This document shows positions 1 to 64,000 of a stretch of 64,000 nucleotides of DNA, in pieces. The notes under the pieces are model-generated. The model did not search any database, was not told the origin of the DNA, and saw nothing but the letters and a program-made list of their open reading frames with translations. The translations under genes were made by a program, and so were the position numbers. This stretch comes from an uncultured virus (IMG/VR IMGVR_UViG_3300013823_000004) (Duplodnaviria; Heunggongvirae; Uroviricota; Caudoviricetes), in the IMG/VR virus record IMGVR_UViG_3300013823_000004. The stretch is one strand, 5' to 3'. The stretch's first letter is position 1; every line of letters starts with the position of its first letter.

Positions 1-183
1 TCATGCCTCCGGCAGGCCGAGGTCTCGGCGAATCAGGGTCGCCACCACCTTGGCGCTATGCGCCTGGGCCAGCATGTCGCGGGTGATCTGGTCGAACTGC
101 TTGATCACCCCTGGGGACGGTCCCCGGGTCTTGCGGAATTCGGCGTACAGCACTGCATGGTCCTTGCTCAGCGCCTTGTTCAT
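1..183 (-). CDS. Small hypothetical protein (60 aa, MNKALSKDHAV...)
   Basis: GAGG ribosome-binding site upstream of ATG at 183; ORF track extends further upstream. Confidence 0.5.
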   Translation of the reverse strand: MNKALSKDHAVLYAEFRKTRGPSPGVIKQFDQITRDMLAQAHSAKVVATLIRRDLGLPEA

Positions 184-453
184 CTCGTCCTCACCATCTT
201 CGCGGCATCGGTGCTCGCGCAGAGCGATGCCGGAAGCTGCCGCTTCGCCCGGTTGCAGCGGCGTTCGGCCCGGCCGATCCTGAGCCTTCGCCCCTCCAAT
301 CGAAACCACCAGAGCGCGCTTCCTTTCCTTTTCCTTGTTCATCAACAACGAACCCCTGTTCTGGATCGCCGGCGGGCTGCCGGCTAGGTGAAAATCACCC
401 AGAACTCGGTCAGGTCGATGGACCAGCGCGCGAACTGGTGATCCGCTGCAGCC

Positions 454-3400
454 CTACTCGGGGCCGACAGCCGCCTGCAACCGCGCCGACAGCTTCGGGT
501 TGAGCACGATTCCGCCCTCGGCCTTGGCGCTGTAGCCCGCGCGCGACTTCATCGAGGCCCGGATGCTGCTGGCGGAGATGGCGACTTCCGGGTTGGCGCG
601 ATTGAAGGCCCGGATCTTCTCCATCACCGCCTCGCGGGTGGGCTGGTCCCCGTTGCGCACTGCCAGGGCGAAGGCGTTCATCAGGGTCTCGCGGCGCCGG
701 GTGATGTGCTCCTCGTAGTTCTTCAGCGCGCGGTTGCGCTCGTACCGCTCGGCCACTTCCGCCGGCGCGAAGCCGGCGCCCTGCAGCAGCGCCTGCCACA
801 GGCTCACATCCTCCACGACCGGGTCGCCGCGGAGCGTGTTGACGCCCTGGGTGGCGTACCGGGCCGCCTTCAGCACGTCCTTCATGCCCTTGGGCAGCAT
901 GGTCTCCACGCCGCGCAGCAGGTGGCCCTCGTCGATCTGCTGCTTGCCCACCAGCACGTTCTTGAGCACGCCGCCCATGGGGCCGGCCGCCTGCTCCAGC
1001 AGGTTGTTGAACATGCCCCGGCCGTCCAGCTCCCGGTCGGCGTCGCGGATCCACAGGCTGTCCAGCCCCACCCGGCCGGCGATATTGGCGCCGGTCAGCT
1101 TGTTGGCCGGACCGCGCAGCAGCACCTCCGCGGCGCTCGGCCCCAGCATGTCGCCCAGGAACGCCCGGAACTCGGTCTCCGCGTCCCACGGCTCGTCGTC
1201 GTCGCCGAAGGTGGCCTGCACGGCGTTGAGCACGCCCATGACCACGCCCATCATCGGCAGGCCGAGCGCGCCGGAGAACAGCGTGCTCATGCCCAGCACG
1301 CCGGCCAGGTTGCGCCGGGCGATCTTGCGGACCTCTGGGTCCTGCCCCTTCGTGGCCTGCCAGACCATCCGGCCCAGCGCCCAGCTCATGTTGAGGCTGT
1401 ACTGCCGGAACATCAGCAGCACCTTGGCCGTGCCGCTCTGCATGTACCGCGCGCGGTTGGCGTTGCTGTAGTCGAAGTGGGTGTCGAAGATGGCATCCCG
1501 GGCGAACTTCACCGCCTCGTCGAACGCGGCGCCGCCGTCGCGCGCCAGGCGGAATGCCGCCATGCCGGTGGCCTCGCGGTTCACCACCTCGGTCTTGTGG
1601 AAGCCCCAGCCGATGATCTCCATGGCCTTGGCCCACGCCGGGTTGTAGCCGGCCATGCCGCCCTCAGCGATGCCGGCCAGGTTGTGGGCCTGCGTCTTCT
1701 CGATCGCGCCGGCCGCCTGCAGAGCCTGGTAGGCGCGCTGCTCCTCCGGGTCGGTCAGGGTGCGCTGGATGTTGCCCATGGTCCGCACCGCGTCGCGGCT
1801 GGCCGCGAGCAGGTAGTTCATGGACTTCACGCCCCCGTGCCGAGCCGCCAGGAACGGGTAGCTCACCAGCGCCGTCTGGGTCAGGTTGACCAGCGCCGCG
1901 GCGGGCGTGGCGCCCAGGTAGTAGGTGAACCCGAAGGACGAGACCAGGTTGGTCAGCGCGCTGTCCGTCGGGTTCATGATCCAGTCGTGGCGGCGCTTCA
2001 GCTCCTCGAGGATGGTGTCGCCGGCGGTGATGCGCCGCACGTTGGCGTCCGGTTCCTTGCGTGCAGCATCCTGCTGCTTCGTCAGCAGGTTGAGGACCTC
2101 CTGCAGTTTGTGCGAGTAGCGCAGCCTGGCCAGCTGGTGCGAGCCGTGGTGCATGTTGTAGGCGAATGCCCGCACCGCATCGGGGTCGAAGCCCGGCACC
2201 GATTTGCGGTGGATGCTGTGCTTACGCATCGACAGTTCGGGCATGGCCTCCAGGTACAGCTGATAGATCTCGTCCTGCACCTTGTCCGACACGTGGGAAT
2301 CCCGGAGCTGCTGGATCACGTCGGCCACGAAGGTCCCCGAGGGCGCGTCCTTGGCGCTCACCTTGTCACCTTTCTTGCCGCTCGCGGTGACCGTCCAACC
2401 CTTCGCCCTGAGGCTGTCGACGGCCCGGTCCAGTTCATTCACCGTCTTGAACATCATGAAGGTGTTGGTGTCGTCCTTCTCCGCCGCGACGAAGAAGCTG
2501 CCGAAGCGCTGCAGCGGGAAGTAGACCCCCTGCATGCGGGCGCTCTCGAACTGCTGCCGCAGCATCGTGACCATCTTCTTGCGCTGCTGATCGGACACGC
2601 CGTCGGCGGCCAGATCCTCGATACGCTGCGCCAGTGCTTCCTCGACGGCGTCCGAGCGCTGGCGGTAGGCGTCGCGGAACTGGGTGTAGATGGCCTGCGC
2701 CTCTGGCGACAGCTGGTTCCATCGTTCGACCAGCGGGGCGTACTGGCGGCGCCGGCGCGGCTCGGCCATGCCCATGGCGGTCAGGGCCTTGATCTCGTTG
2801 ATCATGTTCGCCTTGGAGTCGCCGCTGCGCTCCTTCATCTGCTGCTGCTTCACCTTGATGGCGTGATCGATGTTCGCCTTGGTGACCTCGAACTCGCCCT
2901 TTTGCCCTGGCATCTTGAACATCAGCGGCTGGTAGGCCTTCGAGGGGTCAACGCCGTCGATCGTGGCATCGTGCATCAGGTCGAACAGGCGCTCAGCCTC
3001 TGCCTTGTTCTTGCTCGCCCACTTCCGCGCGGGCTCGGCGATGGCTTCCGCTTCCGCCTGCAGCTGGTTCCGGTCGGCCTGCATCTCGGCCAGGAAATGC
3101 GAGTAGTGGTCGATGTTCTTGAAGTAGTCGCCGCCCAGCTCCGTGAGGTGCCGGGTGGCCAGCGCCCCCAGCCACGTGGGCCGCCACTGGTCCTTGAGCT
3201 TCCGCGGCACCATGTCGGCCAGCATCTGCCGCGCGCGCGCCAGCACGCCCTCGCCCTGCAAGCCCTTCTGGATCGTGTCGATGTCCGCCAGCGCATCGGC
3301 CGACGGCAGGCTGAACAGCCGGCGGTCCGGATCGACCGGGCCCTCCCCGGCCTGCTGGACAACGTCGCGCTCAGCGAGTACCTTTGGCGCCGGAGAACCC

Positions 3401-6400
3401 TGACTTGGTGAACCACTCCGGGCATGTAGAGCCGGTCCAGTCGTACCAGGTCGGGGTTTTTCATTTTCCGAAGGGCTGCGGGCGCCAATGATGCTTTCGA
3501 GCAACGGCGATCTGGCAGCCCTTTCGCTTTCATAGGCGAGCTCACCAGACCAGCCGGCGAATGGCTGGGCGCCGTCCTTCCCATATGCGCTGGCAACGCG
3601 GTTCACTTCCAGACGGGCTTCCACCTGCCGCATCCGCAATGCGACGATCACAGGCTTCCCCGCCTGGTCGGTCAGCTCGGTGACCACCACCAGGCTACCG
3701 GGCTCCGTCTTGGAGTTGAACACGGCCAGCGGATCGGCCAGTTCCTCGGGCATCCGCCGCAGGGCCTCCAGCGACACGTTGTGCTTAATGCCGTTGCTGG
3801 CCTTGCGCACCACGTCGCGGGTGATCGTGATCGGCAGGTCCGGCGCGCCCAGCGCGCGCAGCACCGCAGGGGTGCGGCCCAGCCGGATCGGCGGCACCAC
3901 CGTCCGCAAGCTCGGCACGATCTTGTCGAACGCCTCCCGGTAAGCGGCCGCCTCGGCCGGATCCGGCTGCAGGCTGGCCGGTGCGTTCGCGCGCGAGAAC
4001 GCGTAGGCCCGCACCGCCGCCTGGCGCTCGGCCGCCGGCCGGCCGCTGCGCAGGAAGCTGTCGGCCTGGCTCAGCAGGTCGCGGATGTCCGCCTCGCTCC
4101 ACTGCAGCGACGGCATGACGCGGCGCAGGAAGCGGCGCACCGCGGCGACCATCCGGCTGGTGAACGAGTTGCGGATCCCGCGCTCGGCCATCACCGCGAT
4201 GGCCTCCTTCGCGAAGGTCTCCCGGTCGACCGTGCCGTAACGGCGGCTCACGTCCTCGAGCACCGACTGCAGCGCTGCGGAACCACCGCCCTCGCTGGCC
4301 AGCTTGTCGATCGCGCCGACGATCTGGGCCCAGTCCTCGGCTCCAACCACGCTCTCCACACCGAAGTGGCCCAGCGCCTCATGCGCCAGCACCTGGCCGA
4401 ACCGCGCCTCGCTGCTGATGGCGCCGGCGTTGATCCACACCGTGGGGCTGCCGTTGAAGAAGCCCTCCGCGCGGCGGTATGACGGGTCGACCTTCGCTGA
4501 CGCAGGGAAGTCCTCGGCGCTGCGCACCACCACCACCGATGGCGCGTTGTCGCCCCACTTCGCGGTCAGCTCGGCCTTCAGCTGCAGCGCGCGGTCGAAG
4601 TCCATTCCGCCGGCGGCGCCGTCGCCGCTTCGGGAGAACCGGATGTCCGGATTGGTCAGGTCGAAGGCGCCCCAGTTCTCGGACGCCGATTTGATCTGCT
4701 CCGGCTGGAAGGCGATCCACGTCTTCGCCTCGGCGATGTGGATGCCGTCGTGGCCTTGCCGCTGCAGGTACCGCCGGAACGCCTCGGACGCGTCGGGGCT
4801 GTCCAGGGACTGGGCCTCCTCCAGCGACATCTCGTAGGGGTTCTGGATGCGCAGGTAGGCGTCCACCACGCGCTCGTCGGCCGGCACGCCATCGCTCGCG
4901 TTCTCGGCATACCGCTGCGCCAGCGCGCGATCCGTGGTGAAGAAGTGGCCGAGCGGAGCGGTGGCATGGCCGGTAGCCTGGCCAGAACGGTGTTTGCTGA
5001 AGGTCCAGAAGTCCTCGGCGGTGCCGTGGAAGACCACCTCCGGCTTGCCGCCACGGCCGATGACCTGCGAGTCGGCGAACCAGCGGCGGAACTCGGGGCT
5101 GCCGACAGGATCCGGCGGCAGCGAGAACAGCGCGGCCGACGGGGGGGGCTCGGTGCGCGCAGGGCCACCTTTGCCCTGTCGACCGGCTGGCGGCTCCGCT
5201 GACGCGACATTTGCTGGCGCCGGCGCGACGAGGGTGACACGGTTGATGCCGACCCAGCCGGTACCCCGACCATCAGGTTTCGCATCGTCCTGGGCCACCT
5301 TGAAGGCAGTGCCTTGATAGGCCGGAGCGGCGTTGGCCTCGATCGCTACCACGGTCGCTTCATAGGGGGCGGTCGACCGCGGCGTCCCTGCATTGCGATC
5401 CATGTTGACCGACACCCGGTCGCCGATCTTGATGCCGTTCGGCGCCTCTTCCACCAGTCGGGGAGGATCCGACTTCGCAGTCGCGGCCGGCGCCGCCTCC
5501 TTCGTCGCCTTCCGCGGCGCGGCCGCCTTCCGCGACTTGAGCTGGGGCTTGCCCAGCACCGCCGCCAGCTCGCGCGGGCTCGGTAGCGTTGAATGCCAGC
5601 GCGGACGCTCTTCCGGCATCGGATTGCCCGATGCGTCCACGGCCTGCACCTGCACTCGCCACCTCCCATCGGGATCGGCCGGCTCGAACGCGAGCACGCG
5701 GTCCAGGCCGTTGCCGTAGGCCTTCACGATGCGGCCAGGCTGGAAGTAGGCACCGAGCGTCCCGACGTCGCTGCGGTCGTACTCCGGCGACCCGCCGATG
5801 CGGCGCACCCTGGGCGTGTACTGCGGCGCAGCGGGCCGGGCATCGGCCGGCACGGCTCGAGCGTCAGGTGCGGTGCGCGGCGATGGCTGGGCGCCTTCGG
5901 CGGCGGGTGACTGCGCCGTTGCCGGCGGCGCAGCGCGCGGCGCGCGCGTGACGCGGCGGGTGGTCTTCTTCGGGTCGCGCACCCACGCCTTGAACTCGTC
6001 CTGCGTCATCTCCTTGATGCCGCCCAGGCCGGTCCAGCCCTTCTCGTAGTTGGCCAGATAGGTCTTGCGCGCCTCCGCTTCGTCGGCCGTGCCCAGCACG
6101 ACCTTGTGCTCGTCGAAGCTGCCGTCCTTGTTCACCTGGTCGATGACGAACACCGGCAGGCTGGTGTCCTCGGCGCGATCGGTCATGAACACGTCGACGT
6201 GGTCCTTGTCCTTGCCGACGGTGCCCTTGATGTAGCCGTAGTGGTTCTTCAGCGCCGGCCATTCCGGCCGCCGCTTGCTGCCGGCCGGGTTCTCGATGCT
6301 GATGTCGTGCCCGTTCAGGCGCACATGGCCCTTGGGATAGTTGCCTGCCTCCTTCTGGGCGTCGGTCGGCTCGGGCAGGTCGTTGGTCGGGCTCGTCGCG

Positions 6401-8643
6401 GCGGTGTCAGCGGCGGCCTTCACGCCCCCGCCAGCGGGCACTGCAGGGCTATCGGGCGGAACTGCAGCTCCATCCAAGACCTCCACTGACCTGTCCGAAG
6501 ATTCCCTCGTTGCCGGCACCACCGGCGTTGCACCTGCCGGCGCTTCAGCCGCCTGCACACCAGGGGTCGCTCCGGCATTGGCCGCGGGCGCGGCATCAAG
6601 AGCATCCCGGTGCGCGGCTGCCCCTACAGGTTGGTCCCCCATCTCCATCGCGGAAGGCGTGGGCGGTGCCCGCCGGCTTGCCAACGCTTCGATGCTCGCG
6701 CGCCGCGCTGCGGCGTTCTGGCGCACCTGATCGAGCAGGCGCTCGTCGGCGGAAGGTTCAGACGCGGCGGCGGCGGGCAGCAGGCTGCCCTGGGGCTGCT
6801 CTGCCGGCGCCTGCGGCGCGGCGATGCCTCGCTTCCGTTCGGCCTTCACCTTCGAGAGAACCGGACCGACGACGGCGCGCCCCAACCCATACTGGTCACG
6901 CATCGTGTTGAGTGCGACCTCGCTGCTGATGCCGCCGCCGTTCTGCATCTGGTAGTCGAGGTTGGCGTGCAGCAGCTGCTCGATGTCCGCGGTGGTCGGC
7001 GCGCGCAGCGCCTCTCCGGTCTCGGCATCGACCCACGGCGGCGGGATGGTCGGTGCGGCCGGCGGCGACTGTGCCGGGACCTGTTCGGCGGCGGCCGGCT
7101 CCGGGGCGCTGCGGCGCGCGGCGGCTGTGACGTTGGCGACGTCGGCGATGCTGCCAGGCGCGGCATCCGGGAACGGTACTGCGGGCGCTGCAGCGCGCGG
7201 CGCCTGCTGGTTCAGACTGTCGTCGGCGACACGCACGCCCGGCACCGAAGCAGGGTTCGGCGCCGGCGCGGCCGGTTCGCCGGTGACACGCGGGTCCAGG
7301 CCTCGCTGTTCCGGCGTCAGCACCGTGCCACCGGGCGTGACCACGTTGACGCCATAGGCCGGCGTGCCGTCGGAAGGTGGCAGCGCCAGCTGCTCCGGCG
7401 GCAGTTCGGGAGGCTGCGCCGGCTGGTCCTGGCCGGGCTCCGCGGCGGCACCGCGCCGCTCGCTGGCCAGCGCGCCGCCGGTGGCCAAGCCGCCGCCCAG
7501 GACCGCGCCCAGCGCGGCGCCGGTACCGGCAGCCTCGGGCACGCCCTCCCACACTCCCTGATTGGGATCGATCTGCCGCTGGGCCACGTTGCCGGCGAAC
7601 TGAGAGCCACCCTCCTGGATCGTCTCTTCGACCGTCTCCCTGGCCGCGCCTTGCAGCATCGCCATCGGCCTGCGCGCCAGCCTGCCGGTGAACACGTCGG
7701 CCTCGAAAGGTGCGGCGAAGCGCCCGGCGACTGCAGCAATGGGGGCCGTGATGACCTGGGCCTGCAGCGAGGCGCCGCGCGCGATCGTCTCCTTCGCCGT
7801 GACCGGATCCGCGCCGGCGGCGACCATCCGCCGGTACTCGAGGTTCGCATCCCACACCGACTGCGGCTGGGCCATGGCCTGCTGGTAGGTCTGCTGCCCT
7901 GCCTGGCCGGCCTCCATCACCGTGGTCATGCCAGTGGCCGCGGTGGTGGCTGCCTTCTTACCGGCCGCGGCCGCTGCCGTCTCGGCGGCCTCCATGCCGA
8001 GCCCCTTGGTCAGCGCGCCGGCAAGGGCACGCTCGCCCGCCCTCGCCGCGGCCACCCGCGTGCCCATACCCATGGTCGCGATGTTCGGCACCTGCTCGGC
8101 CACGAAGTTGCCGAGCAGCCGCGGGGACGTGAGTACCTTCTTCGCGCTGCCGATGAAGCCCTTGGTCTCCGCCAGTTCCTGCTTCTCCTGCTGCAGGGCC
8201 TCCGACTGCGCGCCGCCGATCGCGTCGCTCACCATCTGCACGCCCTTCGACGTTGCGGCGCTGCCGGCCCCAGGCGCCATGCCGAACTGGCGCTCGGTCA
8301 GCGTGCCGGGCATCTTGGCGGCCAGCGAGCCGGCGCCCGGGACACCAGCCCGGTCGAGCAAGCGCAGGCCCTGCCTGGCGAGGTTCGCGGGCTTGGTCGC
8401 CTCCCGCGTCTCGACCAGGCCTCCCACCAGGTTGGCGGCGCCGGCGGCGACGCCGAGGGCGGTGTCCCCCAGCGCCTGGCCCCAGCTCCGCTCGGGACGC
8501 TTTGCAATCCGTTCACCCGCCGGCGCTGCCGGCGAAGGTTTCGCGGCGAATCGCGACCATGGCCCTGCTCCATTCCCCGCTTCCGACCCAGTCGCGGGGG
8601 TTGCGCCGGGCGAGCTCCCGAAGTTCTTCCACGGCTCGCTCAT
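454..8643 (-). CDS. Giant multidomain (polyvalent) internal virion/ejection protein, PLxRFG-type
   Basis: 2729 aa; pyrophosphatase-like motif (GNYPKGH..HYGYI..DHVDVF..DEHKV), ART-like motif (FRRWF..VVFHGT..GHDGI..PEQIKSA), HEALGH metallopeptidase motif, MuF-C/BECR-like segment (LGRTP..NRVASAYGK), YFPLQRFG. Confidence 0.88.
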   Translation of the reverse strand: MSEPWKNFGSSPGATPATGSEAGNGAGPWSRFAAKPSPAAPAGERIAKRPERSWGQALGDTALGVAAGAANLVGGLVETREATKPANLARQGLRLLDRAGVPGAGSLAAKMPGTLTERQFGMAPGAGSAATSKGVQMVSDAIGGAQSEALQQEKQELAETKGFIGSAKKVLTSPRLLGNFVAEQVPNIATMGMGTRVAAARAGERALAGALTKGLGMEAAETAAAAAGKKAATTAATGMTTVMEAGQAGQQTYQQAMAQPQSVWDANLEYRRMVAAGADPVTAKETIARGASLQAQVITAPIAAVAGRFAAPFEADVFTGRLARRPMAMLQGAARETVEETIQEGGSQFAGNVAQRQIDPNQGVWEGVPEAAGTGAALGAVLGGGLATGGALASERRGAAAEPGQDQPAQPPELPPEQLALPPSDGTPAYGVNVVTPGGTVLTPEQRGLDPRVTGEPAAPAPNPASVPGVRVADDSLNQQAPRAAAPAVPFPDAAPGSIADVANVTAAARRSAPEPAAAEQVPAQSPPAAPTIPPPWVDAETGEALRAPTTADIEQLLHANLDYQMQNGGGISSEVALNTMRDQYGLGRAVVGPVLSKVKAERKRGIAAPQAPAEQPQGSLLPAAAASEPSADERLLDQVRQNAAARRASIEALASRRAPPTPSAMEMGDQPVGAAAHRDALDAAPAANAGATPGVQAAEAPAGATPVVPATRESSDRSVEVLDGAAVPPDSPAVPAGGGVKAAADTAATSPTNDLPEPTDAQKEAGNYPKGHVRLNGHDISIENPAGSKRRPEWPALKNHYGYIKGTVGKDKDHVDVFMTDRAEDTSLPVFVIDQVNKDGSFDEHKVVLGTADEAEARKTYLANYEKGWTGLGGIKEMTQDEFKAWVRDPKKTTRRVTRAPRAAPPATAQSPAAEGAQPSPRTAPDARAVPADARPAAPQYTPRVRRIGGSPEYDRSDVGTLGAYFQPGRIVKAYGNGLDRVLAFEPADPDGRWRVQVQAVDASGNPMPEERPRWHSTLPSPRELAAVLGKPQLKSRKAAAPRKATKEAAPAATAKSDPPRLVEEAPNGIKIGDRVSVNMDRNAGTPRSTAPYEATVVAIEANAAPAYQGTAFKVAQDDAKPDGRGTGWVGINRVTLVAPAPANVASAEPPAGRQGKGGPARTEPPPSAALFSLPPDPVGSPEFRRWFADSQVIGRGGKPEVVFHGTAEDFWTFSKHRSGQATGHATAPLGHFFTTDRALAQRYAENASDGVPADERVVDAYLRIQNPYEMSLEEAQSLDSPDASEAFRRYLQRQGHDGIHIAEAKTWIAFQPEQIKSASENWGAFDLTNPDIRFSRSGDGAAGGMDFDRALQLKAELTAKWGDNAPSVVVVRSAEDFPASAKVDPSYRRAEGFFNGSPTVWINAGAISSEARFGQVLAHEALGHFGVESVVGAEDWAQIVGAIDKLASEGGGSAALQSVLEDVSRRYGTVDRETFAKEAIAVMAERGIRNSFTSRMVAAVRRFLRRVMPSLQWSEADIRDLLSQADSFLRSGRPAAERQAAVRAYAFSRANAPASLQPDPAEAAAYREAFDKIVPSLRTVVPPIRLGRTPAVLRALGAPDLPITITRDVVRKASNGIKHNVSLEALRRMPEELADPLAVFNSKTEPGSLVVVTELTDQAGKPVIVALRMRQVEARLEVNRVASAYGKDGAQPFAGWSGELAYESERAARSPLLESIIGARSPSENEKPRPGTTGPALHARSGSPSQGSPAPKVLAERDVVQQAGEGPVDPDRRLFSLPSADALADIDTIQKGLQGEGVLARARQMLADMVPRKLKDQWRPTWLGALATRHLTELGGDYFKNIDHYSHFLAEMQADRNQLQAEAEAIAEPARKWASKNKAEAERLFDLMHDATIDGVDPSKAYQPLMFKMPGQKGEFEVTKANIDHAIKVKQQQMKERSGDSKANMINEIKALTAMGMAEPRRRRQYAPLVERWNQLSPEAQAIYTQFRDAYRQRSDAVEEALAQRIEDLAADGVSDQQRKKMVTMLRQQFESARMQGVYFPLQRFGSFFVAAEKDDTNTFMMFKTVNELDRAVDSLRAKGWTVTASGKKGDKVSAKDAPSGTFVADVIQQLRDSHVSDKVQDEIYQLYLEAMPELSMRKHSIHRKSVPGFDPDAVRAFAYNMHHGSHQLARLRYSHKLQEVLNLLTKQQDAARKEPDANVRRITAGDTILEELKRRHDWIMNPTDSALTNLVSSFGFTYYLGATPAAALVNLTQTALVSYPFLAARHGGVKSMNYLLAASRDAVRTMGNIQRTLTDPEEQRAYQALQAAGAIEKTQAHNLAGIAEGGMAGYNPAWAKAMEIIGWGFHKTEVVNREATGMAAFRLARDGGAAFDEAVKFARDAIFDTHFDYSNANRARYMQSGTAKVLLMFRQYSLNMSWALGRMVWQATKGQDPEVRKIARRNLAGVLGMSTLFSGALGLPMMGVVMGVLNAVQATFGDDDEPWDAETEFRAFLGDMLGPSAAEVLLRGPANKLTGANIAGRVGLDSLWIRDADRELDGRGMFNNLLEQAAGPMGGVLKNVLVGKQQIDEGHLLRGVETMLPKGMKDVLKAARYATQGVNTLRGDPVVEDVSLWQALLQGAGFAPAEVAERYERNRALKNYEEHITRRRETLMNAFALAVRNGDQPTREAVMEKIRAFNRANPEVAISASSIRASMKSRAGYSAKAEGGIVLNPKLSARLQAAVGPE
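3356..3384 (+). promoter_or_regulatory. Candidate antisense sigma70 promoter inside the giant gene
   Basis: TGGACA (3356-3361), 17-nt spacer, TACCTT (3379-3384). Confidence 0.5.
3391..3467 (+). ncRNA. Candidate antisense structured small RNA
   Basis: 18-bp stem 3392-3409/3445-3462 whose 4 non-Watson-Crick positions are all G.U on this strand; inner hairpin with 7-nt loop AUGUAGA; U-rich end. Confidence 0.45.
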
Positions 8644-9917
8644 CAGTTCACCTTCACCCAGTTGCTCTGCACCGACGGATCCCCACCGGTAAATCGATAC
8701 CCATCCACCATGGTCCCCGGGGCAGGTGCACTCGGTTCCGCCTGCGCGGGCCGCAGCGGCGCATACAGCGGATCGGCGTTGAGCTCGTCGACGGCGGTCT
8801 TCCGCTCTTCCGCGTTGATGCCAGGGTTGTTCTGGATCGCGTTGTAGCGCTCGGTGTAGGACTTCAGGCGGTCGCCGTCGGTCAGCTCACCAGTCTGCCG
8901 CGGTGCCTGGGGCGCGCGCACCGCGGCGCCGTCTGCCCCGGTCACCGGCCGCCAGTTGCCATCGGCGCCGATGACGCCCATCGTCCCGTCGGCCGAAACG
9001 CTGACCTCCGGCCGGCGCGCGAGCCGCGCCATCTCCAGGTTGTTCTCGCGCCCGGCCGCGCTGTCGGCCAACTGGGCATTGGCCTTGCTGGCATCCAACT
9101 GGCGATTTGCCGCCTGTTCGGCCGAGACCGCATTGGCTTGCAGCGCCTGCAGGTCGGCCTGGTCCTGCGTGCGCAGCGTCTGCATGCGCTCGTCGCGCTG
9201 CGCGCCGGCTTCGCCGAGGATCGCCTGCGCCACCGCGGCGCGGCCGCTGGGGCTCCCCTTCAGCGACGCGCTGCCCATCGCGCGGGTCAGCTTGTCGACC
9301 AGCGTGTCGTTGGGGTTCCGGATCACCGCACCCTGCCGCCCTCGTACGGCCATCTCCGGCACCGGCCGCGGCGCCACGATCTGCGCGGCAGCTCCGACCA
9401 CTGGCCGCGTCGCGATAGGCGGTTCGACGGTCGCCGCCGCCGGCGCCGGCGTACCCAGCACCCTGCTGGTGACGTCCGAGAAATCAGCGCGCGGCGCGGC
9501 GGCAGCCGCAGTCGTCGACGGGCGGATGTAGCGCCGCGGCGCTGCGGGTGCGGGCGCAGGCTTCGGCCTGGCGAGCCCTGGCATGGCCCCAGAGAGCGAT
9601 GGCAAGCCGATCGGCTGGCCAGCGTTCGGCGCGGCCGGCATGCCGGTCAGCGCGCGGCCAGCGTCACGGGCGAAGCCGAGCGCGCCGCGAATCGGCGCGG
9701 TGCCGCGGTCAGTCGCCGCAGCCACAGTCGATGCCGCGCGGTTTGCCATCTGCCGGCCCGCCAGCGCGCCGCCCATGACGCCGGTGCGCAGCGCTGTGCC
9801 CACAACCGTGCCGACAGCGGGGCGGCGCGCGACCGGCTGGCCGCTGTTGGGAATGCCCGGGGTTGCAGCGCGCGCGACCTCGCGGCGTTCATCATCAAGA
9901 TTGTCGGTGAGGGCCAT
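8643..9917 (-). CDS. Probable internal virion/ejection protein
   Basis: 424 aa, Ala/Pro/Arg-rich, coupled to the giant gene; AAGGAG RBS. Confidence 0.7.
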   Translation of the reverse strand: MALTDNLDDERREVARAATPGIPNSGQPVARRPAVGTVVGTALRTGVMGGALAGRQMANRAASTVAAATDRGTAPIRGALGFARDAGRALTGMPAAPNAGQPIGLPSLSGAMPGLARPKPAPAPAAPRRYIRPSTTAAAAAPRADFSDVTSRVLGTPAPAAATVEPPIATRPVVGAAAQIVAPRPVPEMAVRGRQGAVIRNPNDTLVDKLTRAMGSASLKGSPSGRAAVAQAILGEAGAQRDERMQTLRTQDQADLQALQANAVSAEQAANRQLDASKANAQLADSAAGRENNLEMARLARRPEVSVSADGTMGVIGADGNWRPVTGADGAAVRAPQAPRQTGELTDGDRLKSYTERYNAIQNNPGINAEERKTAVDELNADPLYAPLRPAQAEPSAPAPGTMVDGYRFTGGDPSVQSNWVKVN

Positions 9918-10015
9918 GACTGTCTCCTTGAAAAGGCTTCGGGCACGCGTACAGGACCCGCACCTTCGCCGGCGCGCGTCTCAGATTCCGCGGGTTGTTA
10001 ATGCGGGGCGTTGCG

Positions 10016-10501
10016 TCAGTAGCCCGGCGTGAAGGTGACCTCGCCGGTGGCGACGCCGATCACGCCGCCGGTCTGGTTCAGGAACTCGAGCGTGACGACG
10101 TAAGGCACGTTCTCCTCGGCGCCGGTCCAGCATCCCCAATCCGGCGTGCCAGGTGGCCGGAAGCCGAAGATATGGAACTGGTCGGCGGGGCCACCTGTGA
10201 TCCCACCGCCACACCGGAAATGGCAGTTCTCGCCGGAAGCGGTGCGGTCATAGACCACGGTCCCGCTCGCGTCCTTAGCGTTCACGATGCTGGCCACCGG
10301 GCCATCCCCGTATCCGGCACCCAGCCATTCGTTCATCGCCTGTCGGATCATGTTTGCGCCAGGCGCCAACCAGTCATCGTCCAGAAGCCGAGCCCCGCCG
10401 TTGCCGGCGCCGTCGCGGGCGATGAAGTCCAGCGACGACAGCGACGGGCAGACCTGCCGCGCCAGCACGAGATCGGTCCAGAAGCAGTTGCCATCGCTCA
10501 T
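10016..10501 (-). CDS. Hypothetical virion-region protein
   Basis: 161 aa, ATGA overlap with upstream gene. Confidence 0.65.
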   Translation of the reverse strand: MSDGNCFWTDLVLARQVCPSLSSLDFIARDGAGNGGARLLDDDWLAPGANMIRQAMNEWLGAGYGDGPVASIVNAKDASGTVVYDRTASGENCHFRCGGGITGGPADQFHIFGFRPPGTPDWGCWTGAEENVPYVVTLEFLNQTGGVIGVATGEVTFTPGY

Positions 10502-12381
10502 GCGTCCGCGATCTCCCCGTTGAAGCTGAAGTTCTGGCTGCAGCTGGTGGACTGGCCGACCGATGCCGAGACACCGGCGCTGTAGTTCACTGCGGACCAG
10601 CTGGCCGCCGTGAGCTGCGCGCCGACCTTGAGCTTGGTGTCGTTGATCGACAGCAGCTGGTCCGTCAGGAACTTGGCCTGCTGCAGCATCAGCTCGGCAT
10701 TCCGGCTGCCAGCTTCCATGTGCGCGCGGCTGCGCGACAGGCCCAGCTCGAAGCTACGGTCGCTGGCGGCAGACGCAGCCTGCTCCACGGATGCCGAGGC
10801 CGTGTACATGCGCGCTTGGGCATCGACAAGAGACGACACCGCGGCCAGCCGCGACCGCTCAGTGCTCAGGTCGCTCTCGCGCTTGGCGATCAGCGCCTGC
10901 CATGCGCCCAGCTGCTGCCCGAACTGCTGGGTGCGCAGGCGCTCACGTTCGATCTTCAAATTCTCGCCAGTCGCCCAGGCATCCACCCTCTTGCCCTGGG
11001 CATCCACGAGCGTGCGGTACAGGTCGGCGCGCTTCCCCTCGCCCTCGACTCCGGCCGTATAGCCCTGCCACTCGGAGACGTAGGCCCTCCACCGGCTATC
11101 GAACCCATCCATGGCGGTCTTATAGCGGTCGAATACCAGCCGCTGCACGTCTGCCTTGGCCTTCACCGCTTCGACCTGGTTGCGGTAGAAGTCGGCCATG
11201 AGGCTCAACGCCCGGATCTGTTCGGAGTACAGCCGGACGCGTTGGTCGTTGATCTCGCCGCGCAGGCGCTCGCCCTCCAGCTGGGCGCGGAACAGCTCGA
11301 CCTTGGCCAACTCCGACTGGATGCGGTCGCGCAGGACCTGCGCCTCGATCTGGTAGCCCTGCATCCGGGTCTGGAACACCGACAGCCGGTACTGCAGCAC
11401 GGCCATGGTCGCCTCGCGAGCGAAGCGTGCGGCCTCCAGAGCGAAGCGCTGCTCCTCCACATGCAGGTTGATGTAGACCCCTTCCAGCGCAGCACCCTGT
11501 GCCAGCGCCAGCCGCAGGTTCGCCAGCGTCTCCTCGAACTGCTTGACGATGGCATCGCGGTTGAACTCTGCGATGCGGTCCTGGCCGCGCTGGCGGATGT
11601 CGCGCACCTGGGCGGTCAGGATGCCGTTTGGTGTGTTCCACCCGCGCGCGCCGAACTCTGCCAGCGCCTGGTCGACCTCGCGCGCGGTCTCGATCTCCTG
11701 CCGGCTCCGCCCCTTCTGGAAGATGGCCGCTTCTATGGCCTCGGGCAGCGCGGTCTTGGCCTGCAGCATACGCTCGATGGTGCCGTACAGCTGGTCCTTG
11801 AGCTGGCTGACATATGGCTGCGGCTGGAACGTCCAGTTGTCGTCGAAGGGCGGCTCGATCAGCACCGGCAGCTGGCTGGTGAACTGCGGCAGGTCGATGA
11901 CCGGCAGCGTGGGCAGCGCCAGCTGCTCGAACGTCGGCAGCGACGGCAACGGCATGTCCGGCATGACCGGCATGTCGAGCGGGTCCGGGTCACCCGGCAT
12001 CTGCGGCACTGAGATCGTGGGGCGCACGGGCTTCTGGCCGAATGTCAGCGTCGGCGCCACAGCGTCCAGTTCCGGCGGTGCCGAGCCATCGACTGGCGCC
12101 GGCATGAACGTCGGCGGCGGCGCTACGTCGCCGGGGCGCTGGAACTGGAACGCGCCCGCGTCTAGTTCCGGCGTGTCCGGACGTTGGAACGGGGTCAGCT
12201 GCCCATCGAAGTCGAAGGTGACGTTGAACTCGACGGGCGCGATGCCGACATCATCGACCGCACCGAGCTGGTCCACCACCAGCCGGTACAGGTCGTCGCC
12301 CTTCCGGGTGAACTTCGTATGTGCATCACCGACCAGCGTGTAAGCGCCGGAGGACGGGGGAATGCACCAGGTGCTTGCCAT
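10498..12381 (-). CDS. Coiled-coil virion structural protein
   Basis: 627 aa, Pro-rich N-terminus and long helical C-terminus; AAGGAG RBS. Confidence 0.75.
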   Translation of the reverse strand: MASTWCIPPSSGAYTLVGDAHTKFTRKGDDLYRLVVDQLGAVDDVGIAPVEFNVTFDFDGQLTPFQRPDTPELDAGAFQFQRPGDVAPPPTFMPAPVDGSAPPELDAVAPTLTFGQKPVRPTISVPQMPGDPDPLDMPVMPDMPLPSLPTFEQLALPTLPVIDLPQFTSQLPVLIEPPFDDNWTFQPQPYVSQLKDQLYGTIERMLQAKTALPEAIEAAIFQKGRSRQEIETAREVDQALAEFGARGWNTPNGILTAQVRDIRQRGQDRIAEFNRDAIVKQFEETLANLRLALAQGAALEGVYINLHVEEQRFALEAARFAREATMAVLQYRLSVFQTRMQGYQIEAQVLRDRIQSELAKVELFRAQLEGERLRGEINDQRVRLYSEQIRALSLMADFYRNQVEAVKAKADVQRLVFDRYKTAMDGFDSRWRAYVSEWQGYTAGVEGEGKRADLYRTLVDAQGKRVDAWATGENLKIERERLRTQQFGQQLGAWQALIAKRESDLSTERSRLAAVSSLVDAQARMYTASASVEQAASAASDRSFELGLSRSRAHMEAGSRNAELMLQQAKFLTDQLLSINDTKLKVGAQLTAASWSAVNYSAGVSASVGQSTSCSQNFSFNGEIADA

Positions 12382-12396
12382 GTTGCGTGTGCTCCT

Positions 12397-13872
12397 TTAC
12401 CCGCGCGTCCGGCGGCTCATCGTTGTGGGGTGGAACTGGACGGACTGCAGGTCGAAGTCAGCGCCGTTGACGTTCTCGAGCACGAAATCCCAGTCCACCG
12501 CGCGCATGCCGCGGCCGAGCTTTGCCCTCGTCTCGCGGGACGCGCCGGCTGGCCTGGCCGCGACCTTGTAGACCGCCATGGTCTTCTCGCCGCTGACCTC
12601 ATCGACAAAGATGGCCTTCAACAGCAGCTGCCCACCTGCGGCCGCGCCGATGAACACCTCGGATACGCCCTTGAGCCGCCTGTCGCCGAAATCGGTCATG
12701 CCGAGGCGCAGCTTTGCCCTGATGGGCTCGCCCATGTCGTCCCGGCCGCCCAGCCTGGCAATGCCGCCCGAGTGGGCGCCGTAGTAGCGCTCGCCGATCT
12801 TTGCGAACGAGTTGAACGGGTAGTTGGTGTAACGGCTCAGGCCGCGGCTTTCGGTGTTCATCACCCATGCGATGAACTCGCCGTTGTCGAACGACAACGC
12901 CATCGCGAAGCCGATAGCATCGGCGATCTGCGCCGCAAGTTCAGCCTCATGAGTGGCCTGTGTCCCGAGCGCGAACGTGTCGCGCAGCATCACCGTCAGG
13001 GTGAACTCCGGCGCCGCCTCAGCAGCGAGGACAAGCCGCTCCACGACGCGCGCGAATGCGGCGTAGAGCGCGTCGATGCGGTCGTTCAGGGCCAGCGTAT
13101 CGGCCGCTCCGGCCAACTGCATCCATTCGACCAGGTCGCCGAACACCAGCGCGTCCGCGACCTGCTGCAGCGCTTCGGCGTAGCTACCGGCGTAACCGGC
13201 AAGGATCAGGCGCGAAACCGCCCGGGCAAGCATGCGGTAGTCGCCGGTGGCGAGGGTGCCGAAGCTGATGCCGTCGGCTGCCAGCATGTGCACGACGAAC
13301 GACGTGGCGTCGGCAAAGCTGAACTGCTCAACCGCCCGCAGCGCCCCGTCGTACCGTGAGCGCCGGCGGGTTCCAAGTTTCAGCGGCGTGCGTATGACCG
13401 CGGTGTAGAGCCGTGAGGGCTGGCTGCCTAGCGAGAACCGCTCGTCGAGCGTGCCGAACCACTGGCCGCCGTAGCCAGATACTTCGGGGGCTTGTGGAAT
13501 CAGCAGTGCATACGCAGTGCCGCCGAGTCCCTGGGCGCCGAACGTGCGCAGCCGCAGCCACGTCCGGCCGCTGATAGTCCCAGGGCGGCCAGCAAAGCCA
13601 CGGTGGCTCAGCCGCACCACCGCTCGACCATCCACAACTTCATGGTAGCTGGTGGTTCCCGATGCGGTAATGCTAAACGTGCACTGACCCACCAGCGGCA
13701 GCTGTGGCGTTGGAATCACCAGCGAAAGGCTCGTTCTACTGCGCGCGCGCACCCGCAGCTTGGTGCGTCCATGCAGACCTGCCTGGCTGTAGCCGTAGGC
13801 GCCAATGCGCAGGCTGCATGCACCTGAAACGTGCGTCACGACGGCCGAAAGCGCCTCGAACTTGATGCTCAT
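12397..13872 (-). CDS. Tail-region structural protein
   Basis: 491 aa in coupled late operon. Confidence 0.7.
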   Translation of the reverse strand: MSIKFEALSAVVTHVSGACSLRIGAYGYSQAGLHGRTKLRVRARSRTSLSLVIPTPQLPLVGQCTFSITASGTTSYHEVVDGRAVVRLSHRGFAGRPGTISGRTWLRLRTFGAQGLGGTAYALLIPQAPEVSGYGGQWFGTLDERFSLGSQPSRLYTAVIRTPLKLGTRRRSRYDGALRAVEQFSFADATSFVVHMLAADGISFGTLATGDYRMLARAVSRLILAGYAGSYAEALQQVADALVFGDLVEWMQLAGAADTLALNDRIDALYAAFARVVERLVLAAEAAPEFTLTVMLRDTFALGTQATHEAELAAQIADAIGFAMALSFDNGEFIAWVMNTESRGLSRYTNYPFNSFAKIGERYYGAHSGGIARLGGRDDMGEPIRAKLRLGMTDFGDRRLKGVSEVFIGAAAGGQLLLKAIFVDEVSGEKTMAVYKVAARPAGASRETRAKLGRGMRAVDWDFVLENVNGADFDLQSVQFHPTTMSRRTRG

Positions 13873-14588
13873 TCACTTCCCCCTACGGTATCGCCGGACG
13901 CGTAGAGGGCACTGCCGACGTGTATCTCGCCGACCGAATGAATGCGGCTCGTATAGACGAGCGCACCCGCATGCAGGTACGAAACCTCGCCACCGGCGCG
14001 CTGGATCTTGAACTCATCGCCCGGGCGGTAGCTGGCCTCGATCGTCCTGGCCTCACCAGACTCAACTACCTGGAAGCGCCCTGCGGTGAAGTGGAACGCA
14101 TGGGTCAGGCGCTCTATGTCAGCCACGTCATCAAGGTCCGCCGTGAACCCGCACACAGCACCCACGACGCGGTCCATGTTGAACGTGCAAACGCAGTCTC
14201 CGGCATGGGAAACCACGCTGTTGGCGCCGGCATTCCAACCGATCAGCGAAGTGATCTCGGTGCGTCCCGCGCGAGCCGGAACAGCTGGGACATGCGGCTG
14301 TGCAGGGTACGTGGTGCATACGGTTGGCCCGGGCGGCCCCGTCGGCTTCCAGATCGACACGCAGATGTAGATCTCATTCGTCATCCCGCCGTGCTCGTCG
14401 TACACCGGCGTCCACTTCGCACCGGGCGGCAACACGATTCGGGTGGTGTTCGTGACGCGAATGCAGACGACCTCCCAGTGACCCGGGGCCGGCGTTGGCT
14501 GGCAGACGGTGAAAGCGGGGCGATAAGGAACTTCCGCGCGCGCGGGCACAGGCGGGATGTACGAGCGCTGGAAGACCTTGCTGAGCAT
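13869..14588 (-). CDS. Tail-region protein
   Basis: 239 aa, overlapping start/stop with neighbours. Confidence 0.65.
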   Translation of the reverse strand: MLSKVFQRSYIPPVPARAEVPYRPAFTVCQPTPAPGHWEVVCIRVTNTTRIVLPPGAKWTPVYDEHGGMTNEIYICVSIWKPTGPPGPTVCTTYPAQPHVPAVPARAGRTEITSLIGWNAGANSVVSHAGDCVCTFNMDRVVGAVCGFTADLDDVADIERLTHAFHFTAGRFQVVESGEARTIEASYRPGDEFKIQRAGGEVSYLHAGALVYTSRIHSVGEIHVGSALYASGDTVGGSE

Positions 14589-15052
14589 CAGCCTGCTTCC
14601 GCCGCAACGACGAAGGTGTCCACAGAGATCTTGTTCGCTCCGTTTGCGGTCTGGTCACCACACGGCAGGTTGGTCAGGGGGCCTCCTGCTGTGCCCTGTA
14701 GCCGTGCCCCGGTCGCCGCACCCCGACAGTCGTCACCCGGGGCACCGAAGCGGTAGAACGTCGGGGTCAGCGTGGTTGCGCCAGCGTTGACGCCGTCGAA
14801 TGCAACCGTGGCCTCCCAGACCTCGGCCGGCGACTTGAGCATGCCGGCCCCCACGGGAGCTGCGAAGGTAAGCCCGGTCATCCCGTCGTTCCCTTCGGTG
14901 AACTCGGCGATCTGCGTGTGGACATTGTCCATGTCCAGCGGATCATCCGCACTCGCGGGAACCGGACCGGAGAAAAGGTACAGACGCCCGCCGTCGACTT
15001 CATTCTTGATCGCGGTCAGGACGGCATCGCCGGTGAAATCGGAAATGGACAT
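14588..15052 (-). CDS. Small tail protein (paralogue of 15067-15489)
   Basis: 154 aa; GGRLYLFSGPVPASAD motif. Confidence 0.7.
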   Translation of the reverse strand: MSISDFTGDAVLTAIKNEVDGGRLYLFSGPVPASADDPLDMDNVHTQIAEFTEGNDGMTGLTFAAPVGAGMLKSPAEVWEATVAFDGVNAGATTLTPTFYRFGAPGDDCRGAATGARLQGTAGGPLTNLPCGDQTANGANKISVDTFVVAAEAG

Positions 15053-15066
15053 TTCGGGTCTCCGTG

Positions 15067-15489
15067 TCAAAGAGGGGGAAGCAGGAACCACCAGGTCGAC
15101 ACGATGATCGACGTGCCGGGGGTGATAGAAAGGGTCGGCAACCTCATCTGGAAGTCACCAGGCGATTCGTCGTCAGGCCCGATCGCGCAATCGATGTACG
15201 CGCCGTCATCAACCGCCCGGCGCAGGCGCGCCCATGCGGCAACCCCGGTGTTGCTCCCATCCAAGGTCCATACCTGCGTCGGCTTGTTGGTGGCGTAATG
15301 GTCGGCCCTGGCGAACTGGAGACCGCCCGGGGCATTGATCTCGGCCAGCATCAAGCCGCTGGCAGGAAGATCAGCGCTCGCGGGCTGCACGCCGCTGTAG
15401 ATCTCGATCTTGCCGCCGTTGAAGATCGACTCGAACGATGACGGCCCGAGGATCAGCGAGCGAAAGCGGGTAGAGCACAGGGTCGCCAT
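15067..15489 (-). CDS. Small tail protein (paralogue of 14588-15052)
   Basis: 140 aa; GGKIEIYSGVQPASAD motif. Confidence 0.7.
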   Translation of the reverse strand: MATLCSTRFRSLILGPSSFESIFNGGKIEIYSGVQPASADLPASGLMLAEINAPGGLQFARADHYATNKPTQVWTLDGSNTGVAAWARLRRAVDDGAYIDCAIGPDDESPGDFQMRLPTLSITPGTSIIVSTWWFLLPPL

Positions 15490-15520
15490 CAGGTGGTCCC
15501 CGCGGTGGTGGAATCGCAGC

Positions 15521-17407
15521 TCATGCAGGTCGCTCCATGGGTTGCTCGGGGTGGGGCTTTCCGAGCATCGAGAAGTACGGCACCTCGAACGCATCGCCAG
15601 TGAGGTCGTCGAAGTCGCCTTTCGTGATGTACGTGTTGTCTGTGAAGTCGCTGTCTTCCCGGTGCGCAGCCACGCACTGGTCAGACCCAACGGCGGTTGC
15701 ATAGAGCAAAACCCCGTAGCCCTCCGGGTCATACACCGGCGCCAGGGTCGGAAGACCGGTATCGAGGGCCTGGCCGAAGTAGACGGTGTTGGACCAGCGC
15801 CGGGGTTGCCCGGGTATGTCGGGCTCACCGCCCACGCTCAGGCCACCCGCCGCATGGCCACGGATGCCGTACTTGATCTGCGCGGCATTGAGCAGGCCCA
15901 CGCGCATCGCGCCCTCGGTCAGTCGGCCGGGCGTCTTGTGGAACAACCAGCCGCACAGCGCATGGCATCCCTTGGAAATACCGGAGCCGCCGGCGGCCAG
16001 GTCCGTCAGGTACTTCGACAGGAGGTAGTACCCCGAACAGGGGCTGGTCGTGCCAGGCTCGGTCGTTGAAAACTCGGTCGCCTCGCCGGCTTCCAGCGCC
16101 GTCAACCACGCACGGTGCGCGCCTGTGAACGGGACGGCGCCCGTCGTCCTCGTCTCTTGGCGGATGTTGCTCAGCACGTAGCGATCGTCGACGGGGTTCG
16201 CGTACAACAGGCCGGTGAACTGGACCTCGGTCTCGGACAACCGCACTGCTGGAATGCGCCGCAGCGGGGTCACGAAGTCCAGGCCGGTCGCACCCGCGGC
16301 TACCAGGCGCACCTGGGCACCACCTTCCTCATACACAATGTCCCCGGCCGGTTCCGTGCGCAGCCCATCAGCGCCGAGCCGGAATATCACTTCATCGGCG
16401 CTCAGTGGGTCAGCCAGCTCTGCGTACCGGTACAGCAGCACCGGCTGCCGCGGCAGCTGCACGCTGACGAACTCCCCCGTCCTTCCATCGAAGGTCCAGC
16501 GGTTGTACGCGCGAACCAGGGATGCGCTCCATAGCACTTCCCCGGAGTCGTAGTCGACCTCGTAGTGGTAGTGCCAGCTGGCCGGATCGACCTTCGTCTT
16601 GAGCTTGTAGCGCAGCAGTGCCGTCGGATTGGCGGTTTCGCTGTACAGGCTCGATGCCCAAGCATCGGCTTCTTGCTCGGGTATGTTCGGCCGCAGCGGG
16701 TAGTCCAGCTCGGCCAGGTCCGCGAGCAGTACAAGCAGATCGCCGTCGTGAACTGCCGCAGCCAGCACGCGGTTGTAGCCAACTGCGAGGTTGCCGGCGT
16801 CGATGATGTCGAACAGCGGCATGCCGAGGCAGAACACCGCCGCGCTGTAGACCCTCGCTGGGTTGCGTGCGGGCGGACCCATGCAGATCGCGGCGGACCA
16901 CCAGGACGTGACCAGTCCGTCCTTGTTGCGGTTGAAGCAGTTTCCGCCGTACAGCCGCTTGTCGTTGTCCATGACCTGGGGGAACACGTCGCTGTACGTG
17001 CCCGCGCCTGAACCGTAGCCCGGCGCGTCGGTTGACGCGAAGTAGGCGCGCCAGCGCATTTCGTCGTCGTGGCTCAGGATCACCGGGGGCCGCACCCTGT
17101 TCCCGCCGCCATCACGCTCTGCCGCCCCTGCCAGCGCAAGAACGTCGTCGAACACCCGGACCGGTCGCGTCCGTCCGCCGGGCGGCGGCGGCGCGATCGT
17201 CACCCGGTTGATCTCGCCGATCTTCTCGGCCACGAGCACGGTTCCATCGCGCAGATGGCGGACAAGCTTGTGCGTGCCGAGATCGTTGACCGATGCTTGC
17301 TCCAGCACCATACCCATCAGCGTTCGGGCGGCAGGGAGGTACGCTGGCGCCGCGTCTCGGTCTCCCTCGACGCGGACCACCAGCTCGCGGACGTACCGCT
17401 CCGCCAT
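15521..17407 (-). CDS. Tail/receptor-binding region protein
   Basis: 628 aa in late operon. Confidence 0.7.
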   Translation of the reverse strand: MAERYVRELVVRVEGDRDAAPAYLPAARTLMGMVLEQASVNDLGTHKLVRHLRDGTVLVAEKIGEINRVTIAPPPPGGRTRPVRVFDDVLALAGAAERDGGGNRVRPPVILSHDDEMRWRAYFASTDAPGYGSGAGTYSDVFPQVMDNDKRLYGGNCFNRNKDGLVTSWWSAAICMGPPARNPARVYSAAVFCLGMPLFDIIDAGNLAVGYNRVLAAAVHDGDLLVLLADLAELDYPLRPNIPEQEADAWASSLYSETANPTALLRYKLKTKVDPASWHYHYEVDYDSGEVLWSASLVRAYNRWTFDGRTGEFVSVQLPRQPVLLYRYAELADPLSADEVIFRLGADGLRTEPAGDIVYEEGGAQVRLVAAGATGLDFVTPLRRIPAVRLSETEVQFTGLLYANPVDDRYVLSNIRQETRTTGAVPFTGAHRAWLTALEAGEATEFSTTEPGTTSPCSGYYLLSKYLTDLAAGGSGISKGCHALCGWLFHKTPGRLTEGAMRVGLLNAAQIKYGIRGHAAGGLSVGGEPDIPGQPRRWSNTVYFGQALDTGLPTLAPVYDPEGYGVLLYATAVGSDQCVAAHREDSDFTDNTYITKGDFDDLTGDAFEVPYFSMLGKPHPEQPMERPA

Positions 17408-17408
17408 A

Positions 17409-18023
17409 TCAGATGTCGCCTTCGTCCACGGCGCTCAGGTCGTACTGGAGCGCCAGCTTGCCACCGCCGGTCATACCGGCCAGGTCATCGGCAAAGCGGC
17501 TCGCGGCGAACAGCGGCCCCGTCGTGCTCCCCTTGCCCTGCGCCGCCAACAAACCGATCCCGCGGATGGTGTAGGGACCGCCGGCGTTGAAGGTGATCGT
17601 CGCAGCAGCCAAGGCTGCAGCATTGCTGACCTGTGCGTTGGTAGTGGCCTGGACCGTCGTCCAGGGAACGCGCGTGGTGCTGGTGTACGCGGTGAACTCA
17701 GTGGCCAAAGCCGGGAACGTGCTGCCTTTCCAGTCGGGAGAGACTGCGACGTCACCCGTGAACGGGGCCAGGTACTTCGCGGTGCTCGAAATGTGGCCGG
17801 CGATCAGGTTCAGTGCCTCGATCAGCCCTTCTTTCACCACACGATTGGCGCCGATGGTGATCGGGCCGAAATCCTCGCCCGGGGGCGCGTACCGCGCCGA
17901 GAAGTGGCCGAAGGTCAGCATGTTCGCCCCCGGGACAAACAGCCCGGATTCGGTGAACTCGGCCTTGCGGTTACGGATGGCCCGCAGGGCGTCGCGGGCC
18001 AGAGCTTTGTTTACGGGGGTCAT
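17409..18023 (-). CDS. Virion structural protein
   Basis: 204 aa, beta-rich, CAGGAG RBS. Confidence 0.7.
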   Translation of the reverse strand: MTPVNKALARDALRAIRNRKAEFTESGLFVPGANMLTFGHFSARYAPPGEDFGPITIGANRVVKEGLIEALNLIAGHISSTAKYLAPFTGDVAVSPDWKGSTFPALATEFTAYTSTTRVPWTTVQATTNAQVSNAAALAAATITFNAGGPYTIRGIGLLAAQGKGSTTGPLFAASRFADDLAGMTGGGKLALQYDLSAVDEGDI

Positions 18024-18199
18024 TCGCGTGCTCCTGTGGTGACTACCATTTGCCCGCCGGGCACTGCGCACCGGCGAGCCTTGTTTTGCCCGCAAGCACG
18101 CAACCGCACTTCGAGCAGAAAATCTTCCGGGTTCGGTCCTGCGGCCAGGCGAACTGACAGGCCTGGCAGATCGCCATGCGCGCCCTCGCCGTCTCGGGA

Positions 18200-19492
18200 T
18201 CAGCGATCAACGTGGATGACATGCGCCACCGCCCTGTCCGTTATCGCCAGTCCCTGCGCGCGCGGCGCGCGCAGCGTCGTGATTACCTGCTGGCGGCCGG
18301 CGCGCGCGGCGAACAGCGATGCGCCGCGGTCGGCGTTGTCGATCGCGGTCCGGCCGGCGTTGAGCGCGGCCACGCGACCGTCAGGCAGCCCGATGACGTA
18401 GGTGCCCTTCCGCGACAGCCACACCGTGTAGTCGCCGTCATCGTCCATGCCGATCGACTGCCCGGGCACCTGCACGCTGCTGCCCGGCACCGCGCCCGCG
18501 TTGTGCACGTCGATGGGCTGCAGCGCAGACGGATCCGCGCCGGCAAGGAAGTACGTGCGCTTGCCGGCCGCCAGGAACAGGCCGGCGCCCTCGCCGGTTG
18601 CCGGCTCAAGCAGGTCGATGCGGGCATCGAAGCGGATCAGGCTGTGGGCCAGGTCCGTCATGCCGTAGCGCAGCGGCGGCGACCACCGAAGGGTGCGGCC
18701 ATCCGCAACCCAGTGCCGGCCGTTGAAGATGCGGGTGAACTGGCCGGGCGGCATCGGGTCGAGCAGGTGCGTCGCCAGCTTGACGCCCTCTGCCTCGCCG
18801 GAGACCAGGTAGCTGGGCGTGCCGGCGGGCAGGCGCGCCGCAAGCCGCAGCACCTGGTCGTTGGGCGCGCTCAGGTAGACGTTGACCTGCCCAGCCGAGG
18901 GCAGGTCTCGCAGCAAGATGCCCTGCTGGTCTCCCACGTGGATCTGGGTCGCGCAGTCGGCGCCGGACTCGCGGCCCAGCGCGTCGGTCACCGTCACCGC
19001 GAGCTGATACAGGCCCGGTGGCAGGCCGTAGCCATCCACCAGTTCAGCGCCCGGCGCCCCGGGTGTTGCAGGGGCACCCCATGGATGAACTGCGCGGTCC
19101 AGCACGGTCAGCATTCCGCTTGCCTGAGCGTTGCTGAAATAGACCCGGTCGCCGACCGCTGCGTAGCTCACCGGCAGATCGCCGGGCTGAGCGCCCAGTG
19201 GCCCGGTGGTTTCGTCCCCCTCCAGCACATGGAGAATGCCGGCGTCGACGAACAGCCCGAAATCGAGCTCGGGATGGCCCCAGAGCGAATGCACGAGGCT
19301 GCCGCTGTAGCACCCGACGTACCCCTCGCGCCGGCTCACGAAACCGGCGGCTGACAGGTCGACGTTGTCGGCCTCGCGCAGAGCAACGGGCCGTCCGTTC
19401 TCGTCCTGCGGCATGCGCCCCTCAGGGGCAATGTTGTTGATACCCAGTGGCCAGGGGCCAGCGCCCTTCAGCTCCGCATCCGAAACGGCCAT
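18200..19492 (-). CDS. Probable tail nozzle/stabilisation protein
   Basis: 430 aa directly after adaptor gene; GINN..LREADNVD N-terminal motif. Confidence 0.6.
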   Translation of the reverse strand: MAVSDAELKGAGPWPLGINNIAPEGRMPQDENGRPVALREADNVDLSAAGFVSRREGYVGCYSGSLVHSLWGHPELDFGLFVDAGILHVLEGDETTGPLGAQPGDLPVSYAAVGDRVYFSNAQASGMLTVLDRAVHPWGAPATPGAPGAELVDGYGLPPGLYQLAVTVTDALGRESGADCATQIHVGDQQGILLRDLPSAGQVNVYLSAPNDQVLRLAARLPAGTPSYLVSGEAEGVKLATHLLDPMPPGQFTRIFNGRHWVADGRTLRWSPPLRYGMTDLAHSLIRFDARIDLLEPATGEGAGLFLAAGKRTYFLAGADPSALQPIDVHNAGAVPGSSVQVPGQSIGMDDDGDYTVWLSRKGTYVIGLPDGRVAALNAGRTAIDNADRGASLFAARAGRQQVITTLRAPRAQGLAITDRAVAHVIHVDR

Positions 19493-19493
19493 G

Positions 19494-20174
19494 TCAGAAC
19501 CAGACCGGCGACGTGCCGGAAACGGGGTCGGTAGCCAGTTGCTGCAGCGCGCGGGCGGTCGGCCGGTCACCGAAGAAGTCGATGAACAGCGTGAGCTGCC
19601 GGTCCGCATCCTGGGGGCTGTATCGCTCGGAGTCCTTTTTGTTGAAGGCGCGGTGGCAGGCCCAGTGCACCAGCTTCCGGTGATGGATGGCGTCGATGAC
19701 CGGCTCGTCGTCGTCGCTCTCCATGACTTCGGCGGCCGTGGGGACGCGCCACACCGTCATCAGCAGCGCCCCCGCCTCCGCCGGCACAGGACTGAGGCTG
19801 ACCTCCCGGGTCTGCCGGTCGCGTATCACGTAGCTCGGTCGCCCCTGCTCTGTGCGCCACTGCTCACTGCACCCGTCCAGGACCGCCGAGCTCGTGCGGC
19901 AAAGCGGCTCGCCCGGGCGATCCTCCAGCGCAGCGCGACGGATGACGTAGACCGACGGATGCAGGGCATAGTCGGCCTGGCCGGCCTGCAGAGCGATGCG
20001 GCAGACGTCTGGATTGCGGCTTTCAACCAGCAGCCGCGCGCGGATGCAGGCCTCCTCGACGGCTTCGTTGAGGTAGCGGATCAGCAGCTCGTCGCCCCAC
20101 AGATAGGGGGCGACGGCGTCGTCCAGCTCCTCGCGGCAGTCGTCGATCAGCTGTCGCAGGGACTGGGCTTCCAC
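19494..20174 (-). CDS. Head-tail adaptor protein
   Basis: 226 aa; LW.DELLIRYLNEA and H..LVHWA..RAF motifs typical of podoviral adaptors. Confidence 0.7.
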   Translation of the reverse strand: MEAQSLRQLIDDCREELDDAVAPYLWGDELLIRYLNEAVEEACIRARLLVESRNPDVCRIALQAGQADYALHPSVYVIRRAALEDRPGEPLCRTSSAVLDGCSEQWRTEQGRPSYVIRDRQTREVSLSPVPAEAGALLMTVWRVPTAAEVMESDDDEPVIDAIHHRKLVHWACHRAFNKKDSERYSPQDADRQLTLFIDFFGDRPTARALQQLATDPVSGTSPVWF

Positions 20175-20175
20175 G

Positions 20176-20709
20176 TCAGTCCTCGAGCGCCTTGGCCAGC
20201 AGCTTCAGCGTCGTGGCACGCTGGTCAGCTTCGGGCTTGGCCTTCTCGATGTCGAGGGCGGCCTTGATGACCGGCTTGGCGATGCCGCCCTGCTTGAGCT
20301 GCGCGTTCAGGCCCTGCCAGCTCAGCTCATTCAGGTTGCGGGCCTGCTCGAGCAGCTCGTCGGGCAGCGGCGCGACTTCGTTGGAACCCTGCGGCTCCTG
20401 ACTTCCGGTAGCCAGCGACTGTTCGCCAACCGCCGCCGCGGGCGGAGCGGCCGGCGCGGCCTTCTCGCCAGCTGCGGTGATGGTGTTCACCACCGCGAGA
20501 GCCGGCTTCGGGACAGTCGGCAGTGCCTGCGCCTGGGCGATGTAGTAGGCCTCGGGAATACCCATCAGGCGCTGGATGTGGGCGTTGTCGGTGACCTCGG
20601 CGACGTGCTCGGAATCAGCATTGGCCGGGTCGATCGGGCGGAAGTAGTAGGTCGCGTCGTCGATCTCGACGGGCGCATTCGGGCGCTTGAACTTGCATGC
20701 GATGAGCAT
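20176..20709 (-). CDS. Hypothetical head-region protein
   Basis: 177 aa, GGAG RBS. Confidence 0.7.
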   Translation of the reverse strand: MLIACKFKRPNAPVEIDDATYYFRPIDPANADSEHVAEVTDNAHIQRLMGIPEAYYIAQAQALPTVPKPALAVVNTITAAGEKAAPAAPPAAAVGEQSLATGSQEPQGSNEVAPLPDELLEQARNLNELSWQGLNAQLKQGGIAKPVIKAALDIEKAKPEADQRATTLKLLAKALED

Positions 20710-20720
20710 CGTTGTTCTCC

Positions 20721-20752
20721 AAAAGCAGCCGGGCCCGCGTGTGCGGGCCCGG
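20721..20752 (-). terminator. Intrinsic terminator after capsid genes
   Basis: CCGGGCCCGC-ACAC-GCGGGCCCGG followed by CTGCTTTT. Confidence 0.65.
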
Positions 20753-20776
20753 TGTGCGTCGGTACGGTGGGTCAGG

Positions 20777-21220
20777 TCAGACCGGGAACGTCGCCAGGCG
20801 CAGGATCAGCTCGCCCTGGGCCGCGGCAGGTGCCGTGTTGAGTTTCACGAACACCGGCCGGTTGAACGGCTTGGCCCCCAGGGCTTCGGCGGTCAGGTGG
20901 TCGGTGATCGGCACGAATGCCGCCGTGTCCGCCGTCACCGCGGTCGCGCCGAGGATGGTGTTGTCCGCCGTCACCGCACCTTCGAGGGCGTCGGGGATGT
21001 AGACCGTCACGTTCTGGGCCGCCAGCTTGCCGCCAACGGCCTTGGCGAACAGACCACTGCCCTGGCTGGACAGCTTGTGGAAGGCCGGCAGTTCGCCGAC
21101 CAGGACCAGGTCGTTGTTCGCCGCGGCCTCCACCGGCCAGCTGAAGTCGTTGACCACCAGCAGGCCGGCCGCCGGCGCCGAAGCGCCGGCGTTCCGGCCA
21201 ATCGCGAGTTTCGTTGCCAT
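20777..21220 (-). CDS. Probable capsid decoration/cement protein
   Basis: 147 aa immediately downstream of capsid gene; AAGGAG RBS. Confidence 0.6.
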   Translation of the reverse strand: MATKLAIGRNAGASAPAAGLLVVNDFSWPVEAAANNDLVLVGELPAFHKLSSQGSGLFAKAVGGKLAAQNVTVYIPDALEGAVTADNTILGATAVTADTAAFVPITDHLTAEALGAKPFNRPVFVKLNTAPAAAQGELILRLATFPV

Positions 21221-21303
21221 GTTGCTTCTCCTTCGGAGTTCGGTGCATTTCGAACCGAGCGCCACCCATCCTTGGGCAGCACGCGGGAGGGGTCAGACCA
21301 GGG

Positions 21304-22413
21304 TCAGACCGGGTTCGGATTGGCGGCGGCGGTATCGAGCGCGATCGTGCCGAAGTCCTTGCCGTTGAAGCGGGTCTTCTTGATGCCGAAGATCGCGCCG
21401 GCGCAGATCTCGATGTCGTTACCGTGGTCGAGCGGAACCTCCGACCAATCGAAGCGCAGGCCGTTGCCCGGGGAACCGAATGCCAGCACCATCGCCTGCC
21501 GGCCGAGGAACAGCGCGCGCGCCGAGGCCACGTTGTTGCCCGCGCCGTAGTCGTTGAAGCGCACCACGGACTTGTGCTTGTGCAGGATCGTGTTGCCGAT
21601 CATGCCCAGGTTGTCCTTGAAGATCGGGTTGCTGGCACCCTCGGCAGCAGCCGCCGCCTTCTGGATGTCCAGCCAGTTGCCCGCGTCCGTGGAGGTCTTC
21701 AGGTCGTGCGCCTGGAACGGGTGCATGACGACGACGAAGTGCTCACCGCCAGCGATGGTGATCGGCTGGATCTCCGCCACCTGCGTGCTGCCGCCACCCT
21801 GCGACGCGGCCTTGGTGTTCGCACGCTCGATGAGCACGCGGCTCATCTTGCCGGCACTGGTCAGCGAGGCCTTGCTGCTGCCATCGCCGAACAGGATGTG
21901 GTCGCTGTCCGGCGACTCGAAGCTGTTGCCGGCGCGGCCCGCGTAGTTCAGCGGGACGTTGTAGTCCTCGTTGATCCCGCGCGCACCGGAGCCGTACATG
22001 AAGAACAGCTCGTCGTAGAAGCGCGCCCAGAACTCGGTCAGGCGGTTGCGGCCGACCTTACGCAGGTCATGCACCGTGCGCTTGCGGCTCATCCGGCCAC
22101 CGCAGCTGACCGGCTTACGAGCCTGGTCGATGAACACCTTGTCGGTGAAGAAGTCGAGCTTCTCGCCCTTGCCCTCGGCTTTCTGGTCGCCTTCGATGAC
22201 GCCACCGGACAGCTGGACCGAGAGGTCGTAGCTGATGGTGTCGCCGGCCTCCTGCTCGAGGTCGGTCTGCAGCATGACCGGCAAGGTCGTTTCGGACCCC
22301 TTGCCCATCATCTTGCGGGTCCAGTAGGACTTCTTCGAAACGGAAACCATCAGGTCCGCGGACCAGAGCTTCCGGGCTTTCGGGTCGTTCAGACCCACGA
22401 TCGTCTGTGCCAT
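21304..22413 (-). CDS. Major capsid protein, N4-gp56/DUF4043-like
   Basis: 369 aa; DLEQEAGDTISYDL, IDQARKPV..GGRMSRKRT.HDLR, DFGTIALDTA; follows portal and scaffold. Confidence 0.9.
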   Translation of the reverse strand: MAQTIVGLNDPKARKLWSADLMVSVSKKSYWTRKMMGKGSETTLPVMLQTDLEQEAGDTISYDLSVQLSGGVIEGDQKAEGKGEKLDFFTDKVFIDQARKPVSCGGRMSRKRTVHDLRKVGRNRLTEFWARFYDELFFMYGSGARGINEDYNVPLNYAGRAGNSFESPDSDHILFGDGSSKASLTSAGKMSRVLIERANTKAASQGGGSTQVAEIQPITIAGGEHFVVVMHPFQAHDLKTSTDAGNWLDIQKAAAAAEGASNPIFKDNLGMIGNTILHKHKSVVRFNDYGAGNNVASARALFLGRQAMVLAFGSPGNGLRFDWSEVPLDHGNDIEICAGAIFGIKKTRFNGKDFGTIALDTAAANPNPV

Positions 22414-22488
22414 GTTGTCTCTCCTTGGAGATCACGGCACTTCTGCGCCTCGTTCGTTGACCCGCACTGCTGCGCAGGTTTCGTGAAA

Positions 22489-22704
22489 TCAGGACCCGGC
22501 GACGACCGGGCGGCGGGCAACCCGCTGCGCGGGCCCCGCCGTATGCTGCTGTTCGCCAGCTCGGGTGATCGTCACCGGGCTGTTGGATTCGATGACCACC
22601 CGGGAGCGCTTGCCGCTCTTCTCGGTGAAGGTGATCGACGCGCCGGAGCTGGCCGGGATCAGCACCACGTCGCCAGGCTCCAGCGTTGTATGCAGCTTCG
22701 GCAT
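22489..22704 (-). CDS. Small protein with CsrA-like beta-strand pattern
   Basis: 71 aa MPKLHTTLEPGDVVLIP..ITFTEKSGKRSRVVIESNSPVTITR; aligns by eye with CsrA. Confidence 0.6.
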   Translation of the reverse strand: MPKLHTTLEPGDVVLIPASSGASITFTEKSGKRSRVVIESNSPVTITRAGEQQHTAGPAQRVARRPVVAGS

Positions 22705-22711
22705 GTGACCC

Positions 22712-23758
22712 TCAGTCGGTGAAGGCGCCAGGCACGTCGCGCAGGAGACGGTCGCGCTCCGATTCGGACTTGCCAGCCAGCAGCGCCTCGAGATCCTCGA
22801 TCCCCTGCTCCGCTGCCGCGTCGGCGGCCGCACGCGATGTGGGGTCGGCCGCGGCCGGGACTGCACTGAGGGTCACCGGCACCTGCGCGAGCGGCGGCGT
22901 GCGGTCGGGCTTCGGCGGCGGCGGAGCGGCGGGCTGCGGCGGTGCGGCCGCGGGACCCGGTGTGCCAAGCATGCCGGCGGCAACCAGTTGCTCGCGCGCG
23001 CCCACCAGCAGGTCCCAGTCCGTCAGCTGGCGGCCTTCTTGCGCCGCCAGGTTGGCGACGACCTGCATGCCCTGCTCCCAGGCAGCGAACAGCAGCGGGT
23101 TGTTGGCGATCGCGGCGTTGGCCGGGTCGGACAGGAACTGGCGCTGCAGGTACGCCCATGCCTGGTCGGCGTTCTGCTGGCTCAGGTCGGCCTGCAGCTG
23201 CGCACGGTCCTGCGCACGCTCAACCGCGGCGCGCTGGTCGCGCAGCGCCTCATATTGCGTCTCGTAGGCCTCATCGTCGACCTGGCCGCCCTTGTACTGC
23301 GCCTTGAGGTCGGCCAGCTGCTGGTTGATCCCGGAGATCTCCGTGGCGAAGTCGCGCTCACTGTCAGCGGCGTACGTCGGCACGAAATGCGCCGGCGCGG
23401 CGAAGGAAGCCGCGGCCGGCGCGGCCGGCACGGCTGGCGCGGCCGGTGCAGCTGCTGCCGCCGCTACTTCCGCTGCAGCGGCTGCTGCACCGTCACCCGT
23501 CCCGGCGTTGACGGCTGCAGCACCGGCGGCTTCGGCATCGCCCGCCGCCGCAGGCGCATTTGCAGCGCCGCCACTCGGGGTGCCTTCCTGCCCCGCCGCC
23601 GCGCCGCTCTCGGCCGGCGCAGCAGCCGCGGGCGGCGCTGCCGCCGCACCGCCTGCCGCCGGCGCGGCGTCCTGGGCCTGTGCGAGCGCCTCACGCTCGG
23701 CATCGGTGATCTCGAACTCGTTGGCGGCCAGGGCCGTGCTTTCGTCAGGCTGCGACAT
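22712..23758 (-). CDS. Probable scaffolding protein
   Basis: 348 aa, acidic Ala-rich, between portal and capsid. Confidence 0.7.
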   Translation of the reverse strand: MSQPDESTALAANEFEITDAEREALAQAQDAAPAAGGAAAAPPAAAAPAESGAAAGQEGTPSGGAANAPAAAGDAEAAGAAAVNAGTGDGAAAAAAEVAAAAAAPAAPAVPAAPAAASFAAPAHFVPTYAADSERDFATEISGINQQLADLKAQYKGGQVDDEAYETQYEALRDQRAAVERAQDRAQLQADLSQQNADQAWAYLQRQFLSDPANAAIANNPLLFAAWEQGMQVVANLAAQEGRQLTDWDLLVGAREQLVAAGMLGTPGPAAAPPQPAAPPPPKPDRTPPLAQVPVTLSAVPAAADPTSRAAADAAAEQGIEDLEALLAGKSESERDRLLRDVPGAFTD

Positions 23759-25916
23759 TCGCGGTTTCCTCAGGTGGATGTGCGGTGCTCAGCAGCCTGT
23801 CGGCGGCCGGAGCGAGGGGGAGCAGGAGCTCGATGAGCTCGGCTACGTTCAGGGCATCGCCCTTGGTCTTGATCTGCAGCGCCTTGGCCTTGGCCATGAT
23901 CTCTTCGCGCTTGGCCTCGTCCAGGCCGACCTTCGCCATGCGTTCACGCAGGGCCACGTCGCGGTCTTGCTGTTCGGCGTCTCGCCTCGCGACGGCTTCT
24001 GGGCTGTTCGGGTCGCTCTCGTTGTCGGACTGGCCAGTGATCTGGCGGATCCGCTTCACGACCTCGTCCTTGCCAGGCATGTCGATCATGTCGAAGGCCA
24101 GGTCAAGCAGCTGAACCGACATATCCGGCGGCAGCTTGCCCAGCATCTCGAAGAACTGCTCGGCGAAGGCCTGGCGCATGGTCTCGCGGAAGTCCTGTTG
24201 GTCGACGACGAAGTCGGCCTGGTTGCGGCTGATGTCGTTGTCCACCACCCACACGTTGTTCAGGGTGTCCAAGCGGATCTGGTTGATGACGCGCCAGTCC
24301 ACCCCCTTCTTCTCGCCGACGATGCGGAACTGCCGTTCCTCGGTCATGAACTGCTCGGTCAGCGAGAGCTGCTTCTCTCCGCTCAGCTGGATGCCCAGGC
24401 GGTAGTTGTCGAATAGCTCGGCCGTCGATACCGCGCCCTCCTGCTGCTTGGCCAGGATGGCGCGTCCGCTGGCGGCATTGGTCTCGCGCCCCAGCATCTC
24501 GCGGTTCACGCCCGTCCCGTCGTGGATGTGGGCCGCATCGATCTCCAGAAGCTGGATCTGCGCCTCGGCAACGTCGAGGTTGCGTTCGACCCTGATCCGC
24601 GCCAAACCGCCGTTCTTCAGCGGGATGACGCCATTAGGCTTGGCGATCTCCCGCTTGATCTCTTCGAGCCGGTCCTCGTCGATAGCACCTTCCTCGAAGA
24701 ACAGCTGGTTGGTGCTCAGCGCCCAGAGCAGCTTGCTCATGCGCTTGTTCAGGTCCTCCTGCGAGTCACGAACACCGCGCACCAGGCCGTACTCCATGCC
24801 GTCGCGGTTGCGGCGATAGCACCAGTACGGGGTGTAGGGGAAGCCGTTGTGGGCGAACGGGCTGCGCTTCAGCGACAGCAAGCCCTCCTCGGTGAACACC
24901 GCACACCACATTTCCTCGACCACCGCGTCGGTGAGGGTGTAGATCGGGCTGGCGCCGGCCGCCATCTCCTGCTGTGCCGCCGCATGCGCGGCGTTGCCCG
25001 GGTCGAAGCGCTCGCCTTTGAAATCACCGCCCCAGATGCGCTTGTGGGCTACCGGCTTCCGGAACCAGCATTCCAGCAGCCGCACCCGCATCCGGCAGCG
25101 GCTATCTAGGGAAACCCGCCCGGTGATCCGGCGGCCGGTCAGTTCGTGGCCGCGGCTGTCGTAGCGGCGGAACACCTGTGGCAGGTCAAGCTCTTCTTCC
25201 CAGGTGCCGTCGTCACCGTCGAAGTGATCGCGCGCCGCGCGGTTCACGATCTCGATGCGGTCCGGGAACATCGCCTCCGAATAGTCGAGATCTGCGAACT
25301 TCTCACGGATCAGGAACCGGCAGTCCGAAAGATCGAGCTCCCGCGAGACGGGATCTCGGCGCATCTGGCGCCACGGCACGTGCTTGACCATGACCGGCTC
25401 GCCCGCCTGGTTGGTCCGGATGTTCTCCTCCGTCCAGCCACAGCCGGCAATGGCCGCATCCTTGAACGCCTGCGACCTTGCCCACGGCACCCTGTTGGTG
25501 TCGCTCAGGTACTTCAGCAGTTCGCCCTTCACCGTCGCGAGCTCGACATCGTCCTGCGCGCGGGGGTGGACAACGCCGTCGATCCTGGTCCGGCGCTCGG
25601 TGCCGATGACCCAGTCCAGAGCCATCTTGATCTTGTTGTAGGTCAGCGGCGCCTGGTGGCGCGCGGCCAGGACCGCCCGGTCGGCATCCGACCACTGGAT
25701 GTGGTCGTAGAAATCGTAGTCGAGCATCTGCTCGATGCGATTGTCGAAATGCGCGTCGAGGGCCGAGTAGTAGTAGTCGAGGACCTTGGCGTGGATCCTG
25801 TGCGCCTCGGGGCTGTCCAGCGGATGGATGGGAGCCTCCGGCGCGGCGCTGATGGCGAGTTCTGCGCCGCCTGGCAGGTGCCCGCGGTCGCCCCGTAGGT
25901 TCTCGATCGTGTGCAT
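23745..25916 (-). CDS. Portal protein (podoviral type)
   Basis: 723 aa; DFYD..QW, N.IK..LDWVIG.E, G.VR.VRD.Q..LNKR.S, SG.AI..KQ. Confidence 0.88.
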   Translation of the reverse strand: MHTIENLRGDRGHLPGGAELAISAAPEAPIHPLDSPEAHRIHAKVLDYYYSALDAHFDNRIEQMLDYDFYDHIQWSDADRAVLAARHQAPLTYNKIKMALDWVIGTERRTRIDGVVHPRAQDDVELATVKGELLKYLSDTNRVPWARSQAFKDAAIAGCGWTEENIRTNQAGEPVMVKHVPWRQMRRDPVSRELDLSDCRFLIREKFADLDYSEAMFPDRIEIVNRAARDHFDGDDGTWEEELDLPQVFRRYDSRGHELTGRRITGRVSLDSRCRMRVRLLECWFRKPVAHKRIWGGDFKGERFDPGNAAHAAAQQEMAAGASPIYTLTDAVVEEMWCAVFTEEGLLSLKRSPFAHNGFPYTPYWCYRRNRDGMEYGLVRGVRDSQEDLNKRMSKLLWALSTNQLFFEEGAIDEDRLEEIKREIAKPNGVIPLKNGGLARIRVERNLDVAEAQIQLLEIDAAHIHDGTGVNREMLGRETNAASGRAILAKQQEGAVSTAELFDNYRLGIQLSGEKQLSLTEQFMTEERQFRIVGEKKGVDWRVINQIRLDTLNNVWVVDNDISRNQADFVVDQQDFRETMRQAFAEQFFEMLGKLPPDMSVQLLDLAFDMIDMPGKDEVVKRIRQITGQSDNESDPNSPEAVARRDAEQQDRDVALRERMAKVGLDEAKREEIMAKAKALQIKTKGDALNVAELIELLLPLAPAADRLLSTAHPPEETANVAA

Positions 25917-26383
25917 CAGTTCACCGCCTGCCCGTTGATCTTGACCGTGAGCCCCATTGCGCCCATCTCCCGCAGCCATTCCTCGCGGCTCTTCTCCGCC
26001 GGCGGCCGGAGGTTCTTCACGTCGTCGCAGAACTCCAGGATCGCGTCGTGGATGCGGTGCCGGTAGGGCGCCGCGTCGATGCCATACAGCGCAACCGAGG
26101 CATTCGCCAGGCGACTGGTCATGTCCTCGATGCGGTGCATGCCACCGCGGTCGCGGTCCTCCGGCCGGAACACCCAGAAGTCGCGGAACGGCACCAGGTA
26201 TGCAGGGCATCCGGTCGCGGCCTTGCCGGTGATCGCGTCGCTGGATTCGACACGGCGGTTCTCGTTGCGGATGTACAGCGCCGCATCGTCGTCGCCGTCA
26301 CGGCTGATGTGCGTCAGGTAGAGCGTCAGGTCGCCCTTCTTCCCACACCAGACGAAGCCCTCGGGCGCGAGCTGCAGGCTCAT
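25916..26383 (-). CDS. Hypothetical protein
   Basis: 155 aa, coupled. Confidence 0.7.
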   Translation of the reverse strand: MSLQLAPEGFVWCGKKGDLTLYLTHISRDGDDDAALYIRNENRRVESSDAITGKAATGCPAYLVPFRDFWVFRPEDRDRGGMHRIEDMTSRLANASVALYGIDAAPYRHRIHDAILEFCDDVKNLRPPAEKSREEWLREMGAMGLTVKINGQAVN

Positions 26384-26559
26384 GCGCGGGCTCCGAGTAG
26401 CTGCAGGGCGGCGTCCAGCTCCTCACGCAGCGCCGCGGCTGCCTCTTCCGGGGTCAGCACGTGGTCGGCGACGACGGTGTCATGCTTCTCGCCGCCGGGA
26501 ATGTAGCGGGCATAGGCCCGGGCCTGCTGGACGTGCAGGACGAGCTGCTCCAGCTGCAT
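26380..26559 (-). CDS. Small hypothetical protein
   Basis: 59 aa, start/stop overlaps on both sides. Confidence 0.55.
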   Translation of the reverse strand: MQLEQLVLHVQQARAYARYIPGGEKHDTVVADHVLTPEEAAAALREELDAALQLLGARA

Positions 26560-26837
26560 CAGTTCAGCTCCCGCGCCAGCTCGCCATTGATCCGCTGGGT
26601 GATCAGTGGGTGGCTGATGCGGACCTCCTGCGCGATGCGCTCCCGCACGGTGCGGGCGGCCATCTCCGTGAACTCGTGGCAGCCGCGATAGTCGACCATG
26701 GCATTGCCCTCCCTGTCCTGGAGCATGAAGACCAGGCTCACCAGCTGGCCTTCCTCGGCAGCCGCAAGCAGCATGGCCAGGAGCTCCTCGAGCGCCGCCT
26801 TTGTGGGGTGATTTCGTTCACGTGCTGAGACGCTCAT
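26559..26837 (-). CDS. Small hypothetical protein
   Basis: 92 aa, ATGA overlap with terL stop. Confidence 0.6.
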   Translation of the reverse strand: MSVSARERNHPTKAALEELLAMLLAAAEEGQLVSLVFMLQDREGNAMVDYRGCHEFTEMAARTVRERIAQEVRISHPLITQRINGELARELN

Positions 26838-28387
26838 GCGGTTCTCCAGTTGTCTTCGGCCAGCGCGCGGCTCTCGCCGACACGGCGGCCGCTGCTGCTG
26901 ACGTATCCCTGGGCGGCCGTGCGGAACGCATCGGCCGGATTCGATGCCCAGTTGTGATATGGCATGTCCGAGAATGTCTCGGTCTTCTCGTTCCACTGCT
27001 TGCTGTAGCGCCGGAGCGCTTCAAGTCCACCGCGGCCCTGCCCGGCCTTCGGCGGCCCGCAGCGCGTCTTGTCGAAGCGGCAGCGCGGCAGCATGTTGCG
27101 AACCATGTCGATGCCTTCGGTGACGTCTTCGATTCGCGGCACAACGATGATCGGCTTCACGCCCAGTTTGCTGGCGACCTGGACTCGGTTCTCGGATGCA
27201 GACCAGTCTTCATTCGCGCCGTCATGGGGCCAGTGGTGCTTTCCGTACAGGTAGCCCCGCTCCTTCAGCACCTTCGCGTAGTGCGTGACGCCGAAGCCGG
27301 AGGCCTCGTAGAAGTCCACGAAGTCCAGCCAAGGCCCGTTCTCCTGCATGAACCAGATGGCCGTGGTGTCCGAACGGCCGATGTCCCAGAACGTGTGGAT
27401 CGGCACGGCCGGGTTGATCGGTAGGTCCGTGATCCGGCCTTCGTTCGAGGCCGCGGCCATCTCCTTGCCGTAGTAGGCACCCTCGGTCGACGCCTCGAAG
27501 GCCTCGGCCGGTGTAGACGGGTGCTCGCGCTTCATTTTGTCGCGCTGGTCGCCCGCCTTCTTGACGTACCAGGCCTTCTGCCGCGCAGAGAGCTTGTACT
27601 CCATCTCCGCCTCGACCTTGGCGAAGTACGTCTCGTCATCCGGGCCGATCGGGACGCCTTCCGGGTCGAGCTCGTTGATCGGGTCGCGGAACCACGGGTA
27701 GAAGTGGAACCGGTAGTCCATCGAGGTCAGCACGCCGGTGCCGGCCTTCACCTGCCTGACCAGCTCCATGGCCGTCTGGCAGCGTTCGTAGAAGTCGCCG
27801 GCCGCGCCGTACGCCGTAGATTCGATCACCACGATGTTGCCCGGCGCGATGGCGTTCAGTGCGCCGGAGGCGACTTCCTGCGCCCGCTCCGGGTACATGG
27901 CGCACATGGGTCCATACTCGGAGATATGCAGGAACGTCAGCGTGCCGCCGCGATGCGAGACGCTGACCTCGATCGAGGATCCGTTCGCGAGCTCGAGCAC
28001 GCCGTCGCGCATATCCCGCCGGACCGCCGGTCGGATGGCTTTCAACCAGTCCGGCAAGTTGTCATAGGCGTACAGCACCTTCTTGCGGAAGAACTTGGCC
28101 GCGTCGCCGGCGGTGTGCGCCACGATGCCCGCCTGGGTGTTCTTCTTGAACAGCGCCATGTCCAGCGCGCGGATGCACGCCCAGGTCGTTATCCCGTGTT
28201 GGCGCGACTTCAGCGCCAGGTTGAGGGTGTGCAGGTTGTCGTCGAGGTCGGCCTGCACCTCGTTCGGCTTGAACAGCACCTTCCGACCGTACTTGTCGGT
28301 GATGTAGTACAGGTTGTTCAGCCGCCACCATCGGTCCGACAGCTTGTCCAGGAGCCGGCTGGCGTCCTGGTCGCTCAGCTGTGACAC
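26834..28387 (-). CDS. terL: Terminase large subunit
   Basis: Walker A-like LKSRQHGITT, Walker B LHISE, IESTA, nuclease WDIG..D, SNPADAFR. Confidence 0.93.
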   Translation of the reverse strand: MSQLSDQDASRLLDKLSDRWWRLNNLYYITDKYGRKVLFKPNEVQADLDDNLHTLNLALKSRQHGITTWACIRALDMALFKKNTQAGIVAHTAGDAAKFFRKKVLYAYDNLPDWLKAIRPAVRRDMRDGVLELANGSSIEVSVSHRGGTLTFLHISEYGPMCAMYPERAQEVASGALNAIAPGNIVVIESTAYGAAGDFYERCQTAMELVRQVKAGTGVLTSMDYRFHFYPWFRDPINELDPEGVPIGPDDETYFAKVEAEMEYKLSARQKAWYVKKAGDQRDKMKREHPSTPAEAFEASTEGAYYGKEMAAASNEGRITDLPINPAVPIHTFWDIGRSDTTAIWFMQENGPWLDFVDFYEASGFGVTHYAKVLKERGYLYGKHHWPHDGANEDWSASENRVQVASKLGVKPIIVVPRIEDVTEGIDMVRNMLPRCRFDKTRCGPPKAGQGRGGLEALRRYSKQWNEKTETFSDMPYHNWASNPADAFRTAAQGYVSSSGRRVGESRALAEDNWRTA

Positions 28388-28390
28388 CGA

Positions 28391-28993
28391 TCAGCCTCCC
28401 CTCGATGACGCCGGGCCGGTCCCGGTATCGGATCCGTCCGCGAGTTCAAGCAGTTCCGCCAGCTGCTGCTCCATCTTGATCGGCCCGCCGCCTGGTCCGC
28501 TGTGCTCCACCTTCTTCGAGAACATCCCGAAGTGCTGGCCGAGCGTCTTCACCGCGTCCAGCCGGCTGACGAACTTGATCTTCTTCGTGAGCCCTACGAA
28601 CTGTCGGTCCTCGCCGCGGCCCTCGAACTCTTCGAAAACCTCGACGCCCTGCAGGAGGCTCGCCTCCTCGGCGGTCAGATCGCTCATCGGCTTCAGGTTG
28701 CCGTTGGTGTCGAACAGCGCGCGGATGTCTCCCAGCGCCATGTAGGCCAGGCGCTCCAGCACCGCTTCCTGGTCGACACGCTTTGCCGCGACCAGTTCCT
28801 CGCGACGTCGCTGCAGGTAGGCCTGCACCTTTGGGTTGGCCAGGAGCCTGGCGGCCGCCGCATGGGCCGCGGCGCCCTTGGCCTTGTAGCCGGCGCGCAC
28901 GTACGCCGCACTGGCGTTGAAATCGATCAGGTATTCGTCGGCGAACCGGCGCTGCTGGTCAAGCAGCCCGGTTTCAGGGTCGATCTTCGACAT
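28391..28993 (-). CDS. terS: Terminase small subunit
   Basis: QRRFADEYLIDFNASAAYVRAGY..RLL.NPKVQ, LGQHFGMF..KVEHSG. Confidence 0.92.
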   Translation of the reverse strand: MSKIDPETGLLDQQRRFADEYLIDFNASAAYVRAGYKAKGAAAHAAAARLLANPKVQAYLQRRREELVAAKRVDQEAVLERLAYMALGDIRALFDTNGNLKPMSDLTAEEASLLQGVEVFEEFEGRGEDRQFVGLTKKIKFVSRLDAVKTLGQHFGMFSKKVEHSGPGGGPIKMEQQLAELLELADGSDTGTGPASSRGG

Positions 28994-29008
28994 CCGCTAC
29001 GGGCGGGC

Positions 29009-29524
29009 CTACGGCCAGCCGGCCTCCACGTCATACTCGGCAGCGCCCGCTAGCGAAGTGAGCGCGTCGATCGCTTCGTGATGTGCACGCTCTGCGCTGA
29101 AGCACGCTTGCACATGGGTGGTGATGGCATCGGCGATGCCTTGCAGCTCGGCCAGGGTGAGCGTCACCCACCCGCTTTCGGCCTTGAAATCGAGTGTCGC
29201 CGGGGCGCCGATCAGCGCGGTGGCGATGCGGTTCTGATCCTCTACCCCGGTCAGCACCCGAACGCCGGCCACGGTGATCCCGCCGGTCTCGTGCTCCCAG
29301 CGCAGCGCTGTGGCGCGCTCGCGCAGCCGCTGCTTGGTCTCGGCCAGGTCTTCCGTGGCTGGCGCTGCCGGCGGCACCAGATCGCCAGCGACGAGCAGCC
29401 AGCCAGGGCCAGCGGCGCCAGCATCCATCGCGGCGTCGCAGCCCGGCAGCGTTGAGGCGAACGCCAGGTCCGCCTCGATGACGTTTGCGACCACGCCGGC
29501 CCGGATCAGTGCGATGCGGCTCAC
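29009..29524 (-). CDS. Tail fibre assembly protein, DUF4376-like
   Basis: ETGGI..DQNRI..DFKAESGWV..HVQACFSAE..GWP. Confidence 0.8.
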   Translation of the reverse strand: MSRIALIRAGVVANVIEADLAFASTLPGCDAAMDAGAAGPGWLLVAGDLVPPAAPATEDLAETKQRLRERATALRWEHETGGITVAGVRVLTGVEDQNRIATALIGAPATLDFKAESGWVTLTLAELQGIADAITTHVQACFSAERAHHEAIDALTSLAGAAEYDVEAGWP

Positions 29525-30243
29525 GGCACGGTGTCCAAGTAGTGGTACTCCACGCGCCCAGAGCCCCCCGGCTCTCCGATGTTGCCGCCAGTGCGAACTC
29601 CGCCGGCACCAATGGTGTGTGTGCAGGTGCTGCCGGGCTGGATGGTAGCGCGCGCCCGGAACACACCGCCGCCATTCCCACCCACGCTGGACGCGTTCGC
29701 CGCGGTCTGGCCGCTTCCTCCACCATCCCCAGTACCAGGAGCCCCGGGAGACGTGAAGTCACCGCTACCAGCAGCAGACCATGGGAATGCAGCTCCACCG
29801 CAGGAGAAGCCGAATGCGCCCATGGTTCCGGGATGACCAGGGCCCGACGCACTGCCACCGGAGTGACGGGCACCTATCCCGCCACCGCGCCCGGGCCGGG
29901 TACTGAGTGCGCCCTCTGCCTCAACGATTGTCTGCCCCAGACTGTCCTGCACTGTCGTGGCGCCGCCGGCTCCCCTCTGGCCGATAGCGATGCCGCCTGA
30001 CGAACCGCCACCAATCGCCAGCACGTCAACGTCTGGCAGTGCAGTCGCCGGCAGCGTGAACGTTCCGCTGGCTGTGTCGGCGTAGGTTTTCGGGTAGAGC
30101 TTCACCGCGCCACCAATCTGCACCCAGTTGGTGCCGTCACTGAACCAGAGTTTCCCCGCCTGCACGAGGAACTGACGGGCACTGGCAGCTGCAGCCGGAA
30201 GTGCATCAACCACATGCAGCTGCAGGTCGGGGATGACACGCAC
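29521..30243 (-). CDS. Glycine-rich tail fibre-like protein
   Basis: 240 aa, Gly-rich, directly upstream of DUF4376-like gene. Confidence 0.65.
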   Translation of the reverse strand: MRVIPDLQLHVVDALPAAAASARQFLVQAGKLWFSDGTNWVQIGGAVKLYPKTYADTASGTFTLPATALPDVDVLAIGGGSSGGIAIGQRGAGGATTVQDSLGQTIVEAEGALSTRPGRGGGIGARHSGGSASGPGHPGTMGAFGFSCGGAAFPWSAAGSGDFTSPGAPGTGDGGGSGQTAANASSVGGNGGGVFRARATIQPGSTCTHTIGAGGVRTGGNIGEPGGSGRVEYHYLDTVP

Positions 30244-30246
30244 GGA

Positions 30247-30948
30247 TCAACCCGGGATTGCGTAGGTCACCAGCACGCGGGCCTCGCCTTGGCTCGCGCC
30301 GCCAGCGGCGTAGCTGGCGATCAGCGCCTCCGTGGTGCCGACAGCCTCCAGCCCCGGCGTCACCTCGAACACGGTCCCGGCGCCGGCGCGCAGGTCCACT
30401 TGCGTGCTGCCCAGGTACTTCGAGGTCGCACCAGCGACGCCGACGCTCAGGCTTGGCGCGCCGTTGAACGGCTCGTCGACGATGACCTGCACCCGCTCTA
30501 CGATGGCCGACGCCGGCAACGTGAACATTGCCACCGGCGAGCTGGCGCCGAACGCAATGCTGGTCGTGTCGATCACCAGCTTGTCGTTGCCGGCGGCGAT
30601 GGTAGTCCACTGCAGGGCGATCACGTCGTCGGCGAACGATGCGACCGTCAACGCCTGGCCCGGTGCCGGGTCGCCGGCGGGCATCACCACCACCAAGTTG
30701 TGGGTCATGCCGGTGGACGGCCGGCGGAAGGTGAACTTCCAGTCGTCGGCAGCTTCTGCCGCGCCGGCGTTCAACTCGAAATCGTTGCCGAACGTGGCGA
30801 ACAGCGCGGCGCGCACGGCCGCGTAAGCGTTGTCTTGGTCGTTGCGCGCTTCGATCGCACCAGCCGCGCCCTTGAGCTGGGGGCCACCGAGACCGAGCTG
30901 GAACTTCGAGAACAGTGTGCCGAGATAGTCGCCGAACCGACCGGCCAT
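30247..30948 (-). CDS. Fibre-cassette structural protein
   Basis: 233 aa, beta-rich C-terminus similar to upstream gene; AGGAG RBS. Confidence 0.65.
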   Translation of the reverse strand: MAGRFGDYLGTLFSKFQLGLGGPQLKGAAGAIEARNDQDNAYAAVRAALFATFGNDFELNAGAAEAADDWKFTFRRPSTGMTHNLVVVMPAGDPAPGQALTVASFADDVIALQWTTIAAGNDKLVIDTTSIAFGASSPVAMFTLPASAIVERVQVIVDEPFNGAPSLSVGVAGATSKYLGSTQVDLRAGAGTVFEVTPGLEAVGTTEALIASYAAGGASQGEARVLVTYAIPG

Positions 30949-30957
30949 GTGGATCTC

Positions 30958-31512
30958 CTACTGGATGGGTACTGCGGTGATGACCAGCTGGCCGCGGCCG
31001 GCGGTCGCGCCAACGCCCGGGGCGATGGTCAGGATCATTTCGGTGCCGGCGGGCAGCTCGGCGCGCGGCGCCGTTTCGTAGACGCCCAGTACACCGGGAG
31101 CGTTGAATGCCGGCGGCAGCAGCAGGTCAGGATCTGCGGTGGTGCCCAGCGCAACAGCCGCGCCGGTGCCGTCGAACGCCTCTTCCACCTGCAGGCTGAC
31201 GCTCAGCACCTCCAGCGGCTCCTGCACCAGCAGCACAACCGCCGGGCTGGCATCGCCGAACGCGAAGTCGATGGGCGGCATGCTGCCACTGCCAGCTGGT
31301 CCGACCGGTCCGACTGGGCCAGCCGGGCCTTCCGGCCCCTGCGCGCCCTTGCCGACCACAGCGACCGCGCGCGTGTCGGCGCGCACTGTGGCCACCGGCG
31401 CGGGCTGGTCGACGATCACCGCGGCCGTGTCCTTGACCGCGATGCCCGCTGTAGCGCGGCGCGACACGACGACGACGCGCGGCGCCTGCGCTTTGGAGAC
31501 GATGACCGGCAT
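30958..31512 (-). CDS. Fibre-cassette protein with short collagen-like repeat
   Basis: GAQGPEGPAGPVGPVGPAG. Confidence 0.7.
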   Translation of the reverse strand: MPVIVSKAQAPRVVVVSRRATAGIAVKDTAAVIVDQPAPVATVRADTRAVAVVGKGAQGPEGPAGPVGPVGPAGSGSMPPIDFAFGDASPAVVLLVQEPLEVLSVSLQVEEAFDGTGAAVALGTTADPDLLLPPAFNAPGVLGVYETAPRAELPAGTEMILTIAPGVGATAGRGQLVITAVPIQ

Positions 31513-31916
31513 TACCTGGTCACCTCGCCGCGTACGCTCAGTGAGCCCTCTACCAGCGGGATGACGTACTCCGGATCGGCGGTGACCGGCCGGTACAGCT
31601 CGACGCTGTAGGCCAGCTTCACCCTCCGCTCGTTGCTCGGGTTGAGCATTTCGGTGTCCGCCGCCGCCACCAACAGCACGACTCGGCCGTCTGCCGGGTC
31701 AGGGATCGAGAGCCGACCGTTGCCGGTAGTGAGCTCCATCACCAGCGTCTCGGCTTCGCTCAGCCCGTAGCGCCCGGCCTGGGTGCGGATCTGCATGCGC
31801 GCCTCGTAGCCGGCCAGGTCGAACGGCTGTCCGTCCTCGTCCTGGTACTCGAAGTCGTCCTCCCAGGTGGCGCCGCGCACCACCTGCAGGTTGAAACTGG
31901 CCGGGGTCCTGCTCAC
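31512..31916 (-). CDS. Fibre-attachment-like protein (BppU N-terminal-like)
   Basis: NLQVVRGATW..DLAGYEARMQIR..LVEG.L.V.GEVTR. Confidence 0.65.
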   Translation of the reverse strand: MSRTPASFNLQVVRGATWEDDFEYQDEDGQPFDLAGYEARMQIRTQAGRYGLSEAETLVMELTTGNGRLSIPDPADGRVVLLVAAADTEMLNPSNERRVKLAYSVELYRPVTADPEYVIPLVEGSLSVRGEVTR

Positions 31917-31919
31917 GGG

Positions 31920-32225
31920 TCAGATGGACAGGCGCTCGGTGATGGCCAGCACCCGCTGGGTAACCGCCTTCACCTGCTCCGTACGATCGCGCAGCTCACT
32001 GACCAGCGGGGAGCATCCGGTGGCCATGGCCTGGTCACCTTCCGGTCCCGTCGGCGGGGCGGCCATCAGCACCGGGCCCAGCCTTCCATGGAGCGTGGCC
32101 ACGGCGTTGTCGAGCTCGATGTTGGCTTTGTTCAGCGCCGCCATCGAATCCTCCGCCGGCGAGGGCGCCTTGGGAATGGCGACGCTGACGCCCAGGGAAG
32201 AGGCACCGTTGCAATGGTTCGACAT
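31920..32225 (-). CDS. Hypothetical protein
   Basis: 101 aa, GGAGAG RBS. Confidence 0.55.
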   Translation of the reverse strand: MSNHCNGASSLGVSVAIPKAPSPAEDSMAALNKANIELDNAVATLHGRLGPVLMAAPPTGPEGDQAMATGCSPLVSELRDRTEQVKAVTQRVLAITERLSI

Positions 32226-32253
32226 AGTTCTCTCCATACGCGCCGCTCGGCGC

Positions 32254-32556
32254 TCAAAGGTGAATGACTTTTCGCTTTTCGAGGCGGCGTAGGCACTGCT
32301 CGCAGGCCTGTCGCCGCGTGTCGCACTGGCGCAGGCCGGTGGCCAGCTGGCGCACGACGTCCCCACCGATCTCGTCCCAGGTATCGGCCGCGGCCGGGTC
32401 GCCCGACACGCGGACGCCGGTGTCATCGTTGGCACCCACGCAGGGCCGGAAGCACATGGCGTCGCACTGCGCCGCCACCGGTACCGGCGCGCGCGGGCTG
32501 CAGCTTCCCCAGCCGGCGAGCAGCAGCACCGCCAGCGCGAGCATCCCGACGCGCAC
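32254..32556 (-). CDS. Probable outer-membrane spanin (Rz1-like lipoprotein)
   Basis: Hydrophobic leader ending LLAGWGSC, several Cys, C-terminal helix; GGAG RBS before GTG. Confidence 0.6.
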   Translation of the reverse strand: MRVGMLALAVLLLAGWGSCSPRAPVPVAAQCDAMCFRPCVGANDDTGVRVSGDPAAADTWDEIGGDVVRQLATGLRQCDTRRQACEQCLRRLEKRKVIHL

Positions 32557-32558
32557 GA

Positions 32559-33428
32559 TCAGCTCCGCGCCGGCCAGTGCCAGCGGCCAGGCTCCATGCG
32601 GCCAGGCGCCGCCTGGGCACGCGTCGTGGCCCAGTACACGTCGTTGCCGTCCAGGAACACCTGCAGGTTGACCTGCTCGTTCGGCAGCACCTTCACCACC
32701 ATGGCCGGCAGGATGTCGCCGGCGCACGCCTTGTTCCCGATGTGCGCCTGCGCACCGCACGGCCACTTGTCCTCGAGAATCCTGTCCTGGATCGATGCGC
32801 CGTCGGTACGGCGGCCGTTGATCTTCAGCGCATCCTGCTCGCTCAGCACGTAGTAGACGATGCGCCCGAGCGCCGCTGCTGGCCGCTGCGAGTCGACGAG
32901 CAGCACGCCGGTCACGCCTGGCGGGATGGGAATGATCGAGTCCGGTCGCTCGACGCTGGCTGCCGCCTCGCTACGCCTCGCCTGCTCGGCATGGTCGTAG
33001 CTCGGTGCGGCGGCCTGCGGGTCGCCAGCGACCAGGCCGAAGTCTGGCCGCGGCGTGCCGGCCAGGTCCGCGGCGGCGTCGGCCTCGGTCAGCGACGGCC
33101 TGGACAGCTCATCGCGCACCATCTGATCGCGCAGCCGGAAGCCCAGCGGGTTCCACAGCTTGGCGATGGCGTCCTCGCGCGCGTACTTCCTGCCAATCTC
33201 GGCATCGAAGTTGGCCGGATCGACCGGGCCGTGGTTGATGCCGACCGCCTTGTGGCCGTTGTGCAGGGTCAGGACACAGATGGTCAGGCAAGTGAGCGAG
33301 CGAATCGTCACTTCGTTTGCAATGCCCACCTGCATACCGGCGGCAGCGGCGGCACGGCCGTTGAAGTAGTGCTCGACCGCGATCTCGGCCTCGATGTCGG
33401 CCAGCGTCAGCTTCGAAGGGCCGGTCAC
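32559..33428 (-). CDS. Gp49/Sf6-gp66-like domain fused to a second domain
   Basis: LTICVLTL.NG..G....VDPANFDAEIGRKYAREDA..KLW..LGFRL; C-terminal GRIVYY..PAMVV..VNLQVFLDG..W.WP. Confidence 0.75.
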   Translation of the reverse strand: MTGPSKLTLADIEAEIAVEHYFNGRAAAAAGMQVGIANEVTIRSLTCLTICVLTLHNGHKAVGINHGPVDPANFDAEIGRKYAREDAIAKLWNPLGFRLRDQMVRDELSRPSLTEADAAADLAGTPRPDFGLVAGDPQAAAPSYDHAEQARRSEAAASVERPDSIIPIPPGVTGVLLVDSQRPAAALGRIVYYVLSEQDALKINGRRTDGASIQDRILEDKWPCGAQAHIGNKACAGDILPAMVVKVLPNEQVNLQVFLDGNDVYWATTRAQAAPGRMEPGRWHWPARS

Positions 33429-33592
33429 GACAGCACCGCCCTGATTGCCAGAGCGAATGCGGCCGCGCTGAGCGCGACGAACATGAGTGCCTTCGCCAAC
33501 GTGGCAAAGGTATGGGCCTTGGTCTGCTGAACCTGCACCTCCGCATGCTGGATCTGCACTTCCGCGAAGCGAATTTCTTGGTCGTGATTCAT
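33425..33592 (-). CDS. Small membrane protein
   Basis: 55 aa with C-terminal hydrophobic helix, coupled on both sides. Confidence 0.55.
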   Translation of the reverse strand: MNHDQEIRFAEVQIQHAEVQVQQTKAHTFATLAKALMFVALSAAAFALAIRAVLS

Positions 33593-33960
33593 GGATTCTC
33601 CGATTGCGGCCCGAGGCCGGCATTGATTGCGTCGACCCGGGCCTGCCCGGGGGCGCAGTTCGCCGCGAGCGGCTGCGCGGCCGCGGCCTTCTGGTACACG
33701 ACACGCGTGCGCTCGCCGCGCTGCGCGATGGCGTCCAGCCGCTCGAGCAACTGGCCGCTGTCCTTCTTGGCGTCCTTGGCGATGCCGGCAGTCGTCGCCA
33801 ATGCCTCGGCGTACGCCTGCGCGCGTGCCTGCGCTGCGGCCTCCCGCTTGTCGCCGTACTGGCGGACGTTGAGCCACACGGACATGGCGAGCAGCAGCAC
33901 CAGCAACAGGACCCACTTCCATGCGCTGAGCCAGGCGGTGACGCGGGAGACCTTCGTCAT
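33589..33960 (-). CDS. Inner-membrane spanin (Rz-like)
   Basis: N-terminal TM helix, coiled coil, C-terminal C..G..RVDAIN; lysis context. Confidence 0.7.
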   Translation of the reverse strand: MTKVSRVTAWLSAWKWVLLLVLLLAMSVWLNVRQYGDKREAAAQARAQAYAEALATTAGIAKDAKKDSGQLLERLDAIAQRGERTRVVYQKAAAAQPLAANCAPGQARVDAINAGLGPQSENP

Positions 33961-34178
33961 GGGTCGAACCTCAGCAGGCCGGCCAGCTTCATCGCCAGGC
34001 CAGTCAGTGCGGACGAGATGGCGCCAACGACGACCAGGGCCCGCCAGCCCCCTTTCGCCGCCATCACCGCGTCGTGGATGTCCTGCACCCTCTCCTCGGT
34101 CTTCTTCTGGCTTTCGGCCAGCGCCATCACGGTGGCCTCTAGGCGGCCCAGGTCGCGGTGGATCGTCGGATCGTTCAC
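33957..34178 (-). CDS. Lysis-associated membrane protein (coiled coil plus C-terminal TM)
   Basis: 73 aa, overlaps endolysin stop and spanin start. Confidence 0.6.
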   Translation of the reverse strand: MNDPTIHRDLGRLEATVMALAESQKKTEERVQDIHDAVMAAKGGWRALVVVGAISSALTGLAMKLAGLLRFDP

Positions 34179-34933
34179 TTGGCGCTCTCGGCCAGCCTTG
34201 CGGCGTCGTTGTACCTGCCGCACAGGCCAGCCTCGTTGATGGTTCCGCGCCAGATGCGGCACATGGCCCGGTACTGGGCGGCCATGCACCGGACGTCACC
34301 ACGCGGCACGCACACGTCGCGCAACGTGACCATCTCGGACCGACGCGAGCCGACCATGCTGGTGCCTCGGTTGTAGACGGTGGCGGTGAGCGTGCCCTGG
34401 GCATCTTCGGGCAGCAGCTCCCAGCCATCGGCGAAGGTGCGACGGGCGAGACGGTGGTACGCCGGCAGCGTCACGTCGCGGAAGATGCGCGCGCAGTAGT
34501 CGTAGGGCGTGACGATGTCGCGATAGCGCGGAAGCACATCCCGCGCCTTGGTTCCGGTGATGCCGGCCGTGGTGGCGAGCCTGGCTACGGCGCGATGCCC
34601 AGCCCAGTCCCGCCGGATGACCGGTGCGCTCTGGTGCCCGCCGTCGTAGCCGACACACCAGGTAACGCCCGAAGCGCCGCCCGGCCAGATGGGCGACCGC
34701 AGGCGGCGCTCGTAGTACGCCGGGCTGGTGATCTCCCACCGGATGATGTGCGCCACGGCGGCATCGGACACGCGGTCCTCCGGCCGGTCGACGACCGGTG
34801 CCAGCGGCACGACGACCTGCACCGCGCCACGCACCTCGGCCACAGCCTCCTGCAGCGTGGCCTGTGCGGCCACCGGCGCCGGGCCGGCGCAGCAGGTCAG
34901 CGCGAGAAGAAGTGCAGCAGCAGTGCGGCGCAT
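34175..34933 (-). CDS. Endolysin, pesticin/lysozyme-like, with N-terminal signal sequence
   Basis: WEI..SGVTWCVGYDGG, L...AQG.L...VYNRG, GL..R..EA-like C-terminus; leader MRRTAAALLLALTCCAG. Confidence 0.78.
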   Translation of the reverse strand: MRRTAAALLLALTCCAGPAPVAAQATLQEAVAEVRGAVQVVVPLAPVVDRPEDRVSDAAVAHIIRWEITSPAYYERRLRSPIWPGGASGVTWCVGYDGGHQSAPVIRRDWAGHRAVARLATTAGITGTKARDVLPRYRDIVTPYDYCARIFRDVTLPAYHRLARRTFADGWELLPEDAQGTLTATVYNRGTSMVGSRRSEMVTLRDVCVPRGDVRCMAAQYRAMCRIWRGTINEAGLCGRYNDAARLAESAK

Positions 34934-35253
34934 GCCAGGAACACCAGCGTGTCGATGACGAACACCAGCAGCGGGCCGCCACGGCCCGCCATCAGCCCTT
35001 CCCAGAACGCCAGCTTCTGCTCGTCCGTCAGGCGATGCCGGAAGCGCCGGCGCGCCAGCCAGGCTAGGCCGAGCGCGGCGATGGCCTTGGCCGTCAGCAC
35101 CGGCACCTCGGTCAGTGCCGCGATGATGTCGACGGTGGCCGACGGGTCGAGCGCGCCCAGGAACAGCCACGCACCTACTGCCAGCAGCGATACCAGCGGC
35201 AGCCACACGACGGGCTCCTGCCACCTGCGAATCCACGACCAGATGCGGTCCAT
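34897..35253 (-). CDS. Probable holin (3 TM segments)
   Basis: 118 aa hydrophobic ORF directly upstream of endolysin. Confidence 0.6.
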   Translation of the reverse strand: MDRIWSWIRRWQEPVVWLPLVSLLAVGAWLFLGALDPSATVDIIAALTEVPVLTAKAIAALGLAWLARRRFRHRLTDEQKLAFWEGLMAGRGGPLLVFVIDTLVFLACAALLLHFFSR

Positions 35254-35402
35254 AAGAGGTACCTCTAGGAGCCGGCACACCCACCAACCCGCCAGGGCCG
35301 GCAGGCCCTGTGCTCGCATGCGGAAACCAGCGGCGACGCCTCACGACGAGCCCGCAGGCAGGAGCCTGCAGCTGGTGCTGGTGGTTGTGATGACCGGCGA
35401 AG

Positions 35403-35477
35403 TGGTTGCGGGGGCGCGATTCGAACGCGCGACCTGCGGCTTATGAGGCCGCCGAGCTGCCGCTGCTCTACCCCGCA
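35403..35477 (-). tRNA. tRNA with CAU anticodon (Met-type)
   Basis: Full cloverleaf: TGCGGGG TA GAGC AGCGGCA GCTC G GCGGC CTCATAA GCCGC AGGTC GCGCG TTCGAAT CGCGC CCCCGCA ACCA. Confidence 0.93.
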
Positions 35478-35484
35478 GAAACGG

Positions 35485-35538
35485 CGAAGCCACCGATCAA
35501 CCGGGAGAAGTTCGGGACCCGGTCAATCAGCGGCTTCG
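35485..35538 (-). other. 21-bp RNA hairpin in late leader upstream of tRNA
   Basis: CGAAGCCGCTGATTGACCGGG / CCCGGTTGATCGGTGGCTTCG; all 4 non-WC pairs are G.U on the minus strand. Confidence 0.7.
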
Positions 35539-35579
35539 TGCTTTCGGGCCGGCCACCTACACCTGCGCCCACGGTAGCA

Positions 35580-35660
35580 ATACTGCATGCCTCTCGGTTC
35601 CCGATGCAAACCGGCTTCCTCATGAGGAAGAAATCTTCCTCATGAGGAACAACTGAGGAA
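35580..35660 (-). promoter_or_regulatory. Candidate late promoter with upstream palindromic sites
   Basis: TTGCAT-N18-CAGTAT on minus strand; CTTCCTCATGAGGAA(G) at 35615-35630 and 35635-35649. Confidence 0.55.
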
Positions 35661-35843
35661 ACAATGTAACAAAACGTCCCGCCCTGTCGCAGAAGCTGAG
35701 ACCCCCTAACAAACCTTAACGCCCCCGGCTACGATCTGCATTCATTCACGGAGGAAGTAGATGGTCCCGCTTGGCAAAAGCGCCGCCACCATGATCGCGG
35801 CATGCAGTGTGAGTTCTCGCAGTGGCCACCTGGAGGCCAAGGC

Positions 35844-36536
35844 ATGAGCTGGACAGAGGGTGTGAGCCAATGCTGGCCTCTAGCAAAGGAATGCCGCGTA
35901 TGGTGGGAAGCATGGAGTGCGATTGCCGGCTTTCTGGCCGTTGTAGCAACCTCCGTACTAGGCTTCTACACTTACAAACTTGGAAACGCAGCAAACAAAG
36001 CCAGCCGCACTGCCTTAGATATCTCGCTCAAAGAAGCGAAAACTCGGGAGGAAAGGGACGCGACAGAAGCAATGTTGATTCTTAACAGAATTGCTGGAGA
36101 GATATCTCAAGCTCAGGTTCGCGTAAATAGCGAGCTTGATAACCTGTCATTGCCGGCAACCATGAGTGAGTTCATTTCTAGCGACCGAGCTCGAATTGAT
36201 CTCTTCAACAGGCTGGATGCCTACAAATTTCCAATTTCCGACCTGGTTATAGACAGGACTCACTATCTCGACCCAGTGATTTCTTCAAGATTAGTGCGAG
36301 CGATATATATGTTCCGCTCGATGCAGGGTGAAATGCGCTCGTGGGGCGCGACTGCCGGAACCATTGATTTTGATGAATGGTATATGTGGATCGGAATTAC
36401 TCTTATTGTAATCAGAGAAGATCTGAAAATTGTTTCAGAAGCATGCAAAGATGCCTGCAAGACCCTTGGGTTGCATGATGACGAATCACTTCCAGAGAAG
36501 CTCGCCAGCTTTCGGAGCAACGCCAGAGGGCAATAA
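35844..36536 (+). CDS. Low-GC moron, N-terminally membrane-anchored protein
   Basis: 230 aa, GGAGG RBS, opposite orientation, AT-rich, TM segment WEAWSAIAGFLAVVATSVLGF. Confidence 0.8.
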   Translation: MSWTEGVSQCWPLAKECRVWWEAWSAIAGFLAVVATSVLGFYTYKLGNAANKASRTALDISLKEAKTREERDATEAMLILNRIAGEISQAQVRVNSELDNLSLPATMSEFISSDRARIDLFNRLDAYKFPISDLVIDRTHYLDPVISSRLVRAIYMFRSMQGEMRSWGATAGTIDFDEWYMWIGITLIVIREDLKIVSEACKDACKTLGLHDDESLPEKLASFRSNARGQ

Positions 36537-36606
36537 GCAATTTGGATCGGAGTTTGCCACTGGAATTCTATTATCCAGCGAAAACGATGCCGCACCCCCT
36601 AGTGAC

Positions 36607-37131
36607 TCAGCATTTGAAGAGCCGGCGGTGGAATTCCCGGCGTCCATCGCACAGGGCCTCCTGCAGCACGGCCGTGGTAATGCGATGGGCGGCGATGTAG
36701 GCCGCCTTGCGCGTCTTGGCCAGCTTCGCGAGCTCGCCGTATGGCCGGGCGCTCTCCGGGTAGATCAGTTCGTGTGCGGCGTCGTAGATCACCAGGCGCA
36801 AGCGCCAGCGGTCCGCCGGCGCGGATAGGTCCAGAGGGCGCGGCCTGGCCAGGCGCACAGCCGCGGCGACGCGCCTATAGGCCAACACAGAGAGCCGCGC
36901 GACCGCCGCCGGCGGAACGCGCGTGGCAACGCCCAGCGCGACATGCTTCTCCAGCGCATCCGGCATGTAGCCCACCGCGGCGGCGATGTCGCTGCTTCCC
37001 AGCGCTGGCAGCGTGCTTCTACCCTCAGTCGGCACGCGGTAGCTGCCATTCACGAGCAGGCGCGCCAGCAGCTCCAGCGGGTCGCGGCCTTCATCTGCCC
37101 ACGGCTCGGTCTTCATCTTGCGGCGTGCCAT
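36607..37131 (-). CDS. Probable late transcription regulator (Q position)
   Basis: 174 aa, last gene of early-right operon before lysis; LGSSDIAAAVG motif, C-terminal HTH-like segment. Confidence 0.6.
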   Translation of the reverse strand: MARRKMKTEPWADEGRDPLELLARLLVNGSYRVPTEGRSTLPALGSSDIAAAVGYMPDALEKHVALGVATRVPPAAVARLSVLAYRRVAAAVRLARPRPLDLSAPADRWRLRLVIYDAAHELIYPESARPYGELAKLAKTRKAAYIAAHRITTAVLQEALCDGRREFHRRLFKC

Positions 37132-37144
37132 GCCCTGCTCTCCC

Positions 37145-37402
37145 CTACAGTCCTTGGTCCCGGTATCGCTTCGCCAACAGCTCGAACTTCCCCATCTCTT
37201 CCATATACCGGGCGCGCACGGACGGATCTGTCGCCGCTTGGTAGGCCTCGCGCGCCTTCTGGGCCTTATCGGCGGCCCACTCCGCCTTCGTGCGCTGCGG
37301 GCGGGCCGACCGCGCACGCGGCTTCCACCCCGATCCGCAGCGTTTTGCGATTTCCGTCAACAGGGCGTCGATGCTGATGCTGGAAAGGTCGATGTCGCTC
37401 AT
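37145..37402 (-). CDS. Hypothetical protein
   Basis: 85 aa, ATGA overlap. Confidence 0.55.
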   Translation of the reverse strand: MSDIDLSSISIDALLTEIAKRCGSGWKPRARSARPQRTKAEWAADKAQKAREAYQAATDPSVRARYMEEMGKFELLAKRYRDQGL

Positions 37403-38472
37403 GCGGGGAACTCGCTGTGCTCCTGGCCGTCCAGCATGCGGCCGGCGGCCTTCTTGCCGATGCGGCGCATGCTGACCAGCTCGTGCAGATTGGGATAGAA
37501 GGGCCGGAACTTCTCGCCGTCCCATGTCGCGAAATCGCCCCCTGGATGCTTCCAGTCGAAGCCACGGGGGCGCTCGAACGGCGCCCATTCGCCCCACTGC
37601 TTGAACAGGAACGGCACGCGCGCAGCCGCGCACTGGTCGCGCAGGCTTCGCGCCCAGTCCGGGTGCATCGGCCGGGCGTTTGGCCCGCTCTCGCCGCCGA
37701 CGATCACCCAGTCGATGCCTGGCAGGCGACGCCGCAATGGGGTGCCGGGAGCCTCGCGCCGCTGCAAGGTCGCCGGCGGATCGCCGATCCACTCGCTGCG
37801 CGGAACCGCCTCTAGCAATGCGCCGCTCATGTCCACCGACCCCAGCAGCGGCTCCATCGACAGGAACCGCACCGCCGCCGGCACCGCCAGCAGCTTCGGG
37901 ATGTCGCGGTCGGCCTCGGCCTGGGTGGCGATGGTGGCACCCAGCCAGACGTTGGGCCACGGCCACGAGGGAAGCAGGTCGGTGCCGCCTGCGATCCGGA
38001 TCAGGCTCTCCCCGATCATCTGGTGGGCATTACCGATGCGCTTGGTCAGCAGCAGCCAGTCCAGGTTCGGCGTGGCCTGGATCAGGGCGAACAGCGCGGC
38101 GCGCCACTGCGGATCCACCTCGTTGTCGAACACGTCTGCCAGGCTGGCGCAGAATACCCGGCGGCGCGCTGGTTGCGGCTGGCCGCTACACCGCGGGCAA
38201 CCCGTGCCTCCCCAGTGAGCTCCTTTCGCCTCACCGCGCCAATGGCATGCTGGGCATTCCAAGAACGGCCGCGCATTCCAGCGCAGCGGCAGCTTCCAGT
38301 TCGCCGGCGACGTGCGGCGGCGCGGCTGACCAGCGCCCCAAGCGATGTTGCAGGTGCGCGCCGGCGTCGACACCGCGGCGTAGCAGTGGTCGCACGCCGG
38401 GGAAACCTTCGTGCATCCGATCCACGGATTGAACGTGGAGTCGCACCATTCGATGTGGGTCTGGTCAGCCAT
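37399..38472 (-). CDS. DUF5131 (phage Gp37/Gp68) family protein
   Basis: IEWCDSTFNPWIGCTKVSPACDHCYA, VFCASLADVF, LLTKR, FLSMEPLLG, WVIVGGESG, FKQWG. Confidence 0.9.
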   Translation of the reverse strand: MADQTHIEWCDSTFNPWIGCTKVSPACDHCYAAVSTPARTCNIAWGAGQPRRRTSPANWKLPLRWNARPFLECPACHWRGEAKGAHWGGTGCPRCSGQPQPARRRVFCASLADVFDNEVDPQWRAALFALIQATPNLDWLLLTKRIGNAHQMIGESLIRIAGGTDLLPSWPWPNVWLGATIATQAEADRDIPKLLAVPAAVRFLSMEPLLGSVDMSGALLEAVPRSEWIGDPPATLQRREAPGTPLRRRLPGIDWVIVGGESGPNARPMHPDWARSLRDQCAAARVPFLFKQWGEWAPFERPRGFDWKHPGGDFATWDGEKFRPFYPNLHELVSMRRIGKKAAGRMLDGQEHSEFPA

Positions 38473-38743
38473 CCGCAGGTTCCTTGATCAGTCTCATGGT
38501 CTTGCCCGCGCCTTCGAGGAACGCGGCTTCGTCGAACTGGAAGCCGCCGCGAAAAGCGACGCAGGCGGGAAAGGCGCGGGGAGGATCCAGCCCGCACGCG
38601 GCGAGGCGCCCCACGCCCTGGAACACTCTGGCCCGGTGCACGCAGTAGCAGCAGCCGCCCTCCTCCAGCACCAGCGCGCGCACGCGCTTGGTCTGGGCCC
38701 GCGCGCAGCTGCGCTCCGGCTTGGTCAGGTGATCAGCGGTCAT
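38465..38743 (-). CDS. Cys-rich hypothetical protein
   Basis: 92 aa, CCYC..C..C. Confidence 0.55.
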   Translation of the reverse strand: MTADHLTKPERSCARAQTKRVRALVLEEGGCCYCVHRARVFQGVGRLAACGLDPPRAFPACVAFRGGFQFDEAAFLEGAGKTMRLIKEPADG

Positions 38744-39162
38744 GCGAGCAGGATCCGGATGGGATAGTGGTGCTCGACCTCGCGCTTCTTGATGCGGAAC
38801 TCCTTCGTCTCGCGGCCCTTCACGTCGACGAACTGCACCTCGCCCGAGCGCAGGAACACCAGGAAGTCGAGGACATACTTCGTGCCACCGGGCAGGTGCA
38901 CCGGCACCTGGCGTAGCCAGAAGTGCACCTCTCCGGCCTGCCGCCTGACCTTCAGCTGCTCGTAGTAGCGGGCCTCCTTCTTCGAGTCGAAGCGGATGCC
39001 GTCCACCACGGTGATCGTGTTCCCGTACTTCGCACGCTTCGTCGGCTCGGCCGGCGGTGGCGGTTCGGCCTGGCCAGCGGTGCCAGTGCTCTTCAGGAAC
39101 AGCGCGCGCATGCCCTCGGGCATGTCCTCGATGCGGTTGAAACGGAGGGAGCGGTTACTCAC
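38740..39162 (-). CDS. DUF1064-like PD-(D/E)xK nuclease
   Basis: KYGN....DGIRFDSKKEA.YY..L..RQV..Y.LDF..DVKG. Confidence 0.85.
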   Translation of the reverse strand: MSNRSLRFNRIEDMPEGMRALFLKSTGTAGQAEPPPPAEPTKRAKYGNTITVVDGIRFDSKKEARYYEQLKVRRQAGEVHFWLRQVPVHLPGGTKYVLDFLVFLRSGEVQFVDVKGRETKEFRIKKREVEHHYPIRILLA

Positions 39163-39683
39163 TGGCCAGGCCCGTCCATGAGCATGGCGCGCGCGCGTTT
39201 CTTAATCTCCTCCACGTCGGCCATGAACCGCGCCGTCGCGGTCGACAGGGCATCGCCGACCATCAGCAGTACCGCATGCTCCCGGCTCAACCCGCTTGGG
39301 TCACCGATTGGCGCGACGCTGGCCTGGGCCGGCACCGGTGCCGGCGCTGCCAGCTTCGCCGGCTTGGTGCCGGGCGCCATCGGGAACGGCACCGGCTCCA
39401 TGTGCTCCAGTTCGGGTTGGGGGCGCCATGTCGGTTCATGCCGACCATACCGTGTGTTGGGCTTGGCCTCGCCTTGGGCCACCAACTGCTCGCCATGCAG
39501 CGAGCGCAGGAGGCCGGCCACTGCAGCCGGCGTGATCTCGGCACACTGCTTAGGGTGGCCGACCGAGAGCGACGCGCTCGTCATGGCCTCGTGCACCTCA
39601 GCCGCGGTCTGGGCGCCGCCGATCTGCATGATGTGCAGGCACAGCTGGCGGTGATATGCGCGCAGGGCGTCCGGGTTGATCAT
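39159..39683 (-). CDS. Hypothetical protein
   Basis: 174 aa, coupled. Confidence 0.6.
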   Translation of the reverse strand: MINPDALRAYHRQLCLHIMQIGGAQTAAEVHEAMTSASLSVGHPKQCAEITPAAVAGLLRSLHGEQLVAQGEAKPNTRYGRHEPTWRPQPELEHMEPVPFPMAPGTKPAKLAAPAPVPAQASVAPIGDPSGLSREHAVLLMVGDALSTATARFMADVEEIKKRARAMLMDGPGQ

Positions 39684-39880
39684 GTCCCCTTCTTTTCCGG
39701 CAGCGGGCCGGCGTAGTGCGTGATCGGGATCTGGCGCATGCCTTCGCGCCACACGGTCTGCTCGGCGGATGCGTAGAGCACCAAGGGTCGGAGGCCATAG
39801 CCGAAGCAGAGGTACCAGCCGGCTGCGGTGGTGGGCTCGGACGCCGGATGCACCTGCAGGTCAATGCGCGGCAGGGACAT
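39680..39880 (-). CDS. Small hypothetical protein
   Basis: 66 aa, ITHYAGPLPE ending common in phage early genes. Confidence 0.55.
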   Translation of the reverse strand: MSLPRIDLQVHPASEPTTAAGWYLCFGYGLRPLVLYASAEQTVWREGMRQIPITHYAGPLPEKKGT

Positions 39881-40314
39881 CAGCGCTCCCCTCCCGGCAC
39901 ACCACGCCAGACGTAGTCGCCCTTGTCCTCGACCATCACCGGCTCGCTGGCCTTGCAAGGGCATTCGATGCCAATCAGATGCTCGGCCACCGGTCGCCAG
40001 AAGTTGCGCACGAAGCCGCCCGGTACATGGTTGTCCTCCTCGGCGCCGTCCAGGCCGAAGTCCCCCAGCACTTGGCGCGCGTCGCTCGAGCTGCAGCGCC
40101 CGCCATTGCGGCTGATGCTGATGTGGTATTCCGGCCCCTTGTCGATGTCGCCGGGATCGGACGCCACCTCCACTGCCGAGATCACCTTCAGGCCGCGGCC
40201 TGGGTGGGCGTACATGCGCGCATCAAACCCGAGCGACACCCACGCCGGCGGCCGGGGCAACTCAATCCAGCCGGCAGCGGCCGCTGGCGCCTTGGGCGGA
40301 ATGACCTGGATCAT
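39880..40314 (-). CDS. Hypothetical protein
   Basis: 144 aa, coupled. Confidence 0.6.
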   Translation of the reverse strand: MIQVIPPKAPAAAAGWIELPRPPAWVSLGFDARMYAHPGRGLKVISAVEVASDPGDIDKGPEYHISISRNGGRCSSSDARQVLGDFGLDGAEEDNHVPGGFVRNFWRPVAEHLIGIECPCKASEPVMVEDKGDYVWRGVPGGER

Positions 40315-40970
40315 GGCCCCTGCTCCTCCAGCGCGCGCTGCACCTGGGCCAGTCGCTCGCGCACGCTCTGCGGCGCCGCCGCCGTCGCTTGGACCTTCCC
40401 CTCCAGCAACCGCGACGCATCGATCGCCGGCGCTTCCTGAGACAGCAGGTGCTGGGCGACCTCCTCGTGCGCCAGCAGGCCGCCGGCGACAGCCTGGCGG
40501 AGGGCGGCGTCGCGCGCGTGGACATCGCGGCCGAGCGATGCGACGTAGCGCGCCGGCAGCCGGGCCGCGCGCGCCGCCTTCAGCGCCCTGCCGTAGGCCT
40601 CGACGAACGCCAGTCGGGCCGCCACCTTGTCGCCGGCGGCTAGTAGCGGTCTGCAGGCCTTCCAGGCCTCGGCCACCTCCCCGGTCCAGACGACGGTGTT
40701 GTTCTCGTCCCACGCCGGCAGCGCAGCGGCCCAGGCCTCGTTCGGCGCCAGGTGCCCGTCGTCGATCCGCTCGAGGACCGCGGCCAGCGTGAGCCGGCCC
40801 TTGATCTCGCGCCGGCAGGCCGTGAGCGCTGCCAGCACCGCCGGCAGCGGATAGCCGGCCAGATCCTCCGCCATCATCGCTGCGGCGACGCCGCTGATCT
40901 GGTCGCCCATGATCTCGGCCGTGGCCACGACTGCTTGCACCAGCTGCCGCAGGTGCTCATTGCTCGCCAT
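40311..40970 (-). CDS. Probable helicase loader/replication accessory (P position)
   Basis: 219 aa directly after initiator; NEAWA..ARLAFVEAY. Confidence 0.6.
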   Translation of the reverse strand: MASNEHLRQLVQAVVATAEIMGDQISGVAAAMMAEDLAGYPLPAVLAALTACRREIKGRLTLAAVLERIDDGHLAPNEAWAAALPAWDENNTVVWTGEVAEAWKACRPLLAAGDKVAARLAFVEAYGRALKAARAARLPARYVASLGRDVHARDAALRQAVAGGLLAHEEVAQHLLSQEAPAIDASRLLEGKVQATAAAPQSVRERLAQVQRALEEQGP

Positions 40971-41889
40971 CGTTCTTCCCCTTCCGCCGCTCGAGGATGC
41001 TCATCGCCTCGTCGGCGGCGCACGCGTTGGTCTGGGTGCGATCGAGCTGCCGCGCGCCGGTGTCGGTCACGGTGCGGCCGGTCGCCCACTGCGTCCGGTA
41101 GGCCTCGGCCCGGCTGAGCAGCGAACCCACGTCGTGGCAGGCCTTCACCACCCACGCCTCGTTCACGCAGCGGACGTACCAGGCAGCCACCTCCGGCGCC
41201 TCGGCGCGCCCGATGCGCTTCACGAAGTCCTTCATCTGGGAGCTGACCTTCTCGTTCCGCACCGGCTGCACCTGGTAGCGCTCGGCATAGGCGGTCCGGT
41301 ATGCGGCCCAGGTGGCCCTGCAGGCGGCCTGAAGTTCGGCTTCGAGCTCCGCCTTCGAGCGCGCCGCCGGCGGCGGCGCTACTGGCGGTTCTTCTGGAGG
41401 TTCAATGGAGGTTAATTGACGGTTAGGCGGCACCTGGTGCAGGGGGTCCTGCACCTCCTGCAGCCCTGGACCGGCACCACGTGCAGCCCCCCCTGCATCC
41501 TGTTCACCCCCTGCATTTGGTGCAGGGGGTGAACCAGCTGCACCCCCTGCATCTGCTGCACCCCCTGCATCGGGTGCAGCCCCTGCGGCGGCTTTGGGGG
41601 CCCGCCGCCGGCCAGTGTCGGTTGCCGGCGTGTACGCCCCGGGGGTGACCTTGAACACGGAACTGCTGTTGAAGCGCCGCTCGCGCGCGATCAAGCCAAC
41701 CGCGACGAGGTGGTCGATCGCCGTGCGCACCGCGCGCTCGGACATGCAGCAGCGCTTGGCGACAGTGCCGACGGCCGGCCAGCAGACGCCCTCGTCGTTG
41801 GCCTGGTCTGCCAGCGAGATCAGCACCACCTTCTGGGTGACGCTCAAGCCCTGCAGCTTCCAGCATTCGGCGGTGATGATCGTGGACAT
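40957..41889 (-). CDS. Replication initiator with N-terminal wHTH
   Basis: KVVLISLADQANDEGVCWPAV.TVAKRCCMSER.V..AI..L...GLI; internal iterons. Confidence 0.85.
   Translation of the reverse strand: MSTIITAECWKLQGLSVTQKVVLISLADQANDEGVCWPAVGTVAKRCCMSERAVRTAIDHLVAVGLIARERRFNSSSVFKVTPGAYTPATDTGRRRAPKAAAGAAPDAGGAADAGGAAGSPPAPNAGGEQDAGGAARGAGPGLQEVQDPLHQVPPNRQLTSIEPPEEPPVAPPPAARSKAELEAELQAACRATWAAYRTAYAERYQVQPVRNEKVSSQMKDFVKRIGRAEAPEVAAWYVRCVNEAWVVKACHDVGSLLSRAEAYRTQWATGRTVTDTGARQLDRTQTNACAADEAMSILERRKGKNDGEQ
41436..41586. repeat. Replication origin iterons
   Basis: CCCCCTGCAT at 41489, 41507, 41543, 41561 (18-bp phase), partial at 41579, inverted copies at 41438 and 41521; AT-rich patch at ~41401-41419. 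Confidence 0.8.
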
Positions 41890-41890
41890 G

Positions 41891-42397
41891 CTACGGGCAC
41901 CCCATCAGCTGCACGGCTGTGCCTGGCAGCGCCTCGGGCAGGCTGAACTGCGCACGCATGCCCGGCGCGACCTGGTGCTGCTGCCGCGGTGCCGCGTTGA
42001 GCTGTTCCAGGGCGGCGGCTATCCGGGCGAGCACCAGCGCATGCTGTTCGTTGGCCTGGGCGAGCTGCTCCAGCAGCTGCTCACGGCGTTCCTCGGTCGG
42101 CACCCGGCGCACCTCGTAGCCGAGGTCGGCGGCCATGGCCAGGAACAGCTGGTGTCGGCCGAAGCGCTTCATCAGCGCCCAGAGCTCGCCGATCTTGAAG
42201 AACTCGGCCTTGTTCGGGTTCATGCAGCTGTTGAACTTCGCGACGGCGCTCTCCCAGGTGGTGAGCTTGTCCTTGTCCCAGAAGCCCTCGTCGAGCAGGA
42301 ACTGCACCATCTCGTTTCGGGTGCGTGCGTCGACGTCCAGGGTCTGCTTCAGGGCCGCGAATGCGCTTCGCAGCCACGCCTCATCGGTCCACGGCAT
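41891..42397 (-). CDS. CII-like regulatory protein
   Basis: 168 aa between cro and initiator; ..LNP....F...EL..LM..FG pattern. Confidence 0.55.
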   Translation of the reverse strand: MPWTDEAWLRSAFAALKQTLDVDARTRNEMVQFLLDEGFWDKDKLTTWESAVAKFNSCMNPNKAEFFKIGELWALMKRFGRHQLFLAMAADLGYEVRRVPTEERREQLLEQLAQANEQHALVLARIAAALEQLNAAPRQQHQVAPGMRAQFSLPEALPGTAVQLMGCP

Positions 42398-42528
42398 GGT
42401 GGGTGCCTCGTTTCAGGTGGGTAGGTGCCCGCGGCCGTGCGTGCACGGCTGGTCCGAAAGCACGGGTCAGGTCTCGGCCGGCCGCCGGTGGCAGAATCGG
42501 GCTACATGAACGATGGGAGGGATGCCCG

Positions 42529-42861
42529 ATGGAGTACGAACAGCTGCAGCGCCTGCACGCCGACCTGGACGTACGGATCGCCTCGCTGCGGGTGATGGTC
42601 GCGACGATCATTGGCAATCATCCGCAGCCCGAACAGGCGCTGGCGCCTCTTGAGCACGTCGCGGCGCACTGCGCCACGCTCCTAGACGACGCAGCAGACG
42701 TGCCGCCCATCCAGCGCGCGCGGGCGCAGGCCTACGTGGCCGAGCTTCAGGAGCTGAAGCGGCTACTGGCGCGGACCAGGAATGCCCGGGCCGGCATAGT
42801 TGCTCGCCGCGCAGCGCGGTCACGTCGACAACAAGAACAGGACCACGATCTGGACCGCTGA
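42529..42861 (+). CDS. Small antisense-oriented helical protein
   Basis: 110 aa, GGGAGG RBS, TGGCAGAAT extended -10 upstream. Confidence 0.55.
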   Translation: MEYEQLQRLHADLDVRIASLRVMVATIIGNHPQPEQALAPLEHVAAHCATLLDDAADVPPIQRARAQAYVAELQELKRLLARTRNARAGIVARRAARSRRQQEQDHDLDR

Positions 42862-43102
42862 CGGTTGTCTGGCTGCGCGTGGCCCGACCTACATCGGCCT
42901 GCAACCGCTGCACCTGCTGCTGCAGCGCGCGGTTCTGCCGCTCCACGGCGCCGAGCCGGCGCAGGATGGCCGCGGCCAGCGTCGGGTTCTTGATGTCGGG
43001 CGCGCTCGGCGGCTTGCTCATGCTGCACCGCCGGCTGAATAGGTGGCGTTCTCCCAGTAGGCTTGGTGGTCCGACCCAGCCACACCTACGAAGGAGAACG
43101 CC

Positions 43103-43360
43103 ATGGAAAACTCACTGCCGCCTTTCGATCCGACCGATCCGATCGCCGCGGCCTTGGCGCAGATACAGGGCGACCAACTGGCGCTGACAGCTGCAGTGCA
43201 TGCCCTCATTGCGATCCACCCGGAGCCGGTGCGCTGGGCAGCTGCCCTTGAGCATGAACTGGATCGATTGCGGGAGCACTGGCTCCAATTCCCCGATCCC
43301 GGGCAGTACCAGACGGAGAATCGAATCGAAGACTGGTGTAACGCTTTGCGCACGCGCTAG
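43103..43360 (+). CDS. Small antisense-oriented helical protein
   Basis: 85 aa, AAGGAG RBS, TAGGCT -10 upstream. Confidence 0.65.
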   Translation: MENSLPPFDPTDPIAAALAQIQGDQLALTAAVHALIAIHPEPVRWAAALEHELDRLREHWLQFPDPGQYQTENRIEDWCNALRTR

Positions 43361-43573
43361 ACGCGATCAGCAGTGCAGCTGGCAGACCCAGGACCTCCTG
43401 GACCTCCTGGACCATCGATTCCACCAACTGCGGCAGTGGAGCACAGCACGCACATCGCGGAGACGCCCTGTGCCCCACCAGCGCGCGCCGCCGCATGAGC
43501 TGCAGGCGTGCGGCGACCAGCCGCCGGCCTCCGCCGGCCCTCTTCCGAGGATTGCCGAGGGTGCGCCTGGCCA

Positions 43574-43846
43574 TCAGGCTCCCTCCACCGGGACGATCCG
43601 CTCGGCATCCGGATCCGGCTCGCCGACCGGTGCCGGTGCTGGCGCCGGCCTCACGCCCTCGAACACGTCCAGGGCTTCGATCAGCTGCTGCAGGCTGGTG
43701 ACCGTCGGATTGGTGATCTGCCCGTGCGCCAGCTTCGTCAGCCACGAGTAGCTGATCTGGTCGTTCTGGCGGGCGAGCTCCGCGTACTGGCCTTCGTGTC
43801 GACGAAGGCGCCCCACGGTCTTTTGCAGAAGGGTGTCGGCATCCAT
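43574..43846 (-). CDS. Cro-like HTH regulator
   Basis: 90 aa; ELAR..ISYSWLTKL..G.ITNPTV.SLQ.L; divergent from repressor. Confidence 0.8.
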   Translation of the reverse strand: MDADTLLQKTVGRLRRHEGQYAELARQNDQISYSWLTKLAHGQITNPTVTSLQQLIEALDVFEGVRPAPAPAPVGEPDPDAERIVPVEGA

Positions 43847-43858
43847 GCGCCAAGAAAT

Positions 43859-43913
43859 AGCATTTAAATGCCTAACGGACAAGCACCGAAATGCCCAGGC
43901 CAGTGCTTACGCT
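43859..43913. promoter_or_regulatory. OR-like operators and divergent promoters
   Basis: AGCATTTAAATGCC (43859-43872), AGCACCGAAATGCC (43882-43895); TACGCT 6 nt before repressor ATG. Confidence 0.7.
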
Positions 43914-43919
43914 CGAAAG

Positions 43920-44300
43920 ATGAACAAGACTGATGCGTCCCTTGTCTTCACCTCGAACGTACGACGCCTGATGGCCGCGCACAGCGACTCCCAGGCGTCA
44001 CTCGCGGCGCGGGCAAAGGTCTCGCAGCGAGCCATCGGCGATCTGATGACCTACGGCCGCTCGCATTTCAAGAACCCGACCCTGAAGACCATCGAAGGCG
44101 TCGCCATCGCCTACAACCTGCCGGTGTGGACCCTGATGTTGCCCAATGCCTCTGTGGAGCTTCTGGAAAGCGGCATGCTCCCTGCCCTGGTCGAGGGATA
44201 CGCAGAACTCGGGGCAGTGGGGCGCGACGCCATGCACAGCACACTCTCGCGCGAGCAGCGCTACCTCGCAGGTGGGGAAGTTCAAAGCAAATCCGCATAG
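43920..44300 (+). CDS. CI-like XRE repressor lacking a peptidase domain
   Basis: 126 aa; NVRRLM..SQASLAARAKVSQRAI..NPTLKTIE.VA.AYNLPVW.L. Confidence 0.82.
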   Translation: MNKTDASLVFTSNVRRLMAAHSDSQASLAARAKVSQRAIGDLMTYGRSHFKNPTLKTIEGVAIAYNLPVWTLMLPNASVELLESGMLPALVEGYAELGAVGRDAMHSTLSREQRYLAGGEVQSKSA

Positions 44301-44309
44301 GAACAGGAC

Positions 44310-44687
44310 ATGGGCACAGCGAAACGGACTCGCTCCAGCTACGAAATCGCGTCAGAGATCGCCTCCGTCCTGGAGGGAATCGCTTTGCATCAAGGCCCCC
44401 GAGCCCTGTTGCACCCTGACTCGAAGGTGGCCCTCAACGTTTTCGGGCAGCGGGGATTCTCCGTCTGGACCGGTGAGCTCCCGGAGCCACGCGCCGCTGT
44501 GCGCCTGGCTGACCTCCCGGCCCTCGCCAAGGTCCAGAAAGTTTTCGAACTGGCGACAGCCGAAGGCATGACGCCAGAGCTCAGCGGCCAGATCCTCGCC
44601 GCCCTGCTTCCTCCAGCCATTGACGCCCTTGCGATCGAGGTCTGGACCGGCTTCCTCGAGATCAAGGCCAAGCTCCAGCAGGGCTGA
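44310..44687 (+). CDS. Hypothetical protein co-transcribed with repressor
   Basis: 125 aa, starts 9 nt after repressor stop. Confidence 0.65.
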   Translation: MGTAKRTRSSYEIASEIASVLEGIALHQGPRALLHPDSKVALNVFGQRGFSVWTGELPEPRAAVRLADLPALAKVQKVFELATAEGMTPELSGQILAALLPPAIDALAIEVWTGFLEIKAKLQQG

Positions 44688-44731
44688 TTTTCGCGCCACA
44701 CCCCCTTCGCAACTGCTTTTCGTGCGCCGTT

Positions 44732-44776
44732 GGCATTTTAGTGCTTGACACTGTGAATGTTGAGCACTAGTGTGCT
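44732..44776 (+). promoter_or_regulatory. PL-like early promoter with two operators
   Basis: TTGACA (44745)-N17-TAGTGT (44768); GGCATTTTAGTGCT and AGCACTAGTGTGCT match the OR motif. Confidence 0.8.
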
Positions 44777-44802
44777 TATCAAACCACGCACGGATGGCTC
44801 GC

Positions 44803-45318
44803 ATGTCGCTTCTGTCCACCTCGCTGTACCTCGCAGTCGGCGCCGTCGCAGCGGTAGCGGCCGGCACCCTTCCCTCCCTGGGTGAGCCGGCGGTCGACGA
44901 GCCGGTGGCGGTCCGCGCGCCGGCCGGCCTGGTCATCACCAGCCCGCGCATCTGCGCCGCCCTGGCCGTCTACCGTTTCGCGGACCACGACGACTGGGGC
45001 CTGCGCGGCACCATCGCCATGGCCACGCTCAACGGCTTCCGCGATGCCGGCGCGGTGCCGGACTGCGCCGCCGGCGTCACCGCCGTCGCACAGACGCTGG
45101 AGGATGACGCCAGCCAGCGACGCTGGCAGGCCGCGCTGGACGCCGTCGATGCGGTGACCAGCGGCGATTTCTCGATTTCCCCCGACGCTTGCGCCCGGGC
45201 CAACACGATCATCCCCCTGTCGATCGTGCCGGCCTCCCCTCCGGATGCCGCTCCCCCTGCGGCGGCCCGGGCGCAATGCGTCATCTACGACCTGGCCTTC
45301 GTCGAGGTGCGCCCATGA
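44803..45318 (+). CDS. Exported SleB/Hydrolase_2-like protein, apparently non-catalytic
   Basis: Signal peptide; CAALAVYRFA..WG....IA...LN..W..A; Phe at usual Glu position. Confidence 0.55.
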   Translation: MSLLSTSLYLAVGAVAAVAAGTLPSLGEPAVDEPVAVRAPAGLVITSPRICAALAVYRFADHDDWGLRGTIAMATLNGFRDAGAVPDCAAGVTAVAQTLEDDASQRRWQAALDAVDAVTSGDFSISPDACARANTIIPLSIVPASPPDAAPPAAARAQCVIYDLAFVEVRP

Positions 45319-45626
45319 GCGCGCCGACCCTCCAGCTGTACGTCGAGAAGCAGGCGCTGGTGATCGGCGGCTTGGACGGATCGGTGGTCTACCTGACGCC
45401 GGGTGAGTACGCCGTGGCAGCCGCGCTGGTCGGGAGTCTGGGTAGCGTCGTCACACGCCAGGCCCTGCTCTCCGTGCTGTACCCGGCGCGCGAGCCCGCC
45501 CAGTCAAACACCCTGCAGGTGCTGATCTACCGCCTGCGCAAGAAGCTGCAGGCCGCCGGCGGTGCCTACACCGTGGCGGTCGCCCGCAGCACCGGCTACA
45601 CCCTGCGCGCGCGGGGCGCTGCGTGA
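45315..45626 (+). CDS. Stand-alone OmpR/PhoB-type winged-helix DNA-binding domain
   Basis: LTPGEY....L....G.VVTRQ.LL..LY......NTLQVLIYRLRKKL........GYTL. Confidence 0.85.
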   Translation: MSAPTLQLYVEKQALVIGGLDGSVVYLTPGEYAVAAALVGSLGSVVTRQALLSVLYPAREPAQSNTLQVLIYRLRKKLQAAGGAYTVAVARSTGYTLRARGAA

Positions 45627-45982
45627 ACGCGGTCGTCGAAACGCCGGCCAGTCGTCAAGTATTACTTGACAGCTCAGCGCCGCCTGCCGCTGCGCCGGCG
45701 TTTGCCGCCGTGGACGTAAAGGGCTTCGGCGGTACCCGCGTCCACATGAGTCGCCAGCGCCGCGCCAATGGCACCTGCTGGTGGTGGATCGGCGTCTACG
45801 TTCGCCGGGTCTGCGTCGCCACGGGTGTCAGCGCCATCGGCCGCGATGGTGGCCAGCCGCGTTTCCTGGAGGACGATGCCCAGTACGACGTGGCGCTGGA
45901 TGCCACGTATGTGCACCTCCCCGAGGCATCTTGGCGGCAGCTGAAAGCCTGGGCTGAAGGCCTGGCCGCGGGGGGCAACTGA
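45623..45982 (+). CDS. Hypothetical protein
   Basis: 119 aa, GTGA overlap. Confidence 0.55.
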   Translation: MNAVVETPASRQVLLDSSAPPAAAPAFAAVDVKGFGGTRVHMSRQRRANGTCWWWIGVYVRRVCVATGVSAIGRDGGQPRFLEDDAQYDVALDATYVHLPEASWRQLKAWAEGLAAGGN

Positions 45983-46136
45983 TGCGCCCGGCCGCTCCGA
46001 CCCTGCAGGGCGTGGACGAGCAGTTCAATGCTCTGTTCCGCGGCGCGCTGCTGCCGGCCATCACCGCGCCAGTGGATCCGCATGCCGGCGCACCGGCTCC
46101 GGCTGCCACGCCGGAGCGCGCGGCAGGTGATGCGCC

Positions 46137-46391
46137 GTGAGCGTGCAGCTGCTGGGCGCCGGCTTGGACGCCATCATCCAGCGCGACGTCGGCGCCATGC
46201 CCGGCGCCGGCATCACCGCCGAGCAGCGCCTGCACCGCTACCAGCGCGCGGCCAGCGCCCACCCGGACCGGTGGCGCGACCTGCGCGCGCGGTTCGGCGC
46301 CATCTTCCTCGCCGCCTGGCGCGCCGGCCGGCGCCCCAACCTGCAAGCCTGGCATGCCCGCGCCGCCCAGATCGAGAGGGCGTGCCGGTGA
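46137..46391 (+). CDS. Hypothetical protein
   Basis: 84 aa, coupled. Confidence 0.5.
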   Translation: MSVQLLGAGLDAIIQRDVGAMPGAGITAEQRLHRYQRAASAHPDRWRDLRARFGAIFLAAWRAGRRPNLQAWHARAAQIERACR

Positions 46392-46545
46392 TGGTCTTCC
46401 GCATCTACGCCCCGGGCATTGCCCAGCCCCATGAGGTCCTCGCCGACGCTGAGCAATCGGCCGTCGCCGACGCGCTGTACGCGTGGGGCCTGCGTGCGCT
46501 GCCCGAGGGAACCGTCGTCACGTCCGAACCTACCGGAGACGCCCC

Positions 46546-47679
46546 GTGTTCTTCCGCAACCTGACCTTCTTCCGCTTCCCCGCATCCATCGACTTCGCCG
46601 AGGTCGACACCCTACTGCCGCATGTCACGCTGAAGCCGGTCGGCGCGCTGGAGCACTCCTCCCGCGGCTTCATCTCGCCGTTCGGGCGTGAGGAGAAGGA
46701 GCAGTTCTCGCACCGCATCGGCGATGCGCTGTGGCTGACCGTCGGCGGCGAGGAACGGATGTTGCCGGCCTCGGTGCTCAACGACGCGCTGGCGAAGCGG
46801 CTGGAAGAGATCGAGGAGAAGGAAGGCCGGAAGCTCGGCGGCCGCGAGCGCAAGCGGCTGAAGGACGACCTGCTGCACGAGCTGCTGCCGCGCGCCTTCG
46901 TCAAGAGCTCGCGCACCGACGCCTTCCTCGACCTGCAGCACGGCTACGCCGCCGTCGACACGTCCAGCCGCCGCACCGGCGAGAACGTCATGAGCGACAT
47001 CCGCGGCATGCTCGGCAGCTTCCCGGCCATGCCGCTGAACGCCGAGGTGGCGCCGCGCGCGATCCTGACCGCGTGGATCGCCGGTGAGCCGCTGCCCGAT
47101 GGCCTGAGCCTGGGCGAGGAATGCCAGCTGAAGGACCCGGCCCAGGGCGGCGCGGTGGTGAAGTGCCAGTACCAGGAGCTGCGCTGCGACGAGATCGACA
47201 AGCACCTGGATGCCGGAAAGCAGGTCAGCCGCCTGGCGCTGGTGTTCAAGGACAACCTGTCCTTCGTGCTCGGCGAGGACCTGATCGTCCGCAAGCTGAA
47301 GTTCCTCGACGGCGCCCTGGACCACCTCGAGCACATCGACGAAGAAAGCCGCCGCGCCGAGCTCGACGCCCGGTTCGCCCTGCAGAGCGGCGAAATCCGG
47401 AGCCTGTTCCTGTTGCTCGAGCAGGCGTTCAAGCTGAGCGAGGCCGACCCGCAGGCAGCGAAGGACCCCGCGCCCGCGCCCGCGCGCGACCCGCTCTACT
47501 CGGCTGCGCTCTCCTACGTGACCAGCACCGGCAAGGCCTCGGTCTCGGCGCTGCAGCGCGCGCTGAAGACCGGCTACAACCGCGCGGCGCGCCTGATCGA
47601 AGAGCTCGAGGCCGCCGGCGCCGTGTCCTTCCCCGACCCGCTGTCCGGCGCACGCGTGGTCTTGGCGAGCGCGGGCTGA
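46546..47679 (+). CDS. rdgC: RdgC fused to C-terminal FtsK-gamma domain
   Basis: [30 protein letters not shown]-terminal DPLY..A...V......[24 protein letters not shown]. Confidence 0.9.
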
Positions 47680-47743
47680 TGCCGACCTCCCTCTCACTCA
47701 CCGCAACCAGTCCGGCCTCGGTGCCGGCGCAGGAGCATGCCTG

Positions 47744-48031
47744 ATGTTCAACCGTCGTATCGGCCTGCTGCAGGCCCTGAGCACGTCCCTCTTCCGCCTC
47801 GCCGGGGGGCCCACGCTTCGCCCGGACCCGCTGGGCACGACGCCCAGGACGGTGGAAAAGACCCACAAGAACGGCTGTGTCAATTCCAACTGGCTCAGCG
47901 CGCGCCGCCGCTGGCTCAACCGCTGGGCGCCGGAGGGTGGTGGTGCGCGCGAGCGGGCGCGCCGCCGCCGGCAGATCGCTGCCGGAACGCTCAACAGCTC
48001 CAACGGCCTGGTGCCGTTCATCACCGATTGA
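47744..48031 (+). CDS. Basic hypothetical protein
   Basis: 95 aa, AGGAG RBS. Confidence 0.55.
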
Positions 48032-48089
48032 CCACCCCACCCCGGCCACTGCCGCGGTGGCCGGGGCTCCACGGAAACAGGAGACCCAC

Positions 48090-48263
48090 ATGCTCGTTCT
48101 GTCCCGCCGCGTAGGCGAATCCCTCTGCATCGGCAACGACGTCAAGGTCGTTGTTCTGGAAGTGAAAGGCTGCCAGGTCCGCATCGGCGTCGCCGCCCCG
48201 AAGGAAACCTCCGTCGACCGCCAGGAGCTGCGCGAGCGCAAGGAGGCCGGCCATGGCAAGTGA
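48090..48263 (+). CDS. csrA: Phage-encoded CsrA/RsmA homologue
   Basis: [59 protein letters not shown]. Confidence 0.92.
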
Positions 48264-49155
48264 ACGCGCTTCCGAACCCACGCTGACCGAAATCGGCGAG
48301 TTCCTAAAGCGATGCGATCCGCGCCTCGTCTGTGAGTACCTGGACGACGACGTCACCCTGAGCACCGCTCTCGCCGTTCACCTTGGCGAAGCGCCGCAGG
48401 CCGCCGCAGCGCAGGAGGCGGTTGGTGAGGTGGCCGAATGGGAAGGGTCTCTGTGCGTGCAATGGGTGCCGAACTATGAGCCGCCGGTTGGAACGAAGTT
48501 GTTCGCCGCCCCGGTCACCGCAGCGCCGGCCGAAATGTCGCCGGAGTTCACCGACACGGCGCGCGCCGCCATCGCATGGGTGCTGTGGCACCACCAGGGC
48601 GCCAGCTCGCCGGTGGGCCAGCCGCTGCGCTTTGCGCTCGGCATGGGCGCTGACGAACCGCTGCCCGATTGGCGTATCGCCGAGGCGAAGCGCTACGCCG
48701 CATGGGCAGGCGCTACCACGGCCAAGTTCCACGAGGCGCGTGCCATCACCCCCGCAGCGCCGGGGATCGACCAGGCAATCGCGGCTGTCGAGTCGATCCA
48801 GCAGTACATGCGCGATGACTTCCAGGCGCTTCCGCCCGAGGTGTTCTCGCTGCCGCAGAAGGCGCAACGGGCGCTGGTGACGTTGCGCGGCCTTGCTGAT
48901 GCTCCGATGCGGGTACATCCGCGCGATGCAAAGGAGGCCGTGGACTACGTTGTGGCCCACATGCTGGCGGACAGCCCCAAGGGCGGCAGCGAGTCGCGGG
49001 ATGCGGTCCTGGCCGAACTGGTGGAGGCCATCAGCGCGTTCAAAGGCAAGCGGGGTGCATTCATGGCGCTGGGGGCGCAGGACGAGCGCACAGTTCGTCT
49101 GTGGTGGGCTCTTGCCAATGCGCAGGCCGGCGATGCGGAGGTGCCGCATGGCTAA
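48253..49155 (+). CDS. Mosaic early accessory protein
   Basis: 300 aa, several short segments joined by linker motifs. Confidence 0.7.
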
Positions 49156-49729
49156 GCGCTCCTCCGCCCACCCGCTGCGCGACCGGCTGCTGGAGCGCTT
49201 CGCTACCTGGGTCATCGACCGCGCCCAGCGCACGCCCTACTTCCACCTGGCCAACGCCGACGGCACGCCCTACATGGACCGGTTCTGGCTGCTGCGCCTG
49301 GGCCATGCCGGAACCGACGACCGCGGCCAGCCGCGCCCGTGGATCGCCCTGCGCGTGCATCACATCCGCAGCAGCGATGCTGGCCGCGACTTCCACGACC
49401 ACCCGTGGAGCTTCTTCTCCCTGATCCTGCGCGGCGGCTACCGGGAGGACCGGCCCTACACCGGCGTGGTGCCGGAGGTGGCAGATGCCGTGCCCTCGGC
49501 CATCGCCGAGCAGCCCTACACGTCGACCTGGTACGGCGCCGGCAGGTTCCTGTTCCGCCGCGCTGCTGCGTGGCACCGCCTCACCCTCGACGACCAGCAG
49601 CTGGCCGCGGGCACCTGGACGCTGGTGCTGACCCTGCCACCGGCTGACCGCCGCTGGGGCTTCCTCGTGCGCGGCCGGAAGGTCGACCACCGCGAGTATT
49701 TCCGCAGGGGGATGCACCGCCGTGGCTGA
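49148..49729 (+). CDS. Cupin-like phage protein
   Basis: HHIRSSD..FHDHPW.F.SLIL.GGY.E..WHRL..WGF. Confidence 0.75.
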   Translation: MAKRSSAHPLRDRLLERFATWVIDRAQRTPYFHLANADGTPYMDRFWLLRLGHAGTDDRGQPRPWIALRVHHIRSSDAGRDFHDHPWSFFSLILRGGYREDRPYTGVVPEVADAVPSAIAEQPYTSTWYGAGRFLFRRAAAWHRLTLDDQQLAAGTWTLVLTLPPADRRWGFLVRGRKVDHREYFRRGMHRRG

Positions 49730-50342
49730 TATGAATGCGATCGAATGGGAAGCGCCCAGCGCCGAGCTTGACCGCGCGCTGCGCTTGGCCGACCAGCCCG
49801 ATGCTCCGCCGGCGGACCTCCACGCCGCGTTGCGCCTGCTGCGCACCGAGGTGCTGCTCCGCTGGCAGCAGCGCACGGCGCTGAGCTTCCGCCTGCAGGA
49901 CTTGCGCGCGGCACTGGCGCAGGCCGGGATCGACGACCAGTCCACCCTGTACCAGCGCCTGCACGACGTCACCGCGACGGCGGAGGGCTGGATGCACCCG
50001 GGCACGCTGGGCGAGGCCGTGCAGGCGCATATCGGCGCGCTCCGGGGGCTCCTGACCCGCCCGCCGACCGAGGACATGCGCATCGCCGGCTTCGAATCAG
50101 AGGCGTGGGACGCACTCAGCGATGCCGCGGTCGAGCACGGCGGGTGGCCCTACAGCTGCGCCGAGTCGGCGGAGTGCTGCGCGGGAATCTTCAAGGCCAT
50201 GGCCGCCGCGGGCCTGCGCGGCATCGACGCAACGTGGATCGGCATGGATCTGGCCAGCGGCCCCGATGTTCACGTGGAAGAGGACATCGTCGACGGCCAG
50301 GTCGCTGCCGTCCGCGTTGGCTCGCCCGGGAGGAACCCGTGA
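49722..50342 (+). CDS. Hypothetical protein
   Basis: 206 aa, coupled. Confidence 0.6.
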   Translation: MADMNAIEWEAPSAELDRALRLADQPDAPPADLHAALRLLRTEVLLRWQQRTALSFRLQDLRAALAQAGIDDQSTLYQRLHDVTATAEGWMHPGTLGEAVQAHIGALRGLLTRPPTEDMRIAGFESEAWDALSDAAVEHGGWPYSCAESAECCAGIFKAMAAAGLRGIDATWIGMDLASGPDVHVEEDIVDGQVAAVRVGSPGRNP

Positions 50343-50713
50343 TGCCTCGCAAGCGCACCCGGCCGGCCAACATGGGACGCGCCGTCTCTCCGCACCGTGT
50401 CCGCGTTCGCCGCGGCCAGGACACAGCGCGCGCCATCATCAAGCGGCACCTCCGCGAGGAGGGACGGCAGATGATGGAGCTCGTCTATGCCTGGAACTGC
50501 AGCCGCGGCCACGTCTACGACCTCTTCTATCTGGACCGCCCGCTGGCGCCGGCGCACGTCGAGGGCGCCATCCGGATCCTGAAGCTGGACGACTTCGACG
50601 CGAACGAGCTGCGCCTGGTCGCCGCGCGCGAAGCCGGCTGGATGATCGACGCCGCCTACCTGCTGCAGGAAGGCGAATCCGGCGCGCTGGCGCGCCAAGG
50701 CGGTGCCGCGTGA
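50342..50713 (+). CDS. Hypothetical, possibly HTH-like protein
   Basis: 123 aa, TGATG overlap. Confidence 0.6.
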   Translation: MPRKRTRPANMGRAVSPHRVRVRRGQDTARAIIKRHLREEGRQMMELVYAWNCSRGHVYDLFYLDRPLAPAHVEGAIRILKLDDFDANELRLVAAREAGWMIDAAYLLQEGESGALARQGGAA

Positions 50714-50715
50714 CG

Positions 50716-51171
50716 CTATCCCTTCTGCCCCGCCTCGTACACGGCCGCCAGCTTCTCCAGCGCGCGCCGCAACCCTTCATCGCTCTCGTAAGAGCGGCGG
50801 TTGTAGGGGTCATCTCCAATGACCGGGTCCATCCGGCTGAGGTTCCCGCCGAGCGCCAAGTCGGCAGCGTCGGTCAGCACCGCCCAGCGCGCGGACACCT
50901 GCTGGCGATGGGCCTGCTCCATGTAGGCATCTACGAAGTTGCCCCCCGGCTGCTTCATTCGGGAACGCGGCGAGCCCGCCGTGCCGGTACCCGCATCTAC
51001 GGCAAAGGCCAGCGCAAGCAGCAGGTACGCGGTGTCTTGTGCGAGCTCGGCGCGCTCCTCGCGCGTGCGTCTGGGCGGCTCCCTTCCCGGCTTCTGCAGC
51101 AACTCCCCCGCCCGCTCTTGGCATGCCCGGTAGAGCTGGTCCCGTGTCATCTCGCGGTAGGGGTTCGTCAT
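50716..51171 (-). CDS. Counter-oriented hypothetical protein (moron)
   Basis: 151 aa filling a gap in the + operon; TAGAAT 7 nt before ATG. Confidence 0.7.
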   Translation of the reverse strand: MTNPYREMTRDQLYRACQERAGELLQKPGREPPRRTREERAELAQDTAYLLLALAFAVDAGTGTAGSPRSRMKQPGGNFVDAYMEQAHRQQVSARWAVLTDAADLALGGNLSRMDPVIGDDPYNRRSYESDEGLRRALEKLAAVYEAGQKG

Positions 51172-51206
51172 CGTTCACATTCTATTTGCCGGAGGTTCTA
51201 CACGGC

Positions 51207-51833
51207 ATGAGCATCCCCGCATTCCCCCTCTCCTGGCCGACCGGCTGGCGGCGCACCCAGTCCTACAACCGCACCACGGCCCGCTTCCGTAAGGCGGGCA
51301 AGCAAGGTGGGGACGGCCGCTGGCAGCCGCAGCGCGACATCACCATCTCCGAGGCCATCGAGCGCGTGCGCGACGAGCTGCGCCGCATGGGCATCCACGA
51401 CGACGACCTGGTCGTGAGCACCAACCTCGAACTGCGGCTGGATGGCTGGCCGCGCTCGAACCAGCGCGAGCCGACCGATCCGGGCGTTGCCGTCTACTGG
51501 TCAGACCGCCACGGCGCGCCGCCGCGCTGCATGGCCATCGACCGGTACGACCGCGTCGCCGACAACCTGGCGGCCGTCGCCGCGACACTGGACGCCATGC
51601 GGGCAATCGAGCGGCACGGCGGCGCCGAGATCCTCGAGCGGGCCTTCAACGGCTTCGCGGCCCTGCCGAACCACGCTGAATCCTGGCGCGACGTGCTCGA
51701 CCCCGCCGACCCGCGCGGCAGCTACCTGCGGCTGCGCGCCCAGTACCACCCCGACCGCCCCACTGGGGACCGCGGCGAGTTCGAGCGCGTGCAGCGCGCG
51801 TGGCAGGCCTACGAAGCGGAGCAGGCGCAATGA
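51207..51833 (+). CDS. Phage protein with C-terminal J-domain-like segment
   Basis: PLSWP.GWRRT..STN..R.DG.P..DPGVAVYW; W..VL...Y..L...HPDR..G....F..V..AW. Confidence 0.8.
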   Translation: MSIPAFPLSWPTGWRRTQSYNRTTARFRKAGKQGGDGRWQPQRDITISEAIERVRDELRRMGIHDDDLVVSTNLELRLDGWPRSNQREPTDPGVAVYWSDRHGAPPRCMAIDRYDRVADNLAAVAATLDAMRAIERHGGAEILERAFNGFAALPNHAESWRDVLDPADPRGSYLRLRAQYHPDRPTGDRGEFERVQRAWQAYEAEQAQ

Positions 51834-52846
51834 GCAACTCCCCCCAGACCCCCCACGTAAATCCGATCCTGATCGGCAAGGCCGAGGAGATCGACCTCCT
51901 GCTCCCCGCGGTCCGCCAGATGATGGAACGTCAGGGCATCTACCTGGCCAGCGACACCGAGCGGCCCGGCTGGACTGTGCCGCTCGTGGTGAACGCGGAA
52001 GGCCTATGGTCCATGCAGCTGGACACCCAGCTCGACCCTGAGCGCTTCAAGGACACGGTCCAGATCGCGGGCCCGTTCTACGCGCCTGGCGAGGAGGTGG
52101 AGCGCGCAGCCCAGTCCAGCCGCAGCGCATCGCTCGGGATCGATCTTGCTGCGCTTCGCGCTCGGGTTGTCTCGGCTATCGAACGCATCACGAGCGGAAC
52201 CGGTCAGATGCGCGTCCCGGCTGATCTAACCGATCCCGACCTGGTACTGGCTGATGTCCTGGCGCTGCTGGATACCCTCGATCCGCAGCTGCCGTCCGTA
52301 CCGCGCCCGATGCACACCGCACCGCGCGATGGCACGGTGGTGCGGCTCCTGGTGCAGTTCGAGGAACATCTCATTGAGGACACCGATGAACCGGCATGGA
52401 CCATCGGCGCGTGCAATGACGACCTCGTACAGGAGGACGAAAGGATCGGCTGGCAGGTCGCCGGCTGGTGCTGGGAGCACGACCATTTCACCGAGGGCAA
52501 AGGCACGCCGGTTGGCTGGCTGCCGATGCTGGACAGCCCCAAGGGCGGCAGCGAGGCACAGCCGATGTTCTACATCCAGGACACGCGCAGCTTCGTCGGG
52601 AACTGCCCAATGTGGTGGGGGCCGGATGGCAGAGGTTACGTGACGCGGCTCGATGAGGCCGGCCGCTACACCGAGGAAGAAGCCATCCGGCAGAACCAGG
52701 CGCGCGACACCGACATCCCGTGGCCGTGCGACGAGATCGACAAGCTCGCGCGCCCGACCGTGGACTTCCAGCACATGCGTCCTCGCAGTGAACGGCTGGC
52801 CGAGTTGGCCGCGCAGGCCAGCGACGCGGAGGTGGAGCATGGCTAA
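51830..52846 (+). CDS. Mosaic early accessory protein
   Basis: 338 aa; PM.TAPRDGT and FYIQDTRSFVGN..WW..GY segments; shares linkers with 48253-49155. Confidence 0.7.
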   Translation: MSNSPQTPHVNPILIGKAEEIDLLLPAVRQMMERQGIYLASDTERPGWTVPLVVNAEGLWSMQLDTQLDPERFKDTVQIAGPFYAPGEEVERAAQSSRSASLGIDLAALRARVVSAIERITSGTGQMRVPADLTDPDLVLADVLALLDTLDPQLPSVPRPMHTAPRDGTVVRLLVQFEEHLIEDTDEPAWTIGACNDDLVQEDERIGWQVAGWCWEHDHFTEGKGTPVGWLPMLDSPKGGSEAQPMFYIQDTRSFVGNCPMWWGPDGRGYVTRLDEAGRYTEEEAIRQNQARDTDIPWPCDEIDKLARPTVDFQHMRPRSERLAELAAQASDAEVEHG

Positions 52847-54623
52847 GTTCGAGATCCGCCACGCCGGCATGTTCTCCGGCCTGGGCGCCGGCGCACGCGG
52901 CTTCAACCAGGCCCGACCCGACATCGGCACCGCACAGGCGGTCTACCGCTGCCTGGGCGGCATCGACGTCGACCCCGCTGCCATTGCCGACTTCAACCGC
53001 ATCGCTGGCGTGCCGGGCACGGTGATGGATCTGTTCGACCGTGAGCAGTACCGCGCGTTCTGGGGTTGCGAGCCGCCGGCCGGCTGGCGCGAGGCCACCA
53101 CTACCGATATCCACCGCGCGTTCGGCGGTGAGCGGCCGCATGTCATGTTCCTGTCCGCGCCGTGCAAGGGCTTCTCGGGCCTGATGGCCGAGAGCAAGAG
53201 CCGCACGGACAAGTACCAGGCGCTCAACCGCCTGACCCTGCGCGGCATCTGGCTAATGCTGGAAGCCTACCGGGACGACCCCGTGGAAATGGTGCTGTTC
53301 GAGAACGTGCCGCGCATCGCGTCGCGCGGCCGACACCTGCTGGACCAGATCGGGGCGCTCCTGAGCGCCTATGGCTACGTCGTGGCCGAGACCACGCACG
53401 ACTGCGGCGAGCTCGGCGGACTGGCGCAGAGCCGGAAGCGATTCCTGCTGGTCGCTCGGCATGCCGAGAAGGTGCCGCCCTTCCTGTACGAGCCGACAAA
53501 GCGACCGCTGCAGGCGGTTGGTTCGGTGCTGGGCCGCATGCCGCTCGCCGGCGACGTGGAGCGTGCCGGACCGATGCACCGCGTGCCGTCGCTGCAGTGG
53601 AAAACGTGGGTGCGGCTGGCGTTCGTGGAGGCCGGGAGCGACTGGCGCAGCCTCAACCGCTTGGCCGTCGAGGACGGCGTGCTGCGCGACTACCTCGTCG
53701 TGCCCGAGTACCGCCGCGGCTACCTGGGCGTCCATGGGTGGGACGACACAACCGGCACCGTCGCCGGGGAGAGCCTGCCCAGCAACGGCGCTTTCAGCGT
53801 GGCCGACCCACGCGCCGCCGCCGGCGCCGCGCAGTACCAGCAGTACGGCGTGCTCGGCATGGGCGACACGGCCGGCGCGGTCATCGGGGTGAAGTCGCCT
53901 GGCCAGGGCACGTTCTCGGTCGCCGACCCACGCCACCATGGCCCGGCGAAGCATGCCAACGAGTACCGCATCATCCCGTGGGGGCGGCACGCCGGCACCG
54001 TGACCAGCGCCGGCGGCAAGGCAGCCGCCGTGCAGGACCCACGCCCCGCCGGCCAGATCTTCGGGAAGTACGCCTGCACGGCTTGGAGCGAAGCCGCCGG
54101 CACCGTCATCAGTGGCAGCACCACCGGCCAGGGCGCGTTCGCCGTGGCCGACCCCCGCCCTGCGAACCAGCGCCAACAGGGCGACGCCTACCTGACCAAC
54201 GGCCACTACGGCGTTGTGTCCTGGGACGACAACAGCGGCGCCGTGAGCGCGGCCGCCAGGCACGACAACGGCCGCTGGTCCGTGGCCGACCCGCGCCTGC
54301 CCGCCGAGCGCGACAACTTGGTGTGCGTGATCCGTAGCCTGGACGGCACATGGCACCGGCCCTTCACCACGCTGGAGCTGGCCGCCCTACAGTCGCTGGT
54401 CGACCCGGAAGAGAAGCTCGAACTGGACGGTCTGTCCGACCAGGCGTGGCGCGAGCGCATCGGCAACGCCGTGCCGCCGGCCGCGGCGCGCGCGATCGCC
54501 GAAGAGATCGGCCGCACCCTGCTGCTGGCGTGGACCGGCACGACCTTCGCGCTGTCCAGCACGCCCATCTGGGTCCGCGATGTTGCGGTCGCACTGACGA
54601 TGCAGGGCGAGGTGCAGCCGTGA
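52839..54623 (+). CDS. DNA (cytosine-5) methyltransferase with internal repeats
   Basis: Motifs I FSGLG, IV SAPCKGFS, VI FENV, VIII QSRKR, X IGNAVPP; five ..VADPR-type repeats. Confidence 0.9.
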   Translation: MAKFEIRHAGMFSGLGAGARGFNQARPDIGTAQAVYRCLGGIDVDPAAIADFNRIAGVPGTVMDLFDREQYRAFWGCEPPAGWREATTTDIHRAFGGERPHVMFLSAPCKGFSGLMAESKSRTDKYQALNRLTLRGIWLMLEAYRDDPVEMVLFENVPRIASRGRHLLDQIGALLSAYGYVVAETTHDCGELGGLAQSRKRFLLVARHAEKVPPFLYEPTKRPLQAVGSVLGRMPLAGDVERAGPMHRVPSLQWKTWVRLAFVEAGSDWRSLNRLAVEDGVLRDYLVVPEYRRGYLGVHGWDDTTGTVAGESLPSNGAFSVADPRAAAGAAQYQQYGVLGMGDTAGAVIGVKSPGQGTFSVADPRHHGPAKHANEYRIIPWGRHAGTVTSAGGKAAAVQDPRPAGQIFGKYACTAWSEAAGTVISGSTTGQGAFAVADPRPANQRQQGDAYLTNGHYGVVSWDDNSGAVSAAARHDNGRWSVADPRLPAERDNLVCVIRSLDGTWHRPFTTLELAALQSLVDPEEKLELDGLSDQAWRERIGNAVPPAAARAIAEEIGRTLLLAWTGTTFALSSTPIWVRDVAVALTMQGEVQP

Positions 54624-54847
54624 GCGTCGATTTCCCGAGAGGGTGGGAAATCACCCGAAGTGTCGCCCCCGAGTACCACCACAACCGCTGTAGCTACAAC
54701 GTGGCCGGGATGCTCTGCGATTGCGATGTGCTGATGAAGCACCCCGAGCAGTTGGACGCGACGTTCTACGGTGCCGGCGGTCGTGTCATCCGAGCGGCAG
54801 ACGAGCAGGCCAACAGCCACGGCGCTGGGGTGTCCAATGGCAATTGA
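54620..54847 (+). CDS. Small hypothetical protein
   Basis: 75 aa, GTGA overlap. Confidence 0.55.
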   Translation: MSVDFPRGWEITRSVAPEYHHNRCSYNVAGMLCDCDVLMKHPEQLDATFYGAGGRVIRAADEQANSHGAGVSNGN

Positions 54848-55067
54848 TTACAGCAGCATCGACGCAGCAATTGTCAGCTGCATTGAAAATGGGGCCGACA
54901 CGTTTGGCGCGATCTTCCCGAATCGAAAGGTTAAGGAGGCGTGCGTCGCCGCGTTCGGCGATGAGCGAGCGGACTGCTACAGAATCGTGGACCGCCGGCT
55001 GCAATCACTGCGCAAGAGGCGAGCCATAGAGCTTCACAACCGAAAGTGGGCGGTGCGCCATGGCTGA
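54837..55067 (+). CDS. Small hypothetical protein, possibly wHTH
   Basis: 76 aa, RIVDRRLQ.LRK...I. Confidence 0.6.
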   Translation: MAIDYSSIDAAIVSCIENGADTFGAIFPNRKVKEACVAAFGDERADCYRIVDRRLQSLRKRRAIELHNRKWAVRHG

Positions 55068-55169
55068 CCTGAAGCAGCGGCTGGAGCAGCACGCGGCCGC
55101 CTACAGCCTGCTCGGCGAGAAAGACCTGCCCGCATTGCTGCGGGAGGCTGCTGCCTCCCTGCGTGCCGC

Positions 55170-55426
55170 TCCTGAAGCTCGAGAGCTGTTCCGCGCTCAG
55201 TCTCAGCCGCTTCCCGTGCCACTTTTATCTGCTGACGGGACACATGCAGTGCGATGACAGCTGCGAAGAAGGTCCCGAAGGCGCTGGCCCAGCCGGCAGC
55301 TTCTGGGGTCCACAGTCGAGGGATCCCGAGGACGCAGATCACAGCACCGGCGCCGACAGCGGCCGCGCTTGGCGCCAGCACCAGCGGGCGCCGGAGCCAC
55401 CTCCAAGCCTTAGGAAAGAACCCCAT
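55170..55426 (-). pseudogene. Truncated membrane-anchored moron
   Basis: TGGCAAAAT promoter and GGAG RBS, two TM segments (..WASAFGTFFAAVIAL), then runs into antisense of another phage ORF. Confidence 0.5.
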
Positions 55427-55478
55427 AACCGACGCTCCATGTCAACGAGCTCCAATTTTGCCACGGGAGGGTAGCCGG

Positions 55479-55745
55479 ATGACCGAGATCCGAGACCATG
55501 CGGCCCCCTCGATCCGAGGCCTGCTGAGGCCGCCGCGGTTCGTCACCATCGAGAAATTCGAGGAACTGACCGGCTACACCCCCGACGCCACCCGTTCGAA
55601 GATCAAACGAGGGGATTGGCTGGAAGGTGTGCTCTACATAAAGGCCCCTGACGGCCGGATACTGATGGACATCGAGGGATACGAATGGTGGGTACTAAAC
55701 GGGGCGGCGGGGTCCGCCCAGCTACAGAAAGCAGCATCGAGGTAG
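55479..55745 (+). CDS. xis: Excisionase
   Basis: FVTIEKF.ELTGYT.DA.R.KIKRG.W.EG..Y.KAPDGRIL.D.EGY..WV; overlaps int. Confidence 0.85.
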   Translation: MTEIRDHAAPSIRGLLRPPRFVTIEKFEELTGYTPDATRSKIKRGDWLEGVLYIKAPDGRILMDIEGYEWWVLNGAAGSAQLQKAASR

Positions 55746-56854
55746 ATTTCTACTACCGGGGGGCAAGGTGCCGGGAGCGGATAAAGCTCCCCCCTACCCC
55801 TCGCAACATTCGGTTCTGCGAGAATCTGCTGGGCCAGATCAAGATCGAGATCGAGAAGGGCATCTTCGACTACGCCAAGCACTTCCCTGGCAGCAAGCGC
55901 GCCCGCAAGGTGATTGAGAAGCCGGCCACCTTGGATGACATGGCCACGGTGCTGCAGCGCTGGCTGGGCCGGAAGCAGCTCGAGCTCGAGCACAGCACCA
56001 TCATCGGCTACACCCGGATCGTAGAGAACATCCTGACGCCCCGGATCGGGAAGATCGCACTGCGCGACTTCGACAGGCTGGCGGTGCGCGAGCTGGTGGC
56101 GACGTTCGGCGAAGGTGTGACGGCGAAGCGGATCAACAACGTGCTCGGCCCGCTGCGCGGCGCCCTGGACGATGCCGTAGACGACGGCCTGCTGGCGGCC
56201 AACCCGCTCGACGGCTTCAAGGTGCGGCGCCGCGCGAAGGCCAACGCCACCGAGGAGGTCGATCCGTTCAGCCCTGCCGAGGTGCGCGCCATCCTGGCGG
56301 CGATCGACGAGGACCAGGTCAGGAACTACTGCCAGTTCAACTTCGCCACCGGTCTGCGGACCTCGGAGATGATCGGCCTGTGCTGGTCCGACATTGACTG
56401 GGTCGCCGGCACAGTGAAGATCCGGCGGGCGTGGGTCATGGGCAAGATGAAGGCGCCGAAGACCGACTCAGGCGTGCGCGAGGTGCAACTGGTCGCGCCG
56501 GCGCTGGCCGCCCTCAAGGCACAGCGCGCGCATACCGCCCTGGCCGGTGAGTTCGTCTTCCACGACCCGAAGAGCAACGCGCGCTGGGGTTCGGACCAGA
56601 CGCTGCGCGCCGGCGACTGGCCGAAGGCCCTACGGAAGGCCGGTGTCCGGTACCGCTACCCGTACCAGATGCGGCACACGTTCGCCTCGCAGGCGCTGAG
56701 CGCCGGCGAGAACGTAATGTGGGTCGCCCGGCAGATGGGGCATCGCGACTGGACCATCACGGCGAAGAAATACGCGCGCTGGATTCCGTCGATCGTGCCG
56801 GACGCGGGCGGCAAGCTGGCCAACGTGTGGCAGGACAAAGAAGGGTTGGCCTGA
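55685..56854 (+). CDS. int: Tyrosine integrase (Arm-DNA-bind_2/DUF3596-type)
   Basis: SIEVDFYYRGARCRERI; TGLRTSE, PKT, YQMRHTFAS, QMGH, KYARW. Confidence 0.93.
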   Translation: MVGTKRGGGVRPATESSIEVDFYYRGARCRERIKLPPTPRNIRFCENLLGQIKIEIEKGIFDYAKHFPGSKRARKVIEKPATLDDMATVLQRWLGRKQLELEHSTIIGYTRIVENILTPRIGKIALRDFDRLAVRELVATFGEGVTAKRINNVLGPLRGALDDAVDDGLLAANPLDGFKVRRRAKANATEEVDPFSPAEVRAILAAIDEDQVRNYCQFNFATGLRTSEMIGLCWSDIDWVAGTVKIRRAWVMGKMKAPKTDSGVREVQLVAPALAALKAQRAHTALAGEFVFHDPKSNARWGSDQTLRAGDWPKALRKAGVRYRYPYQMRHTFASQALSAGENVMWVARQMGHRDWTITAKKYARWIPSIVPDAGGKLANVWQDKEGLA

Positions 56855-56902
56855 CCAGGCGGCCCAGTGGTCAGTTTGAAAAACTGACCAAGAAGCTGAC
56901 CA
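56851..56902. repeat. Putative integrase arm-type sites
   Basis: CTGACCA at 56851, 56884, 56896 and inverted TGGTCAG at 56868. Confidence 0.6.
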
Positions 56903-56949
56903 GTCGCCGCCCAACCATGCCCTTTCAAGCCCTGCCGGGCTGAAACGAC

Positions 56950-56992
56950 AAAAAAGCCCGCCATGCATAAGTGCTTGGCGGGCTTCGTTTTT
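56950..56992. terminator. Bidirectional intrinsic terminator, probable att junction
   Basis: AAGCCCGCCA/TGGCGGGCTT stem with A/T runs on both sides. Confidence 0.75.
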
Positions 56993-57075
56993 CTGAGATT
57001 TCGGCGGTCTGCGCCTGCAGCCTATCGGCGACAGTGCACCCCCGATTTCTTCAAGAATTCTTCCGTCCTGATCGC
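56950..57075 (-). ncRNA. Candidate host small RNA
   Basis: Non-coding stretch between two terminators, ending in a U-tract terminator on the minus strand; 5' end uncertain. Confidence 0.35.
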
Positions 57076-57230
57076 CCTGACCCATGATGCGGCCCGGTCG
57101 ATGCTCGACAGCGGCCATGGTACGCGATGCTGCGTGGTGCGTCACCTGCACGCGACCGGGTGGACATCTTCCAGTCATGCGCCGTGTCCGTCCAATCCAG
57201 GACCGCGGTACGAACACGCATCCTGAAACG

Positions 57231-57267
57231 AAAAACGTCCGCAAACCCGGGGCTTGCAGACGTTTTT
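57231..57267 (-). terminator. Terminator downstream of tRNA-Ser-like fragment
   Basis: AAAAACGTCTGCAAGC/GTTTGCGGACGTTTTT on minus strand. Confidence 0.7.
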
Positions 57268-57271
57268 CAAC

Positions 57272-57286
57272 TGGCGGAGTGAGAGG
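57272..57286 (-). other. att core: 3' end of a tRNA (Ser-like)
   Basis: CCTCTCACTCCGCCA (G discriminator, CCA end); rest of tRNA absent; next to integrase. Confidence 0.75.
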
Positions 57287-57394
57287 CCGATTCGGCCTTC
57301 CCCAGCATTCTCTGCGAGGCTCAAAACCCAGCAGTATCAAGGCCTGCGACTCCGCACCCTTATCCTGCCTTCTCATACAATCCCGGCCCGAAAC

Positions 57395-57417
57395 ATGGGG
57401 CAGATGATGGGGCAGAT
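57395..57417. repeat. Direct repeat, putative arm-type sites
   Basis: ATGGGGCAGAT twice, just before integrase start. Confidence 0.65.
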
Positions 57418-57420
57418 TCG

Positions 57421-58569
57421 ATGGCTCGACCGATCCACCGCCTGAGTGCCCGGGCGGTTCAGACCCTGACCAAGCAAGGCTACCACGCGGACGGCGGCGG
57501 CCTGTACCTGCTCATCGGCCCGACCGGGGCAAAGTCTTGGGTGTTGCGCTACCAGCGCGCCGGCAGGCGTCGCGAGATGGGGCTGGGATCAGCGGCCGTC
57601 GTGTCGCTGGCAGAGGCCAGGCAGGCCGCCGTGTCCCAGCGCAAGCTGCTGGTGACCGGAGACGACCCCATCGCTACCCGGCGGGCTGCGAAGTCAGCTG
57701 GTGCCACGTTCGGAGAGGCGGCGGACGCCTATATCGCCGCGCACCGTTCCGGCTGGAAGAACGAAGCCCAAGCCGAACAGTGGATCCAGTCCCTGAGGGA
57801 CTACGGCCCGGCCCGAGCCACGCCAGTGGCCGAGGTCGACACCCAGATGGTGATGGCCTGCCTGCGCCCGATCTGGGAGAAGAAGACGGTCACGGCCACC
57901 CGCGTTCGCGGCCGCATCGAGCGGGTTCTGGACTGGGCCAAGGTCCATGGCATGCGTGAAGGCGAGAACCCGGCCAGGTGGCGGGGCCACCTGCAGAACC
58001 TCCTGCCCAAGCCGTCCAAGGTCACCAAGGGGCGGCACCACGCGGCCATGCCCTATACCGAGGTGCCGGCATTCATGGCCACGCTCGCTGAGCGGGACGC
58101 CAGATCCAGGCGCGCGCTCCGCTTCACCATCCTCACCGCCGCCCGAACGGACGAGGTGGTCGGGGCGCAGTGGTCCGAGTTCGACCTGGATGCCGCGGTC
58201 TGGACGATCCCTGCCGGCCGGATGAAGGGCGGTCGGGAACACTTGGTGCCGCTGACATCGGCCGCGTTGGCAATCCTGAAGCCACTGAGCCGGAAGGAGC
58301 CACCCTTCCGGCTGTCGGAGAACGCCATGCTGTACCTGGTCCAGAAGCCGGCACCGAAGGGCTTGGGGCTCCCCTTCACCGTCCACGGTTTCCGTTCCAC
58401 CTTCCGCGACTGGGCGGCCGAGACGACCGAGACGCCGAACGAAGTGGTCGAGATGGCTCTGGCCCATGCGATCCGGAACAAGGCCGAGGCTGCCTATCGG
58501 CGCGGCGCACTTCTAGACCGGCGGCGCGTCCTGATGGAAGCATGGGCCACGTTCTGCAGCTACCAATGA
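57421..58569 (+). CDS. int: Tyrosine integrase, P4-like (Arm-DNA-bind_3)
   Basis: DGGGLYL..G.KSWVLRY..G.RREMGLG..SLAEAR; TAARTDE, MK, HGFRSTFRDW, LAH, AYRR. Confidence 0.95.
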   Translation: MARPIHRLSARAVQTLTKQGYHADGGGLYLLIGPTGAKSWVLRYQRAGRRREMGLGSAAVVSLAEARQAAVSQRKLLVTGDDPIATRRAAKSAGATFGEAADAYIAAHRSGWKNEAQAEQWIQSLRDYGPARATPVAEVDTQMVMACLRPIWEKKTVTATRVRGRIERVLDWAKVHGMREGENPARWRGHLQNLLPKPSKVTKGRHHAAMPYTEVPAFMATLAERDARSRRALRFTILTAARTDEVVGAQWSEFDLDAAVWTIPAGRMKGGREHLVPLTSAALAILKPLSRKEPPFRLSENAMLYLVQKPAPKGLGLPFTVHGFRSTFRDWAAETTETPNEVVEMALAHAIRNKAEAAYRRGALLDRRRVLMEAWATFCSYQ

Positions 58570-58865
58570 ATACGCCCCTACCCCCCGAGTTCCACTGGCG
58601 CCCGCATGTCGGGCAGACCCGGGCGCTGCAGTACGGCCAGCACATGATAGCCATCGTGGCTCCAGCCGGGACCGGGGCGAGGTCGACGCGGAACGTGGGC
58701 ACTTTGAACGTGACCGATAAGTCACATCCCGACATGGATGCCGCCAGCCGATTCATCTCCGCCTGGTCCGCGAAGTGGCGGGATCGAATCGTGGCCCAGT
58801 ACGCGGGGCTGGGAGTCGGGGTTCCCCTAGCGCCCCAGCACCGCGACAAGCCAGCCCAGGACTGA
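58566..58865 (+). CDS. Hypothetical protein
   Basis: 99 aa, ATGA overlap with integrase stop. Confidence 0.6.
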   Translation: MNTPLPPEFHWRPHVGQTRALQYGQHMIAIVAPAGTGARSTRNVGTLNVTDKSHPDMDAASRFISAWSAKWRDRIVAQYAGLGVGVPLAPQHRDKPAQD

Positions 58866-58940
58866 CCTGCACCACCTGCAGGAAATCGGCCCACCTGCAC
58901 TTTTTCGGCCCACCTGCAGGAATGTGGACCCCCTGCAGGG
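58866..58940. repeat. 19-bp periodic CC(A/C)CCTGCA array
   Basis: CCTGCA at 58866, 58875, 58894, 58913, 58932. Confidence 0.7.
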
Positions 58941-59078
58941 TCTGGAGCCGGTGCTTGCCGGCATCTCGCTGCCGGCGACGGCCAGCGGTGAAACGTAGGT
59001 GTATCAAGGGATTTCGGCCTGAAACGGCCAGAGATTGGCCCGGCTCGGTGCCGGTGGTGAAGTTGTCGCGGTGGCGCC

Positions 59079-59291
59079 CTACTCGCCGGCTTCCTCGAAC
59101 CGCACCGCCCGAACCAGGAATGCGCCGGCCTGCAGTCGGAGCCGGGTTGCCGCGGCTCTGATCCGCGCTCGGCGCCGCCAGTCCCCGGCGCTGGACTGCT
59201 CCAGCTGCCGGGCCTGCCCGTCCAGTTCGGCCGCCCTCGCCCGTGCCCAGGCGGCTTTCGTCGGATGCCACGTCTTGGTCGATGCGTTCAT
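59079..59291 (-). CDS. Small helical hypothetical protein
   Basis: 70 aa, Ala/Arg-rich; start uncertain. Confidence 0.45.
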   Translation of the reverse strand: MNASTKTWHPTKAAWARARAAELDGQARQLEQSSAGDWRRRARIRAAATRLRLQAGAFLVRAVRFEEAGE

Positions 59292-59359
59292 GGCCTGCAT
59301 CTTGGCCCCTGTCCATCGCACAGGCTGCGACCGAGGCGCGTACGGATTTCGTATGCGGC

Positions 59360-59719
59360 TCAGGGGTTCAGCGTGGCGACGAAGTAGTCCGGCTTCCCGA
59401 CCGTGCCCCACTGGCGCACTGCCGCAGCAACCAGCGCCTTCGCCCGCATCGGGTCCACCGGGAACGTCCCGCTGTAGACGTAGTAGTCCACCCACCCGTA
59501 CTCGTCGGTCGGCTCGACCTGGCAGGACAGGTGCAGGAGGAAATCCGCGTCCTCGTCGTCCAGGTCGGACGGCGGCCTGATCCCCAGCTCCTCGCGCAGC
59601 TCCTGGGCCAGCAGCTGCGAATGCGGCCGCATGGTGTCGGCCACGACGATGCCGTGGGCCATCAGGTCCACGGCGATCATCGACATAGAGCGCGGGGTAC
59701 GGAAAACCGGGATCTTCAT
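59360..59719 (-). CDS. Hypothetical protein
   Basis: 119 aa, TACAAT 9 nt upstream of ATG. Confidence 0.65.
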   Translation of the reverse strand: MKIPVFRTPRSMSMIAVDLMAHGIVVADTMRPHSQLLAQELREELGIRPPSDLDDEDADFLLHLSCQVEPTDEYGWVDYYVYSGTFPVDPMRAKALVAAAVRQWGTVGKPDYFVATLNP

Positions 59720-59936
59720 GTGGCAGCCATTGTAGGAAGGAGGCCGGATCACGACGAGCCTTGCGGGCGTCACCGCCGAGGGGAGTGGCGGCCGGCGGCG
59801 GCGTCACAGGGGGGTAGGACGCCGCGCGGGCATCTTCGGCGCCACGGATCGCAAATCCTGCGACGTGCAGCAGCTCGTGGCCGAGGGTCAGCGTCACGGC
59901 GTCATCTACACGTACCGGTGGCCGGTGCTGGCTCAC

Positions 59937-62240
59937 TTACTCCTCTGTCGAAAGCACCGAAAGAACCTGTCCAGCTTTCACATAGCTCGGCGATCCAGCG
60001 GCTGCCGCATAGCTAAAGTTCGCCGTTCCTACCTGGGTATCGGTGTATGTGACGCTCGCACTGCTACTCCAGTAGTAGTCCTGCTTCCACCCACCATTAG
60101 GGAGGTTCGGATCGAATGCGTCCCTCGGTATATAGACCGCATTAACTACCGTCGAACCATGACTGATCGGAGTGCTACTGATCTGCGTCCAGCTTGGATT
60201 TCCATCGATCCTCCGTGAAATAGTGAGGTAGGTTGTCGGTTGCGAGATGGTTGGTGGTGGAGGCGGATTGCTTTCAGGTCGGCCAGGGTAGTAGTCCGTG
60301 TATGTTGGCGAGGTCGCAGAGTAGCCAGCAGTTACTTGCTTCGGGCGACCATTGGTCGTGAACGGCCCTACTTCGATGGTTGGATTCATTGTCAACACAG
60401 TGGTCTGTGCTGAGTTTTTGATGATCCCAGCTGAAAGCGCTCCGCCCCAATAAGCATTACCTAGTATGTCCATATACATGATCGCGTTGGACTTACTCGC
60501 TGCGGCCACCCCTACGTTTGGCCCGAAATAGTCCATCAGCTGTCCGCCGGCCCCAAAACCGTTGCCGATGATCCTCTGCACAGATCCACGCCAGACTCGG
60601 ATATAACCGTCCCTGATCTCCATGCCGTCGGCGCCGGCAGGCGACAGCAGGCGGAACACGTCGGCCATGAAGTTGATCTCGCCGCGCACGCCATCGTTGA
60701 TCGACTGCATGCCCACGACCCGGCCGTTCACGTCCAGGTACATGCCCCACAAGGCCTTTGCCTGGCCCAGGCTGTTCACCTCCACAGACAGCAGCTGCGT
60801 AACCTGGGCGTACTTCTCATCCACTCCCGACGCCGACGGCTGCCAGGGCGGCACGGTCGTCTGCTCGGCGGCGGCCACCGACACCATAGGCCGAATCACG
60901 CTGAACGCCGGCGCGGAGACCGAACCGGTGACCTGCGAGCGCAACCAGAAGCGCAGCGCCACGGTGCCGCTGGGAGCCACCGCAAAGGCGGACTCCGTGA
61001 CGTAGCCTTGCGGCACCACAACGCTGGGGCCGCCAGAGATCGTCCCGCCCGAGGAGTTGAGGAAGTCGATGCCGAACGACAACGTGCTGGACGCCTGCCG
61101 GTCGCCCGCGCACTGCACGCAATAGCGGGTGCCGGCCACTGCCGGAACGCTGTTCGAGCGCACGACGACCGTTCCACCCGACAGCGTGGCGGTGGATTGC
61201 CACGTCAAGACGTTGATGCCGCCCGGGCGCTGCCCGTTCCTGTTGCGGTATAGCTTGTAGGTCGACTCGGCGACATTGCCCACAAGGGAGTCCGAGGCAA
61301 TTACCCAGCCGAAGGTGTCGCTCTCGAAACCCGCGTTCCCGATCAGGTTGCCGCTGGTGGCCCCAACCGATGCCCTCAGCTTGGTGATGTCCTGGGACTG
61401 CGCGGTGATCTGGCCGCCCTGCTGCTCGACAGTCGTGCGAAGCGATCCCAGGCCCGAAGCGTTGGCCGCCAAGCCTGTGGCCGGATCGTTGACCTGCCCC
61501 TGCAGCAACGTCGTACGTTCGGCTTCGGCCGTGATGCGGCCCTCTGCAGTCTCCACGCGCGAGTTGGTCAGGACGATGGCGGCGGCGTTGGCCGTGGCCT
61601 TGTCCCCGGCCTGCTTCGCCAGCTCCCGGTTGTTGGCGTCGATCGCATTGAGCACTGCCTGGCGCAGGCCGTAGACATTCAGCCACTTCTCGAGGAACTT
61701 CGCCGCGGTGCTGACGCTGATGTTCGCCGACAGCGTGGTCGTGAGCGTCAACGGGCGCGGACGGATGACGGCCGCGCGTGTTGGCTTGGCGGTCAGCCGC
61801 ATTTCGACCGGCATGGACTGCGGCCGGATCGCCAACGGGTAGGCGATGCTCGGGCTGGCGTGCAGGCCGAACTCCGCCGCCGCCGGCGCGGGCACGATCT
61901 TCGCGGTGGCGCTGGGCGACGCGGCCAGGCCGAACTCCACCGCCGCCGGCTCCACCTCCGCGCTCGCCCAGGCGCTGGGCGAGGCCGAGAGGCCGAACGT
62001 GACGGGCAGCGGCTTGATGCCCGTGCTTCCCTTCGGGGATGCCGCAAGGCCGAATGCCATCGCCATCGGCGCGACGGTCGCCACGGCGACCGCGGCAACC
62101 TTGGCCGCCAGCTTGATCGAGACCGGCAACGGCGCCGCGGTGATGTCCGAGAACGCCGGCCCCGGAGCGTCGGCCGTCAGCACCTGCCCGCCGCCCGTCA
62201 GCAGCCGGCGGCCGTCGCCAGTGAGCAGGTACTTCGTCAT
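59937..62240 (-). CDS. Tail tip/host-specificity-like protein (DUF1983-like C-terminal region)
   Basis: 767 aa; coiled coil, NLIGNAGFE carbohydrate-binding-like start, LDVNGRVVG...NDG....F.ADVF; AT-rich C-terminus. Confidence 0.75.
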   Translation of the reverse strand: MTKYLLTGDGRRLLTGGGQVLTADAPGPAFSDITAAPLPVSIKLAAKVAAVAVATVAPMAMAFGLAASPKGSTGIKPLPVTFGLSASPSAWASAEVEPAAVEFGLAASPSATAKIVPAPAAAEFGLHASPSIAYPLAIRPQSMPVEMRLTAKPTRAAVIRPRPLTLTTTLSANISVSTAAKFLEKWLNVYGLRQAVLNAIDANNRELAKQAGDKATANAAAIVLTNSRVETAEGRITAEAERTTLLQGQVNDPATGLAANASGLGSLRTTVEQQGGQITAQSQDITKLRASVGATSGNLIGNAGFESDTFGWVIASDSLVGNVAESTYKLYRNRNGQRPGGINVLTWQSTATLSGGTVVVRSNSVPAVAGTRYCVQCAGDRQASSTLSFGIDFLNSSGGTISGGPSVVVPQGYVTESAFAVAPSGTVALRFWLRSQVTGSVSAPAFSVIRPMVSVAAAEQTTVPPWQPSASGVDEKYAQVTQLLSVEVNSLGQAKALWGMYLDVNGRVVGMQSINDGVRGEINFMADVFRLLSPAGADGMEIRDGYIRVWRGSVQRIIGNGFGAGGQLMDYFGPNVGVAAASKSNAIMYMDILGNAYWGGALSAGIIKNSAQTTVLTMNPTIEVGPFTTNGRPKQVTAGYSATSPTYTDYYPGRPESNPPPPPTISQPTTYLTISRRIDGNPSWTQISSTPISHGSTVVNAVYIPRDAFDPNLPNGGWKQDYYWSSSASVTYTDTQVGTANFSYAAAAGSPSYVKAGQVLSVLSTEE

Positions 62241-62764
62241 GCGGGCCAGCCCTCCGTTACGTCATATGCAAGCGCCGCCGACAGGTCGGGCAGCGCGTCG
62301 ATGGCTTCGTGGTGCGCGCGCTCCGCCGAGAAGCAGGCTTGAACGTGCGCGGTGATCGCACCCGCGATGCCTTGCAGCTCCACCGCCGTCAGGTAGACCC
62401 AGCCGTTCTCGGCCTTGAAGTCCACGCCGTCCACCTGCGCCACCTGCATGGCGGCCAGGACCGAGGCGATGCGATTCTGGTCCTGCAGCGCTGTGGCCAC
62501 TCGCACGCCGCCGAGCGTCAGCCCGCCCGTTTCGCGGGACCAGCGGCGGGCGGTAGCCGCTGCACGCAGCTTTTCCTTCACCACGGCCAGGTCTGGTGCG
62601 GAGAGCTGCTCCTGCACCCATCCGCTGCGCCACACCACCCGGAAGCCGGTATCAGCGACCGGCGGCTCGGTGGGCGTGCAGCGCACAGGCAGCGGCCCAT
62701 TCTCTTCACATTCAACCGTGCCAGCCGGAGCGCCCGTTTGGTCCCACAGATAGAAGGTCTTCAT
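62237..62764 (-). CDS. Tail fibre assembly protein, DUF4376-like
   Basis: ETGG..DQNRI..DFKAENGWV..HVQACFSAERAHHEAIDAL..GWP. Confidence 0.8.
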   Translation of the reverse strand: MKTFYLWDQTGAPAGTVECEENGPLPVRCTPTEPPVADTGFRVVWRSGWVQEQLSAPDLAVVKEKLRAAATARRWSRETGGLTLGGVRVATALQDQNRIASVLAAMQVAQVDGVDFKAENGWVYLTAVELQGIAGAITAHVQACFSAERAHHEAIDALPDLSAALAYDVTEGWPA

Positions 62765-63978
62765 GCCTTGATGTACCCGGTGAGCCCCGCCCCGATACCC
62801 GCGAGCGAAGGCGTGATGAACTGCGTTCCGGAGTCGTAGCTGTACTCGGGCAGCGAGCGGAACTGCACTCCGTTACCCACTGCCACGGCAGTGGTGTCCT
62901 CGATGGCGAAGGCCGCCGTCGCATTGGTCAGCGCAGTGGAGATGGCGGTCCAGCTGGCCCCAGCATCGAACGAGTAGTAGCTGGTACCCGAGGTGGTGAC
63001 GATCACTGCCACAAGGGCCGACGTGCGAACGACGCCGGCCTGCGTGGTAGTCACGCCCGCCAACGTCGAACTCGTCCAGGTCGTGCCTCCGTCGATCGTC
63101 CGCAGGACCACGCCCGTGCTCGAGACGGCAATGGCGCGAGCCTCATCAAAGGCGCACGCGCCCCTGACATTGCTGAAGCTCGGAACAGTAATCGCGGTCC
63201 AGGTTGCCCCGCCGTCAGTGGTCCTGGCCGCCGAGGTGCCCGTGTTCGCAAATGCAACGGCAACGCTTGCGCTGAACCGAACCGTCCGCCTGGCGTCCGC
63301 CATAGCCGCGGCGCCTGCGCCGAACGAGGAACCCCCATCGGTGCTCAGTCGGCCGGTGCTGCTGTCACCGGTGAGATAGATGCGCGACGCCGTGAACACG
63401 GTGATGGTCCGCAGGGCATTCGTGGTGCCACTGGAAACGGCGGTCCACGTCGCACCGCTATCCACGCTGCGCAGAACTACGCCTGCCTGGCCACACGCGA
63501 TAACCACAGTACTGGACGCGCGGGCCACCGCCAGCAGGTTCCCCGCAACGGTGATCTGAACCCAGTTCACACCGCCATCCGTGGTACGCCAGACCACGTT
63601 GTTGCCTACGGCCACGGCAACGCGCTCAGTGATCCAGCACGCATCGTTGATCGCGGTGGTGATCCCGGTGGTAGGTGTCTGGGCTGCCCAGTTGCGGCCC
63701 GGCGGAACATCGCCGATCAACCCCACCAGCCCGTAGAGGTCAGGGTATGCCGATTGGCTGTAAACGGTGCCCAGCCTAAGCCAACCGGCTCCCGGGTTAC
63801 GGGCCGAAACCAGCGTATCGCCGGTCTTCGCGCCGGAGCCGGCCATCGCCAGGATCGCGGCGATGGTGGTGCGCAGCGTGGAGTCCTGACCCGTGCCGCG
63901 CTGGACCGCGACCACCTCGGCCCCGGTCAGCGCCCCGGCATCGGGCAGCCCATTGAAGTCGGTGCCCATGTCGGCCAT
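62761..63978 (-). CDS. Tail fibre with BNR/Asp-box beta-propeller
   Basis: Six (T/S).D.G..W/F repeats; collar-like GWL..Y..YPDLY and F..P motifs. Confidence 0.78.
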   Translation of the reverse strand: MADMGTDFNGLPDAGALTGAEVVAVQRGTGQDSTLRTTIAAILAMAGSGAKTGDTLVSARNPGAGWLRLGTVYSQSAYPDLYGLVGLIGDVPPGRNWAAQTPTTGITTAINDACWITERVAVAVGNNVVWRTTDGGVNWVQITVAGNLLAVARASSTVVIACGQAGVVLRSVDSGATWTAVSSGTTNALRTITVFTASRIYLTGDSSTGRLSTDGGSSFGAGAAAMADARRTVRFSASVAVAFANTGTSAARTTDGGATWTAITVPSFSNVRGACAFDEARAIAVSSTGVVLRTIDGGTTWTSSTLAGVTTTQAGVVRTSALVAVIVTTSGTSYYSFDAGASWTAISTALTNATAAFAIEDTTAVAVGNGVQFRSLPEYSYDSGTQFITPSLAGIGAGLTGYIKA

Positions 63979-64000
63979 ATCAGTCCACCGTCACGTTGAT

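What the first reader, a model, noticed from the sequence alone, without database searches (positions are those of the whole stretch)
3356..3600. Hidden antisense RNA with an anticodon-like loop next to the RNase-like domain of the giant virion protein
Seen: on the non-coding strand, TGGACA-N17-TACCTT (3356-3384) is followed 7 nt later by an unbroken 18-bp stem (3392-3409/3445-3462). Its four non-WC positions are all G.U on this strand and would be A.C mismatches on the mRNA. The stem ends in UUUUUCAUUUU and encloses CCGG(G)C-AUGUAGA-GCCGG, a 7-nt loop with U-GUA-purine like a tRNA-Tyr anticodon loop. 3421-3480 is 35/60 GC versus ~70% nearby, and the protein across it looks like unstructured linker. 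It lies just C-terminal of the MuF-C/BECR-like domain (~3570-3900). Known: BECR-fold colicin E5 cuts GUN/QUN anticodon loops. Inference: a nuclease domain plus an embedded cognate RNA (decoy, antitoxin or cofactor) moving as one cassette inside polyvalent proteins and expressed in the lysogen.
Basis: partly seen in the sequence, partly recalled or inferred. Interest (0 to 1): 0.88.

Follow-up and report, generated by a model that had tools for sequence, protein, structure and literature searches.

The report
Hidden antisense RNA gene in phage
A small RNA gene with its own promoter and terminator lies on the opposite strand of a giant phage virion-protein gene, and the same hidden gene accompanies one nuclease-like protein domain in many distantly related phages, including Shiga-toxin phages where the RNA has already been detected but never studied.

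Summary
Window + strand 3356-3472 holds TGGACA-N17-TACCTT, an 18-bp stem with 4 G.U pairs around a small hairpin with a 7-nt loop, and a U-run.

It is not chance. The same unit lies antisense to the tail of the MuF_C/PBECR module in 25 of 25 distinct homologues, window included. The unit is TTGACx-N16/17-TAnnnT, a hairpin starting 5-9 nt later, then a U-run. The stem sequences differ between lineages. 23 of 25 modelled pairs show changes on both sides, and covariation is 0.39 against 0.20 in shuffles.

The window reads the loop and 3' arm in a different frame from its relatives, yet keeps the hairpin.

The E. coli Sp5/933W member is the catalogued but uncharacterised candidate sRNA EcOnc36. 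Published dRNA-seq places a primary TSS 7 nt after the predicted -10. Hfq-CRAC and RNase E-CLASH recover the RNA and its hybrids with mRNAs.

Verdict: a real, conserved antisense sRNA gene co-inherited with the nuclease-like domain. tRNA-Tyr mimicry is not supported, because GUA occurs in the window only. A decoy or antitoxin role is untested. There is no Rfam family.

The parts
3356..3361 (+). -35-like hexamer TGGACA of the antisense promoter
   Evidence: Read. This is the best sigma70-like site in the 420-nt antisense region. It aligns with TTGAC(A/G/T) in homologues; T and G of TTG are invariant in 20 aligned sequences.
3379..3384 (+). -10-like hexamer TACCTT, 17 nt after the -35
   Evidence: TA...T is kept in all 25 homologues. 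The TA comes from a GTA, ATA or CTA codon in 23 of 25. The Sp5 counterpart TATTTT lies 7 nt before a published primary TSS.
3389..3392 (+). Predicted transcription start (inferred, not measured in this organism)
   Evidence: Inferred by homology with Sp5, where the dRNA-seq TSS is the 7th base after the -10 and 1 nt before the hairpin. In homologues the hairpin starts 5-9 nt after the -10.
3392..3462 (+). Body of the RNA: an outer 18-19 bp stem (3392-3409 with 3445-3462, 4 G.U) enclosing the apical hairpin CCGGGC-AUGUAGA-GCCGG (3418-3435)
   Evidence: The covariance model R1 hit is 3342-3471 (+), 89.4 bits, E 2e-19, and is the only hit in the 64-kb window. Covariation across 24 sequences is shown.
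3457..3467 (+). U-run UUUUUCAUUUU overlapping and following the 3' arm; intrinsic-terminator-like on the + strand only
   Evidence: In 22 of 24 correctly delimited homologues, 5-11 of the 14 nt spanning the end of the 3' arm are T. The simple terminator scan does not call it, because the composite loop is too long for its rule.
3417..3466 (-). Stretch of the giant ORF read in a different frame from the relatives (ENEKPRPGTTGPALHAR versus KNPELVRLSRLYKPG), although the DNA is nearly the same
   Evidence: Translations and DNA are shown side by side. The one-base length differences at both ends are visible.
3550..3795 (-). Coding sequence of the MuF_C (PBECR, predicted BECR-fold RNase) domain, residues 1617-1698
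   Evidence: Pfam PF18819, E 1.1e-21, 77.3 bits against a cut-off of 27.6. The His and Ser of K-H-[DN] and S-x-Y-G are invariant. RelE/BrnT/HigB-type chains appear among weak fold matches.
454..8643 (-). Giant polyvalent virion protein gene (2729 aa: InPase, ART-PolyVal, MuF_C, LPD39, PLxRFG-type C-terminal part); last gene of the late operon
   Evidence: Upstream on the same strand lie terminase, portal, major head, head closure and virion structural proteins.

Best explanation
Window 3356-3472 (+) is a small RNA gene hidden antisense in the giant polyvalent virion-protein gene.

**Shown from sequence and comparison**
- A sigma70-type promoter (TGGACA-N17-TACCTT) is followed, about 7 nt after the -10, by an RNA of about 75-82 nt.
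- That RNA is essentially one long imperfect hairpin with a small apical stem-loop. It ends in a U-run that looks like an intrinsic terminator.
- The gene belongs to a conserved RNA family not found in Rfam or in the literature searched. Its promoter, hairpin and terminator overlap the C-terminal tail of the MuF_C/PBECR module, and it is inherited with that module in phages of very different hosts and G+C content.

**Shown experimentally by others, for the E. coli Sp5 member only**
- The RNA, catalogued as EcOnc36, starts at the predicted base in an uninduced lysogen culture.
- It is bound by Hfq and RNase E, and it is found ligated to mRNAs.

**Inferred**
- In the window's prophage the RNA is made constitutively by host RNA polymerase and acts by base-pairing.
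- I take its primary, family-wide target to be the perfectly complementary hairpin in the late mRNA of the polyvalent gene, just after the RNase-like domain. Pairing there would damp leaky or mistimed expression of that protein in the manner of RNA-OUT, OOP or 3'-overlapping type I antitoxin RNAs.
- Lineage-specific trans targets would be reached through the pyrimidine-rich loop side, as the E. coli hybrids suggest.

**Rough odds**
- Real transcribed sRNA gene: 0.85.
- Cis-antisense control as the main role: 0.4.
- Mainly trans-acting: 0.35.
For: **1. Conservation at one place**
- The best sigma70-like site in the 420-nt antisense region is the homologous one in 25 of 25 distinct homologues, window included.
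- The spacer is 17 in 22, plus one tie, and 16 in the rest. TTGACA is exact in 10.
- The score is at least 8 of 12 in 24 of 25. In three control regions or strands it reaches that in 6-7 of 25.

**2. Selection on nucleotides, not residues**
- The codon supplying the C of GTCAA (antisense TTGAC) is GTC, CGC, GCC or ATC in 24 of 25. Its third base is fixed while the amino acid varies.
- The codon supplying the TA of the -10 is GTA, ATA or CTA in 23 of 25.
- The window reads 17 codons across the hairpin in a different frame from its relatives, on nearly the same DNA.

**3. Structure**
- Hairpins start 5-9 nt after the -10.
- The outer stems have unrelated sequences in different lineages. Examples are the window GGAGAACCCUGACUUGGU, 933W AGCCGCGAUAAG and Acinetobacter AGGUCAGCA.
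- On the model-fitted alignment of 24 sequences, 71.9% of cells pair against 56.9% in shuffles. 23 of 25 pairs have changes on both sides. There are 101 such cells against 48.0 +/- 5.6, reached by 0 of 500 shuffles. Covariation is 0.391 against 0.195 shuffled and 0.07-0.23 when slid.

**4. Strand**
- The promoter and the U-run exist on the antisense strand only.
- There are 67 G.U cells on the antisense strand against 33 A.C cells.
- The antisense z-score beats the sense z-score in 18 of 25.

**5. Linkage to MuF_C**
- Model R1 hits all 36 MuF_C-bearing sources and none of the 20 loci that share only the downstream LPD39 domain. It hits the 64-kb window once.

**6. Experimental data for the Sp5 homologue**
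- Sy et al. 2020, supplementary TSS table, row 914: an antisense TSS in ECs1242 with enrichment 24.07. Its -50..+1 sequence is exactly the predicted TTGCGA-N17-TATTTT plus 7 nt. The culture was uninduced.
- Tree et al. 2014, Table S2: EcOnc36, - strand, Hfq-CRAC peak in 5 datasets.
- Waters et al. 2017, EV Table 7: EcOnc36 halves of RNase E-CLASH hybrids lie between 1301472 (the TSS) and 1301402. The ECs3452 5'UTR is supported by 7 reads in replicates.

**7. The conserved peptide tail**
- It is predicted disordered, with pLDDT 36-52 from residue about 116, while the domain core scores 70-87.
Against: **Expression in this organism**
- No measurement exists for the window's own organism. RNA-library contigs from two studies cover 3416-3751 and stop inside the hairpin. 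Their strand is unknown, they are not the predicted 80-nt RNA, and DNA carry-over cannot be excluded.

**Weakness of the window's own signals**
- The window's promoter is weak: 8 of 12, with a -10 of TACCTT. The consensus scans call neither a promoter nor a terminator.

**Strand evidence is not one-sided**
- The hairpin also folds significantly on the sense strand in many homologues. The sense z-score is better in 7 of 25.

**Limits of the statistics**
- The z-scores are inflated because start and length were optimised for the real sequences only.
- The alignment used for pair counts was fitted to the structure, and 28% of cells do not pair because stem registers differ between lineages.
- The sequences are related, so the shuffle control overstates significance.

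**Limits of the published data**
- Antisense TSSs are common in the published table, which lists another one in the same gene.
- The EcOnc36 Hfq peak (1301433-1301515) overlaps only the 5' half of the predicted RNA.
- Most CLASH rows for EcOnc36 are single reads.
- The cis-silencing role is inference only.

**An alternative cause of conservation**
- The peptide GLQLP is nearly invariant and could itself be selected.
Confidence: 0.75

Rival explanations
1. The RNA is the cognate partner (decoy substrate, antitoxin or cofactor) of the adjacent BECR-fold RNase domain. Its apical loop mimics a tRNA-Tyr anticodon loop, and nuclease plus RNA form a toxin-antidote cassette.
For: - The RNA gene co-occurs strictly with MuF_C in different architectures, including small single-domain proteins.
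- MuF_C is a PBECR domain (passages). The predicted catalytic His and Ser are kept, and the fold resembles RelE-type RNases weakly.
- The 7-nt apical loop size is conserved.
- Tandem second copies of the unit occur in some lineages.
Against: - U-GUA-R is present only in the window. The nearest relatives have UUAUAGA, most members have AAUUGNA, and others have unrelated apical parts.
- ARAGORN finds nothing tRNA-like.
- Co-occurrence is partly forced, because the RNA gene physically overlaps the domain's own coding tail.
- The only experimental data show Hfq and RNase E association and hybrids with mRNAs, not with the phage protein.
Confidence: 0.08
2. The functional structure is the hairpin in the sense mRNA, acting as a translational pause after the domain, an RNase III or processing site, or a 3'-end protector of a decay intermediate. 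On this reading the antisense promoter and TSS are by-products.
For: - The sense-strand fold is also more stable than shuffles in most homologues, and it beats the antisense z-score in 7 of 25.
- An A-rich run precedes the sense hairpin everywhere.
- RNA-library contigs from two studies end at 3416-3429, inside the hairpin, with no loose ends.
Against: - It does not explain an exactly spaced TTGACx-N17-TAnnnT kept by fixed wobble bases across changing amino acids, nor the U-run placed only after the antisense hairpin.
- G.U pairs favour the antisense strand, 67 to 33.
- In L074 and L076 the antisense fold reaches -35 to -41 kcal/mol against -15 to -20 for the sense strand.
- The measured TSS and the CLASH fragments are on the antisense strand.
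- Both strands could be functional as a kissing pair, which is the best explanation and not this rival.
Confidence: 0.1
3. There is no RNA function. The nucleotide conservation reflects selection on the peptide tail (GLQLP, K[IV]L, D[ILV]V[KN]) or recent recombination at a cassette boundary. The hairpin and promoter are coincidences of that coding sequence, or a DNA-level recombination site.
For: - The peptide motifs are strongly conserved.
- A mosaic boundary lies just beside the unit. L057 and L058 are 93-100% identical in DNA from about codon 365 on, but about 58-80% identical in MuF_C.
- The simple scans do not call a promoter or terminator in the window.
Against: - The outer stems encode unrelated peptides in different lineages yet always pair.
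- The window has lost the peptide through a frame change but kept the hairpin.
- Wobble bases are fixed while residues vary.
- The tail is predicted disordered.
- A primary TSS and the RNA itself are on record for the Sp5 member.
Confidence: 0.05

Closest known systems
EcOnc36, a candidate sRNA of the Stx2 prophage Sp5 of E. coli O157:H7 Sakai (Tree et al. 2014 Table S2; listed as 'Hfq-CRAC only, target unknown' in the review PMC7873438)
   Same: - It occupies the homologous position, antisense to the tail of the MuF_C module of the giant late gene ECs1242.
- It has the same promoter geometry, the same start at the base of one long hairpin, an apical 4-bp stem with a 7-nt loop, and a U-run.
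- It scores 83.6 bits with the model that scores the window at 89.4.
   Different: - The outer stem sequences are unrelated.
- The loop is AAUUGGA, against AUGUAGA in the window.
- The downstream protein domain is LPD38-type, not LPD39.
- The host is an enterobacterium, whereas the window comes from a Thermomonas-like Xanthomonadaceae genome.
- Only EcOnc36 has experimental support.
IS10 RNA-OUT and plasmid countertranscripts (CopA, ctRNAs). This comparison is recalled, not tested, apart from a sub-threshold Rfam ctRNA_p42d match (18.4 bits against a gathering score of 50) on the Acinetobacter member.
   Same: - A constitutive promoter lies inside a coding region and points against it.
- The RNA of about 70 nt is almost wholly one stable stem-loop ending in a terminator.
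- Its target is the complementary hairpin of the sense mRNA.
   Different: - Those RNAs overlap the 5' end or the translation start of their target. This one lies 5.2 kb into an 8.2-kb ORF, at a domain boundary.
- There is no sequence or family relationship, and no Rfam hit at gathering score.
3'-overlapping type I antitoxin RNAs (RatA/TxpA and SR4/BsrG type) and phage lambda OOP RNA (recalled)
   Same: A short antisense RNA overlaps the 3' part of the coding region of a potentially harmful product and is made when the sense gene should stay silent. OOP is likewise a 77-nt hairpin-terminated phage antisense RNA.
   Different: - The 'toxin' here would be one domain of a 2729-aa virion protein, not a small membrane peptide.
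- No toxicity, RNase III cleavage or silencing has been shown.
Type III toxin-antitoxin RNAs (ToxI type) (recalled)
   Same: The RNA is genetically tied to an endoRNase-fold protein, and some family members carry two tandem units.
   Different: - ToxI is a sense-strand array of short repeats upstream of the toxin gene and is processed by the toxin.
- Here the unit is single and antisense, with its own promoter and terminator inside the ORF.
- No evidence of processing by MuF_C exists.

Membership tests
EcOnc36-like antisense sRNA family (defined in this report; model R1) | Sigma70-type promoter TTGACx-N16/17-TAnnnT on the strand opposite the MuF_C coding tail, at the homologous position | tested here: met
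   The window has TGGACA-17-TACCTT, the best site in its region. The same position is found in 25 of 25 homologues.
EcOnc36-like antisense sRNA family (defined in this report; model R1) | One long hairpin starting 5-9 nt after the -10, with an apical small stem-loop, followed by a U-run | tested here: met
   In the window the hairpin starts 7 nt after the -10, is 71 nt long at -35.7 kcal/mol, and is followed by UUUUUCAUUUU. The R1 score is 89.4 bits, E 2e-19. The window was one of the 20 seed sequences of R1, so that score is partly by construction.
EcOnc36-like antisense sRNA family (defined in this report; model R1) | Base pairs supported by compensatory change across members | tested here: met
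   23 of 25 pairs have changes on both sides. Covariation is 0.391 against 0.195 shuffled, reached by 0 of 500 shuffles, and 0.07-0.23 when slid. The alignment was fitted to the structure and the sequences are related.
EcOnc36-like antisense sRNA family (defined in this report; model R1) | Transcribed as a discrete short RNA | not testable with these tools
   This is shown only for the Sp5 member, from published tables. For the window there are only unstranded RNA-library contigs over 3416-3751.
Intrinsic (Rho-independent) terminator | G+C-rich stem with a short loop, directly followed by a U-tract | tested here: inconclusive
   The stem end GGUCGGGG and the following UUUUUCAUUUU fit. The consensus scan finds 0 sites in 454-8643, because the enclosed part (35 nt) exceeds its loop limit of 3-8. 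CLASH fragments of the Sp5 member end at ..GGCUUAAUU.
tRNA anticodon stem-loop mimic (tRNA-Tyr, GUA) | 7-nt loop with U33, GUA at 34-36 and a purine at 37, conserved among relatives | tested here: not met
   The window loop AUGUAGA fits. L058 and L059 have UUAUAGA, L057 has AAUUGCA, and most others have AAUUGNA. ARAGORN finds 0 genes in 3250-3600.
Type I toxin-antitoxin system | A small toxic (usually membrane) peptide whose mRNA is bound by a cis-encoded antisense RNA | tested here: not met
   The antisense RNA is present, but the overlapped gene encodes a 2729-aa multidomain virion protein. It may work like such a system but is not a member.
Type III toxin-antitoxin system (ToxIN-like) | Tandem array of short direct RNA repeats on the sense strand upstream of an endoRNase gene | tested here: not met
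   There is a single unit in the window, with one R1 hit in 64 kb. It is antisense and internal to the ORF. At most two units occur in some relatives.
Pfam PF18819 MuF_C (PBECR clade of BECR-fold RNases), for the overlapped protein domain | Profile match above the curated cut-off | tested here: met
   77.3 bits against a cut-off of 27.6, residues 1617-1698.
Pfam PF18819 MuF_C (PBECR clade of BECR-fold RNases), for the overlapped protein domain | BECR fold (N-terminal helix plus a 4-5-stranded sheet) with His in the helix region and Ser/Thr in a late strand | tested here: inconclusive
   The model was built on the relative P0006 from an alignment of 12 sequences. Its core has pLDDT 70-87 and a helix-then-strands order. 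Foldseek finds no match at E <= 0.001, but BrnT (probability 1.00, TM 0.66 on the target), RelE, HigB2 and MqsR are among the top rows. His22 and Ser86 are invariant. The fold assignment itself comes from Iyer et al. 2017.
Any Rfam 15 family | Match at or near the gathering score | tested here: not met
   There are 0 matches at E <= 10 for window 3200-3700. Five homologous loci give only sub-threshold chance-level rows.

The most novel reading that the evidence does not exclude
The RNA and the PBECR RNase-like domain are a functional pair. MuF_C with its embedded antisense RNA would be a self-contained, mobile two-component cassette, with the RNA acting as antidote, guide or substrate of the injected nuclease, shuffled as a unit among polyvalent virion proteins. 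As a corollary, the 'conserved C-terminal tail' of this protein family (GLQLP...K[IV]L...D[ILV]V[KN]) would largely be the imprint of the RNA gene's apical loop, -10 and -35 on the protein, not a protein-level motif.
Probability: 0.15. Interest if true: 0.88.

Novelty: new variant of a known kind. Interest (0 to 1): 0.72.

Why it matters
**Why the family matters**
- Phage-encoded antisense and trans-acting sRNAs are known. I found no family described that is embedded in, and co-inherited with, a protein-domain module across phages of enterobacteria, Acinetobacter, Xanthomonadaceae and AT-rich uncultured hosts.
- The basis for "not described" is as follows: there is no Rfam match. 'EcOnc36' occurs in the main text of one review only, as 'target unknown'. 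The 20 top-ranked listings for MuF, polyvalent protein and antisense held one relevant paper, Iyer et al. 2017, in which the word 'antisense' does not occur.

**What it offers**
1. A name-worthy RNA family with one member already measurable in public data from Shiga-toxin prophages. The 251-nt region is present in 425 of 5426 complete E. coli genomes.
2. A clean case in which wobble positions and even a 'conserved protein motif' are shaped by an overlapping promoter and RNA structure. This matters for interpreting domain alignments and dN/dS.
3. A testable link between an injected RNase-like domain and a prophage-expressed RNA.

Tried and rejected
**Searches that gave little or nothing**
- The window's own assembly is not held. 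The nearest genome, G001, carries an identical copy, which is useless for covariation. The hairpin is single-copy there, so it is not a dispersed repeat.
- blastn of 3000-4200 against phages and plasmids found no match.
- The search for related loci with the single protein returned one 99% relative and one spurious Phenylobacterium hit brought in by the ENEKPRPG pattern.
- The DNA pattern AACCCTGANNTGGTGAAC in viral contigs gave 18 loci. Only the 3 already known were homologous, and 15 were chance.
- The metagenome-contig scan returned one locus holding only the LPD39 part.
- A search for PF18819 in 400 genomes of the class found 2 genomes with the domain, so no census was possible.
- Earlier findings of this scan: nothing by place, words or sequence.

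**Analyses that misled or failed**
- A first protein alignment suggested a 17-aa insertion unique to the window. This was an artefact of the frame change and was rejected once the DNA was compared.
- A programmed -1 frameshift on the A-run before the sense hairpin was considered. It was rejected because the A-run is in different frames and contexts in different members and lies inside the stem, not 5-9 nt before it (reading).
- RNAalifold on the MAFFT alignment found only the apical 4 pairs, because the stems are misaligned. A structure was therefore given by hand and the sequences were realigned to the model.
- Automatic hairpin delimitation overran in 4 sequences and cut L067 wrongly. L067, L053 and L054 were left out of the model seed for length. 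L062, L063, L072 and L075-L081 were left out as near-duplicates of seeds.

**Known sRNAs ruled out**
- The known Stx-phage sRNAs AsxR, AgvB, StxS, HnrS and 24B_1 lie elsewhere.

**RNA-library contigs**
- X17-X20 were laid on 2900-4100. There is no cover of 3269-3415 in any run, and no contig matching the 80-nt RNA. This says nothing about absence.

Full report
**1. What is in the window**

The + strand carries TGGACA (3356-3361), a 17-nt spacer and TACCTT (3379-3384). From 3392, an 18-bp stem (3392-3409 with 3445-3462) has four G.U pairs that would be A.C on the other strand. The stem encloses CCGGGC-AUGUAGA-GCCGG (3418-3435) and runs into UUUUUCAUUUU (3457-3467).

- Folded as RNA, 3385-3475 gives -37.7 kcal/mol on the + strand (z -2.2; 7 of 200 shuffles as good). 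The - strand gives -28.4 (z -0.6; 48 of 200).
- G+C is 0.583 in 3420-3479, but the dip is shallow and not unique.
- The consensus scans call no promoter and no terminator anywhere in 454-8643. This site scores 8 of 12, and its enclosed part is longer than the scan's loop limit.

On its own, the window's hairpin is suggestive and no more.

**2. Context**

The hairpin lies inside a 2729-aa ORF (454-8643, - strand) with Pfam InPase, ART-PolyVal, MuF_C (residues 1617-1698, nt about 3550-3795) and LPD39 (1808-2043).

- This ORF is the last gene of a late operon with terminase, portal, major head, head-closure and virion structural proteins.
- The closest public copy is a Thermomonas MAG contig, 99% identical.
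- The hairpin codes residues about 1728-1751, between MuF_C and LPD39.

**3. The nearest relatives keep the DNA, not the peptide**

Three IMG/VR phages (L005/L058, L006/L059, L007/L057) have 55-62% protein identity over this part. They carry the same hairpin on the antisense strand with the same upstream hexamers (TGGACA or TTGACT, N17, TACCKT) and the same GGGGUUUUUC end.

- Their peptide there is KNP[ED]LVRL..L...P.SGSP.QGS. The window reads nearly the same DNA as ENEKPRPGTTGPALHARSGSPSQGS.
- One base more at one end and one base less at the other put 17 codons in a different frame.
- A first protein alignment had shown this as an 'insertion'. That was an artefact.
- Third-base identity at identical residues rises from about 2/12-6/12 in the MuF_C core to 7/11-8/10 across the hairpin for L057 against L058.

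**4. The wider family**

tblastn found the module in 187 Stx-converting, E. coli and Shigella phage records at about 35% identity (933W; Sakai Sp5 gene ECs1242). It also found it in Acinetobacter phage-plasmids. A profile scan of IMG/VR found 22 further loci, some below 30% identity and with G+C from 0.35 to 0.65. Genome searches added G062, G146 and G760.

In every one, the antisense strand at the same place shows the following:
- a nested hairpin whose outer stem has a lineage-specific sequence;
- often an apical GGGC-AAUUGNA-GCCC, which is the codons of the nearly invariant peptide GLQLP;
- then a U-run.

**5. Numbers**

*Promoter.*
- In 25 of 25 distinct homologues (window included), the best TAnnnT-type sigma70 match in the 420-nt antisense region is the homologous site.
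- The spacer is 17 in 22, plus one tie, and 16 otherwise. TTGACA is exact in 10.
- The score is at least 8 of 12 in 24 of 25, with mean 9.0. The sense strand and the upstream 420 nt on either strand reach that score in 6-7 of 25, with means 5.5-6.0.

*Wobble bases.*
- The base that gives the C of GTCAA is the third base of GTC, CGC, GCC or ATC in 24 of 25.
- The TA of the -10 comes from GTA, ATA or CTA in 23 of 25.
- The wobble base is therefore fixed while the residue changes.

*Hairpin.*
- Hairpins start 5-9 nt after the -10.
- Antisense z-scores run from -1.9 to -6.8 and beat the sense strand in 18 of 25. They are inflated, because start and length were optimised on the real sequences only.

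*Covariance model.*
- Model R1 was built from 20 sequences with a hand-given structure.
- It hits the 64-kb window once (3342-3471, 89.4 bits) and all 36 MuF_C-bearing sources.
- It hits none of 20 loci that share only the LPD39 part.
- Seeds match by construction. The non-seed, non-duplicate hits are L067 (37 bits), a second site in L052 (34 bits) and L053-L056 (25-28 bits).

*Pair counts on the 24-sequence model alignment.*
- 71.9% of cells pair, against 56.9% shuffled and 29-56% slid.
- 23 of 25 pairs have changes on both sides.
- There are 101 such cells against 48.0 +/- 5.6, reached by 0 of 500 shuffles.
- Covariation is 0.391, against 0.195 shuffled and 0.07-0.23 slid.
- G.U cells number 67 against 33 A.C cells.
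- The alignment is fitted to the structure and the sequences are related, so these figures are support and not probabilities.

**6. Experimental record for one member (from papers)**

- **Transcription start.** In the supplementary TSS table of Sy et al. 2020 (PMC7547250, file 2, row 914), ECs1242 has an antisense TSS at 1301472 (-) with enrichment factor 24.07. Its listed -50..+1 sequence is exactly the predicted TTGCGA-N17-TATTTT followed by ATCCGCA. The start is 7 nt after the -10 and 1 nt before the hairpin.
- **Growth condition.** The culture was an uninduced stx-negative Sakai lysogen (methods passage).
- **Hfq binding.** Table S2 of Tree et al. 2014 (PMC4104026, supplementary file 1) lists EcOnc36 at 1301433-1301515 (-), in Sp5, seen in 5 Hfq-CRAC datasets, with no northern entry. 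It overlaps the 5' half of the predicted RNA.
- **Status in the literature.** A review lists it as 'Hfq-CRAC, target unknown' (PMC7873438, passage).
- **RNase E hybrids.** EV Table 7 of Waters et al. 2017 (PMC5286369, supplementary file 9) holds the name 92 times, twice per row. In the 15 rows I saw, the EcOnc36 halves lie between 1301472 and 1301402. Two begin at the TSS base. Several use ..UUGGAGCCCUCUGUGCAGAAGG paired to purine-rich mRNA stretches. The ECs3452 5'UTR has 7 reads in replicates and ECs3104 has 3 reads. Most other rows are single reads.
- **The host gene.** ECs1242 (ORF80) is needed for infectious Sp5 particles (PMC5155283, passages).

**7. The window's own organism**

Twenty runs hold the stretch. 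Four RNA-library runs, kept as contigs, were laid on it.

- Contigs of a roughly 96%-identical relative cover 3416-3674, 3429-3751 and 3428-3594 in runs from two studies. They end inside the hairpin with no loose ends.
- A fourth run covers 2955-3243 only.
- The strand is unknown and DNA carry-over is possible. An 80-nt RNA would not be expected in such libraries. This is a weak hint that some RNA end lies at the hairpin, and nothing more.

**8. The protein side**

- An AlphaFold2 model of the module of a relative (12-sequence alignment) has a confident core to residue about 115, with pLDDT 70-87. The tail that carries GLQLP, K[IV]L and D[ILV]V has pLDDT 36-52.
- Foldseek gives no match at E <= 0.001. 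BrnT, RelE, HigB2, MqsR and a CdiA toxin are among the best rows.
- Iyer et al. 2017 assign MuF-C to their PBECR clade of BECR RNases, with His and Ser/Thr as the usual active pair (passages). K-H-[DN] and S-x-Y-G are invariant here, including in the window.

**9. Reading**

The simplest account of an exactly spaced promoter, a covarying hairpin that begins at +1/+2, a U-run on one strand only, a measured TSS and a recovered RNA is a small antisense RNA gene.

- *Shown:* the anatomy, its conservation, its linkage to MuF_C, and for Sp5 the transcript itself.
- *Inferred:* that the window's copy is expressed, and what it does.

I commit to a base-pairing regulator. Its one target common to all members is the complementary hairpin in the late mRNA just after the RNase-like domain. 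Lineage-specific trans targets are suggested by the E. coli hybrids.

It does not survive in its specific form. The GUA loop is private to the window. Nothing here tests binding to the nuclease.

**10. Compared with what is known**

The unit works like RNA-OUT, OOP or countertranscript RNAs, and possibly like 3'-overlapping type I antitoxins. It meets the defining features of neither type I nor type III TA systems. It matches no Rfam family.

One member was catalogued in 2014 without follow-up. I did not find the family, its structure, or its tie to MuF_C in print.
- The search for 'EcOnc36' returned one review.
- The search for MuF, polyvalent protein and antisense held one relevant paper among its 20 listed results, Iyer et al. 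2017, with no occurrence of 'antisense'.
- The search for ECs1242 and other gene names found no RNA paper among its 20 listed results.

Supplements of bioRxiv papers could not be seen and might hold more.

**11. Limits**

- All homologues come from three search routes seeded on the MuF_C core, not on the tail. They are few (25 distinct) and partly related.
- No strand-specific data exist for the window.
- Phage Mu's own MuF was not examined.
- The function is unproven.

Noticed in passing
L060:930-1117 (two units); proteins P0004, P0005, P0009, P0096, P0102; L070 (second ..RGLQSPK..); L052:2021-2159: Several relatives carry a second, tandem copy of the whole unit, seen as a repeat of the peptide ..GLQLP..SGSP.QG... 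L060 has two hairpins back to back, and R1 gives a second hit in L052 at 34 bits. Recurrent duplication of the unit is unexplained.
   Followed up: partly
G760 contig C16 (loci L052-L056): One small genome holds five MuF_C matches in about 12 kb on one contig: four in open frames of 346-351 aa and one in a frame of 1147 aa. Model R1 matches all five loci, and in L053 and L054 (the two folded) a TTGACA-N17-TAC.AT promoter is followed by a much larger (127-nt) branched hairpin and a U-run.
   Followed up: partly
L057 vs L058, from about codon 365 of the loci (..RRLFSLP..) onward: DNA identity jumps from about 0.6-0.8 in MuF_C and the RNA unit to 0.93-1.00 in the LPD39 part. This is a recombination boundary about 25 codons beyond the RNA's -35, as expected if MuF_C plus the RNA is exchanged as a block.
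   Followed up: partly
window 3416-3751: RNA-library contigs of a roughly 96%-identical relative, from two studies, all stop at 3416-3429, inside the hairpin, without loose ends. The strand is unknown.
   Followed up: partly
Sakai Sp5, NC_002695.1 coordinate 1300538 (-), inside ECs1242: The published TSS table lists a second antisense TSS in the same gene (enrichment 9.39), about 930 nt downstream in antisense direction. It is not conserved as far as I looked.
   Followed up: no
Apical 3' side of the RNA in many members (e.g. L049 ..GAGCCCUCUGUG.., L065 ..GAGCCUUCUGG.., L068 ..GAGCUCCCCGG.., L069 ..UAGCCCCCUGG..): A pyrimidine-rich stretch follows the 7-nt loop in many members. In the E. coli CLASH rows it is the part ligated to purine-rich, Shine-Dalgarno-like mRNA sites. 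It may be a seed. The window's version (GCCGGUCCAG) is less pyrimidine-rich.
   Followed up: no
L050:903-984 (-): There is a sub-threshold Rfam match of the Acinetobacter unit to ctRNA_p42d (18.4 bits, gathering score 50, E 5). It probably reflects generic hairpin-terminator likeness.
   Followed up: no
window 8643-42000, - strand: The late operon is laid out as in Sp5-type Stx phages: terminase large subunit 26834-28387, portal 23745-26210, major head 21304-22413, head closure 18200-19609, and virion proteins 12397-14588. A replication-initiation O-like gene lies at 40957-41889. The virus record G002 shares 33% of the window's sampled words but has no match to 3000-4200.
   Followed up: partly
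L003 (Phenylobacterium haematophilum contig), about 3001-3183: The only other genome-contig hit was brought in by the peptide pattern ENEKPRPG and lies after a stop codon in an unrelated region. It is treated as spurious.
   Followed up: partly

Follow-up and report, generated by a model that had tools for sequence, protein, structure and literature searches.

The window analyzed here, a stretch of 64,000 nucleotides from an uncultured virus of the Caudoviricetes (IMG/VR IMGVR_UViG_3300013823_000004), carries a Bcep22-like prophage, i.e., a temperate podophage. On the minus strand, an open reading frame (ORF) for a protein of 71 amino acids is followed by a gap of 75 nt and then by the major capsid gene, an arrangement already given in the preliminary description and confirmed by the coordinates. 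Translation of the ORF starts with MPKLHTTLEPGD, and its Shine-Dalgarno (SD) sequence, GAGGG (22713-22709), overlaps the stop codon of the scaffold-like gene located 5' of it. The same prophage harbors a second CsrA gene of the canonical type. The genes under discussion are as follows:

22712..23758, minus strand: scaffold-like gene directly upstream of the 71-aa ORF and its synteny partner (phrog_8246, 1.1e-26)
22489..22704, minus strand: divergent CsrA-like regulator gene, 71 aa (ATG at 22704; stop codon at 22491-22489, included in the span)
21304..22413, minus strand: major capsid protein gene of the N4-gp56 / Phage_capsid_3 type (ATG at 22413; PF13252, 8e-60; phrog_334, 9e-111), the presumed target of regulation
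48090..48263, plus strand: second, canonical CsrA gene (tblastn, 73.8 bits, 100% match to the part of G002 that hits PF02599; phrog_9500, 7.5e-24)

In true RNA libraries, the runs of which were kept as contigs, this region is represented by one contig of 179 nt (22571-22749) and one of 256 nt (23080-23335), neither of which bridges the capsid leader. Two runs labeled 'RNA-Seq' that cover the stretch are probably DNA.

Relationship of the 71-residue protein to CsrA

The preliminary description had assigned the small protein to the CsrA pattern. In profile searches, the phage family phrog_8397, annotated 'CsrA-like regulator', matches the ORF with an E-value of 1.2e-5 (26.2 bits; residues 3-56 against profile positions 2-52 of 64). 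No match to the Pfam CsrA family PF02599, which has a curated cut-off of 27 bits, is obtained at E-values up to 1. Among 13 small distant relatives, 12 match phrog_8397 and seven show sub-threshold matches to PF02599, the best of them (P0038) scoring 25.1 bits. When a profile of the window clade (A1; 19 aligned of the 21 homologues found) was compared by hhalign with a profile of seven annotated phage CsrA-like regulators (A7), the two aligned at 95.5% (E 1.4e-8). A joint family profile (A6) matches RsmE (2jpp) at 2.4e-8 and CsrA (2bti) at 1.5e-5, and a profile from which the annotated members were left out (A9) still places RsmE first (E 0.014). Run by itself against the PDB, the clade profile returns no CsrA, so the link to CsrA runs via intermediates; its cupin-like match there, PGDVVLIPAG, is short and regarded as spurious. 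Searches with the single protein sequence returned no match in 50,697 phage records (tblastn) and noise only in the PDB (phmmer). In the ESM Atlas, the nearest cluster is a 'carbon storage regulator family protein' (score 0.90). On the strength of these profile comparisons, the 71-aa protein is a CsrA-family relative and a remote member of phrog_8397. The earlier assignment thus stands through phrog_8397, the hhalign comparison, and the joint-profile match to RsmE, but not through Pfam.

A CsrA fold had likewise been anticipated. The AlphaFold2 (AF2) model (pLDDT 80) contains five beta strands at residues 3-8, 12-15, 23-30, 33-39, and 45-48 (pLDDT 88-92), the C-terminal helix of CsrA is absent, and residues 51-71 have pLDDT values of 44-64. 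Each of the three structure libraries searched places the CsrA family at the top, with weak scores (E 0.018-0.2, Z 3.7): the top match is RsmF/RsmN in the PDB by Foldseek (E 0.018, prob 1.0), RsmN by VIA-align (Z 3.7), and a phage CsrA in BFVD. A homodimer prediction with two copies scored 0.23 against a mark of 0.42, with controls not folded.

In RsmE complexes, the closing C-G pair of the RNA hairpin is contacted by Thr5, bases of the stem by Gln29 and Arg31, and the first A of the loop by Arg44 (PMC4005645). R35 of the 71-aa protein aligns with Arg31 and is invariant in the clade profile. R48, corresponding to the terminal arginine of the pattern first proposed, does align with Arg44; clade members have R, K, Q, or S at this position. 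At the basic position of strand 1, Glu or Asp is found in all 19 clade members. On the RNA side, both leader hairpins described below retain the closing C-G pair and the first loop A that are contacted in RsmE complexes.

Hairpins and alternative folds of the capsid leader

Three hairpins can be drawn for the minus-strand leader:

22461..22478, minus strand: hairpin 1, CCUGCGC-AGCA-GUGCGGG, 10 nt 3' of the ORF stop; clade-specific second copy of the leader element
22436..22449, minus strand: hairpin 2, GGCGC-AGAA-GUGCC; orthologue of a conserved capsid-leader element, GCGC-N4-6-GUGC
22418..22431, minus strand: SD hairpin, UCUC-CAAGGA-GAGA, with the capsid SD inside and GGA in the loop (pair probability 0.83; compensatory changes in three of five pairs)

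The sequence bears out what had been described here, namely two near-identical hairpins sharing a G.U pair and an SD enclosed in UCUC-CAAGGA-GAGA (22431-22418). Hairpins 1 and 2 have in common the core GCGC-AGNA-GUGC, with the two cores 27 nt apart. The window contains the shared 12-mer GCGCAGNAGTGC three times without mismatch, where 0.18 occurrences would be expected, and none of 100 shuffles reaches three. The third copy (16610-16621, plus strand) lies antisense within a coding region, does not form the hairpin on the mRNA strand, and is treated as chance.

Both hairpins are kept at all 36 clade loci (31 viral, 5 genomic) that were found through protein similarity alone, in line with the proposed co-conservation of ORF and hairpins in related phages. 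All 14 nt of hairpin 2 are invariant across these loci, and the only differences in hairpin 1 are those of its loop (AGCA, AGUA, AAAA) and one-sided substitutions of the outer stem. At third codon positions of the adjacent ORF, identity is no more than 0.46-0.68. In 10 clade leaders, hairpin 1 comprises eight pairs, with the G.U pair kept in all 10. GGA is absent from both conserved loops (AGAA; AGCA/AGUA/AAAA) and present in the SD hairpin only. Although nothing downstream is complementary to hairpin 1, its stem, its G.U pair, and the A..A of its loop are kept, which points to recognition of the hairpin as such. A permissive Rfam search of 21000-24000 gave seven weak matches, none in the leader.

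An alternative helix competes with hairpin 2:

22433..22440, minus strand: 5' strand of the helix, GUGCCGUG, overlapping the 3' arm of hairpin 2
22407..22414, minus strand: 3' strand of the helix, CAUGGCAC, which covers the capsid AUG, codon 2, and one base of codon 3, its first

This 8-bp helix buries the capsid start codon and excludes hairpin 2. In the isolated leader, the pair probability is 0.999 for the AUG helix versus 0.001 for hairpin 2, which is predicted to be almost unpopulated in the absence of a factor. The minimum free energy (closed) fold has -34.5 kcal/mol versus -29.3 kcal/mol for the fold with both hairpins, a gap that protein binding could bridge. RNAalifold, applied to 10 clade leaders, predicts hairpin 1, the AUG helix, and the SD hairpin; at one locus (L030), a compensatory G-C to U-A change preserves the last pair of the AUG helix.

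Leaders and gene order in related phages

The order scaffold gene, CsrA-like gene, gap of ~100 nt, and capsid gene recurs in the genera Lessievirus, Gervaisevirus, Skulduggeryvirus, Ittyvirus, and Pavtokvirus. In individual phages, the CsrA-like gene lies between scaffold-like and capsid genes in Burkholderia phage DC1, Ralstonia phage GP4, Bcep22, BcepIL02, Claudette, Pseudomonas phage Skulduggery, Itty13, and Erwinia phage Pavtok. The GCGC-loop-GUGC element is present in 48 of the 49 distinct leaders examined. Across 41 aligned leaders, its pairs are C-G (41/41), G.U (41/41), and C-G (37/41), followed by an outer pair that is G-C in 35, G.U in four, and A-U in two. Apart from these two A-U cases, the stem is nearly devoid of covariation, so its conservation could reflect sequence rather than structure. 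The loop of the relatives is usually AGGA, with AAGA and AUGA occurring in other clades. Judged from these alignments, hairpin 2 is an ancient leader element common to phages of Burkholderia, Ralstonia, Pseudomonas, and Erwinia and forms one arm of a switch, opposite the AUG-sequestering helix. The twin hairpins first noticed are thus conserved and travel with the gene, but they are not equivalent, hairpin 1 being a clade-specific extra.

In 31 of 34 non-clade leaders, the loop and 3' arm of the element form a duplex with the SD/AUG region that ends no more than 2 nt from the AUG. The two sides change together in compensated variants, among them GGAGUGC/GCACUCC, GGAUGUGC/GCACAUCC, GGAAGUGC/GCACUUCC, AGAGUGC/GCACUCU, and GCUGCC/GGUAGC. 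Self-closure of the SD/AUG region in these leaders amounts to -12 to -22 kcal/mol. In the other clades, the loop varies along with the sequence it pairs with, which means that no protein has to recognize the loop bases themselves.

Classical CsrA-type repression would use the same elements in the opposite sense: a dimer would bridge an upstream hairpin and the GGA-bearing SD hairpin, or both upstream hairpins, and block the ribosome, so that capsid output would be capped or delayed. Most known CsrA targets are repressed by ribosome blocking, according to a recent account (PMC7492729); the SD hairpin of the window has a classic GGA loop, which could equally well serve a CsrA-type protein for repression, and many relatives have GGA in both the 5' element and the SD. 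Repression is nevertheless unlikely for this leader. The SD/AUG region already closes on itself in the protein-free leader, here with near certainty, a surprising state for the gene of the virion's most abundant protein if nothing were to open the leader. In addition, the SDs of Lessievirus (GAGG) have no GGA, and the GGA of the relatives' 5' element is base-paired in the closed fold and so is not available for binding.

Transcriptional signals offer another account of the repeated element. Where the clade has hairpin 1, a sigma-70-like promoter is found in 29 of 50 non-clade leader entries versus 0 of 19 clade entries, which makes this stretch a transcriptional control region in other phages. 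The 12-mers might be operator or promoter sites at the DNA level, bound by a DNA-binding late regulator, or hairpin 1 might serve as a terminator or attenuator. Such a role is very improbable: the invariant G.U pair works in sense-strand RNA only and is a mismatch both in DNA and on the antisense strand, and the element of the relatives lies downstream of the promoter, within the transcript. In the window itself, hairpin 1 is not followed by a U tract, and the 75-nt gap yielded no site resembling a promoter or a terminator.

A further possibility is that the leader switch works independently of the protein, opened by ribosomes terminating at the ORF stop or by temperature, or serving mRNA stability or processing, with the CsrA-like protein acting elsewhere, on host mRNAs as a 'moron' or in association with the virion. 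The ORF stop lies just 5' of hairpin 1, the stem of the element shows little covariation, and phage F116 has the gene but lacks the capsid leader. The phage csrA-like gene is labeled a moron in two reports (PMC10269572, PMC9144972), and one peptide of the JC1 homologue is reported from purified virions. Against this stands the distribution of the two parts, with gene and leader strictly adjacent or co-present in at least five genera and about 50 distinct leaders. VT2-Sakai and Vibrio D79, which have a related capsid and no CsrA-like gene, also lack the leader; in Atu_ph08 and PBC5, the leader is kept and the CsrA-like gene resides elsewhere in the genome. Moreover, hairpin 1 copies the recognizable features of the element and takes no part in the switch helix. 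Burkholderia hosts are also described as lacking a chromosomal csrA (PMC7366521), so no host Csr regulon is expected there. A switch without the protein is therefore judged improbable, to about the same degree as repression.

Proposed control of capsid translation and comparison with known Csr/Rsm systems

The divergent CsrA gene before the capsid gene, together with two conserved hairpins that can switch with an AUG-hiding fold, suggests that capsid synthesis is probably under RNA-level control by the phage. The favored reading, held to be somewhat probable, is that the ORF encodes a late CsrA-like RNA-binding regulator and that the capsid leader is its cis-acting operator, with activation by anti-sequestration. 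The leader would adopt one of two mutually exclusive folds. When closed, it would have the start codon paired with the 3' arm of hairpin 2 (GUGCCGUG with CAUGGCAC) and the SD enclosed in a small inner hairpin; when open, it would form both hairpin 1 and hairpin 2 and leave the start codon free. A dimer of the 71-aa protein would bind both look-alike hairpins and keep the leader open. The regulator would be translated from the message that also encodes portal and scaffold, and efficient capsid translation would follow only after its build-up. We infer the hairpin binding, the dimer, the tolerance of or preference for non-GGA loops, and the activating effect from the locus and its relatives; that the 71-aa protein sets capsid output, as first suggested, is likewise inferred. 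A plausible logic is that capsid protein would be made only once the portal-scaffold operon is expressed.

Phage csrA-like genes have so far been catalogued and labeled 'morons'. A function for them was found neither in the full-text literature searched nor in the accessible text of PMC7366521, PMC9144972, and PMC10269572, the supplementary phage csrA allele lists of PMC7366521, which may include clade members, standing apart. The conserved gene-plus-leader pair offers a concrete candidate target, the capsid mRNA. Furthermore, the window clade would represent a natural specificity variant, with non-GGA loops, a duplicated site, and changed contact residues, beside a canonical CsrA in one genome. 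Such a contrast is useful for learning how the CsrA fold reads RNA, and the pair is a possible source of an orthogonal translational switch for synthetic biology.

The closest mechanistic precedent is E. coli ymdA, which CsrA activates from two leader sites by opening an SD-sequestering structure (Renda et al., 2020, PMC7492729). The likeness lies in two candidate sites in a 5' leader and a ribosome-binding region that is sequestered until opened. For ymdA, the regulated gene belongs to the host, the sites contain GGA, and the mechanism has been demonstrated, whereas the candidate system here is a neighboring phage gene pair with non-GGA loops and an AUG predicted to be buried by a helix.

Compared with the regulators of Bcep22-like phages in phrog_8397 (DC1 gp46, Bcep22 gp54, GP4 gp04, Skulduggery gp12, and Pavtok gp9), the window protein has the same position and size, the common K-S-G motif and strand pattern, 33% identity to the DC1 protein (alignment A6), and the same GCGC...GUGC leader element with the same G.U pair. 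The clade differs in having Glu before the P/V-G turn of strand 1, where Lys or Arg occurs in 35 of 35 other lineages, and in its strand 3-4 turn, KSGKRSRV instead of KSGxIARL. It also has a 2-3-residue insertion after strand 2 and a Pro/Gln-rich C-terminal linker ending in a conserved ARRP motif, where the other phages have an AQIAA...GL tail. Its leader has no internal promoter and holds two copies of the element with AGAA and AGNA loops rather than AGGA; no other clade lacks G at loop position 3.

Given the loss of this G, the change from Lys/Arg to Glu in strand 1, and the canonical CsrA in the prophage, an altered loop specificity is compatible with the data, as a single evolutionary event only. 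Outside the window clade, no clean loop-residue rule holds across lineages; Lys at the Arg44 position occurs with GGA loops as well. A canonical host CsrA was found in 29 of 31 related genomes. The idea that non-GGA loops track hosts with their own CsrA is countered by Skulduggery (Pseudomonas, UGGAU) and by Atu_ph08 and PBC5 (AUGA); S. meliloti, the host of PBC5, is stated to lack a chromosomal csrA (PMC7366521). A more specific version, regarded as doubtful, would be a re-specified, orthogonal CsrA-operator pair: the GGA requirement would be lost, the G.U stem and an A-N-N-A tetraloop would be read via a remodeled surface (the strand-1 Glu and the extra Arg of the strand 3-4 turn), and a dimer on two hairpins would activate capsid translation by freeing the buried AUG, insulated from the canonical CsrA of both host and phage.

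Relative to bacterial CsrA/RsmA/RsmE (PF02599; 2jpp, 2mf0) and the rearranged paralogue RsmF/RsmN (4k59, 4kji), the 71-aa protein differs in lacking a PF02599 match and a C-terminal helix in the model and in carrying Glu in place of the strand-1 basic residue. Csr/Rsm targets carry the motif A(N)GGAX, with GGA at its core (PMC4005645), whereas the candidate hairpin loops here are without GGA. The modeled protein shares with the bacterial family a small, all-beta architecture of five strands and aligns with RsmE over strands 1-5, with R35 and R48 at the positions of Arg31 and Arg44. Its candidate hairpins, like Csr/Rsm targets, are short, are closed by a C-G pair, have a loop starting with A, and lie in an mRNA leader near the ribosome-binding site.

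The CsrA-like gene and its relatives

The ORF lies among tailed-phage late genes, its other late neighbours being virion proteins:

22704 (ATG) to 22491-22489 (stop), minus strand: the ORF, a 71-codon frame
21304-22413: major capsid protein, Phage_capsid_3 / N4-gp56 type (PF13252 at 8e-60)
22712-23758: scaffold-like gene (phrog_8246), directly upstream of the ORF
23745-26210: P22-type portal (PF16510 at 5e-157)
26834-28387: terminase large subunit, late-gene neighbour
28391-28993: terminase small subunit, late-gene neighbour
454-8643, minus strand: DarB-like giant virion-type protein, 2,729 aa (phrog_10089, DarB-like antirestriction, at 4e-229)

A GAGGG Shine-Dalgarno (SD) sequence for the ORF (22713-22709) overlaps the upstream gene's stop codon. 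The remainder of the window holds replication, CII-like, recombination and integrase genes; together with the late-gene set, these make it a temperate prophage of Bcep22-like gene content. The giant protein contains a lysozyme/endolysin-like segment (residues about 740-895) and an N-terminal, weak virion RNA polymerase-like match. Because two tandem integrase genes (55685-56854 and 57421-58569, plus strand) are accompanied by further tail and tail-fibre genes beyond them (59937-63978, minus strand), and a phrog_10508 tail-fibre gene is present twice (62237-62764 and 29009-29524), the window may span the join between two prophages, or an element that has been rearranged.

The ORF had been proposed to encode a CsrA fold. 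A Pfam search gave no CsrA match and nothing below E 0.047; among PHROGs, a single family was matched over nearly the full length, phrog_8397 'CsrA-like regulator' (E 1.2e-5). A word-index search returned 21 homologues, none informatively named, and a profile from 19 of them (A1) retrieved 19 proteins at E <= 1e-3 from 1.84 billion representatives. Among the small distant relatives thus found, 12 of 13 matched phrog_8397 and 7 of 13 matched Pfam CsrA sub-threshold (best 25.1 bits vs a cut-off of 27); one matches 'CsrA-like regulator' or 'carbon storage regulator' genes in 69 records of Pseudomonas, Ralstonia and Burkholderia phages. Used alone, A1 recovered no CsrA in a profile search. It aligned with seven annotated phage regulators (A7) at 95.5% probability (E 1.4e-8, 48 columns), and the joint family (A6) matched RsmE (2jpp) at 2.4e-8 and E. 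coli and Yersinia CsrA at about 1e-5. A profile built with no annotated member (A9) still ranked RsmE first, weakly (E 0.014).

The AlphaFold model has five strands and a disordered tail (pLDDT 80.3). Foldseek against the PDB placed RsmF/RsmN on top (prob 1.0, TM about 0.5), with a weak E of 0.018; VIA-align gave RsmN at Z 3.7, within noise, and the best BFVD match was a phage CsrA at E 0.21. In the ESM Atlas, the ORF adjoins a viral 'carbon storage regulator family' cluster (0.90). Every structural score alone is weak; taken together, the sequence, profile and structure results make remote homology to CsrA convincing.

In the A9-RsmE alignment, ORF residues R33, R35 and R48 correspond to RsmE Gln29, Arg31 and Arg44. 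As described for RsmE, Gln29 and Arg31 contact stem bases, Thr5 the closing C-G pair and Arg44 the first loop adenine (Duss et al. 2014, PMC4005645); this pair and this adenine, contacted in RsmE targets, are retained in hairpins 1 and 2 of the capsid leader. Other phage CsrA-like regulators end in an AQIAA...GL tail, whereas residues 49-71 of the ORF (22489-22560, minus strand) form a variable, Pro/Gln/Ala-rich tail closing in a conserved (I/V)ARRP motif, with R65 and P66 invariant in 19 sequences.

The capsid leader across phages

The ORF and the capsid ATG are separated by 75 nt, which contain three hairpins exactly as the preliminary description had drawn them:

22478-22461, minus strand: hairpin 1, CCUGCGC-AGCA-GUGCGGG
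22449-22436, minus strand: hairpin 2, GGCGC-AGAA-GUGCC
22431-22418, minus strand: SD hairpin, UCUC-CAAGGA-GAGA

The common core GCGCAGNAGTGC occurs in three exact copies in 64 kb against 0.18 expected, a number reached by none of 100 shuffles. The third exact copy of GCGCAGCAGTGC (16610-16621, plus strand) is antisense within a 628-aa gene (15521-17407), on whose mRNA strand the hairpin is not formed. The 91-nt leader folds at -32.7 kcal/mol (z -2.9), and 1 of 200 shuffles was as good. In sequencing run X9, one contig stops and another starts within a 5-nt stretch of the leader (window 22430-22434), probably an assembly break at repeated or hairpin sequence and not RNA-end evidence.

Co-conservation of gene and hairpins, the check proposed earlier, held throughout the clade. 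Protein similarity was the sole criterion for collecting clade loci, 31 of them from IMG/VR and 5 on genome contigs (a Thermomonas MAG, Stenotrophomonas and Lysobacteraceae), and both hairpins and an identical gene order were found in 36/36. Hairpin 2 is invariant; in hairpin 1, changes are limited to the loop (AGCA, AGUA, AAAA) and to one-sided substitutions in the outer stem. The hairpins are held by selection, since they are kept while third-codon-position identity over the first 50 ORF codons falls to 0.46-0.68 (six relatives).

A similar arrangement occurs in eight named phages (Burkholderia DC1, Bcep22 and BcepIL02; Ralstonia GP4 and Claudette; Pseudomonas Skulduggery and Itty13; Erwinia Pavtok), in the order portal, scaffold-like gene, CsrA-like gene, a gap of about 100-190 nt, and capsid gene. 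Three of the eight carry an extra hypothetical gene between the scaffold-like and CsrA-like genes, and two of the Ralstonia phages a further gene (ORF or HNH endonuclease) within the gap. When these gaps were surveyed with those of 80 further IMG/VR loci, 48 of the 49 distinct leaders carried a GCGC-loop-GUGC element 40-70 nt 5' of the capsid AUG, the exception being a locus with a wrongly called capsid start. Alignment of 41 of the 48 (L045, L080, L084, L085, L097, L109 and L141 were omitted as near-duplicates or for mis-set coordinates) gave inner pairs of C-G (41/41), G.U (41/41), C-G (37/41) and, at the fourth position, G-C (35), G.U (4) or A-U (2). The hairpin thus shows very little covariation; what is striking is how constant it stays, down to a wobble pair possible only in sense RNA. 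Most leaders have AGGA(N) as their loop and the others UGGA(U), AUGGAC, AAGA(C) or AUGA(C); AGAA is confined to the window clade. The leader element is old and common to several phage groups.

Phages with related capsid proteins served as co-occurrence controls, a small sample and not a statistical test. Pavtok has both gene and leader; in VT2-Sakai and Vibrio D79, neither was found. Agrobacterium Atu_ph08 (L162) and Sinorhizobium PBC5 (L163) keep the promoter and a GCGC-AUGA-GUGC leader about 60 nt before the capsid AUG, its AUGA loop pairing with the start codon; a divergent endolysin gene now precedes the capsid gene, and a weak CsrA-like match lies far off in each genome (E 4e-6 and 6e-5). 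Pseudomonas phage F116 (L164/L167) has a CsrA-like gene just downstream of its head genes (record positions 33375-33527, E 4.8e-14 against the family profile), and another, weaker match lies at 16463-16582 of the record. The gap before its capsid gene is only 12 nt and holds no capsid leader, so any target of its protein must lie elsewhere.

Of 50 non-clade leader entries, 29 have a sigma-70-like promoter whose end lies 13-16 nt 5' of the element, which suggests that a separate capsid mRNA begins with the element in the relatives. No such promoter precedes the element in the 19 clade entries, and a promoter scan of the window gap found none. The window capsid gene is presumably read from the ORF's own transcript, with hairpin 1 presumably sitting in former promoter space. 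Repeated elements might alternatively act at the DNA level, a role made unlikely by the sense-only G.U pair and by the missing promoter and terminator features in this gap.

A competing helix and candidate capsid activation

In the relatives, the element's loop and 3' arm (e.g. GGAGUGC) are complementary to bases just 5' of the AUG (GCACUCC), with the SD within or beside the helix. Mean duplex energy is -13.8 kcal/mol for a leader's own strands vs -9.6 for foreign combinations, and 31 of 34 non-clade leaders have a duplex that stops no more than 2 nt from the AUG. Unlike the hairpin, this competing helix is backed by covariation: compensated variants number at least five. Pairing in the window clade is in a shifted register: GUGCCGUG, hairpin 2's 3' arm plus three bases, pairs with CAUGGCAC, a stretch running from the base ahead of the start codon through codon 2 to the first base of codon 3. 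For 10 clade leaders, RNAalifold gives a predicted consensus of hairpin 1, the AUG-burying helix and the SD hairpin; L030 shows a single compensatory change (G-C to U-A), and in L035 a terminal pair is broken. For the window leader, this closed fold is the MFE structure (-34.5 kcal/mol, pair probability 0.999), and the two-hairpin fold lies 5.2 kcal/mol above it.

The favoured model is activation, in which a dimer of the 71-aa protein would bind hairpins 1 and 2 and keep the leader in its open fold, so that the capsid AUG is free. Activation is favoured mainly because the most abundant virion protein has, in nearly all relatives, a strongly self-closed leader. Classical repression through the SD hairpin, which carries GGA, is possible. 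It is also possible that the leader switches independently of the protein, which would act on host RNAs or travel in the virion, where one peptide of the JC1 homologue was seen (PMC9144972).

Divergence of the window clade and known systems

The element is duplicated in the clade, its core starts lying 27-29 nt apart. Hairpin 1 retains the stem with its G.U pair, and an A at either end of the loop; having no downstream partner, it cannot join the switch helix. Among the clades compared, only this one lacks the G at loop position 3. The protein differs as well: the residue before the strand 1 P/V-G turn is basic in CsrA and RsmE, and Lys or Arg in 35/35 other distinct lineages, whereas it is Glu in the ORF and Glu or Asp in 19/19 clade members. 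The strand 3-4 turn of the ORF has gained an Arg (KSGKRSRV).

The prophage also encodes a canonical CsrA:

48090-48263, plus strand: canonical CsrA gene, 57 aa (phrog_9500 at 7.5e-24), in the early, lysogeny-side region

This protein matches PF02599 at 73.8 bits (near-identical genome records G001 and G002); the host-type CsrA of related genomes is a different protein, scoring about 93 bits. Of 31 genomes akin to the nearest genome record, 29 have a chromosomal CsrA, the kinship being judged from DNA that is shared but may be mobile. A late regulator without a GGA requirement would be insulated from both prophage and host canonical CsrA, an attractive possibility that rests on one lineage.

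Phage csrA alleles have already been listed (Sobrero and Valverde 2020, PMC7366521), in an article that does not contain the word 'capsid', and csrA-like genes are labelled moron genes in the JC1 (PMC9144972) and CSP3 (PMC10269572) papers. Full-text literature searches found no paper connecting a CsrA-like gene to a capsid leader. The ORF belongs with the phage CsrA-like regulators as a divergent form, accompanied by a duplicated, non-GGA candidate operator. The activation model resembles the case of ymdA, which CsrA activates via two leader sites by opening an SD-sequestering structure (PMC7492729).
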